Shown piece by piece: positions 1 to 64,000 of a stretch of DNA of 64,000 nt. The stretch comes from Neoconidiobolus thromboides FSU 785 (taxonomy: Eukaryota; Fungi; Entomophthoromycota), in the NCBI GenBank assembly GCA_025603075.1, contig MU626341.1:25153-89152 (forward strand), read 5' to 3'. Both the position numbers and the translations under genes were made by a program. The stretch's first letter is position 1. Every line of letters starts with the position of its first letter. The notes under the pieces were generated by a model. It did not search any database, was not told the origin of the DNA, and saw only the letters and a program-made list of their open reading frames with translations.

Positions 1-804
1 AATTAAAATTTATCAGTTTTTGTACCAATCTGAACTTCATTTATTGATTAAAATTCAATTTATTGAAATTTGGATTGATACTTTTATTGCCAAATAAGTT
101 TAATAGAATTTTACCAGACTCCAATTTATTGAGTATACTAAAAAGTATCCTTCCGTTAGGTAATACAAATTCTTTTTAATAGTAGCCGATAGTTCTTATT
201 ATCTCAAAATTAATTAAAAGTGAGATAGTTTTAGAAGTCCATAATAACGCCATTCTATGGACAATTGTTAATCTTAGTCTTTTTAATATTAGAATTACTT
301 TGGTATTGATGATTGTATTCATCTAAATAAATGGAAAGTCAGAAATAAAAGACAAATTTCATCAAAAGCTTTTGTATCTATTTTGTTTAAAAGTAACTTG
401 ATTAAGTAACTTTAGAGTTTAAGAATGATGTTAACAGTGTTTATAGAATATCATAATAATACCTTTTAAAAATAAATTATTTGAAAAAAGATGCCAACCT
501 TTATTCTATTACCCTATTATGTAGTTAAGTTTGTCCAATTTTGTGCCAATGAAATTTAAAGATATTGACTATTATTATATTAAGTTAAAGGTAATACCGA
601 ATTTATGAAAGTAAATCAAGGATAACTACTAGCTATTTTGATCTATTAATATATTGAAGTAGAATTAAATCAAATAATTTATGATTAGAACTAAGATTAG
701 AAAATAGAATCCAAGATTTAGGAATGGCTCTAAGAATTTAAATAAACATAGGGAAGGTCTTAATTTGATTTTGTCTCAAACTTATAAAACTTCATATCTT
801 ATAT

Positions 805-903
805 GAAGTGTTTTGTTTAATTTTATCACTTTTTCTACCTTCTAAGCGCTATTTAAGTGGAGAAATTATTAGTAAAATTCTTAAACATAAAAATACATCT
901 CCC
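805..903 (-). mobile_element. ~98-bp MITE family copy, followed by a partial fragment at ~906-940
   Basis: Reverse-orientation match to the consensus GGGGATGTATTTTTGTGTTTAAGAATTTTACTAACAAATTTTCCGCTCAAATAGCGCTTAAAAAATGGAAAAATAATGAAGTCAAAAAAAACACTCCC; flanks ATAT/ATTT. Confidence 0.85.
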
Positions 904-1499
904 ATTTTTCGGTTTCATTATTTTTTCAATTTTTAAGTATTATTGAATATAAAAAAAGGTTAATGAATTAAATAATAATATCATCCCCATATTTTATTTC
1001 ACTTTACGCTATCTCAACTTTACTTGTCTAAATCAACTTATACAAAACAATATAAAGCAATAAGTACAACTCGATTTATTTTAAAGCAGATATTCTCCAA
1101 TTAATGCATCTTCCACATATCACTTAATTAATCTTTACCTCTTTTCTAAGCCTCCTTTTTCACACTGTATCACAACTTATTTGTCTATTATTTCACTTTT
1201 ATCATTATTTTTAATTTATTAGTATAATACTTGGTAGTTACTTTTTCAATGTAAAAAAATAAAGCTTGTTCTTAGATTCAAAACTTTTTTTAGTACTTAT
1301 GCATTATACGACTGTTTAAGTTTAATTACCAATATGTAACTGTTTATTTAAGAATAAATTTTTAGTCACAAATTTTCAAAGAGTAAGGACTAGGTCATGA
1401 AAAAACCAATTAAATAAATAGAAGTTAAAGTTTTTTCATAAACAAACATATTTGAATTTAAAAACTGTAACTAATAAATTCAACTCAGAAAAAGTAAAT

Positions 1500-1597
1500 G
1501 AGGATGTATTTTTGTGTTTAAGAATTTTACTAACAAATTTTCCACTCAAATAGTGCTTAAAAAACGGAAAAATAATGAAATCAAAAAAAACAGCCCC
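1500..1597 (+). mobile_element. MITE copy
   Basis: Full-length consensus match; direct 4-bp flanks AAAT/AAAT. Confidence 0.9.
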
Positions 1598-2090
1598 AAA
1601 TCATAAAATTCAAAACTAGTCACACTTTTTTAGTGGGTCCAAAATTAATTAAGGGGTTTATTAAAATAAAAAGATGTCTATAAAAAATTTTGTTTTTTAT
1701 TTTAAAATATTAATTAAATACTTTTAAATATTTAACTATATTTAAAATAAATTAAAATTAACATAAAATTTAAAAATAAATTAATTTTAGTTAAAGAATT
1801 TAATAATATTATATGGCTGACTTATTCTTTAAACTAAAAATAAAATGGAGTAATAATGCAATGTACTAAGAATCCTAAATGCTATAATAAACTTAATAAA
1901 CTTTTTGAAAAATATGGAAGGATACAAAAAAGGTAACATAAACCATAACTAATAATTTATTAAACATAATATTTGATTATAATAAATTTTTCATTATAAT
2001 AAAATTTTTATTATACGTTTAAAAAAATTAAAATTAAACCTAAAATATACAAATACACGATACAAAAGTCACAACTAGTTACGTAAAACT

Positions 2091-3446
2091 CTATGATAAT
2101 GGGGAATAAGAGTTGAGATTATTAGTTTGAAACAATTCTTGGAAGTGTTCCTCTGAATTGAAGTCAATCTGGGCTATTTCTTCAGTATTATCTCCTTCTT
2201 TTTTCATTGAAAATTTCATAAGATCTTCTGGAAGTTTGGCCATATTCCTTAGATTAATATCTTTAGATGTCAAAGCTACCATATCTTCCATAAGTAAATT
2301 TAATGGCCCATATAATGTATGTTTAAAAAATCGAGTGGCTTGCATATTTTCAGTAAAATCATTACATGGTGCCCACATCAATTGACCTTGTACATTGGCT
2401 TCCATAAAAAAAGAGGGTACTTGGTTAGTATCAAAGATTGCATTTGCTTGATTATAACCATCATCAATTGGCTTAATTGTAATCGATACAATTGCTGAAA
2501 ATGGAATTTCCATCTTAAACTTCATACCACCATCTGCGATGTGCCAAGTTAATACACGTTGTGATAAGTTATAGATACATTGTAAATCCCCTTTTTGTAC
2601 TGTACGACGACGCCAGCTTCCAATGCTCAAGACATCACATCGAATTTCACCCATTATACTATTAGGATCATTTTGTTTGTTAACTGAGCCTAAAAATGGT
2701 GAAGAGATACTTCCAAGGCTTAATGATCTAGGTTGAATAGTAGCTTTACCATTAAAAGTAGCAGGGTAAGAAAGATTAGGATTATCTAAAGCTTGAGAAG
2801 CAGTGACAAAAGGATCAATATGATTATTGTTCATTATACTGAATCCATTGTTATAATGGACATTGAAAGGAGAAGAATGATAGCTCATATTATTTAAGTA
2901 ATTATTGTTATACATTTGATGTTTCATAGCCTCTTCTTGAAGCATATAGTTACGCTTTTGCATCAATTTTACCTTAGCACGTCGGTTTTGGAACCAGATC
3001 TGAACTGAGCGTTCACTCATATTGACTTTTTCAGCTAAGATTTCTCTAGCTCTACTATTTGGTGAACTATTATGAGAAAAAGCTTCTTCGAGAATAGATA
3101 ATTGATCTGCATTAGCTCGAGTTCTTTTTCTTTGATTTGAAGAAGATGAGTCAAGTTTTTCTCTTTGTATTGGAGAGCTGGCTGCTTTATCTTTCATTTC
3201 ACTGGATCGAGAAATCCCACAAGATTTATTGGAGCCAAATACATGGTCTAAGCTACTTGCTTTCATATCAAGATCTATCATTGGCGATTTTGTAAAGTTT
3301 ATAGAGTTTACTAAGTCATTTGAGGGGTAAGACATGATGTTAGAAGTGGAGCGAGCTAACGTAGACAGGTTATAAGAGTAATGATGGTTTGGATTTTCGG
3401 GACCAAAATTAACAGTTGGGAAATGTAAGTTTAAATTATTTTCCAT
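2091..3446 (-). CDS. Homeodomain transcription factor (HOY1/Phx1/Pah1-like, with conserved C-terminal PH-like region)
   Basis: 451-aa intronless ORF; homeodomain RKRTRANADQLSILEEAF...VQIWFQNRRAK; downstream LSIGSWRR...FKMEIPF block typical of HOY1-type fungal homeoproteins. Confidence 0.9.
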   Translation of the reverse strand: MENNLNLHFPTVNFGPENPNHHYSYNLSTLARSTSNIMSYPSNDLVNSINFTKSPMIDLDMKASSLDHVFGSNKSCGISRSSEMKDKAASSPIQREKLDSSSSNQRKRTRANADQLSILEEAFSHNSSPNSRAREILAEKVNMSERSVQIWFQNRRAKVKLMQKRNYMLQEEAMKHQMYNNNYLNNMSYHSSPFNVHYNNGFSIMNNNHIDPFVTASQALDNPNLSYPATFNGKATIQPRSLSLGSISSPFLGSVNKQNDPNSIMGEIRCDVLSIGSWRRRTVQKGDLQCIYNLSQRVLTWHIADGGMKFKMEIPFSAIVSITIKPIDDGYNQANAIFDTNQVPSFFMEANVQGQLMWAPCNDFTENMQATRFFKHTLYGPLNLLMEDMVALTSKDINLRNMAKLPEDLMKFSMKKEGDNTEEIAQIDFNSEEHFQELFQTNNLNSYSPLS

Positions 3447-5061
3447 AAGGACTTGGAAGTAAAATTAGGTAATATATAATTAAAAAAGAAAAGTTTAATA
3501 AACTTTGAATAGTGGTAAGTGAGAATAAAATGGTAGAAAGAGAAGAACGATGAATTTTTATAGGAGTTGCTAACTCCAATTCTTGCGTTAAAAAGTGGAA
3601 TTAGTGGTGAAATTTTTCCCCCTTTGCTTACCAGATTGGTGGCTAAAACAGGAATAGATTCTTGAATATTAAGCCCTCGAATTATGCTATGAAGTTACTT
3701 GAGTTAAATTTGGTGAATACTTAGGCCAGACTTGAGCTTGCTCTAGAAAAGTGGAAATAAATGACATAATCCTAATTCTTTCATTGTCATTGAGATAAGT
3801 TAAAGCTCAAATTGAATACAATATTCTTATACTTTCATTGGTTTATCTTAAGAAAATTAATAATTAATTTAGTTGAATTTTAGTTGGAAATTATGCTTTA
3901 AGATACTTTATTTAGAATTTATTAGTGTTTATAGATTCAGCGGGGTTATTCATTTTTTCAAACTAACCGCGAATTGGGTAGAAATATTGATATTTAACAT
4001 TTGTTAATATTCTAGACAAATTTAAGTTTAGAGCTATATAAAATATGAATAAAACAGAAAAGAAGTTTAATAATAACTTGTATAGAATATATTGTACTGA
4101 AAACTACTACAAAACGCTACTAAAATCTGAAGCAAAAGTTGAGCATAATATCTCATTACTTTAACAATCTTTATTTAAGATCAAATCAAATGTTGATGAC
4201 AATTGCATAAACGTTAGTTTTAAAACATTAATTTATTATGTATTCATTCTTTTATAAACAATTTAACCTCTCTTTACTCCGAGATTAATATGAAACAATT
4301 CCTTTTTATAAGTACCAATTTTAAATTTAAACTAAACTACCATTTTAATGTTGTATAACAAAATGATAATTTTGCTTTAATATTATATTAATAATACACT
4401 TAATTCAGAGCATTTATAATAGCAAATACTATACAATCAATATAATAAGATAGAAATGAATTTTTAAAATAGTTAAATTGGTATTATTTTTTTACAGTTA
4501 CTTTTAAAACCTGGTCTGTGGATGATTTAATTATTAATTATTTAGATTAATATACAGCTGGACCCTTTTTTTATTTAAAAAAATATAATAACTAGACAAA
4601 ACATAGGATACTATGTCTTGTAACTGAGAATTGTTTAAAAAATTGTTTACCGCAAAACTTGATCTTGTTATTTTTTTAAATCTATCAATATTTTTGCCTT
4701 AATTTTTACAAACAGTAAAATGATACATATTCGAGGTACATTTTGTTAAAAGTTAAAAGATCAAGCAACTATCTATTTATACCAAGTGTTCTAAAATCAT
4801 TGATTAAATTATTTACTAAAATTAAACAACTAATTGTTAAATAATAGGCTTATTTAACTCAATTGTTATAATTCATAATTTGCAAATAGTGACAACCAAT
4901 TAAATGTTTAAATTCATACTATTTGCAAACTCAATTGGAGTAGTTAGTTTCTATTTTCAAATAGAAACTTATACCAATTAGGAAGTTAAATGTACCTGCT
5001 ATTTCGCACTTATATTTTCATTTGTTATCAATTGGTTTATTTTATTAGTGTTTGATAAGTT

Positions 5062-5153
5062 AGAGATGTATTTTTCAAAAAAATTACTAATAGCCTTTCC
5101 ACTCAAATAACGGTCAAAAATAGAAGAAATGATGAAATCAAAAAAACACCCTC
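5062..5153 (+). mobile_element. Degenerate MITE copy
   Basis: GAGATGTATTTTT...TTCCACTCAAATAACG...ATGAAATCAAAAAAACACCCTC. Confidence 0.75.
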
Positions 5154-5903
5154 AATGAGTAAGATAAAATTGTAATAACATAATAATATATAATGGTATG
5201 TGTATTAAAACTAAAGTAGAAGATGGCTTGAAATTATTAAAAGTAATTCTGGATGTTTTCTAAATTTACTAGGATTTTACATAATTTATTTTTTTATGAA
5301 AAGATAAAAATAAATTTTACATGTGTCAGAGTATGTTAATTCAACTTTAAATTAGACAATTTTGAACTAACTTTAAATTTCTCATATTTAATTTTACACT
5401 TTTAATGTCTAGAAAACTTATACTTGATTTTTTTGCAAAAAACCAAAGTTAATTATGGCCAAGTCTAACAAGTAATGGTTTTTTTTAATTTTAAGTTGCC
5501 TAGAAAATGAACAGAACACCAAAATGAAAAAAGAGTTCACATCTGAATTTTGCTTTTAAACAGTTTCACCTATTTAGTCGGGTTTTTATCAGGGTTGGTT
5601 CCTCTCTTAGTTCTTTTTTACAACGAATCCACTACTAATTACTTAACTTATTTTATATTTTAAAAAAAATCAGCATCTTGTTTATTTTGAAGATTATGAA
5701 AGATAAGTTTGGTTACAAATACTTAAGCCATCATTATTGTTTGATTTTTTTCAATTGGTTTTTTATACAAAGGATTTGTAATAGCAAATTATTACTCCTT
5801 TTTAGTATCAACTACATATTAAGGTTTCTTTTATATAACTAATAATCAAACAGATCAAGTATAGTATGTATGTTAATCTTTAATTGTTTTATATTTTACA
5901 TAT

Positions 5904-5976
5904 GGAGGATGTCTTTTTTGATTTTATTATTTTATTATTTTACATATGTTTTTAATAAATTTCTTAAGACACCCCC
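5904..5976 (-). mobile_element. Internally deleted MITE copy
   Basis: Both termini (GGAGGATGTC...GACACCCCC) with ATAT/ATAT flanks; core missing. Confidence 0.6.
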
Positions 5977-6062
5977 ATATCTACTTTTTATATTAAAACT
6001 TTTTATGTTAATGGAATCTAATGAGTATGCTAATCAATAACTTTTAATTTAAAATATGGTTC

Positions 6063-6159
6063 GGGGATGTTTCTTTGACTTCATCACTTTTCCATTTTTT
6101 AGGTCCTGTTTGGGTGGAAAAACTATCACTAAAATTCTTAAACATAAAAATACATCTCT
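6063..6159 (-). mobile_element. MITE copy
   Basis: Reverse consensus match; flanks GTTC/ATTC (1 mismatch). Confidence 0.8.
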
Positions 6160-6443
6160 ATTCGTTAAAGTTTTATACTTAAAAATTTTAACCTATTTAT
6201 TTTGTTTAAATAAAGTTAGATGATTTTACATTTTACATTTTACAGCCCGTTATATGTTAATGATTACATTGTCATTTTTACTATCCTATTTAACTTTAAT
6301 GGACAAGATTCTTAATATAATACATAGTCATAATTTATATACTTAGATCTTGAATTTATTTTTAAATAAAAATTGTGATCTTCTAAATTGTGGTTAAAAA
6401 CTTGAAGTTATTTTATCAATGGATGTAAAATGAGATAAAACTA

Positions 6444-7244
6444 TGTAATTAGGGGATATAACTTAAAAGTAAAAGAGTTTAAGGGGTGAGGTGGAAAGGC
6501 AGGAAGTAGTATAATTAAGCAATCAGTAGGAGGTACTGAAGTTCAAGAGTACTCACTTTAGATCTGAAGAGAACAGATTTAGCTGCTTTAAGCTCGTGTT
6601 TGTAAACTTATACAAATAGTAAATAAGGTAATGATAGCTTTGGCCGAGCAGAAGTAAAGTCAACTGATAACTCTGAATAGCAAAAATCAATGGCCAAAGT
6701 TTCAGTAGCCAGAACGAACGCCAAGGAAAAGGGCATGAAGACCTTTGTGAAATATTGCCTTGTCAGCTCCACGATTGATTATAGCATAATAATCACTTAA
6801 GCTGTTATGTTCTCGAGTTCAGAGACAATTGATCCCATGCTCTTATTTTGATTTGCTAAGAGAATTTCTGCCATATGACTCCGAAGGATATTATCTCCCC
6901 CCCGTTTTAATATCCATACTTATTGGAGTATAAAAGAGACTCTAGAACATAGTTACTCTAGGCCTTTTAACTGAATTATTCCCTGATATCTCCTATACTT
7001 AATAAAGCTACTAAGTTTACTTAATAGTATTTTACGTAGATTTTACATTAGTATATCTATTCTATTTGTCTTACATAGTCCGTAGCATATTACGTGCTAT
7101 TCTTCATAATTCAAGTCTATCTTAGTCACATAAACTAAGACCTTTCGACTTATAGTGTAGTCAACCCAGCAATAGCTGTTCTTGACTCCAAACCCTGAGT
7201 ACCAGATTTCACACCTTAAAGGATTTAGTGAGTTGAATAGAACA
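6444..7244 (-). mobile_element. Solo-LTR-like dispersed repeat (unclassified)
   Basis: Higher-GC non-coding block bounded by TGT...ACA; 6742-7215 is clearly homologous, inverted, to 51099-51568. No TSD recognised. Confidence 0.5.
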
Positions 7245-7299
7245 AGGTTTGAGGTAGTTAGATACAAATCTGATTTAATTCAATAAACGAAAACTATAT

Positions 7300-7398
7300 G
7301 GGGATGTACTTTTTTGTTTAAGGATTTTACTAACAATCTTTTCACTCAAATAGCGTTTAAGAGATGGAGAAAATAATGAAACTAAAAAAGCCATCCTC
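7300..7398 (+). mobile_element. MITE copy
   Basis: Full-length; ATAT/ATAT flanks. Confidence 0.9.
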
Positions 7399-8368
7399 AT
7401 ATATTAGAATTGAATTTTCGAATTTACTAATCTAAGATATTTAATTCAATACTATATTAAACACATTTTGAAGTTCTTCGCTTATTCAATATATCAGAAG
7501 TTTTTCTTTCATATTTTGACACCATTAACTTGAATCAAATTATTATTCACATACAATACATACCATCTTGCTTCAACCTCAATTACCTTACTTTGAATTT
7601 ATCTTGAATCAAATAATTTCCCGTCATAATAACACTATATAGAGTTTATTAGGCTTAAAGCTTATTAACTTTTATAATTAATCCTGTTAAAAATGATTTT
7701 AATGCGAAGAAAAAGTTCAACTATTGTGGTCATAGCTTTAATTAAATTATCATATATTTTACTTTCCAAATTAATAATTAAAATTTAATACTTTGAATCA
7801 TGTTTTTTCCCATACTTTAAGATTTTATGTCTGAGTTGTCTAAGGTTGTATGCATGGCGTTAAATCGTAATTATTTTCTCATAATACATTTTAAATTTGG
7901 CTATGCTAATATTTTATTTAAAACTACTGCTCGTTCTGTTATGGACTATATATTTGAAATAATAATTGTATTTTTTTAACTCAAATGTAAATATTCCTTT
8001 CAGGCTGAATTTTTTAACGATTTGGTTCCAACAATCCTATTGGTGAATTACAAGTATTGAAAGCTATTTTCAGTTCTTCAATTCTTCTATGTTTAATATC
8101 AAGTTCTATTGCTATTTATGTCAATTAATTTATTATTTAGTCTTTTTGCTCTGATTGTTTGCAATTTTAGGACAGTAAAATTGAGTGGTTTCCTATTTTG
8201 TATTGGCTAATAACATTATTACAAAATGTGCTATATAAAATTAATATAATTCTTGTATTAATAATAAGGAATTAATTATAAATTTTTTGAAATTACTAAA
8301 TGGGTGAAATAACTTTGTAATATATAAAGAAGCGAAGTGAAATTTATTTTTGTTTTTTAATTTAAAAA

Positions 8369-9337
8369 ATGACTGGAGAACAATATATGGCAGGGGTAAA
8401 ACCCTTATCTCCTAATGAGATACCTGGATGGACTGCTCCAGTTTTATTTACTTTACTCATAATTGAATTGTTTGCTATAGCACTAAACGTTATTACTTTT
8501 TTCTTGATAAGAAAGCAAGGCTTTAAAACGGTAGACATGTGGATAGCGGCTATTCTTACAGTTGGAGATACTATTTATTTGATATATAAAATTGTACAAT
8601 CTGCTTTAGTTACAACTTACGACATTCAAACGATATTAATGGGAAGTGACGCTTATATGCAATTTGATGGGGCATTTGAGACTTTTATATTGTTGACTTC
8701 AATTAACTGTATGGGGGTTTTAGCTGCAATAAGGTTCTGGGGACTATACTTGAAAAAGCCTATTGTATCAAAATATTGGATACTGGCTTTTACTGTCGAA
8801 GAGATACTTATTTTGGTTGGTCTGATAGTTGCAGCCATATATAAAGAATTTGTTTTAGCTCCTGGGCAGCTTTATAATTGTATATATACTATCTCTACAT
8901 CTGGAATCACGAAATTTGTTATAACTTTACAAATTTTATATTTTCTATTAAACTGGGCTATTATAAATATTAGCTACCCACTTTTATGTAAAGGGTATTT
9001 AGAGCAACTTAGATATTATGATGTAGAGCAGGCTGCCAATCTTTATTCAATGAAACGATTCAGTAATGGGAAAAAAACGAGATTAATCGCAAAGACTGTG
9101 ATTCTTCTACTTTTATATAATTTTTGCATGGTGCCTAGTATAGTTGTTTTTTTCAAAGAGCAAATAACTGGGAATTTCAGAAGTTATAGTGAAGATTTTG
9201 TCTTCTCTTGTCCCTTATTTTTAGTGGCTCTTGTAAACCCATTAACTCTTTTGGTTCTTCACGACAATACTACCAAAATTTTCAAAGCTTCATTTGCTTC
9301 ATTCATTAACTCAATTAAATCTTACATATCAAAATAA
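8369..9337 (+). CDS. Class A (rhodopsin-like) 7TM receptor paralog 1
   Basis: 322 aa, seven hydrophobic segments; N1.50 (ALNVIT), D2.50 (LTVGD), R3.50 (AAIRFW), W4.50 (KYWIL), CMVP in TM6, NP in TM7. Confidence 0.85.
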   Translation: MTGEQYMAGVKPLSPNEIPGWTAPVLFTLLIIELFAIALNVITFFLIRKQGFKTVDMWIAAILTVGDTIYLIYKIVQSALVTTYDIQTILMGSDAYMQFDGAFETFILLTSINCMGVLAAIRFWGLYLKKPIVSKYWILAFTVEEILILVGLIVAAIYKEFVLAPGQLYNCIYTISTSGITKFVITLQILYFLLNWAIINISYPLLCKGYLEQLRYYDVEQAANLYSMKRFSNGKKTRLIAKTVILLLLYNFCMVPSIVVFFKEQITGNFRSYSEDFVFSCPLFLVALVNPLTLLVLHDNTTKIFKASFASFINSIKSYISK

Positions 9338-10917
9338 ATCAATATTTCAATCACCATATACTTTAATATATCCTTACTATTAAACTTATTTGAATATCTT
9401 TAACTTTTATTTTTCTTGGAATATTAACATTAATGTTTATCCCGTATATAACCAAATGTTCCAGTTATTTGTTACTACCAAATAACTTCTTTTTAGAAAA
9501 TAAATCAATTATGCTATTACTTTTAAAAACCGGTCATACAAATAGAATATAATCATCTAAAACAATAACATGTAAATGTATTTATTTCCTATTTAGGTAG
9601 TTTCATAAAGATGTCTTTATGAATATCATATTTGAATATTTATAACTAAAATTCAACTTTCATAAAGCAATTGAATCAAATATACATACTTAATGCTGCC
9701 TAATTGTTATAAGCTATGAATTGTAACTATTTATATCATTTCGATTTTATAATTTGCTATCTTACGCAAATTATAAAAAAAATTATATTTTATTATAAAA
9801 GGGAAATATATTCAAAAACTGTTCCTTATTGAATTCTTTAACTCATCTTTCTATATTAAGAAGTGAATGATCAATTATATTACCTAATTAAAATAACATT
9901 ACCATGGAAAAAGTTTGAAAAATACAACTCTCAAATATGTTAATGTAGCATCAAAGTGAAGCTAGTAAAAGCTCATATTATTTACTCAAAAACGGGGGGT
10001 ATGACAAGTACTAATATCAAATATAATAGTTTTAGGCTACATTTGATATCTTATAAGATTTTATTATTATAATTTTATAAATCACCTTTTCACATACATA
10101 AACTTATTTTTAAGTCCCTTAGTTTATCAAGATTTTTAACTTATTTTAGCCAATAAATTTCTAACTAATTTGAATAATATATTATTTAAGTAGCAATATT
10201 AGTAACCAATAACCTAAACTAATAGATTAGAAGTTCTATCCAAAATGTAACATTGAACAAAAAGGCCTATTTGTTAGTTATTAATTGGTAGTATTTTAAG
10301 ATCGTCACTACATTATTATAGTTTACACATATTATTACTTAATATAATAACAACAACTTTTATAATAAATTTTTAACATTTGATTTATCAATTGTCAATG
10401 TTATATTTTCTGGTAAGTAACTTAAAACATCCTTTTGAAATAAAGTAATTTTATTCATATAAATTAATATCAATGTTGAATTTTTATTGATAAAAACATT
10501 AATAAAAATAGTTTTGATGACTATAATTATGTTTCATAAGTCGCTTTACTATCAGCTTTTAATGTTTGTTTAAAAAACTATGAATTTAATGATAGTTTAA
10601 TAATGTTAAATTTTAAATTTTAATTTTTAAGCTTCTTTTTTATATTTAGTACATTTTATGAATAATGTATTATCAAAAAAGCTAGTTCAACCCTTATTCA
10701 ATTAAAAATCATATTTTTAATTATTAAGTTGAATTGCTTAATAACTATAATATATTAAGCTACTTAATTAAGTTGAAATAAAAAACTCGTAATACGAATA
10801 ATCTCAAATACTAAAATATGTTCACAAACTAAACAAATACTTGGTATAGTTATTAGATATTACTATAAGATTAATACAAAATTAAAATTAAACTTTGTTA
10901 TATTTAAATAAAATAGA

Positions 10918-12612
10918 TCATTTATCGACCGCAAGACGCACAATATGAGCAATAGAAATGTCAATTAAATTTTCAATATGGTGCCGAATTTCTGGATGGA
11001 ATTTAAGGGTCATAGCAATATTAGCAAGTAGTTCTGAAATAACTTTCGAGTAATTTTCAAAATAGTCAGGAAACTGTTTAGTAACTTGTAAAAGGTGATA
11101 ACTAACAAAGGAGTTATTGGAATCTAGTAAATCAAATTTTAGCCAATAGCCAGGTATTCGATGCGTAAAAATAGAAAAAAACTCTTGAAGTTCTTCAATC
11201 CGTTGATCCATGTCCTTATAATAACCTTGATTGTTTAATTTAATGGACACCAAAAGTGACATTACTCTATTTAAGCCAACTACTAATTTGAGATTACGAT
11301 AATTTAAAATAGTTGGGTCTTGCTCAATCGTCGTGTTAAAAAAATATTCTTTATCAAAATGTGCTGGGAATAGTTTTTTAGCTTTAGTTTCTTCATTTTG
11401 ATAGTCCTCTCGTAAGGTATTAAGGTCAAGTGATTTGTCATAAAATTTTTGCCTAAGGAGCATTAATGTACTCATGTATTTAGATGTTCCATAGTACAAA
11501 GCACATACTCTAAAATTTTCTAAATGGGGTTCCAATCTTACTTTGGCCATTTCTTTGTAAAACTGTCACTGTTAAAAATAAATTTAATTTTTAAATAATA
11601 ATACCTTGTCACTATTGTCGCCTAAAAACGGTTAGTATAAGTATAAATAAATAAAAACAAACAAATACCATCCATATGATAGGTCATAATGTAAGGTTTT
11701 CCAAGAAGAATAGCGTTATTTGAGTCTATGTAATAACAAATTGCCCAAGTTGCTGCCCCTTCAAACTTTTCTTCCGTATGTGTGGAAGGATCCGAAAAAT
11801 ACCAACTTTGGTCATGAAGACCAAGGATTTTAGCGATACTATTTATAAATTGATTTATTTTATCATGAATAAAAGTGGTATTTCTTTACCTAATTGCAGA
11901 AGCTAATTTTTTTAGTCAATACTAACAAAAAAGAAGAATTTACCTAAATAAGAGTCCGATTTTTCGTTAAGACAAAAAGAAGACATATATGATGAGAGTA
12001 TTAAATAACTTTGAACTAATTCTATAGAGCTTTCGTACTTCCCACTAGATAAAATTCCAATGGCCCTTTCATAAAACACACTGTTACAATTACTGGGAGT
12101 TTGAGGTTGAATGAGAGAATTGAGCGAGTTTGAATATTTATACGCAATACAACATATACTATTTATCAAAGGGGATTTTTCTGGGTCTGAGTTTAATTCC
12201 TTATTTATCCTTGTTAAAGATATGAACGGTTTGAGTTTTTGGACTGTATTTAAATAACAGTCTACCAGATGATAGTAAATTGGTTTTATAACTATAAACT
12301 CAGTTACTCATACTTTTAATGATAAATTATTATTTTACTTAAGCTATTAAGGTTAAAACTAGATTCAATTAAAGGTTCAGAGCCACTTCTATTTACAGAC
12401 TCTGGGCTTGGTAGCTTTTGGAACTCCAACTCTAGCTCTTGTAACTTTTCTGAAATTTCTATCAATCTTTTATTTTTTTTTCGTTCCTCTGGGATAAAGC
12501 ATTCTATCTTCTTTAATTGGCATGATTCGCATGGCGGTGGCCCCCCACTACATTTCTTTTTGTTCTTTCTACATTGGTCACACGCTACTACTACTTTCTT
12601 GTTCTCGTCCAT
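10918..12612 (-). CDS. Zn(II)2Cys6 transcription factor with fungal-specific middle homology region, multi-exon
   Basis: ACDQCRKNKKKCSGGPPPCESCQLKKIEC cluster; spliced exons give LVDCYLNTVQKLKPF, LVQSYLILSSY and AKILGLHD...WAICYYIDSNNAILLGKP; ORFs 12316-12612, 11912-12169 and 10918-11550 are exons. Confidence 0.85.
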
Positions 12613-13049
12613 TGGAATTTAAGAAAAATCGAGTATAGAATAACTATACTCGATTTTTATGTTGATTACATCAACCAAATTAAATAAATCCTGAAGTTTG
12701 AAGAGCTGCAATTTTTGCTTTTAACATTTGAAATTATTATCAAACTAATTTGCTTAAATGTAGTCTGATAATAATGATTTATGTTTATTTTAACAAAGTT
12801 TCTTAGGGTTATTTATATATGATCACTAATGATAATGTTTATATTACAAAAATAAATTTTGTTTAGAAAAATCCAAATTTAATATTAATTTTAGATTTCA
12901 AACTGAGAAATATAAGGCTTTTACCAGAAAACTGAAAATTTAAGAACATTTTATTTGGTCGTTTTAAGGACATTTAAAATAAAATTTACTTTCATATAAA
13001 AACAATTAATTCAATTTATTAAGTAAAATTATACAATTTATAATATTAT

Positions 13050-14039
13050 TTAAGATGAAGACTTGTAACTAAATCCACGATCTTTCTTTTTAAATTTTTC
13101 CACAATAGAATCAAACATTAATTTTAAATCCATATAAATACCATCATGTAAAACCATTAACATCATTGGGTTGACCACAGTAAAAAGCATTACAGTAACT
13201 GCTACTATGGAATCTTCAAGGCTACTTCTTAAGTGTGTCAATACTTGCTCCCTAACACTAATCACTAAATAAGGTACCATACACAAGTTATAAAGTAACA
13301 ACATGATACCTGTTTTGATATACGTACTACGCTTCTGCTTTCTTACACTTGCATTTAATGTATAAAATGAGCCGTTTATTTCACTATCCCCATTATCTTC
13401 AAGCAAATGGATAAATCGTTTAGCTAATAAAGGATAGCAAAAATTTACCAAAAATAAGCAAACAAAACTAAACAGTATGATATAGCATGCAGTAAATCTT
13501 GTTAAAACAACAACAGAAATGGTGTTAGGAAAATAGTACCTTTGGAACGGCATAAGTATAAAGTCCGTATTAACGAAGACGCCTATCAATAATAATATAT
13601 GAACAAATTGAAGAAATATAAATACAGCAACCCATATCCTTATCTTTAGGTCCTTTTTTAGATATAGAGCCCAATACCTTAGCAAAGCCAAATATCCGAC
13701 ACAACTTATTGAAAATAGTACAAAGAACACTTCAATGAGGCCATCATATTGGCCATAATATACATTTAAAAATATTTTTTCAATCCCTAACATATTAAAC
13801 GCTATCAATTGACAAAGTTTATAGCTGACAAATATAGCATCTCCAATCGATAAAAAACTGGCTATCCACATATCAAACGTTATGAATCCTTGTCTTTTCA
13901 CTAGATAGAAAGTGAATAAGTTAAAAAGGATAGATAAAGCTTCAAGTGCAATAGTCAAGTTGCCGCTAAATGCACGTTCGGAAGTAAAACTAGCGACTGG
14001 CTGCAAGGACAACTTGTCCATATATAATGTTGAATTCAT
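13050..14039 (-). CDS. Class A-like 7TM receptor paralog 2
   Basis: 329 aa; same motifs as paralog 1 (LFNLFT, LSIGD, ALLRYW, RIWVA, YNLCMVP, VVNPM). Confidence 0.85.
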   Translation of the reverse strand: MNSTLYMDKLSLQPVASFTSERAFSGNLTIALEALSILFNLFTFYLVKRQGFITFDMWIASFLSIGDAIFVSYKLCQLIAFNMLGIEKIFLNVYYGQYDGLIEVFFVLFSISCVGYLALLRYWALYLKKDLKIRIWVAVFIFLQFVHILLLIGVFVNTDFILMPFQRYYFPNTISVVVLTRFTACYIILFSFVCLFLVNFCYPLLAKRFIHLLEDNGDSEINGSFYTLNASVRKQKRSTYIKTGIMLLLYNLCMVPYLVISVREQVLTHLRSSLEDSIVAVTVMLFTVVNPMMLMVLHDGIYMDLKLMFDSIVEKFKKKDRGFSYKSSS

Positions 14040-14598
14040 GGTAAATCAAGTAATGAAATTAAATTGGGATAGACTTCATCTCTTATTAATTTATACCTTT
14101 TAATTAGTTATCTAAAACTAGTTTCTCCCTATGATCAGAAATTAGCGGGTTTGTTTACTTTTGGTTTATTATTTTTTTATTGCAAAGTATAAAATGATTC
14201 AATTATTTTTGGATTTAAGGAAATTTCAACCAATTAATTTTAACCAAAAATAAAGTTAAGAATTGTTTAAGAAAGAAGAATTAAACAAGGTTTTTCATTA
14301 AATATAAGTTGTCTTATGCAACCCATATTTTTTATAAATCAACCTTATTTAGTGTGTTAGTGACCATAAATAATTGTATTTCTATTATATAGCAGTAAAT
14401 ACAACTTATGATACTAAAATAGTATAGGCATCCAACTACTTCTATTCCGCTTTATAATTTTTCTACTTTAAAGTAACAATCTATTTATTGATGGTTGATT
14501 TGAGATGAGCGGCTAACTTGTATCTAAGCCTTATTTTTAAACTTTGTTGATTTAACCTGAGTTATATTAGATTAAAACATGTAAATAGAACAACAATA

Positions 14599-14682
14599 GG
14601 GGATGTATTTTTTTAAGAATTTTACTAACAATCTTTTTACTCAAATAGCGCTTAAAAAAATGGAAAAGTAATGAATTCAAAG
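14599..14682 (+). mobile_element. MITE copy, right end truncated
   Basis: GGGGATGTATTTT...TACTAAC...CAAATAGCGCTTAAAAAAATGGAAAAGTAATGAA. Confidence 0.8.
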
Positions 14683-15488
14683 ATGCTTTTAGGAATATGA
14701 GGAGTGGTTATGTTGGTATTTTAAAAAATATATTAAACTGCTTATTGCTACAATTAATAGTTTGAAATTAAAGTTTAACTACAACATTAAATAACAAACA
14801 CCTGTTATATTCTTTGATTGAGTGATGATAGAACATGGTTTTGTTTGATAAGTAACTATAATTTTTTTACTAAAAATATTACTTTTATTAAAATTAGTTA
14901 AAATTTTCTTTTAATCTTATTTTTATATCTGCTTCTAATATCGTTTTATTGACTAATAAACTAAAAATTAATGTTAGTAATAGAAGTTATTAATTCTATA
15001 TATTTAAATATGTATAGTAGAATATGTGTAATTGAATGTGTACAAAATTATAAAGATATACACTTTTATAATAAACTCATTAAAGTAAAGAGATAGAAAA
15101 CAGGTGACTAAATGCTAATTAAAAAAAGAATCAATAATCCCATTTATTTATTAAAAATATAATAATACGACAATTTTTTTTGCACTTTCAAAAAGTTTTT
15201 AACAAGTTTTAATCAGGTCAAAATAACAATTTTATAAAACAGTCTTAATTTTATAACTAAAAACAACTCAAAGCTAAAATCACTGTACTATATTTTCAAA
15301 AATTATATATTTTTTTCTAATTATTATTATCATTTTTAAAGGAGCTAAGTATAACTTAAAAAAAAGTATGCTACTAAAAGTTAAGCTATTTATATTATAT
15401 AAGCAAACACTCCTTATATTTTATTTATTTATCCCATTATCCATTATCAGGTTCTGAATTGGAGGGATTGAACTATGGTCTCAGAAAA

Positions 15489-15683
15489 TGTAACTAGGAT
15501 TTGATTAACTAGACTATAGTTATGACTATGAAGGACATAGTGAATAAATATTTGTATAGCAGTGAGAGCGGTATAGCATTCTAGAGACTTGAGGAGGACA
15601 GTCTTCCTGAAAACATACAATATATAGTATTGACGTATATTATTTGGTATATAAAAGACTCAGAAAGGAAATTTAATAAAACA
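15489..15683 (+). mobile_element. Possible short solo-LTR relic
   Basis: TGTAAC start, TATATAAAAG box, AATAAA then ACA end; no TSD and no second copy in the window. Confidence 0.3.
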
Positions 15684-16319
15684 TTCAAAGTCTCAATGAT
15701 CCATATTCAAAAATGATAATTTTATAGCTGAATTATAGTTTATAATTCAGTGTTTAAGCACTAATGATTTTCAGATTTGAAGTTTAAGGAACATAGGAAA
15801 GGGGTATTCTTAAGGAAATCAGGATAAGGAGAAAGTAAGGATAGAACATATGACAAAAGAGATTCTAACTCAACATTTTAGTGAATGTTAGAGCGATTCA
15901 TGATACTCATTTAATTAAATTTTACCAATTTATTTTTTGCTAAATAACACATTGCTAATCTTTGAAAATTCCTATTCATAAAAAATAATAATTTAGCTTT
16001 AAATTATATTCTAATGACAATAGCTATTATACATGCTGATATATTGAGGTACTAAATAATTCTAAGTTGCTAATAATTTAAATCTAATATATCAATTTTT
16101 ACCAATTAGTTTATAACACAATAATGCTACTACCAAAGTTATAATTTTATAATATAAAAAACCTGATTTTTAAAAAACCAGCTTATTAGCTAAGTATTCA
16201 CTATCCTAAATTGATTGTCAAAGTTAGCTGAGGTACTCCAAATAAGTACAAAATAACAAAAGTAGAGATATACACATTGAATAATTAGAACAAATGGTAT
16301 AAATACTACTTAACGTTAA

Positions 16320-17318
16320 ATGGTATACAAATTCTTTTTTTTCGTCATGGACTCGAGTGAATACATGAAACATTTAGTCATCCAACCTGTGGATAAGGAG
16401 GATTTGAACCGGATCATAAGCGGCTATATAATAATAAGTATTGAAATTTTAGCCTTTTTATTCAATGCTTTGACCTTTTATCTGATCAAAAAACAGGGGT
16501 TTAAAACTTTAGATATGTGGATAGCAAGTTGTTTAGCATTTGGTGATATCTTATTTGTAGCTTATAAACTGGCCCAATTAGTGGTATTTAGAGTTTTAGG
16601 TGTTGATAGTGTTTATTTAAACATTGAGTATGGCCAAGTGGATGGTTGCTTTGAAGTTTTTATGATGCTGTTTTCAGCCAATTGTGTTGGTGCGTTGGCT
16701 CTATTAAGATTTTGGGCACTGTATCTTAAAAGGCCAATCGTCAATGGTTATTGGATAACTATCTTTGTTCTTCAAAACATGATTTGTTTAACATTGCTTC
16801 TAATAGCTGCAGTAAAAAAAGAGTTTATCTTAATGCCATTACAACGATACTATTTTCTTAATACAGTATCCAACGTACTCTCAACAAGAATAGGAGCTTG
16901 GTTTATTATTATAACTAATATCTTTAATTTCATTATTGTAAACGTGTGTTATCCACTACTATATTATAATTTTAGTAATCGAATGGAAACCATAGATCAG
17001 GAGCGGGAGATTATTTTTGATAGCATTAAAACACGCTACAATAAGAAAAAACGGAGTATTTTAATCAAAACCTCAATCACGTTGTTACTATATAATACTT
17101 GCTTATTACCTATTTTAATTATCAGTATACGAGAACAGTTAAATGGATTCATAAAGTCATATAACCAAGATGTTATAGTTTCTTCCACTGTTATGCTTTT
17201 ATGCTTTGTAAATCCATTAATTTTATTAATCCTTCATGATGATATCAATAGGTCTTTAAAAGATATTTTGAAAGCAGTAGTAAGATTTATTAAGGGAGCA
17301 TTCAAGAGATGTCGGTAA
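16320..17318 (+). CDS. Class A-like 7TM receptor paralog 3 (true start may be ATG at 16347)
   Basis: 332 aa; LFNALT, LAFGD, ALLRFW, GYWIT, YNTCLLP, FVNPL; closest to paralog 2. Confidence 0.85.
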   Translation: MVYKFFFFVMDSSEYMKHLVIQPVDKEDLNRIISGYIIISIEILAFLFNALTFYLIKKQGFKTLDMWIASCLAFGDILFVAYKLAQLVVFRVLGVDSVYLNIEYGQVDGCFEVFMMLFSANCVGALALLRFWALYLKRPIVNGYWITIFVLQNMICLTLLLIAAVKKEFILMPLQRYYFLNTVSNVLSTRIGAWFIIITNIFNFIIVNVCYPLLYYNFSNRMETIDQEREIIFDSIKTRYNKKKRSILIKTSITLLLYNTCLLPILIISIREQLNGFIKSYNQDVIVSSTVMLLCFVNPLILLILHDDINRSLKDILKAVVRFIKGAFKRCR

Positions 17319-17773
17319 AAACAATGATTCCTCAGAATCCAAGGATATTTTATTAATCTTAGGGAAATATTAAGTTAAAAAGGTAAATATACCTCCAGAA
17401 CAGTGTGTAATTAAGATACTTTTGTAAAGTCTTTTAAACAATGTTATATATTCGAAATATTTATTTATATTCGTTAAATAAATAGTGGCTATAAGTTTTT
17501 TTTGTCAATAGATTCATTGAAATACGATAGTTTTAATTATTTTTATCTTATATAATAAAATAGTAATACTTTGATTAACTTAAATATTATACCGTTTTTA
17601 TTAGTAAAGCTAATAATAGTAGTCACGCTTTTCAAATGTATAATTCTTTTGGATGAAATACTGTAAAGTACTAAAAAACATTGATTATGGTACAGCTTCT
17701 ACTACTCTAAAACTGAAAAAAGAGACTGTGTATCCAAGTAATTGAATTCTTGTATATATAAAAAACAATATAT

Positions 17774-17872
17774 AGGTATATATTTTTGTATTTAAGAATT
17801 TTACTAACAGTTTTTCCACTTAAATAGTGCTTAAAAGATAGAAAAAGTGATGAAGCCAAAAAAAACATCCCC
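17774..17872 (+). mobile_element. MITE copy
   Basis: Full-length; flanks ATAT/ATGT. Confidence 0.85.
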
Positions 17873-18241
17873 ATGTCATTTTAATTTTTAAAAAGCTTGC
17901 TGTATATAAACCACCTTTAGTTAAATAGTTTCTAAAACTCTTAATATTAAAAATACTTTTTTATTAAATTTCAAATAAATTTAATATTATTGGAAATAAT
18001 TTTTCTTTTTTTAGGAGGTTTAAAATCTTCAAGACCTTTACTTGTTAAAATAATATAATCGTTTTCAATTATTAATTCTTCTATATAAATACTTGTAAAA
18101 AAATCACTTTCAATCATACGAGTCGATATCTGAAATTTCAGGTATTTAATTGTAAAATATTAAACTACAAACTTCATAGCAAAAGATAAAAATGTTGGTA
18201 ATAAGCTACAATTGGCATTAACATTTACTAAAATAGTATAA

Positions 18242-19146
18242 TTAAACTAATTTCTTAGTGACAAAGAAGCGGCGAAGATGGGTAACTTGCCAATAGCAGA
18301 CACCAACCATAACAGCGATTTGAAGGATAATCCAATAAGTAAGTTTAGAGTTAATGGATTCGGATAAACTTAAGAATTGGTGTTCTTTTTCCTATTCAAA
18401 ACTTTAGCAACTTTTTAAATAAACTTAAAACAATATTACTCTTTGGTATTCTTGCTCATAAAGGATATCATGTAACCAAGAGTTGACTACATGAATACGG
18501 TCCTGAAGTTCTATATCAAATATTAACATTTTAAATTATAAAGTTATTCGTTCTTTACTTGTAACTTTATCTGGCATATATTTCTCATCAATAGCATCAG
18601 ATCCAATAAAAAGATTTAAAGAGAATTTCTAAAAAACTATTAGATAAAAACAAAATACAAGAAACTATAAATTACTATCTTATAATTATGGAACCAACCA
18701 CCGTCTGGGTTACCAACGGCAATACACAATCTATGTTCGCCATATTCATGGGTAGTGAAAGTGAATTGTCCGCTAGTTTTTAATTTTTGAGTTACTACTA
18801 AGTTACCAGTGTTTTTTTCCTACTTGAATTAATCATGCATTTATTGCTTTTATGAATAAAACTTACAATAACATCAATTGAAACAGTGTATTTTTGGCTT
18901 TCTTGATAAGTTTGACTCTCTTCTATATACCCTTCGGCTTTGAATTTTCCTAATCAATTAGTCTTAAATTTACATTTTTCCGCTTTGTTTATTATTATTA
19001 CCAACTACGACGGTATCATTTGGCAAGTCTTCAATAAAACATTTAGTTTCGGATCCGTTTAAATAAAAGTGAATGGAGTTGACTCCTGTTAAAAATAGTC
19101 CACAGGATAAAGCGGCAATCGAAGTTAAATACTTGCTAAACTTCAT
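18242..19146 (-). CDS. p24/emp24/gp25L family cargo receptor (p24-alpha, ERP1-like), multi-exon, absent from the ORF track
   Basis: Spliced translation MKFSKYLTSIAALSCGLFLTGVNSIHFYLNGSETKCFIEDLPNDTVVVG...GQFTFTTHEYAEHRLC...YWQVTHLRRFFVTKKLV*; GOLD domain, TM segment and FF..KKLV tail. Confidence 0.9.
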
Positions 19147-19311
19147 TTTAATTTTAAAAAAGTTGGTAACTTAAATTTGTTCATTCTACATTATAAATTT
19201 AACTTAAGGATGGTGGCAATTTTGATTGGTGCAATTGGCTGGATTAAATTATAAGCATCCCATAAAGTTCTATCAAAATCAAAATCAAAGCCATTTTTTT
19301 AATAAATTACA

Positions 19312-19743
19312 ATGAGCAACAAGATAAGCAAATTAAAATTAATAGTTCCAGCAGGTAAAGCTTCACCCTCACCACCAGTAGGGCCTGCATTAGGTCAAAG
19401 GGGTATAAAATCAATGGACTTTTGTAAACAATTTAATGACCGAACCAAAGATTTCGAAACTGGGGTACCTATTCCAGTAGTAATTAGTGTAAAACCAGAC
19501 CGTACATTCAGTTTTATAAATAAAAGCCCACCAACATCATTTTTACTAAAAAGAGCAGCTGGAGTTGAAAAAGGGGCTTCTACCCCAGGCACTCAAGTTG
19601 TTGGCCAAGTGTCTTTGAAACATATCTATGAAATTGCCTTGATCAAACAACAAGATCCAAACCTAGCATCACTTTCATTAAGAAATATTTGTTCCGCTAT
19701 TATAGGATCTGCCAAATCTGCCGGAATCAAGGTGGTTCATTAA
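19312..19743 (+). CDS. MRPL11: Mitochondrial ribosomal protein uL11m
   Basis: [37 protein letters not shown]...[11 protein letters not shown]; intronless. Confidence 0.95.
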
Positions 19744-20452
19744 ATAGCTCTTTTTTTAGAATAAATAGAAGTAATTTATTAGGTTTTTTGAATTTAATTA
19801 TAAGAATCAGTTATTTTTAAAGATTAAGTAGTTTTAATAGCATTGGATACCATTTTTAAATTGAATATTAGTCGATCAACGAACTATTGAACATTTAAAA
19901 CATAAATAGATAATAAATTATTAATTTCTCAATTTGTTTGACCACTTTAGAATTACCGTTTATATATAGCTTTATTTATAATAATGAAAAGCCTGGATCA
20001 TGTATAATACTGCAGAACACAATTTATTTTAAATAAACTAGAAACACATATGACCATTAAAATTCAAATATTTAAGCTTTAAAAGCTATGACTTATAAAC
20101 AATACTATAGACTTGCTTTTTAGATTTACAATTATTAAATAATTGCTAAAATTAAGGTGAGTTTTGAATAATTAGCCAATCATTACAGAAGCTTGCCAGT
20201 TTTAAATGAAATTTAATAAAAAAATTAGTAAATAACATTAGGAAACAGCTAAATTTTAGTCTATAAACTTAAATCATTGGTTCTAATTTAGGCCAATTAA
20301 AGAGGATTGAATCAGATAACAACTTCAAACAATCTATGGGCTTTAAGTTATAATTCAATTTAGCAACATATAATTTTAAAAGTAAAAGGTAAAATATAAC
20401 AATAAATTGCAACTTAAATAGCTAATGCTTTTTATAAGATATACAAAAAAGA

Positions 20453-21353
20453 ATGGCCCAAAATATCGACCAAGCACAAAGTCCAAGTATTGCAGTAAAT
20501 AATGATACTGAAGTTTCCATTGAAAAACAAGCTCCTGTTGAAAAACAAGTCACATTCGAAAAAGAGGTCGAATCAACAAAGCAAGAAGATCAAGAAGAAG
20601 ATATAGACACAATAGAAGACCCAGTTACTATATTTAGTAACCCCAATAATTTTAATATTAAGCATCCTTTGCAAAACGCATGGAGTTTTTGGTATGATTC
20701 ACCATCAAAGAAGAAAAGTTTAGCTTCTTGGTCTCAAAATTTAAAAAAAATCATTACCGTAGATACTGTAGAGGACTTTTGGGGGTATTGTTAGTTTTTC
20801 AGCATTTTGGTTTATTTTTAATATAATTTAACTAGAGTGTTTAATAACATTAGCAAAGCTAGTGAGCTTGCCAATGGGGCCAACTACCATCTTTTCAGGG
20901 AAGGAGTCAAGCCAGAGTGGGAAGACAAGGCTAACTCACAAGGTGGAAAGTGGGTGTTTCAAGCCAAAAAAGGCAAATATGATATGGATAATTTATGGTT
21001 ATATACAGTAATTTATCTATTAAATTCATTTTAATTTTCTAAAATAAATAATATAGCTACTGGCATGTATTGGTGAAGCGTTTGATATCAATGACGAGCT
21101 AAATGGTGTAATTTTCTCAGCTCGTAGAGAGCTCTATAGAATATCGATATGGACCCGTAACTGTGATAACCAGGATTTAGTTACCGAGTTAGGGTAAGTA
21201 TAAGTAAACAAAGTAATAAATTATCACGTACTTAACATTCTTAGCCACAAATTCAAAGAGGTGTTAGGCATCAAGAGTGAGACTATCGACTATACTTCTC
21301 ATTCAGATGGTGGGCTTAAGTATGCCAATAAAAATGGAAAATATACTATTTAA
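20453..21353 (+). CDS. CDC33: Translation initiation factor eIF4E, 4 exons
   Basis: HPLQNAWSFWY, TVEDFWGVFNNI, YHLFREGVKPEWED..N..GGKW, NLWLYT, IGEAFD, RISIWTR; canonical ~50-nt introns. Confidence 0.93.
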
Positions 21354-22147
21354 TAGGAGATAGTAAATTAAAGTATGGATTAAAAAGGTTTCAATTTAAC
21401 TAAGTGTTTGTTTAGAATCGACTGTTTTTTATTATTGCATTTCCATAGCGAGACTCTTGTTTTCAGTACCCTTTTTTTCTTTTATTATCTTTTCTTCTCT
21501 TTTATAGAGCTTTTTTAATAAATTTTCAGCAAAAGTACTTGAATCAGAAACTTTTATAGATAACAATTTTGTCTTGCTTTGTAATATTACATCAAAGTTG
21601 TGTCTTTTTTCATTTACATTTTAAAAACCAAAATTAAACTATCATCTACTATAGAAACTATGCTTTAAGTTTCAACATAGTTAAAGGATAAGTTGCTGCA
21701 TAGAACTTAGAAACTTGATTTAGCAAGTGCTGTTTGATGATTATACTGACTTTACATTGAGTAATTAACACTTAAGCCATATAAGATTTGGATAAACATT
21801 GTATGGACTTGTTTCATTTGAGCCTTTATTATTTTCTTTTAATACTATTAACTAAAATGTGTAAAGAATTGAGGTCATATAATAACAGTAAATCTAATAT
21901 ACTTTCGTGTTGATAAAAAAGATAAATTAATATATTAACTTTGATTAAATGGCATAATACTAATTACATGATTTTAATATAGTAATAAATTTATGCTCGC
22001 TCTATCAATTAGAATTCATTAATATATAGCAACCATATCAATTTAAATCTATCAGCTATGTAACTATACGATATAAAGTTTGATAAAAAATAAACTTTAT
22101 TTAGGATATTTATGATCTTCTATAAACTAGGATTCTATAATGCTCTA

Positions 22148-23808
22148 TTAAGATTGATTGAGGTTGTTAGGTAACACTTTGAACAGCCTTAAGTTGGAAT
22201 CTTCACCCCCGGAAGCGAGAATATCATCATACCAATCCATAGAAAGAACTTTGTTTTCAAATACCGGATGTTCATTAGATACAGTACGTGGATCAAACTT
22301 CTTGATTTCGGTGTCTGAATGACTTAATGAAAATTGTGGGGTTCTAGATCTTAAATCCCAGATCTTTAAGCTACCATCGTAACTACTACTAGCCAAGCGG
22401 AAACTATCGCTGTTATGGAATTTTACAGAGCTAACGAAATTTAAATGGCCCGATAAAGTCAATTTTACAACATTAGATTCTAAGAAATAATTTTAAAAAA
22501 AGCTATAATATAAGTTTGACTATTACCTTTAACTCTAGGATCCCAAATTCTGATAATAGAATCAGTATGGCCAGATGCAAGTAAAGAATCACTACCAGAA
22601 GCTTGGGACAAGGAAAGGAATGGCTTTTCACAAGTTTTGGAATGAATGTTAGTAGCTGTAATGAGGTCCCATATCTTCAAAGAATGATCGAAGCCACCAC
22701 TGTACAATATGTTTGAATCTTGATTACAATATTCAAGGCATTGAACCGGACCAAAATGACCATTCAAAGTTAATTTGGAACCTTTAAAAGCCATCTCACT
22801 ATTCTTTCTTTTCTTGTTTCCACTGTTTATAACTTCTTGTACTATTACATGCTCTGGATCTTCCTCTAAACTTGCTAAAGACCATATTTGGATTGTGCTA
22901 TCACTTGAAGCAGTTGCAAACTAGATGATCATAAATATAAACACTAAATTTCTATTATTATTCCTTACGTTTTTGTTATTTGCTGATATAGATACGGATT
23001 CTATACTTTTCTTATGCCCTTTAGCAGTATAGAAGGGGGCATAATTATCTTTTTCATCTTTCTATTTATAAACTAAGTAAAATAAGATAAACGTAAAAAC
23101 TCAACTTACTTTCCAAGCAATTACTGTTTGGTCTTGAGATGCAGTTAAAAAGCTGATCTCTCCTTTAGAAAAAGTTAATAAATGGAAATAAATAGAAGAT
23201 TCCAAAATTACCATTTTCAACCCATTTCACCGATTTAATAGTAGAATTATGGCCTTTCAATGTTGCTATGCATTGGCTGCTTTTATCCCATACTCTTACT
23301 AGATTATCGTAAGATCCTGTTAAAATCAAACTAAAAAAAATAAGCAATAAAGTAAGCTAAAAACCGATTTACCCTTGAGAAGAAATATTGATAGAAGAAA
23401 CCCAATCGTCATGTTTATAATCGTTAAGTTGGCTTGGAGGTAAAGTAGATTCAATCACTTCAATTTCTAATAATGCTTCCTAAAACTATAAGTTTGGATG
23501 CCAGTTTTTAAATTATTAGCTTACGGTTGATAGGTTCTTTATTGACATGAAAGTGGACAAGCTCGACTTAATAAAGTCTCCTTGGTATAAGAATTCGAAG
23601 GGCACAGGGCGCTCTATAAATTGTTAACAAGTTAAACTGATCTCTTTTTGAAATTACCTAACGCTAGTAAATGATTTACAATCTCTGATAAACCATATCT
23701 TTTCAAGTTGGTTGGCAAAAATAATGGGGCATCGGGTAAAGGATACTTTTCATTTCTAGTAAATAGCTTTACTTGGACTTTAGAAATATTTTCCTCATTT
23801 GATGCCAT
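22148..23808 (-). CDS. YTM1: Ribosome biogenesis WD40 protein Ytm1/WDR12, multi-exon
   Basis: N-terminal NLE domain (VQVKLFT...LKRYGLSEIVNHLL), PHDDWVSSI-type repeat, several WD repeats, C-terminal SGGEDSNLR. Confidence 0.92.
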
Positions 23809-24158
23809 CTTTGCTATCTTATTATTTAGAAAAAGTTGAATTAATTTATCAAAAGATGATTTTAATTGAATTTCTATTTTTATTTTTTTGTGATTCCTAA
23901 GTTTTGGCTTGAAAATTTGGTTTTTTCGAAGAGTGTTTTTCACTATGCCATATTACAGAAAAGTTAAAATATCAGTTATACCTGAAGGTAAATGTTTTTA
24001 ATGCATATTCATGTAAGACATATAAAGTTTTTATTTTTAAAAAACATAGGGAAGTGGGAAATCAAAAAACCACCACAATAAGTAAGATCGAAGTCTGGTC
24101 TTAGAGTAAAAGCTCAAAGATAACAATAAAAAATACAACATAGCTTTATTAATAAATA

Positions 24159-24584
24159 TTAGTTTTTCTTCTTTACAACAATCTTCAAAACATTATCGTT
24201 CATTTCATAAGTAAATCCATCATAAATGTATTTGTTAGGCAACTCCATACTCCTTGAAAAAGCATTAGAGGATGAAGAAAAAGCATTACCAAATGAACTG
24301 GCCGATTGGGAGTTCATATTAGAGTTTCCAGAAACTGATAGATGATTAGCTAACAAGCTTACTTTCAGGTCATCTTTAGTAAACCCAGATACTTTTAGTG
24401 TAACTAATAGTTCGTTATCTTTATCTTCGGTTTCAAAGTTAGGTTGAAAGCCAGTGTTGAAAGAGCTAAAGCTGTCAAAATTTTGTTGAGCATCTGAAAA
24501 AGAGTTCATATTCTGTTGTATCATGTTCTTTACTTTGCCGTGAATATCAGTAGAAAATTGGTTAAAAAAGTTAGGATTTGACAT
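24159..24584 (-). CDS. Small heat-shock protein (HSP20/alpha-crystallin domain)
   Basis: ETEDKDNELLVTLKVSGFTKDDLKVSL...FSRSMELP...NDNVLKIVVKK; probable start MSNPNFF at 24584. Confidence 0.85.
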   Translation of the reverse strand: MSNPNFFNQFSTDIHGKVKNMIQQNMNSFSDAQQNFDSFSSFNTGFQPNFETEDKDNELLVTLKVSGFTKDDLKVSLLANHLSVSGNSNMNSQSASSFGNAFSSSSNAFSRSMELPNKYIYDGFTYEMNDNVLKIVVKKKN

Positions 24585-25896
24585 CTTAATTTGAAAGAGT
24601 AAAAAATTGACTCTCTTATATACTTTTCTTATCAATTCTGGTTTGGTAACACCCCCAATTCATTAAATTACCAAGCTTTAAGTTTCAAAATTCATTTTCA
24701 TAAATTTGATAAATCTGATAAATTAACTAATTTTTTCATATAAGTTGCCATTATTAAATGTAAATTCTTTTAGTTTGTTATGTTTAGATATGTTTTGAGC
24801 CAAAATTCGACCAACTTCTGCTTTAAAACATTATAAGTAGCGAATGATATTTTTACAGAATAATGTCTAGGGCAGAAAAAAGGCGCCTCTAATCAAATAA
24901 ATCAGAGTGAGTGACCCCTTTTATTAGTGAAAAACTGGTTGAGATTAGCAATAACAATTAAGGTTTTTACACCTTTAGGATTGTTAAAGTATATTAGATA
25001 AATAGTCATCTAACTCGATTTCTTTTGAAGTGCCAAGTTGCTCTATTGAGCCATAGTAATGCGAGCCATATCTGGTTATATCTTAGTTTCAACATAAACT
25101 TGTTATAGTGACTATCCAAAAACTGTAATCTTCTGTTTTGTTTTGTATTTTAAATGATCTTTTAATACTTTAAATGTAATATATCGATTTTTAAAAGGTC
25201 TAAAAACAAGCTTCAAGATAATATATATATTTCAAATTACAAACAATATATTAATACTAAAATCTTGTTTGTATTTTTAATAAGCTCTATAATACTAATG
25301 TATGAACCATGGGTTTTAATCATCATAAAAGGTAAACTATTCCTCCTCAACAAAATGGTACAATTTAGATCCTACTGAATGAAATATAAAAGACAAAACA
25401 GAACTCCTATAGATTTTTGTACTCATGGTATGGAAAGTTTTTCGGATGTTTTGATTATTGACATTTTTACATGATTTTCATTTGCTTAACATTTCATTTT
25501 CGTTAAGGATACTTTAATCTGTTAAGGGAGTATGTAAATTTTTCCTAAATTTCCAAACCTCTACATAACTTTACTGTCTTGCTTATTATATAGCTAATAT
25601 TATGGACCAATATTAAATACAATTTATCAAATCAACTAATGAAAGTAACAACAAAGACAGAAATACTTACCGTGCCTAACTGAAGGTTAATTTATATGGC
25701 TATTATAGGATCTATAAAGTTAATACATTTTCAAATATATTTATATACTTATTCTATAAATATCTGCTATCAGTATACAAATTGAATAATTTTCGAAATA
25801 TATAGTATCTAGCATATTAGACTTATTTGAATTAAAATTGAGACAACACTGGTAAAGTCAATTTTATTTTAAATAATAAAAAGCGTAGATCTAATA

Positions 25897-26440
25897 CTAT
25901 GTTTCGTAAATAACAGATTGGTAACATAGCAATCCTATTGTAACTATGATCGATCAAGGATAAACATCCTGATAAGAGATATCGGCTCATATTGTATCAT
26001 CGGATCTCATAATGTTAGGAATTAATCAACCACTAAAAAACACAGGAGCATTTGACATCATGTATTTTTCAACATTGGCTTTTCTGATAGAGATAGTAAC
26101 AATAGTTTGTATATCGTTTCCAAATATACAAGAAATTAAAATAATAACTGAAAAAGGGTAGCTCCCTGATATATTTCACTCCAGACAGTTACTAACCCTA
26201 AAATAGTACTCAGTGAATCAAATATTATTCTTCCCCAACCTAAAAGTTTATGGATTTTTCTACAAATTGGTCCATGGGATGGTATATGCAATAAATTCAA
26301 TATAAAAATCCCTGGAATTAATATATTACTAATCAGATGAACAATAAGAAATGATACAATCCCTTTATCAAAACAGTATGAACCACGAGAACAAATAAAT
26401 ATTAAAGAATAAATTACCCCGAACATGAGCCATATGTTAA
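25897..26440 (-). pseudogene. Decayed multi-TM membrane protein gene, DUF2306-like
   Basis: IVHLISNILIP...RKIHKLLGWGR...ILGL resembles the DUF2306 H...HRxLGR pattern; after a frameshift near 26150 it continues as SVIILISC...TISIRKANVEKY... with three in-frame TGA. Confidence 0.45.
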
Positions 26441-28002
26441 AACTTAATTTCTATATTGGAAGATTCTCTGAGTTTGATAGATTTCTATAAGTTCGAATTT
26501 ATCGGAACATGTACAAACAAATATACATTATTTTTGCTTATCTTCTTTAGTAATACTTCTATTTTCAAAAATTAAATCTTCATCAAAATCTTTATTTTCT
26601 ATGTTTTAATTTAGAGTCTAGTTTAAGCTTAGTTTAACTTAAAATAATCTTTTCATAAATCAACTAACCCACCTTGAATATTCATAATACATGAATACTT
26701 TACATTGTACATTCTTCGCTTTTATTTAATCATATATTGATATTTAAATAGGATTCATAGTGGTTTGAGTGAATTATATAAATAACAAAGAATACAAAGA
26801 ATACAAAGAATATATATAGTATACAATATGGAGGATTTGCTACAGTGTGATCATTTTTAAATATTCGAAGACCTTTTGTAGCCTTTATATTTATTAGGGT
26901 GTTAGGATAAACTTTTCTTGCTTCAATTAGAATTTTAGGTTTTTTATGTAGTATTATTTCTGGGGATTGATCTTTTAAGTAGTATACTTAGTCTAAAATT
27001 CCATAATATTACGGCTCACTTATCTAGAAGCATCCATTTAAAAATTGTCCAGATGCCATATTAACAACTTTTAACTATATGTAGTTTTTTTACTCCCAAA
27101 TACTATGATTACTTTATTTTGTTTTACGTCTCAAATGCAATCCCCCCTGTCTTTATAAACTGTTTTACAGCTACAGCAGCTCTATTGTGACACAATTTGT
27201 GGTAACTTTTAGTATCAGCTATATGCTTGTTTGATTTATTAGACCTCGATATTTAGACTCTAGTATCATTCTAGAAGAGCTTTCTTCTTAAATGAAAGGT
27301 TAGCTAGGCCGCAATAGGATTGCAGTAGCTGTAAGCTAAAAAAAATAACAATTGAAAACAAGTCAAGATCAAATCATAATTTAACACTAAATAAATTAAT
27401 ATGAATGTAGTTAACCTTGGTGTGAATAAATACATTAAAAATTATAAATATTTTTTAACCCCAAATTAAACTTACCTCAATTTCTCCCTTTGATCGCTAA
27501 TTAACTAACTACTTTCAAAAATTCCTTTAGAAATTAAATATTTGAGTTTTCACTTTGCACGATTTTAAATAAAAATAATTAAAGTTAATAAATTATCTAA
27601 AGATGGGTAAAATTCAATAAATTAGCAACTAAAATTAAAATTATATAGTTTGAGAAAATGATTAAAATAAATTAAGTCATTAATCGACTTTTATGTTTAA
27701 CTTTATGTTTTATAAATGCTATTAAAACATTAAACGTTATGCTATTATGACTATAGCAAATTTAATTTAAACAGCATGTAGGGCAATTTGTTTTAGTGTT
27801 TTAAACTTATCATTTCTAGTTTGAGGTACTAAAACTAATTGCTCTAAACATTGTTTAAATTTGATTTGTAGTAACAAAGCCTTTCACCCAACATGAGTGA
27901 AACCAGTATAAGGAAGAAACGAAACTATTCTGTCATTCAAATAATAATAGTATAAATAGCCCCAAAATTCTAACTCTCTTACAGCTTTATCCTATTTTAA
28001 AT

Positions 28003-28251
28003 ATGAAATTTTTATCAATTATTACTTTTGCCACTGCTACTATTTTAGCTGATACTGGCGCTTCTTCTGCCTCTTCAGCTGCTTCAGCTGTTTCTTCAGC
28101 TATTTCTTCAGCTATTTCTTCAGCTGCTTCTGCAGGCTCCGTTTCTGGTTCCAAAGCTGCTTCCAAAGCTACTTCCTTTGGTATGGCTGCTTCTACTAAT
28201 CCTTGGGTATATGCTGGTTTAGCTGGTATTTCAGCTTATTGTTTCCCTTAA
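28003..28251 (+). CDS. Small secreted Ser/Ala-rich protein, probable GPI-anchored peptide
   Basis: 82 aa: signal peptide MKFLSIITFATATILA, SSAI/SSAA 12-nt repeats, hydrophobic C-terminus; GC-richer than flanks with T-ending codon bias like the highly expressed genes. Confidence 0.75.
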   Translation: MKFLSIITFATATILADTGASSASSAASAVSSAISSAISSAASAGSVSGSKAASKATSFGMAASTNPWVYAGLAGISAYCFP

Positions 28252-28585
28252 GTATTTTAGATTATTAAGTTAATAAAAATGTTAATATACTAATTACTAT
28301 GTTCTTGGTTTTGTATATCTGAATTTAATTTTGTGGATAGTTGGATTTTAATCATCCTTTTATATTACGCTTTTATAACTATCAGCTTTTTTAAATTAAC
28401 AGTAATAAAACAAGTGGCAGGTTATTATCAAAGAGTGATGGCGTTGTAAAGTTGAAATATCGAATATTAGTAAATGACTGGTTATTACCCAGTGCTATGA
28501 TTGATAACTATTTGCAAAACCTGATAATAGTAGGATCAAAGGAAATTCTACTTTTGTAATGATTAATACAGTATTTTCATTAAAT

Positions 28586-28683
28586 GGGGATGTATTTTTG
28601 TGTTTAAGAATTTTACTAATAATTTTTCCGCCTAAATAGCGCTTAAAAATCGAAAAAATAATGAAGTCAAAAAAAACACTCCC
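28586..28683 (+). mobile_element. MITE copy
   Basis: Full-length; AAAT/AAAT flanks. Confidence 0.9.
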
Positions 28684-28899
28684 AAATAGTAGTTATAAAA
28701 AAGTAAAGTGTAACTTAAACAGTTATTTAGAAAGTCAACAATTTTTCAAAAAATATCCCATACTTTAGATTATATAAAAATTAATAGCTAATAAAGCCTA
28801 GTTGAGTATAAATAAACAAAATAGAATATCCTCAAAAAGTATTTTTATATAAATTAATAAAAACTAGTACCTATTTAAGTAATAATTCTTGAAAATAAC

Positions 28900-30416
28900 T
28901 TGAGAATGACTAATATAATATATTTACTAATTATATCACTACCACTTCTAGAAAATATAATTGAACTTATATTTTTAAAATAGGATAACACAAAATTAAC
29001 AAGATAGACTGAATTTATACAAAACTGATTATTCTAAATGACATTATCTACTAGGTTAGATTGAGCACCCGATTCTTTATAATTGCCAGCTGTATTATCG
29101 ATATCAAAATTACAACCAGTAAATTTCAAGTTATTTAGTTAGACATAATATAGGTAAAACTCGAAAAACTTAGTATCTGATATAACATTTATCAAGTTTT
29201 AATATGATTGAATTAGCTTTTTTGAGGATAATTTTCTTTTATCAGTAGCAATAAATTATTCCCCCTTTTAATATCTAAATAGACAAGTGCTATCGTATTT
29301 GATATGTAATAAAAGATGTGCTGTAATATAATTATAAAGTCTACATGTTAAATACTTTTAAAAACAATTGATTGTTAATTTTTATTCTTATCAAATGGGG
29401 ATGTGTTTTTTTAAGTATTTTTCCATTTTTTAAGCGCTATTTGAGTGGAAAGATTGTAGTAAAATTATGAAACTAAAAAAACAGCCCCAAATAGTTTATT
29501 TGATTCTAGTTTTTTTAAATTAAATATTCCATAAAATAATACTGTAGAGCTATAAGCAATATAAAGTATGTTAAGCTTTGAATAACTATATAAATTAAAA
29601 CAAATACCTCCTGAACACTCTTCATTAATATATTTAACAAGTAATTGATTTAAGTTTGGAAATAATTTGTCCAGTAGACGATCAAGTCTACAATCTCTGG
29701 TATTAATATGAATCAACAGCTTTTTTGAATCACTAAATCTGTTGAAGAGATTTCCAAAATATACTTATATACCAATATGGCATTTTCAATATACTTAAGT
29801 AATAGTCAATGGTAAACTGGATGGTACTACACTTGTAAAGTAACTGTATACTTCATGAACATCTAAATAGTTTGTTTTTCAATCATTCTTTTATATAAAT
29901 CTTATGACTCAAAATATAGTCTTTCATTGTCCTATTGTCAATTACAATTATATAATATAAATTTATTAATATATTATATTTTAAATCAAGTTGATTTTTT
30001 ATATAATAAGTTAGAAATAAACAAAGCTTCTTGCAATTCGAATACATCAATGAAGAGATTGATAAATCCAATCAACTGCTAAAGTTTATAGATTTGACAT
30101 AATATCCATATTTCTTAAAGTCATTATATAACTGTTTTTTATAACGATAGTGGCAATATTCATAGTTCGATATCATATCTTCCCATAATATTGGGAATAT
30201 TATTTTATTCTTTACAGCAAACAAGTAAGTTGAGTCTATCTTTACTTGAATAAAGATGCTTGAGTTCTTTAAGTACCTTGATTCCAAGTTTTGAGTTGAG
30301 ACTTTGTAGTCATATTTTCTTAAAGTAAAAAAGACAGTAGCTTCATCATTTGTTAAACTTATACCCTTCAAGTCAATAGAGTTCTTATAAACTAAAATAA
30401 TAAACTGAAGTTGCAA
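28900..30416 (-). pseudogene. F-box/LRR-like pseudogene; left boundary approximate
   Basis: Contiguous frame 30416-29883 broken by TGA; F-box-like YLKNSSIF...IIFPILW and KKYGYYVKSINF, LRR-like VPSSLPLTI; stops, frameshifts and a MITE insertion. Confidence 0.4.
29397..29488. mobile_element. Rearranged MITE with two right-type ends
   Basis: Core in reverse orientation but ends in ATGAAACTAAAAAAACAGCCCC; AAAT/AAAT flanks intact. Confidence 0.75.
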
Positions 30417-31053
30417 TTTATAATTTGTTTATGATTTGTTTAAAGTTATTAGTATGAATGATAGGTTTTGTATTTAGTATAAAGATAAAAAGGTATATGT
30501 GTCTATACTGGATTCAATGGTTAGGGGGCTTTGTGCTTTGTTAGTCTAAAATAAGATGTTAAGGGTAGAAGACATTAAGGTGGGACAAATTATATAGTGG
30601 GCGGGTTTTACAAGAGTTAATGAAAGCCACCATAAAACCAGCAACAACAGTCATAAAAGTAGGTACCAAGAATTTAATAGTATTGTTTTTGTTGTGGGAA
30701 AGTCTATTTTACATAGATTTTAAGATTATTAAGTTTTGCCAACAAAATGAAAACTTAATGAAGAAAAGTGACAATACAAATTGTTCCATTAGTTACAGCT
30801 GCATAAGTTCACATATGCGTTGGGTAATTACTCATTTAAGAATAAAGCTTTGAAATTAACTAGTAAATTTAAGGAATAAGCGACTTATTGGTTATATAAT
30901 TTAATATAACCTAATGCACAATCGAACTTTAGCAGTTAGAATTGAATTCCAATTTATAAAGTAGCGAAATTAGATTATAAAAAGGGAAAGAACATGATTT
31001 AGTGATGAAAATAAAAAATTGATTAAATAAAGTGGAGAAATTTAAATTAAAAG

Positions 31054-33729
31054 ACGGATAAAAAAAACAACACTATTTATCTTTTATATTTTATTTTATT
31101 GTTGTTATTCCATATATTATCTACCAAGATGACAAAAACAAAACAAGGTTTGTTTATTAACAGCTTTCCATCGACTTATTATAGATTACTCATATTTCAT
31201 CTTATAGATTACATTGTAACTTCATTACCTTATGTTAATGATTATTTTATTTCCGATAATAAACAATATGCTGGTGAAATTGAGTTATTTAATAAAGTAA
31301 ATTATTTCTTTTGGTTATTTACAAAAAACAAACCTAGAGGAAAATTGGTAAGTTATTAGTATTATTTCTATAATATAAAGAGATTAATTTGGTCTTCTCT
31401 TTTTTTTGCTAATATTAAATAGTTGATTTGGTTAAACGGTGGTATGTTTTAAATTATTTTTTACTTAAAGAAAAAGTTTTTAATGATGATAAATTTTTTA
31501 TTAGGTCCTGGTTGGTAAACTTACAATATACTGCAGCAATTCAAAAAACTTACTAAATTTTTACAATCATTTCAACTTAATCAAAATAATAGTACAAGGT
31601 AAATTTCATTACCTTGGCTCGTATTTATCCTCACTCCTCTAATCCTCTTAATTTTAGTGCTGATGGGCCCTTATTAGAAAAAGGTATTTTTGATATGGAA
31701 CCTAGTTTAAAAGGCGAAAATTATAAAATCAAAACAAGAGAAAATGGATGGCATTCTTTTGTAGATGTATTGGCAATTGATCAACCTTTAGGCACTGGCT
31801 ATTCTAATGGTTTAGACCAATTTTATTCAAAGACAATTGATGAGGTAAGTTAATTTTTTAAAATAGAAACATCGATATATGATTTGAGATTATTAGAAGG
31901 GTCTAATTATTTTTTGTTGGTATTTAGGCAGCATATTATTTTGAGACATTTTTGACTAAATTTTTATATTTATTTCCAGAATATCAAAATAGTGAGGTAA
32001 AAATAATACTGTAATAGTAGTTTTAATGTTTTATTTATTTTATTTGTTAGATTTATATTGGTGGTGAATCTTATGCTGGTGTTTGGATACCTGCTTTTAG
32101 TCATCGATTATTAAATAGGGAGGATAATAAGGTAAACAATGTAATAAATCACAATATTAGCACATTGTTAATATTTTTTAACTATTGTTAGTTAAATATT
32201 AAAGGTTTAATGATTGGGAATGGGTGGATGGATTCTAAGAATCAAGTAAATAATAATATATTATAATATAGAGCATATTTTAATATAATACAATAATAAC
32301 CAGTATCCAGGAATATTAGATTATGTCAAAAAATATAATGTATTAGATGAAAGAGATATGGTAATCATTATTTAATTTAATGTAAATATAATAGTACGTT
32401 TTGATTTTAATATTTCATTTATCTTAGTTAAAATTTGAAGAAATAAGTTATACCTGTTTTAAACATTTAAAGTCACTTACTATGAACCCAATTTCAATAC
32501 CAGTTTGCGATACTATGTTAAATACTGTTACAGAATTAAGTGATACAGCGTAAGTTATATTGTACTATAACATAAAATATCAGATAGGCATATAATAATA
32601 ACAAATAACAATACAATACTAATAAGATAGTAACACTAACATGATGACTTTATTTTAATTAGTAAAATGGAGGGCTCCAAGACATGCATAAATTTATATG
32701 ACAGACGATTAATTGATAATTATCCGGATTGTGGTATGGGTTGGCCGCCTAATGTTAATGCATTTCATAGTTATATGTCAGTAAGTAAAAACAAAACAAT
32801 GATACTAGTATAATAACGCATACATTAATATATTATAATATACATTTTATTAGGAAAAAAAAGTATCTAAAGCATTAAATACTCATCAACCAAAAGGAGG
32901 ATGGACCGAATGTAATAATGATGTTATGAAATATTTAAAAACAGAAAATATCAATTCAACTATTGATTATTTGCCCAGTTTATTAGATAAATTAGAAATA
33001 TTATTATTTGTGTAAATTTATTAATACAAAAATAATATCTATCTACAATACTAATATATTAACAATTTTATTTAATATAGCGGAGATCAAGATATTATGG
33101 TGAACTATATAGGGGTAGAATATATGATAAACAATCTAACTAACAGTAATATTAATCAACAAGATAAAAAATATATTGGTAACAATAATAATATAATGGA
33201 TGGAGAATTATTACAAAATGAAAGTTTATACTATGTTAAATTATTTAATGGTAGTCATATGGTATCCTATGATTTACCAGAACAAACTAGTAATTTATTT
33301 AATTGGTTTATTAATCGTAATGAAAATCAACAATTTTTGACAGAGGAGAAAGGAGGTAAGCAATTGTTTAATACGTTTTAATATGCTCAATGTTTATTTT
33401 CACTTTATTTTTAGGTAATAATTTATTAAGATCAATTAAAAATTTCAATTCAAATAACAATAATAATAACGAAGATGGTAGTTTATCAACAATGGATATA
33501 AGGTAACTAAGTCATACTCTAAGCCAATCTATTATTTATTAATATATTTCATTATTATAGTATTATTAGTATCAGTAGTGTCACTGTATTATTATTATTA
33601 CTATTTTTAATCTTTTGGAAATGGAATACCAATCGAAAACAAAGTCAGGATAAAGAATTGTTATTACAAAGAGAAGCGGAAAGTAATTTATCTGAGGATC
33701 CAATGGAAGAAGACATTGAATTAAGATGA
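31054..33729 (+). CDS. KEX1: Kex1-type serine carboxypeptidase (S10) with C-terminal TM segment, many exons
   Basis: DYIVTSLP, YFFWLF, WLNGGPGCTSADG, IDQPLGTGYS, GESYAG (catalytic Ser), DQDIMVN (Asp), GSHMVSYD (His), TM ISSVTVLLLLLFLIFW; start assigned to ACG 31054 (see findings). Confidence 0.88.
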
Positions 33730-33830
33730 CCATAAATTAAAATAAAATAAACCAAATGTAAGAATAAAAACACGTTGATTTTCAATTACATATTTCATTA
33801 TATTTTATTCTTTATATTTCTCTATACTCA

Positions 33831-34893
33831 TTATAAATAAAAACAAAAAAGATCATAACAAAACCAAGATATTGCTGAAGAAAATGATTTTCTTAAACAA
33901 CGTAATAAAAATCCTTTATAAAACGTATTTATAAATGTCAGCTTATTTCCATTACTTGATTGATAAATATATCTTATTCCCTTTAAGAAATTAGGATATT
34001 GCTTTGGTTCTAATTGGACTTTAGTTTTTAAATAATCAAAAGGTTGAGTAATTCCATTTGCTAATAGCCCACTTGTTATACCTAATTAATTATTAATGTA
34101 TGCTCTATATAGTACTATAATAATAATATTTTACCAGCCAATAAATTAATTTTAAAATTAGGTGTTTTTCCTTCTCTTTCTTTTTCCCCAAACAATTTCC
34201 CAAACGCCACTTTATTATTAAAATAAAAATGAGTATATAATCCAGCATATGGTGCATCTCGAATAAAAGTGACTAAAAATCCATTAAAAAATCCCTTAAC
34301 TCCATTTAATTGATAAATATTTTTGACTGCTCCACGTATCGTTTTAACTGTTGAATATTGTTCACTTTCAATTCTTAATTTGACCATAGTAATTGGATTG
34401 AGTAAGAGTCCTATGCTACCTCGGGCTAAACCCCCGGCAGCAAGATTTTGATAAGAAGATAAAGTAGTGGGGAGTAACATGTGTTTTTTTAAGTATTCAA
34501 AAGTGTAAAAGTACAAACCCATACCAGGTACATTTCTATTATTAGATGATGGATTAGTTATGGTAAGTTGATATTTAATAGAAAATTACCTTAGTAAAGT
34601 AGCACTTGTACCAGACCATAAACCTAATACACCTTCCATTTTTAAAACTCTACGTAAGCTATGGAAGATACGTCTAAAAAGACAAAATGATTAATTATTT
34701 ATTGAATAGTTTAAATTAGTATGAGTACTTACTTATCTTTATAATAAACATCATTTTGTATTCTTGTTTTTAGTAAATCTAAAGGTTGAAATAAAATACA
34801 AGTAATAAAACCAGATAAACTACCAATTAATAAAGTTTTGTTTTTATTAATAGGTTTGATTGTTGTTGTTGAAGTTGTTGTTGTAGCTGCCAT
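33831..34893 (-). CDS. HEM25: Mitochondrial glycine carrier Hem25/SLC25A38
   Basis: Three carrier signatures (QPLDLLKTRIQ, NPITMVKLRIE, QPFDYLKTKVQ), IRDAPYAGLY and RKSFSSAISW. Confidence 0.88.
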
Positions 34894-35153
34894 GATTTAT
34901 TCTATATCTTTTTTTTTGAATTGATTTTGCGATTGAGATGGAATTTGATTTTATTAACTTTAAGGGATAAGCGAAATTTAGAAATTAAATTTTCAATAAA
35001 ATTCTATTTTTAAATCAAACTCTCAGTTCGATTCCAATAAAAATTCGTCATGCTTGAATAATTTGAAATAAAAGCGAAATCTATCGATTGACATAAAACT
35101 ACAAAAATTCAAAACAAATCGATTTTATTTTAATTTAAATTCAATTTAGTAAT

Positions 35154-37507
35154 ATGTCAACCCAAGAAAAACCAACCAAAACGGTCGCTATTATAGGGGC
35201 TGGACTAGTGGGTAGTTTAGCCTCGGTTTATTTTGCTATTCATGGTTATCAAGTAAACATCTATGATAAAAGACCAGGTAAAATGAATTATCCGTTTATT
35301 CCCTTTTTTATTTAAAACCTTACTGATCTTCGTTTCTTCTTTAGATATTCGTAACAAAGCGAATGCTGATAAACTCAACAAGCGCTCTATTAATTTAGCT
35401 TTATCTCATCGCGGTATTTCTGCGTTGAAAAAAAGTGGTTTAAATTTAGATAAATTAATTTTAAAAAATTGTATACCAATGAAAGGACGAATGATTCATG
35501 ACCTTAATGGTAATCAAACAAGTCAAGCTTATGGAACGGAAGAGCAGGTAAGTATATGATTTTTTATTTTATTTTATTTTATTTTATTTTATTTAAAAAA
35601 GAAAAAGAAAAGAAAGTATTAATATTTATTAAATAATTTTTAGTTTATTAATTCTGTTGATCGTGGTTTATTAAATGAAAAATTATTAACGGAGGCATTA
35701 AATTTTGATAACGTTCAAGTTTATTTTGAATATCAATTAGTATCTATGGATTTAGATAATACTGAATTAAAATTTAAAGTGTAAGTTTATCCTCTTTTCT
35801 CTTCTCCTTAATAACCCCTTCTATTTAGTAATGATAATTTTGAACATGTGAAAGCTGATTTTATCATTGGTTGTGATGGTGCCTATTCTAAAATTCGACA
35901 AGAAATGATGAAAAAAGTGAACTTAAATTATTCCCAAGAATACATTGAACATGTTTATTGTGAATTAACGATACCGCCTCAAATACTAGAAGATAACACA
36001 AAAGAATACAAAATGAACCCTAATCATTTACATATTTGGCCAAGACATTCGTATATGATGATTGCATTACCTAATTTAGTAAGTTATTAAGACTATTAAT
36101 AGTTTAAATTAGGATGATTTAACAATGTATTGACTTTTACTTATTTAAATATAGGATAAATCATTTACTTGTACCTTATTTGGACCTAAACAACAAATTG
36201 ATGCTATTAAAACGGAAACTCAATTATTTAGTTTATTTTCCAAAGATTTAGCTGATTCCATTGGTTTAATTGGTTGGAATAATTTAGCTAAAGAATATTT
36301 TCAAAATCCAAAGGGTAGTTTATTGAGCGTTAAAGTAAGTATTATTAATATTATAAATTTATTCAATTAGTTTATTTATTTATTTTTACTTACACTCTCT
36401 ATCTTTTAGTGTAGCCCTCACCATTACAAAGAAAAGTGTATTTTATTGGGTGATTCTGCTCATTGTATGGTACCTTTTTATGGTCAAGGTATGAATTGTG
36501 GTTTTGAAGATGTAGAAACTTTATTTAGTATCATGGATGAATTTGATTTACATGATAAATCTCTCACTTCTAGTGAATTTTGTAGTAAGTTAGAAAAGGT
36601 ATTTAATACATATAGTGAAACCCGGGTAAAAGATACCCATGCTATCTGTGATTTAGCTTTATATAATTATACTGAAATGCGTTCCTCAGTAACCTCTTAT
36701 GGTTATTTAATACGCAAAAAAGTAGAAGCTTGGTTACATAAATTGATTCCTGATAGTGTTATTCCATTATATACCATGGTTTCATTTTCTTCTATTCCTT
36801 ATTCTCAAGCCATCAAAAAATGGAAATTCCAAACAAAATTATTAAAATGGTTAGGATATGTTGTGAGTGCAGCTATCATATTAGTTGTTTATCTTAATAG
36901 AAATCGATTATTGGACTGGTCACCATTAAGGGGATTATTAGCCGCTAATCAACCAAAGCCTTTACCTCGAAGTTCAATTAAACCTATTAAAGAAGGACTA
37001 GATTCCATCGTTGGTGGATCTATTAAACCAATTAAAGAAGGGTTAGATTCATTGGTTGGCGTTGATGTAGTCAAAACAGCAGAAAAAGCTTATCAATCCA
37101 TTTTTGATTATATTAAATCCTATTCCCCTTATTTTTATTTATGTTTGATTATGGATTATTTTTATCAACTGAAGTTGAGAGAGTATTTTTTAAAGTCTAT
37201 TTCAAATATCAAGAGTTCTTTTTTTTATTTTAAGAGCTCTATTATTAACTATTATAATGTTTTTTATTCTATGATAAAAAGACCAAACGGGATCAGAGTA
37301 ATTAATTATGGCTATTTAAATATCAAGAGAAGTGTAAGAGAAACACTGAAGTATTTGAAATTATCAAAAACTTTAAAAAATAGAATTATTAGTATAAAAG
37401 TTAAATTAAATTTATTTATAAGATATATTGGATTATTTAAAAGATTAGCTCAATTACAATTATTAGTTAAAAATCGTTTAAAAAGTTTCAAAGGATACAT
37501 TTATTAA
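35154..37507 (+). CDS. BNA4: Kynurenine 3-monooxygenase with long C-terminal extension, multi-exon
   Basis: VAIIGAGLVGSL, RSINLALSHRG, CIPMKGRMIHD, GCDGAYSKIR, LHIWPRHSYMMIALPN, GDSAHCMVPFYGQGMNCGFED, IPLYTMVSFS. Confidence 0.95.
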
Positions 37508-38180
37508 AGAACAAATAATGTCAGTTTACTCAAAGTTTTCAAGAAAGTAAGTGTGAATGTAAATGGTTTTATAGAAAAGGGAAATTATTTTGTTTATATA
37601 ACGTTGAATAAGCTTGGTTTAATTAAAGGTTTATGGAAGAGCTATGATTTGAGTGTTATTTGAAAGTAATAGGAGTTTATATTTTTACATTAAGTACTAG
37701 ATTTAGTGTATTTATTCTAAGCTATATTAAAGTATTATATTCATATATTCAATTATTATTAATTAAATTGAATTTGTCAACTTGTCTACAACAGGATTGT
37801 GTTTTTATTCAAAGCTATGTAAAAAGGTTATTTTCATCTCTAAATTTGTTTTTAATAAGATATGGTTTATTAGGACGTTCAAGTCAATTTCTATTATTTA
37901 CTCAAAGTTATTTCAATACAGTTATTACCTATATTTACTCAATAGTAAACAAATCTAACCTATTAAGGCATATAATTAATGGCTATGTCTATATACAAAG
38001 TTTTATTATAAACACATTCATTCGATATCTTTACTAAGTGATAATAAGCTTAATATTTTTAACTCATTTATTCAATTATAATTATTAATATTAAGTTATA
38101 TTAAATTATTAAATCAATTTATTATTAATGCTCAAAGTTATTTAAGTCCACCTTATTAGTATTTTCGTTAATATTAAATG
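37508..38180 (+). other. Degenerate repetitive hydrophobic reading frame continuing past the BNA4 stop
   Basis: 51 open codons after TAA 37505, then a shift into ORF 37660-38037; LNLFLIRYGLLGRSSQFLL...TYIY repeats LNLFIRYIGLFKRLAQLQLL...GYIY of the BNA4 tail. Confidence 0.4.
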
Positions 38181-38572
38181 ATATCAAATTATTTCAATAA
38201 TTGTATCATATAATTGAACTTATGAAGAATTCTATAAATGGGCCAATTTGTTATATTTCTTATATGTTAAAGTTGGTAGATAAATTGGAAGTGAATATCA
38301 GGAGAGAGTACTAAGTATAAGTTTATTAACGAATAGATTCTTTGGAATTTTACTTTAATAAAATAATATGAAATGTAATCTCAAATTGGCTGGTGTATTT
38401 TTTTAAATCCTTATGATTTTTTTTAAATGAGATTTAGATTACGATTTACCTTATTTAATCATTTCAGTATTCTTATTTTAAAATTCCATGTCAGGATCAA
38501 AAATTGAAAATTTCAATATGTTTAAAAAAATTAATTTTTTCTTTAATTTTTAATTTTTAATAATTTTATGAA

Positions 38573-39660
38573 ATGAAAAGGATCAAAAGTAAAAGGGAAT
38601 TGATATTGAAATGGAAATCAAATCAGGTATATTTAACTATATTGTATTGTTTTTAGTTGATATTAAGAATAGTATTTTTTAGAATAAAGGATTAGGTTTG
38701 GATTTAAAGAGTATAGAAGAGAGGGGACTTGAAATAAAAAAAGAAAACGAGAAAAAGGAAAATAATAATGAGAATTTTATTGATTTAAATCTCAAAGAAC
38801 ATAATAAGAAGACAATAGAAGGGGAGAATATTATCAATAAAAGAAATGATGGAATAAAATTGCAAAATAAAGAAATGATAATTGAATCTAAGGATAATAA
38901 AAAGATTAAGTTACAAGGTAAGTTTCAAGCCATTACTTTGTTATTTTATATTTATTAATAGATTAGATAATAGTAATAATAGTAATATTGTTAATATTGA
39001 AAATAAATTAGGTAAGTTAAGAGTTTATGTCATATTGTTTGCATTTTAATTGATTTTTATAGAGAATGAAATGGACAGAATAAACGATATAAAATTACGA
39101 CTATTAGATAATACAGTAAGTAAAAGGATTGAGGAAAGGATAGATGAGGATATAGATAAGAAGATAGATAAGAAGATAGATAAGAATACAAATAACAACA
39201 TAAATAAAAGCATATCGAATTCAGACGAAACTACTGTTATTGACAATAAGAATTCATTGCTTATGAAATTAGATGAAACAATGAAACAAATGATCGAAGA
39301 AATGAATAATATAAAAAATGAAATGAACACTATAAAAAATGAAATAAAGATTATTAAAACTAATGAGAACAATGTAGAAAATAATAACAATGTATTAAAT
39401 AAAAATAATAATAACGGTATAATAAATCAAGTAATTCTCTTTTATTTAGAATTAATAATACTTATTTAATTTCTAGAAAACTATTAAATCCACTCAAACA
39501 AATTGTACCAACTCATCCGTCACAAACAATACTAATGAAACCCACTTAATGGCTTTAGCAATTAATAATATTTTATTACAAAAAGTAATCTACTATAAAT
39601 AATATAAATAAATAATAAACTAATAATTTATTAATAGTTAAAAAATCATAAAAACTGAAT
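38573..39660 (+). CDS. Unknown N/K/E-rich coiled-coil protein, multi-exon; boundaries approximate
   Basis: ORFs 38698-38958 and 39050-39469 are flanked by GT/AG sites; heptad run LDETMKQMIEEMNNIKNEMNTIKNEIKII; 12-nt IDKK repeats. Confidence 0.5.
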
Positions 39661-39682
39661 CAAAGAAAAAAGAAGAATTAAT

Positions 39683-40195
39683 TTAAGAATTGATTTGGTT
39701 GTGTAACCTTTGAAATTGAATAGCTCTTAATTTACGTTTTCTTAATATTATAAAGATAAGTGTAATTAATAGACTGATGAGTAATAAGGTCTAAATTAAA
39801 TAAAAACAAAAAGTTAGTAAATATGAAATTAAATAAATAAATCAAACTATTGTTGTCAAACTATTATTGTTATATTATTAATCTTACTTGAAAACTAAAA
39901 AATGAAATTTTTTCAAAGTAAATTTCTTCAGGACAAATATCATAATGATGAGTAATTTTACTGTTATTACGATCTAATGGATCTTTAATTGTACACTCAT
40001 ACCATTGTTGTAATTTTACAAAACCAGAGCAATGGAACTGAGTTTTCTAAAATGGTTAAAAAAGGAATTATTAGATTGAAGTTTTATAGAGATGAATGTA
40101 AAAGACAAACTTACTTTATCTTCTTCAGTACATGGTACACATAATCCAATTGGTGTACAATTTAATTCATTCCAATTTGTTGTTGGGAGAGACAT
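39683..40195 (-). CDS. JTB-like small single-pass membrane protein, 3 exons
   Basis: Spliced MSLPTTNWNELNCTPIGLCVPCTEEDK-KTQFHCSG...YECT...DICPEEIYFEKISFFSFQ-TLLLISLLITLIFIILRKRKLRAIQFQRLHNQINS*; six Cys, TM segment and basic tail as in JTB. Confidence 0.6.
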
Positions 40196-40370
40196 GTTAA
40201 GTTTTTGTAATAAGTTAATAAAAGAATAGAAGGATAAAAATTTCAATATCAAAAATAACGGGCTAATTTTAGTAATTAAACCAATAAAATTGAAAGTGAT
40301 TTAGTTTAAGCAAGTTGATGATTCTATTAAATGATTAAAGTTTATAAAATATGATTTTATTAGTTAAAAG

Positions 40371-41776
40371 ATGTTGAGGTTTTTAAGAATTCATACAAGT
40401 TATTTTAGTACCAACAAAATATTAAAACATACCAATCCTTTGGTAAGGAATATTTAAATAACAATAGTAACAAGTAATAAAACAGAGATCTAAATCAATA
40501 GAAATACAAATGACGCAGCAACAAGTAGTCTAAAACATATTTATTCATTTTCATTCATTTTCAGGGCTTACCAAAAAAAGGGGAAAAAGTAGCCCCGACG
40601 TTTAAAGCCAAAGTAGAAAAGATTAAAATACCCAATGTTAGAAATATAATAGCTATATCATCTGCAAAAGGAGGGGTTGGGAAATCAACTACTACTGGTA
40701 AATTTTGATTTCTAAACTAAATAATAATAATAATAATAAATATTATGAGTGATTCTAATTTATTATTATTTATTTAGTTAACTTAGCTACCGTATGTAAA
40801 CAATTAAATTTAAAGGTAGGTATACTAGACGCTGATTTATTTGGTCCTTCGATACCAAAATTGATGAATTTATATGGTGAACCGGAATTGGATAAAAATG
40901 GTAAGTTGTAATTCTATTCATTATATTAATATGTTGTATATTTGTATATTATGTATTTGTATCATGTAATTAGTATGAAATTTTTATTTATGTTTGTGTC
41001 ATTAGGTAGTATGATCCCTCTGGTTAATTATGGGGTTCATTGTATTTCAATGGGAAATTTAATTGATGAAGAACAAGCCGTTGTTTGGAGGGGTATGATG
41101 GTAATTTTATATTAATATTATTTCTAATTTATTCATATTTCTATTTATTTTAAAAAGGTTATGAAAGCTTTACAACAACTAATTTATCAAACAAAATGGC
41201 CTGAATTAGATATACTATTTATTGATATGCCACCAGGTACTGGCGATACTCAATTAACTATTTCCCAATTAGTTCCATTAAATGGTAAGTTTATTTGAAT
41301 AATAATAATAATAATTGATTATTGTTATTACATTAGTTGAGGTATTTATTCGTTTATTATTTTATAGGCTCAATAATAATTTCTACCCCTCAAGATATTG
41401 CTTTAATTGATGTTAAAAAAGGTATAAAGATGTATGAAAAAGTGAATGTTAAGGTAATCTCATTTTCTCACCTATTTCTATTTATCTATCTCATTAACTT
41501 CCTTCTCATTCTTTATAGATATTAGGTATTTTACAAAACATGAGTCAATTTGAATGTCCTAATTGTAAATCAATTCATTATATCTTTGGTAAAGATGGAG
41601 TTAAAACATTAGCATTGAGTAAAAAACTACAGTTATTAGAAGATTTACCTTTAAGTATGGAAGTGGCTAAATTAGCTGATAAAGGTACTCCAATTACAAT
41701 AGTTAGTCCAGAAAGTTTTGAAACTAAAATTTATAAAAATATTATGGAGAAAGTTTGGAAACAATTGAATAAATAA
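40371..41776 (+). CDS. IND1: Mitochondrial Fe-S P-loop NTPase Ind1/NUBPL, multi-exon
   Basis: Presequence-like N-terminus; [59 protein letters not shown]. Confidence 0.93.
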
Positions 41777-41919
41777 TGAAGGGGGTAAAAAGATGGAAAA
41801 TAAAAAAGTACAAATATAACTTAATAATTGTAATTGTAATTATAATAAAATGGTTCTTTTTATTTATTTATTTTTAATAATTTCAATTTCAATACAAAAT
41901 AAAATAAAAACTTAATTTA

Positions 41920-44031
41920 TTATTGTGGTGGTGGATAAGATGGGTTGGAATGATATGCAGGTGGTATATTGTTATTATAATCTTGAGTTGGTGGAGGATA
42001 AACAGAATGATTTGGTGGAGGTAGATTACTAGGAGCTGAATGAGGATATTCTTGTTGATTTGTATTTTGAAATGGATAAGAAGTTGATTGGTTTTCATAA
42101 GGATAAGGTGAACTAGTTAATGGTATTTCGTTATTATAACTTGAGTTCATATAATAATTGGAATGAGCTGTTAAGTTTGGATCACTTACATTCATGACTG
42201 GGTTAGGATTGGGATTAGAACTATGAATAGAATATCTTTCATAACTTGAAGTATCTAATAATAGCATATTAATATGAATATTTATTTGTTACAATTCTAT
42301 TATATGTAGCTTACGATGTAATTGAGGAGGTGGATTAGGTTGAATGCCAAATTGAATACGTTCATAATCCATTCTTGCTTTAACAAATTTTTCATTTAAA
42401 TTAACTAACATATCTAACAACAGTAAATAAAATGAATGATTAATTTCTTATATACAATATTTGATAATAATAAATTACCTTTTTTAAGTGAATAAGCGTT
42501 GATTAATTTTAATAATTTTGGACGAACTAATAAAGCAGAAGAATACATTTGTTGAACACTTTCATTCTCACCTAGATTTTCTTTATTGGGATCAAAATTA
42601 GCTAAGGTTTTTAATAGCTCATCAATCATAGATGCATCTTTATTAACTGATGCTTCTAGTTCTAACAAAGCAACGTCATCTAAAGTAACTGACTCAGGTA
42701 ATTTTTCCTATTAAAAATTATTATTATTATTGTATAATATAATAGCACACATACCACATAATTCGATGGAAATATACCCACACTTTGGTGTAATTCCCCT
42801 TTCCACCAATTTTGATATTGATCATCTACTACTTTGATAATATCACCTTTATGAAAACCTAATTCTCCTTTTTCGCTGGGTATAAAATCAAACAATGCTC
42901 TTACTTGAAACTTAACATTATTTTTCTATTTATAAATAATAAATTAAAGTTATAATTTTTATAATTTAATTTAGCTTACTTTGGTTGAAGCTTCATTAAT
43001 GCTACTTGTTTCACTATTAGCATATTTGTTCATATTACCACTTGTAGTAGCATTGATACTAACATTATTATTAGTAGTGGTATAACTTGGTTGATGGGTC
43101 TAAATAAATACTAATAAATAATTTGATAAAATTTATAATAATAGATTACTTTGGCTTCTCTTTCAGAAAGAGACAATGCTAACGCTAATTGAAATTCTTC
43201 TTCTTCTTTTTGTTGATCATAATTATCCTAAAAGTAAATAAATAAACTATCCATTAATGATATAATTAATTTTATAATTTACTTTAGCTTTAGGTAAAGA
43301 ACTATCTTTAGTAGGGAATACAAATCCTAATTAATGAACATCAAACTTTATACTTAATATCAATAAAAAGATTATGGTTACCTTGAGTAATTAATTGATT
43401 ATAAGTTTCTTCCATCAAACCTAAAGTTGGATCTGATTTAAATTCTTGACTCCAATCTCTAATTAATTGTAAAATACGGTCCTTAACTTTACTATGTACA
43501 GACTAATTATAGATTTAAATTAAAAATTACTATCGTCAAAGCATAAACAATAAATAAACCTACTTGATCTTTCAACACTCTTATTAAAGTAGTAGTAAAT
43601 GATCTTGAAGCAATTTCTCTTTTTGCTGACAACCCACTATTTTTTACTAAAGCTTCAGCTAACTATTAAAGTTTAATAAATTACTATTAATTATTTTTTA
43701 TAAAATTAACTAAACTTACTGTTAAAGAATAAAGTACTACATTAGCATTCCTATGAACCATACGCTTAATTAAAGCAGCAATACACTCTCTTGCACTATT
43801 GATTATAGTTTTAATTTGGTTGTTTACTATAGGAAATTCAATATTTTAAACTTACCTTGTTTCATTATTGACTTTATCACAAATTTCTAAATTGATAGCC
43901 CAATCTTCACTAGTCAAAGATTCACTAGTAGCTTTTGCTAAAAGAATAAAACATCAACAAAAGTTCTTTTTAATAATAAATCCATGTTACTTACCAACTT
44001 TATCTTCAAAAGGATTAGTCGAACGAAACAT
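41920..44031 (-). CDS. HSE1: ESCRT-0 subunit Hse1/STAM, multi-exon
   Basis: MFRSTNPFEDKV-AKATSESLTSEDWAINLEIC (VHS), EEEFQLALALSLSE (UIM), ALFDFIPSEKGELGFHKGD...WWKG (SH3), GAT region, P/Y/N-rich tail. Confidence 0.93.
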
Positions 44032-45049
44032 AATGGAGTTAAATAATAGAGGCTATTTATATATACAATAGAAACTATGGAAATTTAAATAAAAGTAATC
44101 AAATAACAATGAAAAATTAATTTTTTTTCACTTCAAGTGTTTTTGTTATTTTTATATCATCATTCAATTTTCTAAACCTAATTTTGTTAATATAGTCAAT
44201 TACCTCACTTTTTAATTAATAATTCATCTTTCATTGGTGCGATTTATAGCCAATAATTTAAATTAATCTAGCATTGCAACTTTCTATGATTTATTTAACT
44301 GTTTATTTGAGAATTAGTTTTTTTAAATTGTAAAGATATTAATAAATAGACTATACAAAAATAAAAAAGTAGAAATTTGATCTAAAAATCTATGCAAATT
44401 AAGTCATAACAGTTTCTACAGCTGTGTTCAAGAACTCTAATTAAATTTATAGCTTGGCATTCAACTTGCTTAGATTTCAATAGCTATTTATTTTTAATTG
44501 TCCGCTTGGCATTGAATAATTTTTTTACTAATTTATTAAAGTATCCGATGAATACTTTAGTTTTAATTCTATAATATTTTTCAATTTAGCTATATTTATT
44601 ATATAATTTTGTTATTGTCTATATGAAATGGGTTATTCATTAAGGATTACTAATAGACTACTTGTTCATTTAAATTAACAATCCGTTTTAATTTTTATGA
44701 TAATAATAAAAATAACTTAACAAAATAATAGAAACTTTCTAGTGCTTTGGTATTTTTTTATGTATAAAATATATATGCGAGTATTTTTAAATAAGCAAGC
44801 ATAGTAATCAAAATTTACAAATAATTTACTTTTATTTTAATTATATTATTGAAAAGTTTTGAGCTTTTTTATAGCTAGTTTAATTTAGTTTTTAATTTTT
44901 ATAGCTAATTATTTTAAAAATTGTTATTTAATACTTATTACAATATTTATTTTTATCTTATAAAAATCATTTAACTTTAATTCGACTTAGAAATAAAATG
45001 TCTTGACATGGAAATGCTTTTTTTTTGAAAACCTTCAAAGAACTTTTGG

Positions 45050-45420
45050 CTTCCAAGTGTTTTATCATTAGAGAGAATTTAAATTGAACTATTATGACAA
45101 TAAACCAAGAAGGTAGCCAGGTAAGGTAAAGGAGAGAAAATAGACAGTTCCAACCGGCCCACTTTCGAGTTTTGAAGGTTGAACGATATGGAAGTGAACC
45201 CCAGTTTGTAAATTGCAACCTAACAATGAAAAATGGTAAAAGCTGAGGCAGAAGAGTCTGTAACATTGGTGTTGGAGAATGAATCATAGTGAAAATAGAT
45301 CGCTCATAAACTTATAGCAATAGGGAAAGCTTGGAGTAGGACTTTAAGAGAGGCGGAGATAAGAGGTTGATTGTGTTTAGGAGACGTATTAAGGAAATTG
45401 GAGGTAGGGAAATTTAAAAA
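45050..45420 (-). mobile_element. Possible non-LTR retrotransposon (APE endonuclease) relic
   Basis: GC-richer block; minus frame with stops reads HYDSFSN...KVGRLELSIFSPLPYLATFLVYC, loosely like the APE GR...invYaP segment. Confidence 0.3.
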
Positions 45421-45472
45421 TTTAGTTATTTTGTGATAGAAAGGCTGAATAGTTAGACAAGAATAAATATAT

Positions 45473-45568
45473 GGGGATGTTTTTTTTGATCTCATTTTTT
45501 TCATTTTTTAAGCGCTACTTGAGCGGAAAGATTGTTACTAAAATTCTTAAACACAAAAATATATCCCC
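45473..45568 (-). mobile_element. MITE copy
   Basis: Full-length; ATAT/ATGT flanks. Confidence 0.88.
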
Positions 45569-45665
45569 ATGTAATTAATTTGAGATTTAAGAACATCACA
45601 GAAAATACATTCTTTACGGGAATTAGGGATAGAATGAGAAAGGTCAAGGGAAGCTTCAAGGCTCT

Positions 45666-45758
45666 GGTATTTTTGTGTTTGGGAATTTTACTAATAAATT
45701 TTTCGCCTAAATAGCGCTTAAAAAATAGAAAAAGTAATAAAACCAAAAAAACATCTTC
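45666..45758 (+). mobile_element. MITE copy, left end eroded
   Basis: GTATTTTTGTGTTTGGGAATTTTACTAAT...TAGCGCTT...AAAACATCTTC. Confidence 0.82.
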
Positions 45759-46099
45759 ATAGAATGAAATAGATTTTTAGGCTAAGAAATTTACACAAAA
45801 TAGTGTAGATAAAACATGTTCAGATGATTTTTTTTAACAATATATGATATAGGTAGGTATTCTCGTTAGACATAGTTGATAATCCATCCTTTAATCATAG
45901 GGCGCCAGCACTTAGCAAAGGCATTTTAGGTTGGGACTAATTGGTTTATTTTAAAAATAGGGTGACCTTTTTTTTAAATCATTAATGGAAGATTAGTCAT
46001 AAACTCGGTAGAGTATTAGCTTGGAGATAGGTGGAAAATATTTCTATTCATTTGTTTTTATATTTCTCGAGTGATATTGAGTAAAGAAATTTTAATAAA

Positions 46100-47130
46100 A
46101 TTTATAAATAAAAAGACATCTCCACATACTTTTTTAATCAGCTATTTTTAATCAGCTATTTTTTTACTATTAAATTAAACATTAAAATTAAAACAATGAA
46201 AAATTAGAATTTTCATTTTACCAGTCAATAAATATTAAGAGAGAGTAAGTTGCCTTGTGATATTTAACAAATCTAAATGAAAAGTTGCACTATACAAATT
46301 ATAATATGGTAAAGTTAAAGCGAAAAGTTTTGATTTTGTCAGTACTATAGTCAAATCAATGGGCTTAGCATACTCTAAGTTTCTATTTTTCAAAAGAAAT
46401 AATAAACGATGGTACAAGATAGGAATCATAATGTGCGATATATAAGCTAAGAGCATTTTTAATACGTATTTTACTAGGTTCAAGGTGCTAGTAATCAATA
46501 AATTAATATGTTTTCGGTATTATCTCAACACCAGAATAAAATAATTTTAAAGAAAGCGTAAGAAATTTAAAATAATAACATAAACGAAGACTTTGACAAA
46601 TATAAATATATAATAAGTTTGGATACAGACCATTTATGCTTGTTAACACTAAACTTCCAATTGGTCTTTGGTATTATTAAAACTCCTTGTAAATTCACTA
46701 ATGATCAACTGAGCATTAATATTTTTCAAAATCAATTTCCCCAACTATTTTCATTAATCAATGTAATTCGTTGACAGTTTTTTCGAGGATTTTTCATATC
46801 ATTTTATGTTAATCAATAGAGACAAATAACAAATTGAATGGATTTTAAATTATATTTTTTAAAATTAAACTTCAAACTACTTATCTTATTGAGATAATGT
46901 TGAGCAGTTAGATGTACAAAATAAGACGAGGTTGGAAACATTATTGGTGTATAACCAATTGAGCCATATATCATCCTTCTTTCGATGTTAGCTTGTAGAC
47001 TCAATCTACATATAAATTGTAGGCTCAAAAGCTCTCTAGCTTGAACCAAATAATCAATTAATTTTGTACAAATGTTATCTATCCATTTGAATTGTTTTAG
47101 TCTCGTCAACAATATAATAATACATTATAA
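46100..47130 (-). pseudogene. F-box protein pseudogene
   Basis: KQFKWIDNICTKLIDYLVQARELLSLQFICR...RRMIYGSI fits the W..L..YL...ELL.L..CR F-box pattern; downstream frames are broken. Confidence 0.5.
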
Positions 47131-47197
47131 AGCTTGTAAAGTTGACTTACAAGCAAATGGTGCTTTGAAATATAAATGCAAGTAGACTTCACAATAT

Positions 47198-47294
47198 GGG
47201 GGTGTTTTTTAGCTTCATTACTTTTTCTACCTTTTAAGCACTATTTGAGTGGAAAAATTGTTAGTAAAATTCTTAAACGCAAAAATACATCCCC
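47198..47294 (-). mobile_element. MITE copy, plus partial copy at ~47362-47430
   Basis: Full-length; ATAT/ATTT flanks; 300 bp upstream of HTH gene copy 1. Confidence 0.88.
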
Positions 47295-47593
47295 ATTTAG
47301 TGTTTTCTAACTCAGTTCTTATTAGTATTTAGGCTTATATTTTCTTAATAACAAGGGATGCTTAAATGTTTTAGTTTCACCACTTTTCTATTCTTTTAAG
47401 CATTATTTGGGTAGAAAAGTACTAAAATTGTCAAAATACTTGTTCACATATATTCTTTGCTAAAAAAGTAATAGTATTTGACCAAAGTTGAATTTCTTTT
47501 CAGCTGATTTATGAGCCACATAAAGAACAATACGACAAAAGTGCAGAATATAAAAGAGAGATTGGGTTGCTTGAACTCAAAAAAAATCAAGAA

Positions 47594-48700
47594 ATGGAAA
47601 AGCCACACTCATCTAAAAGAACTGTTTTAACAATGAAAATAAAGCTTGATATAATTCATTTAGCTCAAAATAAAATATCCCATCAAAGTATAGCAAAAAA
47701 ATATGGGGTTGGAAGAAGTACCGTAACCAAGATTCTATCTCATAAGGACAAGATTGTTCAATTAAGTAATGGTATATTGGAGGATGAAAGAAAAAGGATT
47801 AGATTAAATGAGTTTGAAGATATTGAGCGTAAAGTTCTTGGATGGTTTGGTGCCAATCATAAAAGGAACAAAAGCAGAATTCTAATGCTTCCATTACAAT
47901 ATAACAGACAAATTATAATTGATAAGGCCAATAAAATCGCTGTTGAGTTAGGCAAAGGTGATATTGTAGCTGATGAGAAGTGGTTAAAGAAATTTTGTAG
48001 AAGGCATAAAGTCAAGTTTATAAATGACATCAAGAATAATTCTACTTGTTTAAATGATACTTCAAACCATACCACTACTGACGCTAATTCATTAGATAAT
48101 GACACTGTATATATATCCTCTGATTCTAATAATGGTTTTGATTCTTCAATAAATAATAGTTATAATAAAACTAAAGACCAAATCGTTCAACATATCAATT
48201 ATCAAATACAAAATGAAAATGAAAGTGTGATTATTGAACCAAATAATCTAAATCTAACTGATTGTGAATATAATATTATTAATGATTTAAATCAAACAAT
48301 TAATAATTTAAGGAGAACGATTGACGATCTAAAACAAAATGTTGGTAATCGAGATTTGATGGTTGATTTTCTATCTGATCACGTTTATAGTTTGTCTGAA
48401 TATGTACTTTCAATAGGTCAATGTGTTACACAGGATAATCTACAATTCAGTAACTTAATTAACCACATGAATACATCAAATCAATTTTCAAATCCTTGTC
48501 TTTTGACTAATCTACACTTTCGTCAAATTGGTAATCAACTGAACATGGCTAATTTAAATAATACAATATCGTCAATTAATGCGTCTAACTCAATGTCAAA
48601 CTTTCAGGGCCTTCCAGGATTTGGCACTAACAATAATACCTCAAGCAACTTAGATAATCAATATTTACATTTCCCAAATTATTTTTTTGAGAATATTTAG
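47594..48700 (+). CDS. CENP-B/pogo-derived DNA-binding protein copy 1 (HTH_psq + Tc5-type HTH, coiled coil, N-rich tail; no DDE)
   Basis: KRTVLTMKIKLDII...SHQSIAKKYGVGRSTVTKIL (psq HTH); EDIERKVLGWF...IIIDKANKIAVELG...ADEKWLKKFCRRHKV (Tc5 HTH); first ATG at 47594. Confidence 0.88.
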   Translation: MEKPHSSKRTVLTMKIKLDIIHLAQNKISHQSIAKKYGVGRSTVTKILSHKDKIVQLSNGILEDERKRIRLNEFEDIERKVLGWFGANHKRNKSRILMLPLQYNRQIIIDKANKIAVELGKGDIVADEKWLKKFCRRHKVKFINDIKNNSTCLNDTSNHTTTDANSLDNDTVYISSDSNNGFDSSINNSYNKTKDQIVQHINYQIQNENESVIIEPNNLNLTDCEYNIINDLNQTINNLRRTIDDLKQNVGNRDLMVDFLSDHVYSLSEYVLSIGQCVTQDNLQFSNLINHMNTSNQFSNPCLLTNLHFRQIGNQLNMANLNNTISSINASNSMSNFQGLPGFGTNNNTSSNLDNQYLHFPNYFFENI

Positions 48701-49266
48701 GCTCGCTAAACGTGCTTTATCCTCTTCTTTAAATTCTGTACTTCTAAACTCTATACTTAATATTAAGCATTTCCAATATTTTCTAATTATAGTATATGTA
48801 TAATAAAAACAATATCCTTATATTATTGTTACTATTATCATAGTGCTATGTTGCTATAATTAATATACTCTACATCATAATAGCCATTTATTACTAGTCT
48901 ATTTTATTAATCATCAATCATAGTAAGCTAATCATGATCTTTAAATTTTAAATAACAATAATAATTTATGTTTAATTTTTGACCAAGCTTTTAACGATCA
49001 TTATAGTTAACATACATATGTATAGTGTGACAATAACTTTGTTTAAATTTATGTATATTTGTTAAAACATTTTACAACAATAATAAAATTGAGTTAATTT
49101 GAATACATGAAAGTATTTTATTCTTATCAATAATTACATAGACTAGATAGTAAAATGCTATTACCTTTAAAAGAAATATCAAAAAATAATACAGGAAACC
49201 TGTATCCAAATGCAAAACTATAAAAGCATAAAGATTGAACTCTATTTCTATAATTTCTTATTTGAA

Positions 49267-50546
49267 ATGAATTCAACCTTTGATTTAAACAACCCAGACT
49301 CTTACCACCATAAAACCATTCAACTAAAAGATAAAATTTATCGTAAGTAATTAAATCACTCATATAAAGTCAAACCAACAATTTTTCAGATTATGTTGAA
49401 GAAGGTTTAGAAAATGCACCATATGTTTTATTACTACATGGGTTCCCAGAAGTAAATCAAAAGATCAACAAACTATAAACCTCTAATCAGTTTTTAGTCC
49501 TGGTACATGTGGAAGTACCAGATTTCATACTTAGTTGAAAAAGGGTATCACGTGGTAGCCTTTGATATGCCAGGTTATGGAGAAACAAAAGTAGAAAACA
49601 AACTTGAAAATTATACCTTAAAAGTGATAGCTGAGGATATTCATACTATTTTCACAGAGAATTTTCAACAGAATAAAGTATATATCATTGCTCATGATTG
49701 GGGTAGTTTTGTTGGTTGGGAATTAGCTTATAGATATCCAGAAAATATTCAAGGCTATATTAGTTTAAGTATACCATATTTTCCAACACTTGGAGAGCCA
49801 AAGAGTGAAAGACAAAAAGCTGAAGCATTTCCAGTTCTTGGTTATCAGGTAATTTGAAATACACAGCCAAGTTAGTGAATCAAGGTAATTAGCTATTTTA
49901 TTATTATATAGGTGGCTTTGAATGAAGGAAACATTGGAGAGTTTGATCAAAATGTAGAAAAATTTGTCAAAGCTTTTTATATCACGGTACCAAACTTTGA
50001 CAAAACTAATTATCTTAAAGTACCCTTGGATAAGTCATTGTTTGATCACTTTGATACTTTTGATAACTCAAAATCGGAATATATTGATGAAAATGTAACA
50101 GTTGTTATTTTTATTAAATATAATTAATGTTTATTAATATTCCTATATAGTACTTGAATTATTTAATCAAACAATTTAAAATTCAAGGTACCCAGGGCCC
50201 AACTAATTGGTATCGTACAAGCTTATTGAATGGTAAAAACGATCAAGAGAAGCCCAATTTAAATATTAGTGTTAAATGTTTACAGGTAAGGATATGCTTA
50301 ATGCTTTCATTATATTGGTTTTTAACGAAGAAATAGATATTAGGTGATAGAGATTTCTGTACAGGATTTAAAGATTTTGCTCAACATTACTTAAAAGAGG
50401 CTTCAACGGAGGCAAGTGGCTTATACTTTTTAATTATTAGTCTTTAATAACTGTTTTTACAGATTATCAATGGTGGTCATTGGATTCAATATCTTAACTA
50501 TGAGAAAGTGAATTCACTGATTGGAGATTTTTTAAAGCAGGTTTAG
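49267..50546 (+). CDS. Alpha/beta-hydrolase epoxide hydrolase, multi-exon
   Basis: Spliced HYVEEG...LLLHGFPESWYMWKYQ...FDMPGYG...AHDWGS (nucleophile Asp)...GPTNWYR...GGHWIQ. Confidence 0.9.
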
Positions 50547-50596
50547 AATTCAAATCGACAACTGTTATTCAAAATAAAATTAAGCTATCATTATGT

Positions 50597-50672
50597 GAAG
50601 TGTTTTTTTGGTTTCATTATTTTTTCCATCTTTTAAGCATTATTTGAGCGAAAATCATTAGCAAAATCCTTT
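50597..50672 (-). mobile_element. MITE copy, truncated
   Basis: GAAGTGTTTTTTTGGTTTCATTATT...AAGCATTATTTGAGCGAAAAT. Confidence 0.75.
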
Positions 50673-50753
50673 AATATATGTGAATGTATTTTTTTAATAT
50701 ATGTCTCACTTTCAAGAATTTAAAAAACAGCTGTGATAAACCTCAACATTGTA

Positions 50754-50824
50754 TGCGTACACTGGGAATCGAACCCAGGCCACTTCTTTGGAAGAGAAGT
50801 ATTCTACCTCTATACTATGTACGC
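50754..50824 (-). tRNA. tRNA-Gly(TCC), intronless
   Basis: GCGTACA acceptor stem pairs with TGTACGC; D arm GTATAGAGGTAGAAT; anticodon arm CTTCT-CT-TCC-AA-AGAAG; T arm CTGGG-TTCGATT-CCCAG. Confidence 0.95.
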
Positions 50825-50897
50825 TAAACTTATTTTTATAGAAAGATTTAAAAATATATATTAAAAAAAGTTAGTCATTATAATAGTTCACCCATAT

Positions 50898-50993
50898 GGG
50901 TGTATTTTTTTTGACTTCATTATTTTTCCACTTTTTAAGTGTTATTTGTGGAAAATTTGTTAGTGAAATTCTTAAGCACAAAAATACATCACC
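50898..50993 (-). mobile_element. MITE copy
   Basis: Full-length; ATAT/ATAT flanks. Confidence 0.88.
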
Positions 50994-51098
50994 ATATAAT
51001 TTAATTACACTTTTAGTAAAAGTATGGATATTTTCAGTAAAAAAACAGCAGAAATAAAAATTTTAACTTTATCACTTCCAGAAATGATCTTAATATGA

Positions 51099-51568
51099 GG
51101 TGTGAAATCTGGTACTCAGTGATTGGAGTCAAAAAACAGCTATTGCTCAGTTGACTACACTATAAGTCGAAAGGTCTTAGTTTATGTGACTAAGATAAGC
51201 TTGGATTATGAAGGATAGCACGTAATAGGCTACAAACTATGTAAAACAAATAGAATAGATAATACTAATGTAAAATCTACGTAAAATACTATTAAGAAAA
51301 CTCAGTGGCTTTATTAGGTGTTCGAGATATCAGTGAGTAATTCAGTTAAAAAGCCTCGAACTACTATACTGAAAACTCTTTTATACTCTGAAAAGTATAA
51401 ATATCAAAATGAGAGGATAATATTCTTTGGGATGGAGCTAGAAATTCTCATAGCAAATCAAACTAAGAACGTAGGATTGATTTTCTCTGAACTCGAGAAC
51501 ACAATAGCTTAGGCAATTATTATGCTATAATTAACCATGGGACTCACAAAGCGATATTTCACAGAGGG
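51099..51568 (+). repeat. Second copy of the LTR-like repeat at 6742-7215 (inverted)
   Basis: Shared blocks GGTGTGAAATCTGGTACTCAG, GTTGACTACACTATAAGTCGAAAGGTCTTAGTTTATGTGACTAAGATA and CTCTGAACTCGAGAACA. Confidence 0.85.
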
Positions 51569-51973
51569 ACTTTGACATCATTAACGATTATGCTATCCTG
51601 ATAAGCATTGGCAACATAAACGGTATTGATAAAGCAGATTAATACTGGAGTGTTTTTAATAAATGGAATGGGGTATAGGATTTTGCTTTTATAGTAATTA
51701 TTAGGTAAATCAGAATTTTTTTGTTTTTAATTGATACATTGTTAAAATAAAAAAAATTAAATGAGAATGATTTGATATAAAGGGTCTTTTTCTGTTTCAC
51801 GAAATCTAGTTGATGACCTGAGTAAAAAACTCTTTTTAAGCACTTCTGAATAAAGGTATTTAGTGATATCTGGGTATGAAGTTAGGATTAGGGGATGTAT
51901 GCGTTTCTTTAATTTCTCAAATTTTTAACTGCAGGATAAATAAAATTATCTACATGAGAGAAAAAATGCATAT

Positions 51974-52071
51974 GGGGATGTATTTGTTTTTAAGAATTTC
52001 ACTAACAAATTTTCCGCTCAAATATTGCTTAAAAAATGGAAAAATAATGAAGTCAAAAAAAAAACACTCCT
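51974..52071 (+). mobile_element. MITE copy
   Basis: Full-length; ATAT/ATAT flanks. Confidence 0.9.
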
Positions 52072-52454
52072 ATATAGACAAATGGCCCAATTTACACCAT
52101 TTTAACCAACAGTTTATATACTCACCTTTTCCATATAAAGGAACTAGATTCTATTTTAAAACGTAACTTTTTATTGCTTCAAATCCTTACAGTAGAACAA
52201 AAATACACTTATTTGGGAAAATGACTTAATGTTTGTAAATTTTTATGAATTCTATTTAATCCAAAAATAATATAAAAATAATTTAAAAACTATTTTAGAG
52301 ACAAGAAATGTAAGTTGTTTTAAAATAAAAACATATGATTCACTTTGTTGTATTTTATTTCACTCGTATTGTTTATTTCCAAGCTATAATAAAGTCCAAA
52401 AAATTTAGTATTAGAATCATTTTACTAGCTACTGTATTAAGTGAGGATATATAT

Positions 52455-52752
52455 GGGGATGTATTTTTGTGTTTAAGAATCCTACTAACAATTTTTCTGC
52501 TTAAATAGCGCTTAAAAATGGAAAAAATAATGAAGTCAAAAAAAACACTCCCATATGGTGATTTTTTTTTTGATTTCATTACTTTTTCTATTTTTTAAAC
52601 TCTATTTGACCAAAGGTTGTTAGTGAAATTCTTAAACAAAAAAACATATCCCCATATGATGATGTTTTTTTTGATTTCACCTTTTCCATTTTTAAGTGCC
52701 ATTTGAGCGGAAAGATTTCTAATAAAGTTCTTAAATGAAAAAATACATCCTC
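52455..52752. mobile_element. Triple MITE array: 52455-52552 (+), 52557-52653 (-), 52658-52752 (-)
   Basis: Three copies each separated by a single shared ATAT. Confidence 0.92.
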
Positions 52753-53274
52753 ATATGTTGCTAAGTATTGTAAAAAATAGATAATAAAAATACAACTTAA
52801 ACAACAAATAGTTTTTATGTCTAAAAAAAGCCTATTTTAAATAATTTTTTCAATTGTTGCAGTTATATGTTTACTGTTTATTTTTTTGTATAACTCTTAA
52901 CATTAGGTAATCCCCTATATGATTATAGAAAACTAAATTTTACAGCGGTATTTAACAGCTTAAAGTTAGCAGTTTATTGCCATCTAAAACTAATGAAATA
53001 ATCACATTAGTCACTATTTGTTATTTAATGTGACTTATAATTAGTATATTATAATATTTGTACAATGTATATGTGGTATAGGAGTAAAAAATACCGATAT
53101 TTAATATAATAGCTATAAACAGAATTCAGGAGAAACGCAGGTTTCGAAGAAGATAAAGTATATTTTAAAGGCCAAAGATTTATGAATGAGTTAGGGAATT
53201 GAAAAACCGATCATCAAAGCAGTCTAAAATACTACCTTTGATAATGTGCTTTGAAAAACCCAGGTTAATCGACA

Positions 53275-54372
53275 TTACATCAAATCATTAATCAGCTCAC
53301 TTTCCCAAGTTGTGTTGAATTGGATATTGTTTTGACCAAAAAAGGAATTGATTAGTTGTGTTGTACTATATGGGTTACTTTGATGAGCCGTATGGAATTG
53401 GGTATTATTTTGATTAAAGGATTGGTTAATTGAGGAAATATAAGAATTTACAAATTGATTTGGTGTATTTATGTGAATATCCAAATTACTAAATAATACA
53501 TTGTTATTTACAACATTTTGTGTTATTGAAGCTACGCGTTGACTTAACTTATTTAACTGTTCAGACAAAACTTTGGTATTTGAATTTATATTATTAATAA
53601 TTTCTTTTAAATCATTAATAGCACTAGCTTTACTTTTACTTGAGTTTGCTTTTCTCAAATCAATAATGTCGTTTGGATCTCGAAACTGTGTCTCAGAATC
53701 AATATGAGCTGATTGGTCTTGGTTTTTACTATATTGGATTTGAATATTATCAGGATTTACAGATGAGCCCACCTGATCACACTCATTGGCTTTTGTTAGA
53801 TCAATAATATTACCAAAAACTGAGCACACATTATCAATGTCCTTGATCAAGTAATTACTATGAGTGGTAGAGCCATGGAGCGACGATATTGTATTACTAC
53901 TGCTTAGAGAATCGCTTGAACGAATGGGGCTGTCATTGGTGTTGCTTTCAAATTTGAGTTTAAATCTTCTACAAAATCTCTTCAACCATTTCTTATCAGC
54001 TATAAAGTCGGCTTTGCTTAATTCAACAGCGATTTCATTGGCTTTATTAATTATAGCTTGCTTGTTGTATTGTAAAGGAAGTAGTAGATTCCCATCGTTA
54101 TTTCTTTTGAGACTAGTACCAAACCACTCAAAGACTTTACGCTCAATATCGACAGAATGATTCACTCTAATACGTTTTCTTTCATCTTCAGTTACACCTT
54201 TACTTTCTTTGATAATATCATCTTTTCTTAACAAAATCTTAGTGACTGTGCTTCTTCCAATTCCATATATTTTTGCTATACTTTGGTGAGACATTTTATT
54301 TTCAGCTAAATTGATTATATCGAGCTTTATTTTCATCATTAAAACAACTCTTTTGGACGAATTTTCTTTCAT
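53275..54372 (-). CDS. CENP-B/pogo-derived DNA-binding protein copy 2 (no DDE)
   Basis: 365 aa; KRVVLMMKIKLDII...SHQSIAKIYGIGRSTVTKIL, DIERKVFEWF...ADKKWLKRFCRRFKL, heptad SAINDLKEIINN...LSEQLNKLSQ, N/Q-rich tail. Confidence 0.88.
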   Translation of the reverse strand: MKENSSKRVVLMMKIKLDIINLAENKMSHQSIAKIYGIGRSTVTKILLRKDDIIKESKGVTEDERKRIRVNHSVDIERKVFEWFGTSLKRNNDGNLLLPLQYNKQAIINKANEIAVELSKADFIADKKWLKRFCRRFKLKFESNTNDSPIRSSDSLSSSNTISSLHGSTTHSNYLIKDIDNVCSVFGNIIDLTKANECDQVGSSVNPDNIQIQYSKNQDQSAHIDSETQFRDPNDIIDLRKANSSKSKASAINDLKEIINNINSNTKVLSEQLNKLSQRVASITQNVVNNNVLFSNLDIHINTPNQFVNSYISSINQSFNQNNTQFHTAHQSNPYSTTQLINSFFGQNNIQFNTTWESELINDLM

Positions 54373-54529
54373 AATTTAAAGTTGATTTGATTATTATTTT
54401 TAAAATAAGTTTTTCAGAAAACGTTGCATTTATTGAATTTATACTATTTAGCTAAGTTCTTATAACGCTAACTATGAAATTATGTTAATTCTTTAGATGC
54501 TAAATAACTCAAACAGGTCTGATTGGATA

Positions 54530-54570
54530 TTGATTTTTTGATTGATTTTTTGATTGATTTTTTGATTATT
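54530..54570. repeat. 12-bp tandem repeat (TGATTTTTTGAT)x3 upstream of HTH copy 2
   Basis: Read directly from the sequence. Confidence 0.8.
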
Positions 54571-56073
54571 GAAAAATGCTTATTTCTTAATCAGGGTTAT
54601 TGGTGAGCAGTGTTCATTCACTGTAATTTATTTTGAGTTATATAAAAATTTGATGAGCATATATTATTCATGGTACTCAAATGATTGAAATAGGTATAAA
54701 CTATTTGGGTTTATATCATCCCTGTATCGACAAGTTTTTTAAAGGCTAATAATGTTAAAACAAAAACTATATTAAAGCTTAATATATAAAAAACATTGCT
54801 ACATTATTCATTAAATGAATATTTCCAATTCAACTTAAGTGTTATATTATCGGTTTATCCCCTACATCGTCTTAACTAAATGCTTTAAATAGCGCTTTTA
54901 TTCGTTTCTGTTTGACTTTAGTTAATACAAAAGTATTCAAAGTTATATAAAAATAGACTATACACCCTTGCCACTTTATATTAAAATTTTATTGTATGAT
55001 TTTACTTAGATCTTTCTTATTTATATTAATAGTATTTACCATAACATTAAAACGCTTAGGATTCAATATTTTCCTAAACAAAAATTACTAGAATAAAACA
55101 AAAAATCCTAAAAATTACCAGAATTCATCTGAATTGAAAGCTGTTTATGTTAAATATAGGTATGTTATGAGTTATCTTTTGACTTTGTATCGCCTATCTT
55201 TTTTATATCTATTTTTGATAGTGCTAAGTTATACAATGCCATATTTGAACATTTCCCCTTCTAGACTATTCAAGTTTCTTAATAACTTGTTCTACATAAT
55301 CAATATTTCTATTTATAAAAAATATTAATATCCGAAAGTTGAAAATTAAATTTAATATTTTACTCCTTTTAAATGCGATTTTGGGCACTTTTGATTTTTA
55401 TTTAATCATTTTAAAGATTGGCATTTTATGTTTTATATTGACCAAAGACGAAGTAAAAGTGCCCAATTCACATTTAAAACGAATTGATAATAGCAGTCAA
55501 CCTATATGATTTTTAAGATCAATATTATTCTTAAATAATCAATGTAGTTAAAAATAAACCTTAATAGGCTTGCTTAACTTTATTTTTTAATTAAGATTTC
55601 ACTTATTAGTAATTCTACCTTCTTCAAATTTTAATAAAAAGTATATTTCCATATTAAAACAATTTAAATTAAATATGACTAAAGCGTACTTAATCTTCCA
55701 AAAGATTACATTAATGTTCAATTATTTGATTAAACTTTAAATAATTCATGTCAAGTATTTTATATCTTAACTCTCCTTTTATAAAAGTTATTGAGCATTA
55801 TTAAGTCAAACTAACGAGATCATTTTAATAACTTAAAGTTGCCATAATCAAGATTTAATGTACAAATAGATTATTTGTATTTATAGGTTATTTTTGGATT
55901 ATGATATCTTCAAGTTATAAAGAGAACCACATTTAGCTTAAATTGGTAACAGTTCGTTCATCACTTCATCAAAGGAATAGTCAACTTATTTGAAGCATAA
56001 TCAAATCATTGATTAATGTGATACTGTGAATTTCAATATATGAGACTTTATGATGTTATAGATATTATTATAT

Positions 56074-56356
56074 GGGGATGTATTTTTGTGTTTAAGAATT
56101 TTACCAACAAAATTTCCGCTTAAATGGCGCTTAGAAAATGGAAAAAATAATGAAGTCAAAAAAAACACTCTCATATGATGTTGGCTTTTTTTATTTAATT
56201 TTACATTTTTCAAGCGCTATTAAGTGAGAAATTATCGGTAGGAACCAAACAAAAAAGACATGGGGATATATTTTTTGTTTAAGAACTTTACTAATAATCT
56301 TTCCGCTCAAATAGCGCTTAAAAATGTGAAAGTAATGAAACCAAAAAAATATCCCC
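56074..56356. mobile_element. Triple MITE array: 56074-56172 (+), 56177-56257 (-, degenerate), 56262-56356 (+)
   Basis: First junction is a shared ATAT; third copy flanked by ACAT/ACAT. Confidence 0.9.
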
Positions 56357-57750
56357 ACATGTTCTAATGACATCTTATATTTGGTTAAGTCGATATACTC
56401 TAACAACCCAATAACCAAATGAATAATGGAATCCTTTTTTAGGATAAAAAGCAGTAATATAAAAAGACTTCCCATCTAAAAAGTGTTTCGTCTTTGAAAT
56501 AAAAAACGAACATGGACAGTCTGCTTAAAAATAAAGCATCAAGACAATATAACAAGCAAATCTGGTATAAGAAGAAATAAAGTGACTATGATGTCTTTGA
56601 AAAAAGACGTAACTATTCAAGAAGGTAACAATATGTCTGAAGATGAAAGTAAAATAATCAGGATAAACGAAGTTCATAATAGAGGAAATTTACCATTCCC
56701 ATTGCAATCTAATGAGGAAAATTTAATTTAAAGCCCAAAAGAAAGTTTATTAAGTTATTCATAACACCTTTTATAGCTAGCGGAAAATTTATAAAGAACA
56801 TATGTAGAAATTATAAGTTTAAACTGGTCAACAGCATCAAATGTACCCCCATTTATGTAAAGAACAATTCAAACGGCCATAATGCAATGTAATTATGCTA
56901 TGGTTATTCTATTGGTCCCAATCCTTTGGATGACTCCACTGTGAATGTCTTTGATTTTGATGATCCTGTCGATTCGCCAAATGATACTAATTCAGAGGCT
57001 TCATTGATAAGCTCTATAGTTGATACTGATACTTTTGATAGAGACATTTCAGATATACATTCTAATTCCGATAACGTCTTTTCCTCGCTAATAGGCAATT
57101 CCTTTTATGAAACGCCCTTAAACGGCTTTCCTTATGATATTATGGCCCTTTTCAACAAATATATTGGGGATATACTCTTATTCTGTTAATGATATAAATT
57201 CTTTAATAGGTAATGGTTTTGGTGAAATAACCGCTTCCTATGGTTTTGATATAGATACTGACTCTTTAAATAGTAATGTTATAGATATACTCTATGGTTC
57301 TGGAAACATTATCAATTATTCAATGACTGAGAAATTTGAAACGAAGCCTTTCAGCAGTATTGTTGACCATCATTTCACTCTTATTATAGCCATAGTATCC
57401 CTTTGGATAATACTTATAGTGAATTGGATCAATCCGTAGATATTATCAGCATTTTCAACCAATCTAATGAAGTTAGAGATCAAATTATGAGGGAGAATAT
57501 TAATTCAAACAATTCAGACTTAAATGAGGATGACAATCTCTCGGATAACCTTCTTTGTTATAAATTTTATAAGAGTTCCAGGAGAATGAAAAGGTCTGGT
57601 TGTATATTTTTTAATCATAAATATTCTGACATCTTAACTAGTTATAAATATAAACGCAATGCTAACGATGACTTAAAGGAAACAGAAAATGGTTTAATAA
57701 AGTAGATTCATCCACAAATCCCATTTACAAGGAAATCAAGAATAATGAAT

Positions 57751-57849
57751 GGGGATGTATTTTTGTGTTTAAGAATTTTACTAATAAATTTTCCGCTCAA
57801 ATAGCGCTTAAAAGGTGGAAAAAGTAATGAAATCAAAAAAATCATCCCC
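57751..57849 (+). mobile_element. MITE copy inside the HTH pseudogene
   Basis: Full-length; GAAT/GAAT flanks. Confidence 0.92.
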
Positions 57850-58335
57850 GAATATTTACATAAATATTATAATAGTATTGATATGAACACTCTAAATTTG
57901 CAAAGTAATATATCTAATATTGTTAAAAGTTTGGGATAAACAAGTACTAATCATGAAGATATATATAAAAACATGGCTGAATTTTACGATGAGCTTAAAT
58001 ATGATAATCCTATTAGGCTTTTTTACAGTGGTATTGATGAAGACAATCTATACTTGAATAATTATGAGTCTAATATTATCAATACTGTTAATTTACCAAC
58101 GAATAATAATTGTAATAAAACAGATCCATCCATAAATCCTGTTTGTGATGAAAGTAAAAATAATGAAAATAAAAACATATTTAATAATGCTATCGATTTA
58201 AACACCTTATCCTCGTATAGCAATGAAACAAACATCACTAATATTTCAATGAATAATAATTTTGATGAGATAAATATATCCATAAATCATGCCTATACCG
58301 AAATTAAAAATAATGAAAATAAAGGTTCAATATAT

Positions 58336-58434
58336 GTGGGTGTTTTTTTTGGCTTCATCATTTTTTCTATCTTTTAAGCGCCATTTGAGCGGAAGAATTA
58401 TTAGCAAAATTCTTAAACACAGAAATACATCCCC
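58336..58434 (-). mobile_element. MITE copy inside the HTH pseudogene
   Basis: Full-length; ATAT/ATAT flanks; removal of the element plus one TSD restores the reading frame. Confidence 0.92.
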
Positions 58435-59323
58435 ATATAATAACATCAATTCCGACATGTTAAATTCAAATGGTAGTGAAGCCGGTATAATAAATAACTT
58501 AATGCAGTTAATAATTGAATTTAAACTCAATTATCAAAAACATATCTAATCAAGTATTTCTGTTAAATAAAATTTAATTTGATAAATGAAAGTATTGAAC
58601 AGTATAATAAACTACCCGGTAAATCACATAGCCTAATAAATATGGCAAATCAATTCTAAGTCCCCATATTTGACCAACCAACCAATATTTTGATCCAAAT
58701 AATACTCATTTTGTTATATCAAATCAGCTTGCGTGCCCTCATATTTTTCCAATTAATTCATATCTTGGTATAAATAATAATGAATTTAGTAGCAATTCAT
58801 ACTTTGATTCATATAATAATCAGTTTATTAACAACTCATCTTTTAACCTAAATATTAATCCATATTCTAATTTAAACTATAAACATAAACAGATTAATAC
58901 GAGGGATCAAAATGATTTATTCAATAAATTCGATGTAATGTTAACTAACTCAAGTTTTTCAGGGCTCAAATTCGATAATAACATTCCGGATAATAGTAAC
59001 ACAAATCAATTATAACGATAAACAGCTTTTATCAACGTATTTTATCCTTTTCTTTTTATGCCATTGATTTTTATGAACTCTCTGTAATGCTTATAACTTC
59101 AAATTTCAATAATTTTTATATCCGTAACACCTGTGCAACATAAACATTAGCCTTATTATGTTTGCTAACTGTATACTGCGTTATAATAATGCAAAGCAGT
59201 TTAGTATTGATGCTTTATTTATTATAAGTAATAATCAATAAATAAGTATCCTATTTAAATTTTTAAGTAACATTAATTATTATTTTTTAATTAGATACCA
59301 AAAAAACTATGCCTTTATTATAT

Positions 59324-59420
59324 GGGAGTGTTTTTTTTGACTTCATTGTTTTTTCCACTTTTCAAGCGCCATTTGAGTGGAAAATGTTGGTAAAATTCTT
59401 AAGCACAAAGATGCATCCCC
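59324..59420 (-). mobile_element. MITE copy
   Basis: Full-length; ATAT/ATAT flanks. Confidence 0.9.
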
Positions 59421-59837
59421 ATATAATGGAAACTAGAAGAGTTAGTTTAGAGAAAAGTCACATATAGAAAGAACCTTTGAGCCTTAAGACTAAGAGCCAT
59501 TGCAGAATAACAATTTTATTTTGTTTGATTTTTATATTAAGTTTCTTATCATTATATTAAATTTAGAGCAGTTTTTATATTTGTATATTATTAAATAGCT
59601 TTTATTTATTCATACATATTTCTTTGGATTGTCTGATACTATTAATATAGATTGTATGTATTATTTGTAAAGTATGATTTTATCATTTCAATTTTATAAA
59701 AAAAATTAAAGATGCTAAAACTTTATTACCCCTTTAATTTCGATAAGCTCGATTACTGGGTTCATCTTAAATTTCACTATTACAAATAAAACATTCAATA
59801 GTTCCTGACTCTTTTGGGACTTCAAAGAATCACTTAA

Positions 59838-59944
59838 ATATATATATATATATATATATATGTATTTAAGAACTCCACTAACAAATTTCCCACTCAAGTA
59901 GCGTTTAAAAGATAAAAAAAGTAATGAAACCAAAAACATCCCTC
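59838..59944 (+). mobile_element. MITE copy whose left end is replaced by a (TA)n microsatellite (59838-59861)
   Basis: (TA)~12 then TGTATTTAAGAACTCCACTAAC...TAGCGTTT...CATCCCTC followed by ATAT. Confidence 0.82.
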
Positions 59945-60190
59945 ATATACTGCAACTATTTGATAATAATACTATTTATTAATTTTTATTTTTGTTTATA
60001 TAAAGCATTAGTTTTATATACTATTTAATCAAATTTATTTTTATTAGTAGTAAATCCTAATAATTTTTCTTTCCTTTTTTGTTTTATAAAATTTTATAAA
60101 CTCTGAGTTATTATATATCTATTAGCATTTGAAAAAAATATAAGTCTTCCAAAATAATTTTTTTATTTAAGCTTTTTAAATTTAATTAAT

Positions 60191-60285
60191 GGAAGTGTTT
60201 TTTTCAGCTTTATTATTTTTTCTCTTTTAAGCGCTATTTGAGTGGAAAATTTGTTAGTAAAATTTTTAAACAAAAAAATATCCCT
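60191..60285 (-). mobile_element. MITE copy
   Basis: Full-length; TAAT/TAAT flanks. Confidence 0.87.
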
Positions 60286-61080
60286 TAATCATATATTAAG
60301 AACTTACAAATTTAGAAACTTAATTTAAATTGGCTTTTAACTAAATTCTAAAATTGATTTGGGCATCCTATGCAATAAAATAAAGCTTGAATTGTAAATA
60401 TTAGCATACATAATAGATTCTCATAAGCAAAGAACTATTCCAGGTTTTTTGATCTACATAGGTTGCTATTTAATTTAAGTGTTTTGCGATTTTTGTAAAT
60501 TTGGATTAACAATAACTTCAGCAATCTTCTTTTTAATCATTTAACTCTTTAAATAATAAAAAACTTAATGATTGTATACAAGTATAAAAAATTATGAAAA
60601 GTGATATAAAATATTTGAAAAACTATTGGACAGAATTTCTTTAATACAAAAAAGCCATTAGCTATCAACATCAATTAAATAAAAACTAGTATTAGTAAAA
60701 TTTAGTTTAATTTAATTTAGTTTAATTTTATAAAGGGAATTATTTTAAATTCTAGGCAAAATAAACTTCACAATTTAAAAAAATTAAATGTATATAAAAC
60801 TCAAAAATACATTGTTTCTTTAAATCATACCAAAAACTATAAATGTTAACAGGTGACCTCATTTTTTGTTTTTATAGGTTAATCTTTATAGCAAAAAAAT
60901 CAACCCAATCACAATCGCTTTTATGTAAATATGACGATTGACGATTTACAATGACTTAAATTGGTGCACGCTTTAAGAACCAAGTAACAATATTTAAATG
61001 GTGGAGTCTTTTTTTGAGTATTAGTAAATAGTAATAAAAATTCTTTATCTAAGAAAAGCGTGTTGTCCTTAAAATAACCA

Positions 61081-62229
61081 ATGTACATTATGAACATTAT
61101 GGATTCACTTGGAAACAAAGTATTACAACAAAGTGCAACAGATGAATCTGATATTGGAGGAATTAAAGTCACCGAGGTAAATGAATTCAATGACGGTGGC
61201 AACTTGGAATTCCCATTGCAATATAAAGGGGAAGATCTACTTGATAAAACCAGAAAAAAGTTTGTTAAGTTAGTCAAAACGCATTTTATAACTAATAAGA
61301 AATGGGTAAAAAAATTGTGTAAAATATTCAAGTTTGAACCAACAAATAATGTCAAAAGTGGTTCCACCCACTCAAATGATATGTCAAACAATAATTTTGG
61401 GTTGGCTTTATTCTTGATGTCTACTGGCGAATACGGTACTTTAGATACTGATGATGCGGATCTATCACATGGAGATGATAACGGTTTTAATTATCAATTG
61501 TGTAATAGTTTTAAAGGAGTATGTATATGTACAAATTCTATTTGTGGTAAAAGTATAAACAATGAAGATCTAGACCAATTCATCATTGATATTAATTCAA
61601 ATACTATTTACTCAAGTGCCAGTGAGACCAGCATTATTAATAATTTAAGACAGATAATTAATAGTCAGGATTTATTGATCAAGACCTTATCCGAACAAGT
61701 TTCTAAATTAAGTCAAGACATAACTTTGGTAAATCAAAATGTTGAATATCAAAGCCGATTGCTGTGTAACTTTCAAAGTCAAACAAATATGGTAGATTGC
61801 ACTGGATATCATCAGATTTCGCCAATTAATCCGTTTTTTGATATAAGTAACAACCAATTCGATCAGATTTGGCAAAACAATCCATATAATACATTCAATA
61901 CAACCTTAAATAATCCATCTTCTGGTCTGAGCAATACTCAGGTTGATACGCTTTGCCAAAATACCTTACCTAATACATTGGATTCGATGGCAACTAACTT
62001 ATCTTCTCATATAAATAATAATCAGTTTGGGATGTACCATCAAAATAATTCCTATAGCACTATTTTTCCAACTAATCCATTTTTTGGCCCAAATAGCACA
62101 CAACTTAATGTAACTTACCAAAAAAATTCATTTGATGCATTCGATACAATGCCACTTAAACCAACTTCCCCAGGGCTCTATCTCGATAATAGCGCCCTGA
62201 GAAACATTGATAAAGGTTTCATACAATAG
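61081..62229 (+). CDS. CENP-B/pogo-derived paralog copy 3 with eroded DNA-binding domain, intact coiled coil and N/Q-rich tail
   Basis: 382-aa ORF; colinear with copy 1 but AKKYGVGRST is replaced by TDESDIGGIK and DIERKVxxWF is deleted; keeps FPLQY, NKKWVKKLCKIFKF and SIINNLRQIIN...LSEQVSKLSQ. Confidence 0.75.
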   Translation: MYIMNIMDSLGNKVLQQSATDESDIGGIKVTEVNEFNDGGNLEFPLQYKGEDLLDKTRKKFVKLVKTHFITNKKWVKKLCKIFKFEPTNNVKSGSTHSNDMSNNNFGLALFLMSTGEYGTLDTDDADLSHGDDNGFNYQLCNSFKGVCICTNSICGKSINNEDLDQFIIDINSNTIYSSASETSIINNLRQIINSQDLLIKTLSEQVSKLSQDITLVNQNVEYQSRLLCNFQSQTNMVDCTGYHQISPINPFFDISNNQFDQIWQNNPYNTFNTTLNNPSSGLSNTQVDTLCQNTLPNTLDSMATNLSSHINNNQFGMYHQNNSYSTIFPTNPFFGPNSTQLNVTYQKNSFDAFDTMPLKPTSPGLYLDNSALRNIDKGFIQ

Positions 62230-62439
62230 GAAGCAATTTTTTTAAACATATTCTATCCTTTTCCTTTTTGAGGTTATTTTTTCTCCTAAACTCTGTGCAA
62301 TATTTTTTTTACCTATAACACCTACGCAATGTAAATATTAGTCTTTTTGTATTCTCTAAGTATAGTCTACGTTGTAATAATACAAGGCTATTTGATATTA
62401 ATATTTTATTAATTATGAGTAACAATAAATGAGTGTCAT

Positions 62440-63360
62440 ATTTAGATGTTCAAGTAGTATTAGCTACTATCTTGTTTTAATTAGCTTGGCTATTTTATCA
62501 ATTTAAATTTAGGCTCATTCTTGTTTATATATTTTTTATATTTATGAAAGGTAAGAAACTCAAAATATTTTGTTTGTAAGTATAAAATATAAGATAAAAA
62601 TGAGAACAAGATAAAATAGTAAGTGGTTATGTTAGAAATGTGGAAATATTATTCAACCATATTAAGATTGGCAAGAATTCAAATTTCAGAGTAACGTCTC
62701 TTGACTTCAACAGTATATAGGGATGTATTTTTGTGTTTAAGAATTTTACTAACAAATTTTCTGCTTAAATAGTGCTTAAAAAATGGAAAAAACAATGAAG
62801 TTAAAAAAAACACTCCCGTATGTTTAGAAGGTAAGTATCCTAATTTGTAATGCTAAATCTAGACGTGAAGTATTCAAGCTAAAATAGAGGATAATAATGA
62901 ATTATTAGCAGTCAATTTTTATAATAAGATACTTATATATGATTAAATAACTCTTACTTGTTTCCTTGTTTCTCTCCAGCTTATCTGGAACTTTCAAGTA
63001 TAAATCTTAACTTTTATACATGAAAGATCGTTTTTATTAGTTCATCTTTATGGATGAATTGTCTCGGATATGCCGCCAGATCTTTATTAACTAAATCATT
63101 TGCTCTCTTTATCCACTCTTATATTTAAAATGAATGATAGTGTTACGAAAAGAATTATTTACAATTGGTGCCGTTTTAAATTTTAGAAACTAATTAACCA
63201 ACACGACTACTAAATTTCAAATGTGCGCTAGCAAACTATGAATTATATAACCAACTATTTGTAATATCATATTTACTTGAAACTTATTGATTTTGTTTTT
63301 ATTTTAGAATGAACAGTTAGCTACCATATATCCAGACTTGAATAATGTACTAGTTAACTA
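62440..63360 (+). pseudogene. Possible multi-exon gene relic, unidentified, interrupted by a MITE
   Basis: Several GTAAG...AG intron-like units; frame DKIVSGYVRNVEILFNHIK...LDFNS continues to ICLE plus a GTAAGT donor when the MITE is removed; stops elsewhere. Confidence 0.3.
62719..62817 (+). mobile_element. MITE copy
   Basis: Full-length; ATAT/GTAT flanks. Confidence 0.9.
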
Positions 63361-63606
63361 ATTTTTAAATTTAAAAAAATAGCAAAAAAGGACAATTGAT
63401 AAAAAAATATCTGTTTATATTGTATATGTACTATTCTCTATTAAAGTGAGTAGATGAATGGTATTTTTCTAGGTTTATAAAAAATTCTACCTTTATTAAA
63501 CAATTTTTCCTGATATTATGATTTTAAAGCAATGGGAAGTAATATTGTATATGTTAAAGTGTAATTCTTAATAAATATGGTTTATTACTCATACATCATC
63601 ATCATG

Positions 63607-64000
63607 CTAATGGTTATTCCAAAGCTTATAGTACTCCCCTTTAAGCTTTAAAAGATCGTCATGTGTGCCTCGTTCATGGATTTTACCATCCTTCAAACTA
63701 GATCCTATTTTAGTCATGCTTATCAAATTAAAGTAATTTAGTTACCATATAATACAATCAGCATGTTTTATGGTTGTCAGTCTATGTGCAATAATGACCA
63801 TAGTTTTCTTTTCTCTTGAGAGATTCTTTAAAGCTTTTTGCAAAAGGTTCTCTGTGATACTAAAATAATAAGGTTAACTAAGAAATTAAAGATCTTATGT
63901 TAGTTACTTATCCAATGATGAAGTAGCTTCATCAAGTATAATAACTGGTGAATCTTTTAAAAATACTCGGGCTAATAAAAGTCAATTACTATAATTTAAG
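63607..64000 (-). CDS. 3' end of an ABCB-type ABC transporter (NBD); gene extends beyond the window
   Basis: Spliced LARVFLKDSPVIILDEATSSLDNITE...MVIIAHRLTTIKHADCIICLKDGKIHERGTHDDLLKLKGEYYKLWNNH* (Walker B, D-loop, H-loop). Confidence 0.92.

Follow-up and report, generated by a model that had tools for sequence, protein, structure and literature searches.

A four-copy cluster of pogo-type DNA-binding genes in Neoconidiobolus thromboides is one branch of a larger, DDE-less family

Human CENP-B has a bipartite N-terminal DNA-binding domain (DBD) composed of two helix-turn-helix (HTH) units (PDB 1HLV). It has kept a DDE_1-like domain in its centre as well as an acidic region, and it pairs through a C-terminal helical domain. 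Abp1, Cbh1 and Cbh2 of fission yeast and Pdc2 of budding yeast are domesticated full-length pogo transposases, immobile and serving the host as DNA-binding proteins (PMC5391189, PMC7386202). Co-option of the DBD alone is one of two domestication pathways (PMC13548663). In Drosophila, cag, CG4570 and the pipsqueak/BrkDBD group (Tc1/mariner-pogo) followed this route, with the DNA-binding module kept and the catalytic domain lost. The kind of event, transposase domestication, is already known; the family described here is itself uncharacterised.

Four neighbouring pogo-transposase-derived copies are found in the insect-pathogenic fungus Neoconidiobolus thromboides, within a stretch of 64,000 nucleotides (the window). 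Each lies where an earlier note on this DNA had placed it, and open reading frames (ORFs) and tblastn confirmed the four paralogs, the copy at ~56470 being a pseudogene. The features of the cluster are:

47190-47303, + strand: example copy of a ~110-nt MITE family (nhmmer map, alignment, repeats)
47594-48700, + strand: copy 1, intact ORF, 368 aa
47615-48040, + strand: copy 1 DBD, aa 8-149 (Pfam, AF2 model)
aa 154-215 of copy 1, + strand: disordered linker (AF2 model)
48260-48475, + strand: copy 1 helices, aa 223-294 (AF2 model, heptad test)
aa 298-368 of copy 1, + strand: disordered N/Q/S tail
49507-49857, + strand: alpha/beta-hydrolase exon, unrelated gene between copies 1 and 2 (Pfam Abhydrolase_1)
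53275-54372, - strand: copy 2, intact ORF, 365 aa, N/Q-rich tail
53938-54354, - strand: copy 2 DBD, aa 7-145 (Pfam)
53524-53628, - strand: copy 2 unbroken five-heptad segment, aa 249-283 (heptad test)
~56460-59000, + strand: copy 3, pseudogene (tblastn, six-frame reading, nucleotide alignment, MITE map)
61030-62229, + strand: copy 4 including upstream relic; ORF 61081-62229, 382 codons
61228-61326, + strand: copy 4 HTH2 remnant, aa 50-82 (alignments)
61624-61785, + strand: copy 4 long helix, aa 182-235 (AF2 model)

The family shares with CENP-B the bipartite N-terminal DBD, but its proteins contain neither the DDE_1-like domain nor the acidic region. The cluster follows the same logic as CENP-B in joining a DBD to dimerising helices, although pairing is putative here, and its helix, in which Pfam does not recognise the CENP-B dimerisation domain, is of independent origin. 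Like Abp1/Cbh1/Cbh2 and Pdc2, the family is fungal, pogo-derived, immobile and apparently host-used; whereas those proteins retain a DDE_1-like region and are encoded by single genes or small sets, the family is DDE-less and occupies 27 places, mostly in tandem arrays. It resembles cag and CG4570 in the route taken. However, these are single conserved animal genes, whereas the family is a large, fast-diverging fungal set with disordered tails, in which one branch gained a coiled coil and includes a copy without a DBD.

The cluster is not a pure array, because the unrelated alpha/beta-hydrolase gene sits between copies 1 and 2; its exon matches Abhydrolase_1 with an E value of 4e-20, over profile positions 16-107 of 245 only. 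Genes neighbouring the cluster carry introns. In public annotation, copy 2 is a 339-aa model starting at Met27 and copy 4 a 382-aa protein (NCBI), and copy 1 is missing from the public protein set. Exact-product look-ups for expression of the four copies matched no record.

Copies 1 and 2, which are 45% identical overall and 67% in the DBD, contain a CENP-B-type double HTH domain formed by a CENP-B_N/psq HTH and a Tc5 HTH. The Pfam scores are 43.6 and 36.4 bits, respectively, for CENP-B_N (cut-off 21.2) and 31.7 and 32.3 bits for HTH_Tnp_Tc5 (cut-off 22.2). The two motifs, thought to be common to the four copies, are complete in this pair only: copy 4 keeps an HTH2 remnant and copy 3 partial remains. 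The family DBD spans ~145 residues, and the family profile matches residues 4-129 of CENP-B in 1HLV (E 9.6e-18). In the AF2 model of copy 1, block means in the DBD are mostly at pLDDT 81-98, with a loop at residues 61-65 below 50, and the sole significant PDB match found by Foldseek is 1HLV (E 1.2e-5, 135 columns, 29% identity). The structure prediction proposed in the earlier note thus suggests that this domain folds like CENP-B(1-129). Across paralogs, conservation is highest in the HTH1 recognition helix (GRSTVTKI), where the mean top-residue fraction is 0.87, compared with 0.43-0.59 in the other helices.

In copies 1 and 2 a disordered linker joins the DBD to a helix with a heptad pattern, beyond which lies a disordered tail rich in N/Q/S. 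The LPLQY-type linker described earlier is present in all four copies (LPLQY, LPLQY, FPLQS and FPLQY). The heptad segment also stands: over 35 residues in each of copies 1, 2 and 4, nine of the ten a/d positions are L/I/V/M, compared with 2-4 of the 25 others, a pattern matched by none of 300 shuffles of any copy. Copy 1 carries a 14-residue insertion, exactly two heptads, relative to copies 2 and 4. The AF2 models, which are of monomers, place two helices in copy 1, at 223-248 and 253-294 (pLDDT ~80), and a single 54-residue helix, 182-235, in copy 4 (up to 93), where residues 1-50 are below 50. An I/L/N/K-rich heptad helix is, however, a comparatively easy product of AT-rich codons. The low-complexity tail is borne out by the last 80 residues, in which the N+Q fraction is 0.31-0.33 (copies 1 and 2) or 0.21 (copy 4), compared with 0.06-0.10 in ordinary long ORFs of the window.

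The presumed four-member family proved to be one branch of a larger one, with 27 matching places in the 24.6-Mb genome, on at least five contigs, and ~25 frames of 164-382 codons still open at 26% GC and dS of at least 0.9. Among the paralogs, CENP-B_N is matched in 19 of 24 and HTH_Tnp_Tc5 in 15 of 24; their identity to copy 1 is 21-45%. The label “lineage-specific” was too narrow in the sense of species-private, as one member lies outside this genome, in a public read-set assembly. The tree groups paralogs by contig and places copies 1 and 2 within a clade that otherwise lacks the coil. Pfam DDE_1 has no match in any of the copies or paralogs, and coil and tail are confined to the contig of this cluster (C84). 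Replacement of a transposase core by the coiled coil, as formerly proposed, does not fit this distribution, which argues that the DDE domain was absent before the expansion and that the coil was a later local addition.

Genome-wide, DDE_1 matches two places only, both on other contigs, and neither gene is found by the family profile. The same genome holds a separate full-length-type candidate, a 693-aa ORF with HTH_Tnp_Tc5 and DDE_1 on contig C88. No DDE remnant was detected anywhere on this contig or in the vicinity of a paralog, and no TIR or TSD was found bracketing any copy. The reported lack of a DDE region and of element TIRs is upheld: the long inverted pairs in 45-63.9 kb join MITE with MITE or copy 1 with copy 2 only, none being pogo-element TIRs. 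The nearby inverted repeats are thus MITEs, not pogo-element ends. These are independent insertions, each with GGG...CCC at its ends and flanked by a 4-bp target duplication (12 copies aligned with their flanks). By nhmmer, 18 of the 28 copies in the window lie in 45.4-62.9 kb, the first 45 kb holding 10; at least 3490 candidate copies exist genome-wide (a rate of at least ~0.14 per kb), and other arrays of the family contain 41 matches in 90 kb.

Regarding selection, the dN/dS comparison suggested earlier gave, for the DBD of copies 1 and 2, dN 0.20 and dS 0.91-0.93, a ratio of ~0.22, with pN below pS in 1000 of 1000 bootstraps; the DBD ratio of the C14 pair is 0.24. Outside the DBD the ratio for copies 1 and 2 is ~0.67-0.77. 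All these ratios are rough because dS is near saturation, and alignment of the tails at the amino-acid level biases pN downward. The coil segment of copies 1 and 2 alone exceeds 1 (NG86, 41 codons), and coil plus tail has a pN/pS of 0.78, with 7% of bootstraps reaching 1. The DBD is under purifying selection, and the remainder is weakly constrained.

Copy 3 survives as tblastn pieces at 56528-56761, 56749-57087, 58024-58257 and 58743-58982, in three different frames, and is damaged by an in-frame TAA (56500-56502), frameshifts, an expanded internal repeat and MITEs inserted at two sites (57746-57855 and 58328-58444). In copy 4 the former N-terminus is the upstream relic, which ends at a TAA (61075-61077) ahead of the present ATG (61081). 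HTH1 is gone, HTH2 has lost helix 1 and is reduced to its last two helices, and Pfam finds no HTH match. Since copy 3 is dead, the cluster is subject to birth-and-death turnover, as the earlier note had proposed; copy 4, with its dead DBD, agrees with this.

We consider it likely that the four copies form a local branch within a family that is maintained by the host and stems from the N-terminal DBD of a pogo/Tc5-type transposase, and that they encode DNA-binding regulators pairing through the helix. That the copies are instead decaying, internally deleted pogo transposons, or relics devoid of host function, is nearly untenable. In its favour are the transposase-type DBD, the presence of one pseudogene and of one copy with an impaired DBD, and the abundance of mobile elements in the region, but this reading is contradicted by the missing DDE remnants and bracketing TIRs or TSDs, by tandem, divergent copies where dispersed and similar ones would be expected, by the DBD ratio, and by the ~25 open frames, which neutral decay would not permit. 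It is also very unlikely that copies 1 and 2 work while copy 4 is a young pseudogene open by chance, the helix being an AT-rich, low-complexity by-product without pairing function. The premature TAA directly upstream of the ATG, the in-frame DBD deletions and the relaxed ratios of the copy 1/copy 2 coil and tail would suit such a history. However, copy 3 has the same TAA and likewise lacks helix 1 of HTH2; now at 57-67% DNA identity to copy 4, it has since acquired many stops, frameshifts and MITEs, whereas copy 4 has none within its 382 codons. In a neutral, substitution-only simulation, <0.2% of copies keep an open frame at 0.1 substitutions per site, an argument that presupposes a fair share of the divergence on the branch of copy 4. 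The coil is the part of copy 4 best conserved with copy 2 (51% amino-acid identity, dN/dS 0.33; coil plus tail pN/pS 0.60, a value of 1 or more being reached in 4 of 1000 bootstraps), and three copies share the heptad register, even across the 14-residue indel.

A role as repeat- or transposon-directed chromatin proteins, in place of gene-specific transcription factors, appears rather unlikely; such proteins would bind a repeat such as the MITE and recruit silencing while the coil bridges bound sites. The arrays do sit in MITE-rich DNA, but this enrichment may merely reflect their long intergenic spacers. Conservation of the HTH1 recognition helix suits a shared target better than diversified ones; yet the motif S-T-x-x-x-I of helix 3 is kept throughout CENP-B_N domains, so that this conservation may be structural. 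There is precedent in the S. pombe CENP-B homologs (PMC5391189), the likeness being to Abp1/Cbh1/Cbh2 at retrotransposon LTRs and to CENP-B at satellite DNA. Nevertheless, the MITE ends and 4-bp duplication differ from the TA of pogo elements, and therefore recognition of the MITE by the DBD through descent cannot be assumed.

For the favoured reading, a host-maintained family of regulators, the sequences show that its members derive from a DBD of the pogo/CENP-B type, are immobile and devoid of a DDE domain, and are old duplicates with nearly all frames open. The module of CENP-B_N/psq HTH and Tc5 HTH would have been the source, the DDE domain having been lost, or never captured, prior to expansion. 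The proteins would be sequence-specific regulators, with a DBD that may dock on DNA like CENP-B(1-129) and an effector function probably carried by the variable disordered tail. In the C84 branch, the heptad helix would have arisen within the tail once this branch had separated from its closest coil-less paralog. Copy 4 probably lost its DBD before the copy 3/copy 4 duplication, with frame and helix kept; the best interpretation is that of a partner without a DBD, which could titrate copies 1 and 2. Id proteins are inhibitory partners of HLH factors that lack the DNA-binding region; by analogy only, without homology, copy 4 has such a titrating architecture, with a putative pairing helix and no working DBD. 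The most likely role of the proteins is therefore that of DNA-binding regulators pairing through the helix, with copy 4 as a possible partner. Through this helix, copies 1 and 2 most likely form homo- or heterodimers; if they do dimerise, the recognised site would be doubled or two sites would be bridged.

The cluster consists of four paralogs of a gene for a CENP-B/pogo-type DNA-binding domain (DBD), which is built of two helix-turn-helix motifs, CENP-B_N/psq (HTH1) and HTH_Tnp_Tc5 (HTH2). A repeat of ~110 nt, here called the MITE, is scattered through it.

47594-48700, + strand: copy 1, uninterrupted open reading frame (ORF) of 368 aa
53275-54372, - strand: copy 2, uninterrupted ORF of 365 aa
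56528-58982, + strand: copy 3, pseudogene with stops, homologous pieces in three frames and two internal MITEs
61081-62229, + strand: copy 4, 382-codon ORF with no HTH match

The earlier note had ascribed both HTHs to all four copies. This holds for copies 1 and 2, which score 43.6 and 36.4 bits with CENP-B_N (Pfam gathering cut-off 21.2 bits) and 31.7 and 32.3 bits with HTH_Tnp_Tc5 (cut-off 22.2 bits), but not for copies 3 and 4. No HTH domain of copy 4, CENP-B_N included, exceeds its Pfam cut-off, and only the last two helices of its HTH2 are present. Copies 3 and 4 share a TAA triplet (56500-56502 and 61075-61077, respectively) at the position of codon Ile16 of copies 1 and 2, and helix 1 of the second HTH is missing from both; the damage to the DBD therefore predates their duplication. 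The two are now 57-67% identical in DNA. After the duplication, copy 3 gained frameshifts, stops and MITEs, while copy 4, read from a new ATG at 61081, has remained an open frame of 382 codons. In the public annotation (NCBI), copy 4 is a 382-aa protein, copy 2 is given as 339 aa from an internal Met, a model that misses the first 26 residues of the DBD, and copy 1, the best preserved of the four, is absent from the protein set. A further family protein, P0021 (gene in locus L015), is annotated with an intron that interrupts its second recognition helix. Revision of the family's public gene models is needed. Exact look-ups of the products of copies 1, 2 and 4 for transcript evidence returned no record, in a collection from which records of this genome may be missing.

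Structure prediction, a check named in the earlier note, returned a CENP-B-like DBD followed by disorder and helices, and the LPLQY-type linker, heptad segment and N/Q/S-rich tail were all found as described there. The AF2 model of copy 1 draws on 24 paralogs. In it, the DBD spans residues 10-150 with block means mostly of 81-98 pLDDT (loop 61-65 below 50), residues 154-215 are disordered, two helices follow at pLDDT ~80 (223-248 and 253-294), and the tail is disordered. The sole significant PDB match of this DBD in Foldseek is 1HLV, CENP-B(1-129) on DNA (E 1.2e-5, probability 1.00, target TM-score 0.63), and the family profile aligns with residues 4-129 of 1hlv_A at E 9.6e-18. The model of copy 4 gives residues 1-50 a pLDDT under 50 and shows a weak HTH2 remnant; its single confident element is a helix of 54 residues (182-235), where pLDDT rises to 93.

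The helix behind the DBD carries a regular heptad pattern and is referred to here as the coil. In 35-residue windows of copies 1, 2 and 4, L/I/V/M occupy 9 of 10 a/d positions versus 2-4 of the 25 other positions, a pattern reached by none of 300 shuffles, and the predicted coil helices have pLDDT ~80-93 in the AF2 monomers of copies 1 and 4. Relative to copies 2 and 4, copy 1 contains an insertion of exactly 14 residues, that is, two heptads, so that the register is kept. The tails are disordered (pLDDT <50 in the models of copies 1 and 4) and rich in N and Q, with an N+Q fraction over the last 80 residues of 0.31 in copy 1, 0.33 in copy 2 and 0.21 in copy 4 (ordinary ORFs, 0.06-0.10); this enrichment is one of composition only, N-rich tails being common in this AT-rich genome.

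The catalytic part of the transposase has been lost. No match to DDE_1 was found with Pfam in copies 1, 2 and 4 or in any of the 24 paralogs, and what lies behind the DBD in the models of copies 1 and 4 is disorder and helices only, in a family of proteins of 164-382 aa. Nor do terminal inverted repeats with a TA target duplication bracket the genes between 45 and 63.9 kb, where all long inverted pairs are copy 1/copy 2 or MITE/MITE pairs. The HMM scans and the inverted-repeat map thus agree with what had been read from the sequence, that the cluster carries neither a DDE region nor element ends. The genes are immobile: in protein the paralogs share 21-45% identity with copy 1, and they lie in tandem and group by contig on the tree, so that a pogo transposon with dispersed, near-identical copies was rejected. 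A six-frame scan of the genome placed DDE_1 at two sites only, on contigs C88 and C51. Both are single-copy ORFs with an HTH and a DDE_1 domain (L026:826-2904, + strand, 693 aa, on C88, with a long poly-N-rich tail; L027:1156-2547, - strand, 464 aa, on C51), and both are candidates for a pogo transposase domesticated at full length, as in the CENP-B/Pdc2 type, with no close kinship to the DBD-only family. They were discarded as source elements, being unmatched by the family profile at E <=0.001.

Each MITE was inserted independently and belongs to a non-pogo element; the MITEs are not the ends of a gene-carrying pogo element. They end in GGG...CCC and have their own 4-bp target duplications (e.g. 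ATTC, ATTT, ATTT). The window holds 28 copies (47190-47303 and 27 more), 18 of them within 45.4-62.9 kb, and the 24.6-Mb genome at least 3490 candidate copies, the best of which are 88-96% identical to the copy at 47190-47303; further copies were recorded in loci L029-L037.

The family extends well beyond the cluster. A six-frame genome search with copy 1 gave 25 places, and a search with the family profile gave 27, with ~25 open frames of 164-382 codons. Most members stand in tandem arrays on contigs C147, C170, C207, C14 and C84, the last being that of the window, and the arrays that were fetched contain family genes, MITEs and almost nothing else. CENP-B_N exceeds its Pfam cut-off in 19 of 24 paralogs and HTH_Tnp_Tc5 in 15 of 24. 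The layout is the same throughout, with the DBD (~145 residues) in front and a variable tail of low complexity behind it. The coil and the C84-type tail were found on C84 only. A maximum-likelihood tree built on the DBD joins copies 1 and 2 as sisters, with support of 100/99, and nests them inside the C147 clade, adjoining a coil-less paralog at C147:32.4 kb that has a related linker, LLFPLNY. Since no paralog has a DDE domain and copies 1 and 2 are nested in this way, the DDE region was already missing when the family began to expand, and the coil was acquired later and locally. The description of these genes as having had their transposase core replaced by a coiled coil therefore gives the wrong history.

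Many paralogs on other contigs carry a conserved motif, (V/I)-(K/R)-S-N-V-P-(E/D/Q), directly behind the DBD. It was recorded at loci L004, L006, L010, L013, L014, L017, L018, L020, L021, L022 and L025 and in protein P0026, and the C84 copies have at most a degenerate trace of it. It has the look of a short linear motif for interaction.

Selection was estimated with NG86 and a p-distance bootstrap, YN00 being unstable on short segments. At dS ~0.9 and with an amino-acid-guided alignment of the tails, the following ratios are rough, and in most of the other pairs the synonymous sites are saturated.

Copy 1 versus copy 2, DBD: dN 0.20, dS 0.91-0.93, ratio 0.22; pN < pS in 1000 of 1000 bootstraps
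Copy 1 versus copy 2, non-DBD: ratio ~0.67-0.77; 2% of bootstraps reach 1
C14 pair, DBD: ratio 0.24

The DBD is under constraint. A dN/dS near 1, which the earlier note had set against its own proposal, is not what this domain gives between copies 1 and 2. The best-conserved part of copy 4 is the coil (51% identity and dN/dS 0.33 versus copy 2), and its coil and tail together have a pN/pS of 0.60, with 4 of 1000 bootstraps at 1 or above. In substitution-only simulations, fewer than 0.2% of 382-codon frames remained open at 0.1 substitutions per site; that ~25 frames are open at 26% GC despite a dS of ~0.9 is strong evidence of constraint.

Outside this genome, close relatives are few. Word-indexed searches with copy 1 and then with a 24-row profile returned this genome's own proteins only, and the ESM Atlas gave only weak leads (scores <=0.84). 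A full profile search gave 5882 proteins at E <=0.001, which represent the broad CENP-B/pogo DBD superfamily, and 36 at E <=1e-30, comprising the genome's own paralogs, animal multi-DBD proteins and one convincing outsider, P0026. The latter, 291 aa long and encoded on a contig of 1350 nt in read set ERR10900026, has both HTH domains and a KSNVP motif. The top-scoring long animal proteins were rejected as close kin because they hold 3-8 tandem CENP-B-type DBDs over which the scores sum. These chains (P0007, P0008, P0017, P0022 and P0023, 800-2300 aa, from scorpion, oyster and shrimp and two from ENA assemblies) may be genuine proteins with several DBDs or may stem from the fusion of gene models. 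On these searches the distribution of the family appears narrow, a status private to the species not being proven. No paper on this family or on the transposase-derived genes of this genome was found in the literature.

The genes adjoining the cluster are ordinary fungal genes, some of them intron-bearing, and the GC content is 26% throughout the window. An alpha/beta-hydrolase exon lies at 49507-49857, the Pfam profile being covered in part only. The cluster ends at most 1.8 kb from the end of contig C84 (window position 64000), in an assembly of 24.6 Mb in 799 contigs; no telomere repeats were found at this contig end and, given its proximity, further copies may exist past the assembly break. 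Elsewhere in the window, three paralogous ORFs of 322-332 aa lie within 9 kb (8369-9337, + strand; 13050-14039, - strand; 16320-17318, + strand). Pfam gave no match to them at E <=0.01; they have the appearance of multi-pass membrane proteins and may form a lineage-specific receptor-like cluster. Both a homeodomain and a TRF2/HOY1 PH-like domain are encoded by a 451-aa ORF at 2091-3446 (- strand), with Pfam E-values of 1.5e-19 and 3e-16.

With regard to function, we infer that the proteins would bind DNA in the manner of CENP-B(1-129) and use their tails for regulation. Dimers would form through the modelled helix in the C84 branch, where copy 4 is a possible titrator of copies 1 and 2. The fullest version of this scheme, in which a dimerising coil arose de novo from the low-complexity tail in one tandem cluster and a DBD-less, coil-only copy 4 then came to inhibit copies 1 and 2 through heterodimers that do not bind DNA, is in our judgement unlikely. 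If it were true, the cluster would constitute a complete regulator-plus-inhibitor module, recent, local and built from transposon parts.

The data leave room for another role, in chromatin, in which the DBDs of the family would have a common, possibly repeated, target. No element of the family is as conserved as the recognition helix of HTH1, GRSTVTKI. This speaks against targets that diversify as those of zinc fingers do, and it leaves an arms race of the KRAB-zinc-finger kind, with diversifying recognition helices, unsupported. The arrays are also rich in MITEs (41 matches in 90 kb of the other family arrays), at a density two- to several-fold above that of the first 45 kb of the window, which served as baseline together with the genome-wide candidate count. 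Against this, the MITE is not pogo-like, and long spacers alone may explain its enrichment. That the DBDs recognise it by common pogo descent is likewise unsupported, given its 4-bp target duplication and GGG...CCC ends.

Retention of the DBD alone from a Tc1/mariner-pogo transposase is a described route of domestication (PMC13548663), and full-length pogo domestications are well known, such as CENP-B, Abp1/Cbh and vertebrate genes (PMC7386202, PMC5391189). Purifying selection on the kept module, one of the criteria for a domesticated transposase-derived host gene that we adopted from PMC13548663, is seen in the DBD, the values being approximate at dS ~0.9. In contrast to the full-length group (CENP-B, Abp1/Cbh, Pdc2, TIGD/JRK), the family has no DDE_1-like central domain and, since this is the defining feature of that group, it is placed outside it as a DBD-only derivative. 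Most studied DBD-only co-options are single, old, conserved genes. What is unusual here is the size of the family and its tandem organisation in an early-diverging fungus, as well as the added coil of the cluster and the DBD-less copy that keeps it. The practical stakes are modest, the family being annotated as "hypothetical protein" in an aphid pathogen with no known tie to virulence. Intact DBD-plus-tail genes, a newly added putative pairing helix, a DBD-less copy that keeps this helix and a dead copy are found together within 15 kb, and the cluster thus offers a compact natural series for the question of how a DNA-binding protein of transposon origin gains partners and comes to be regulated.
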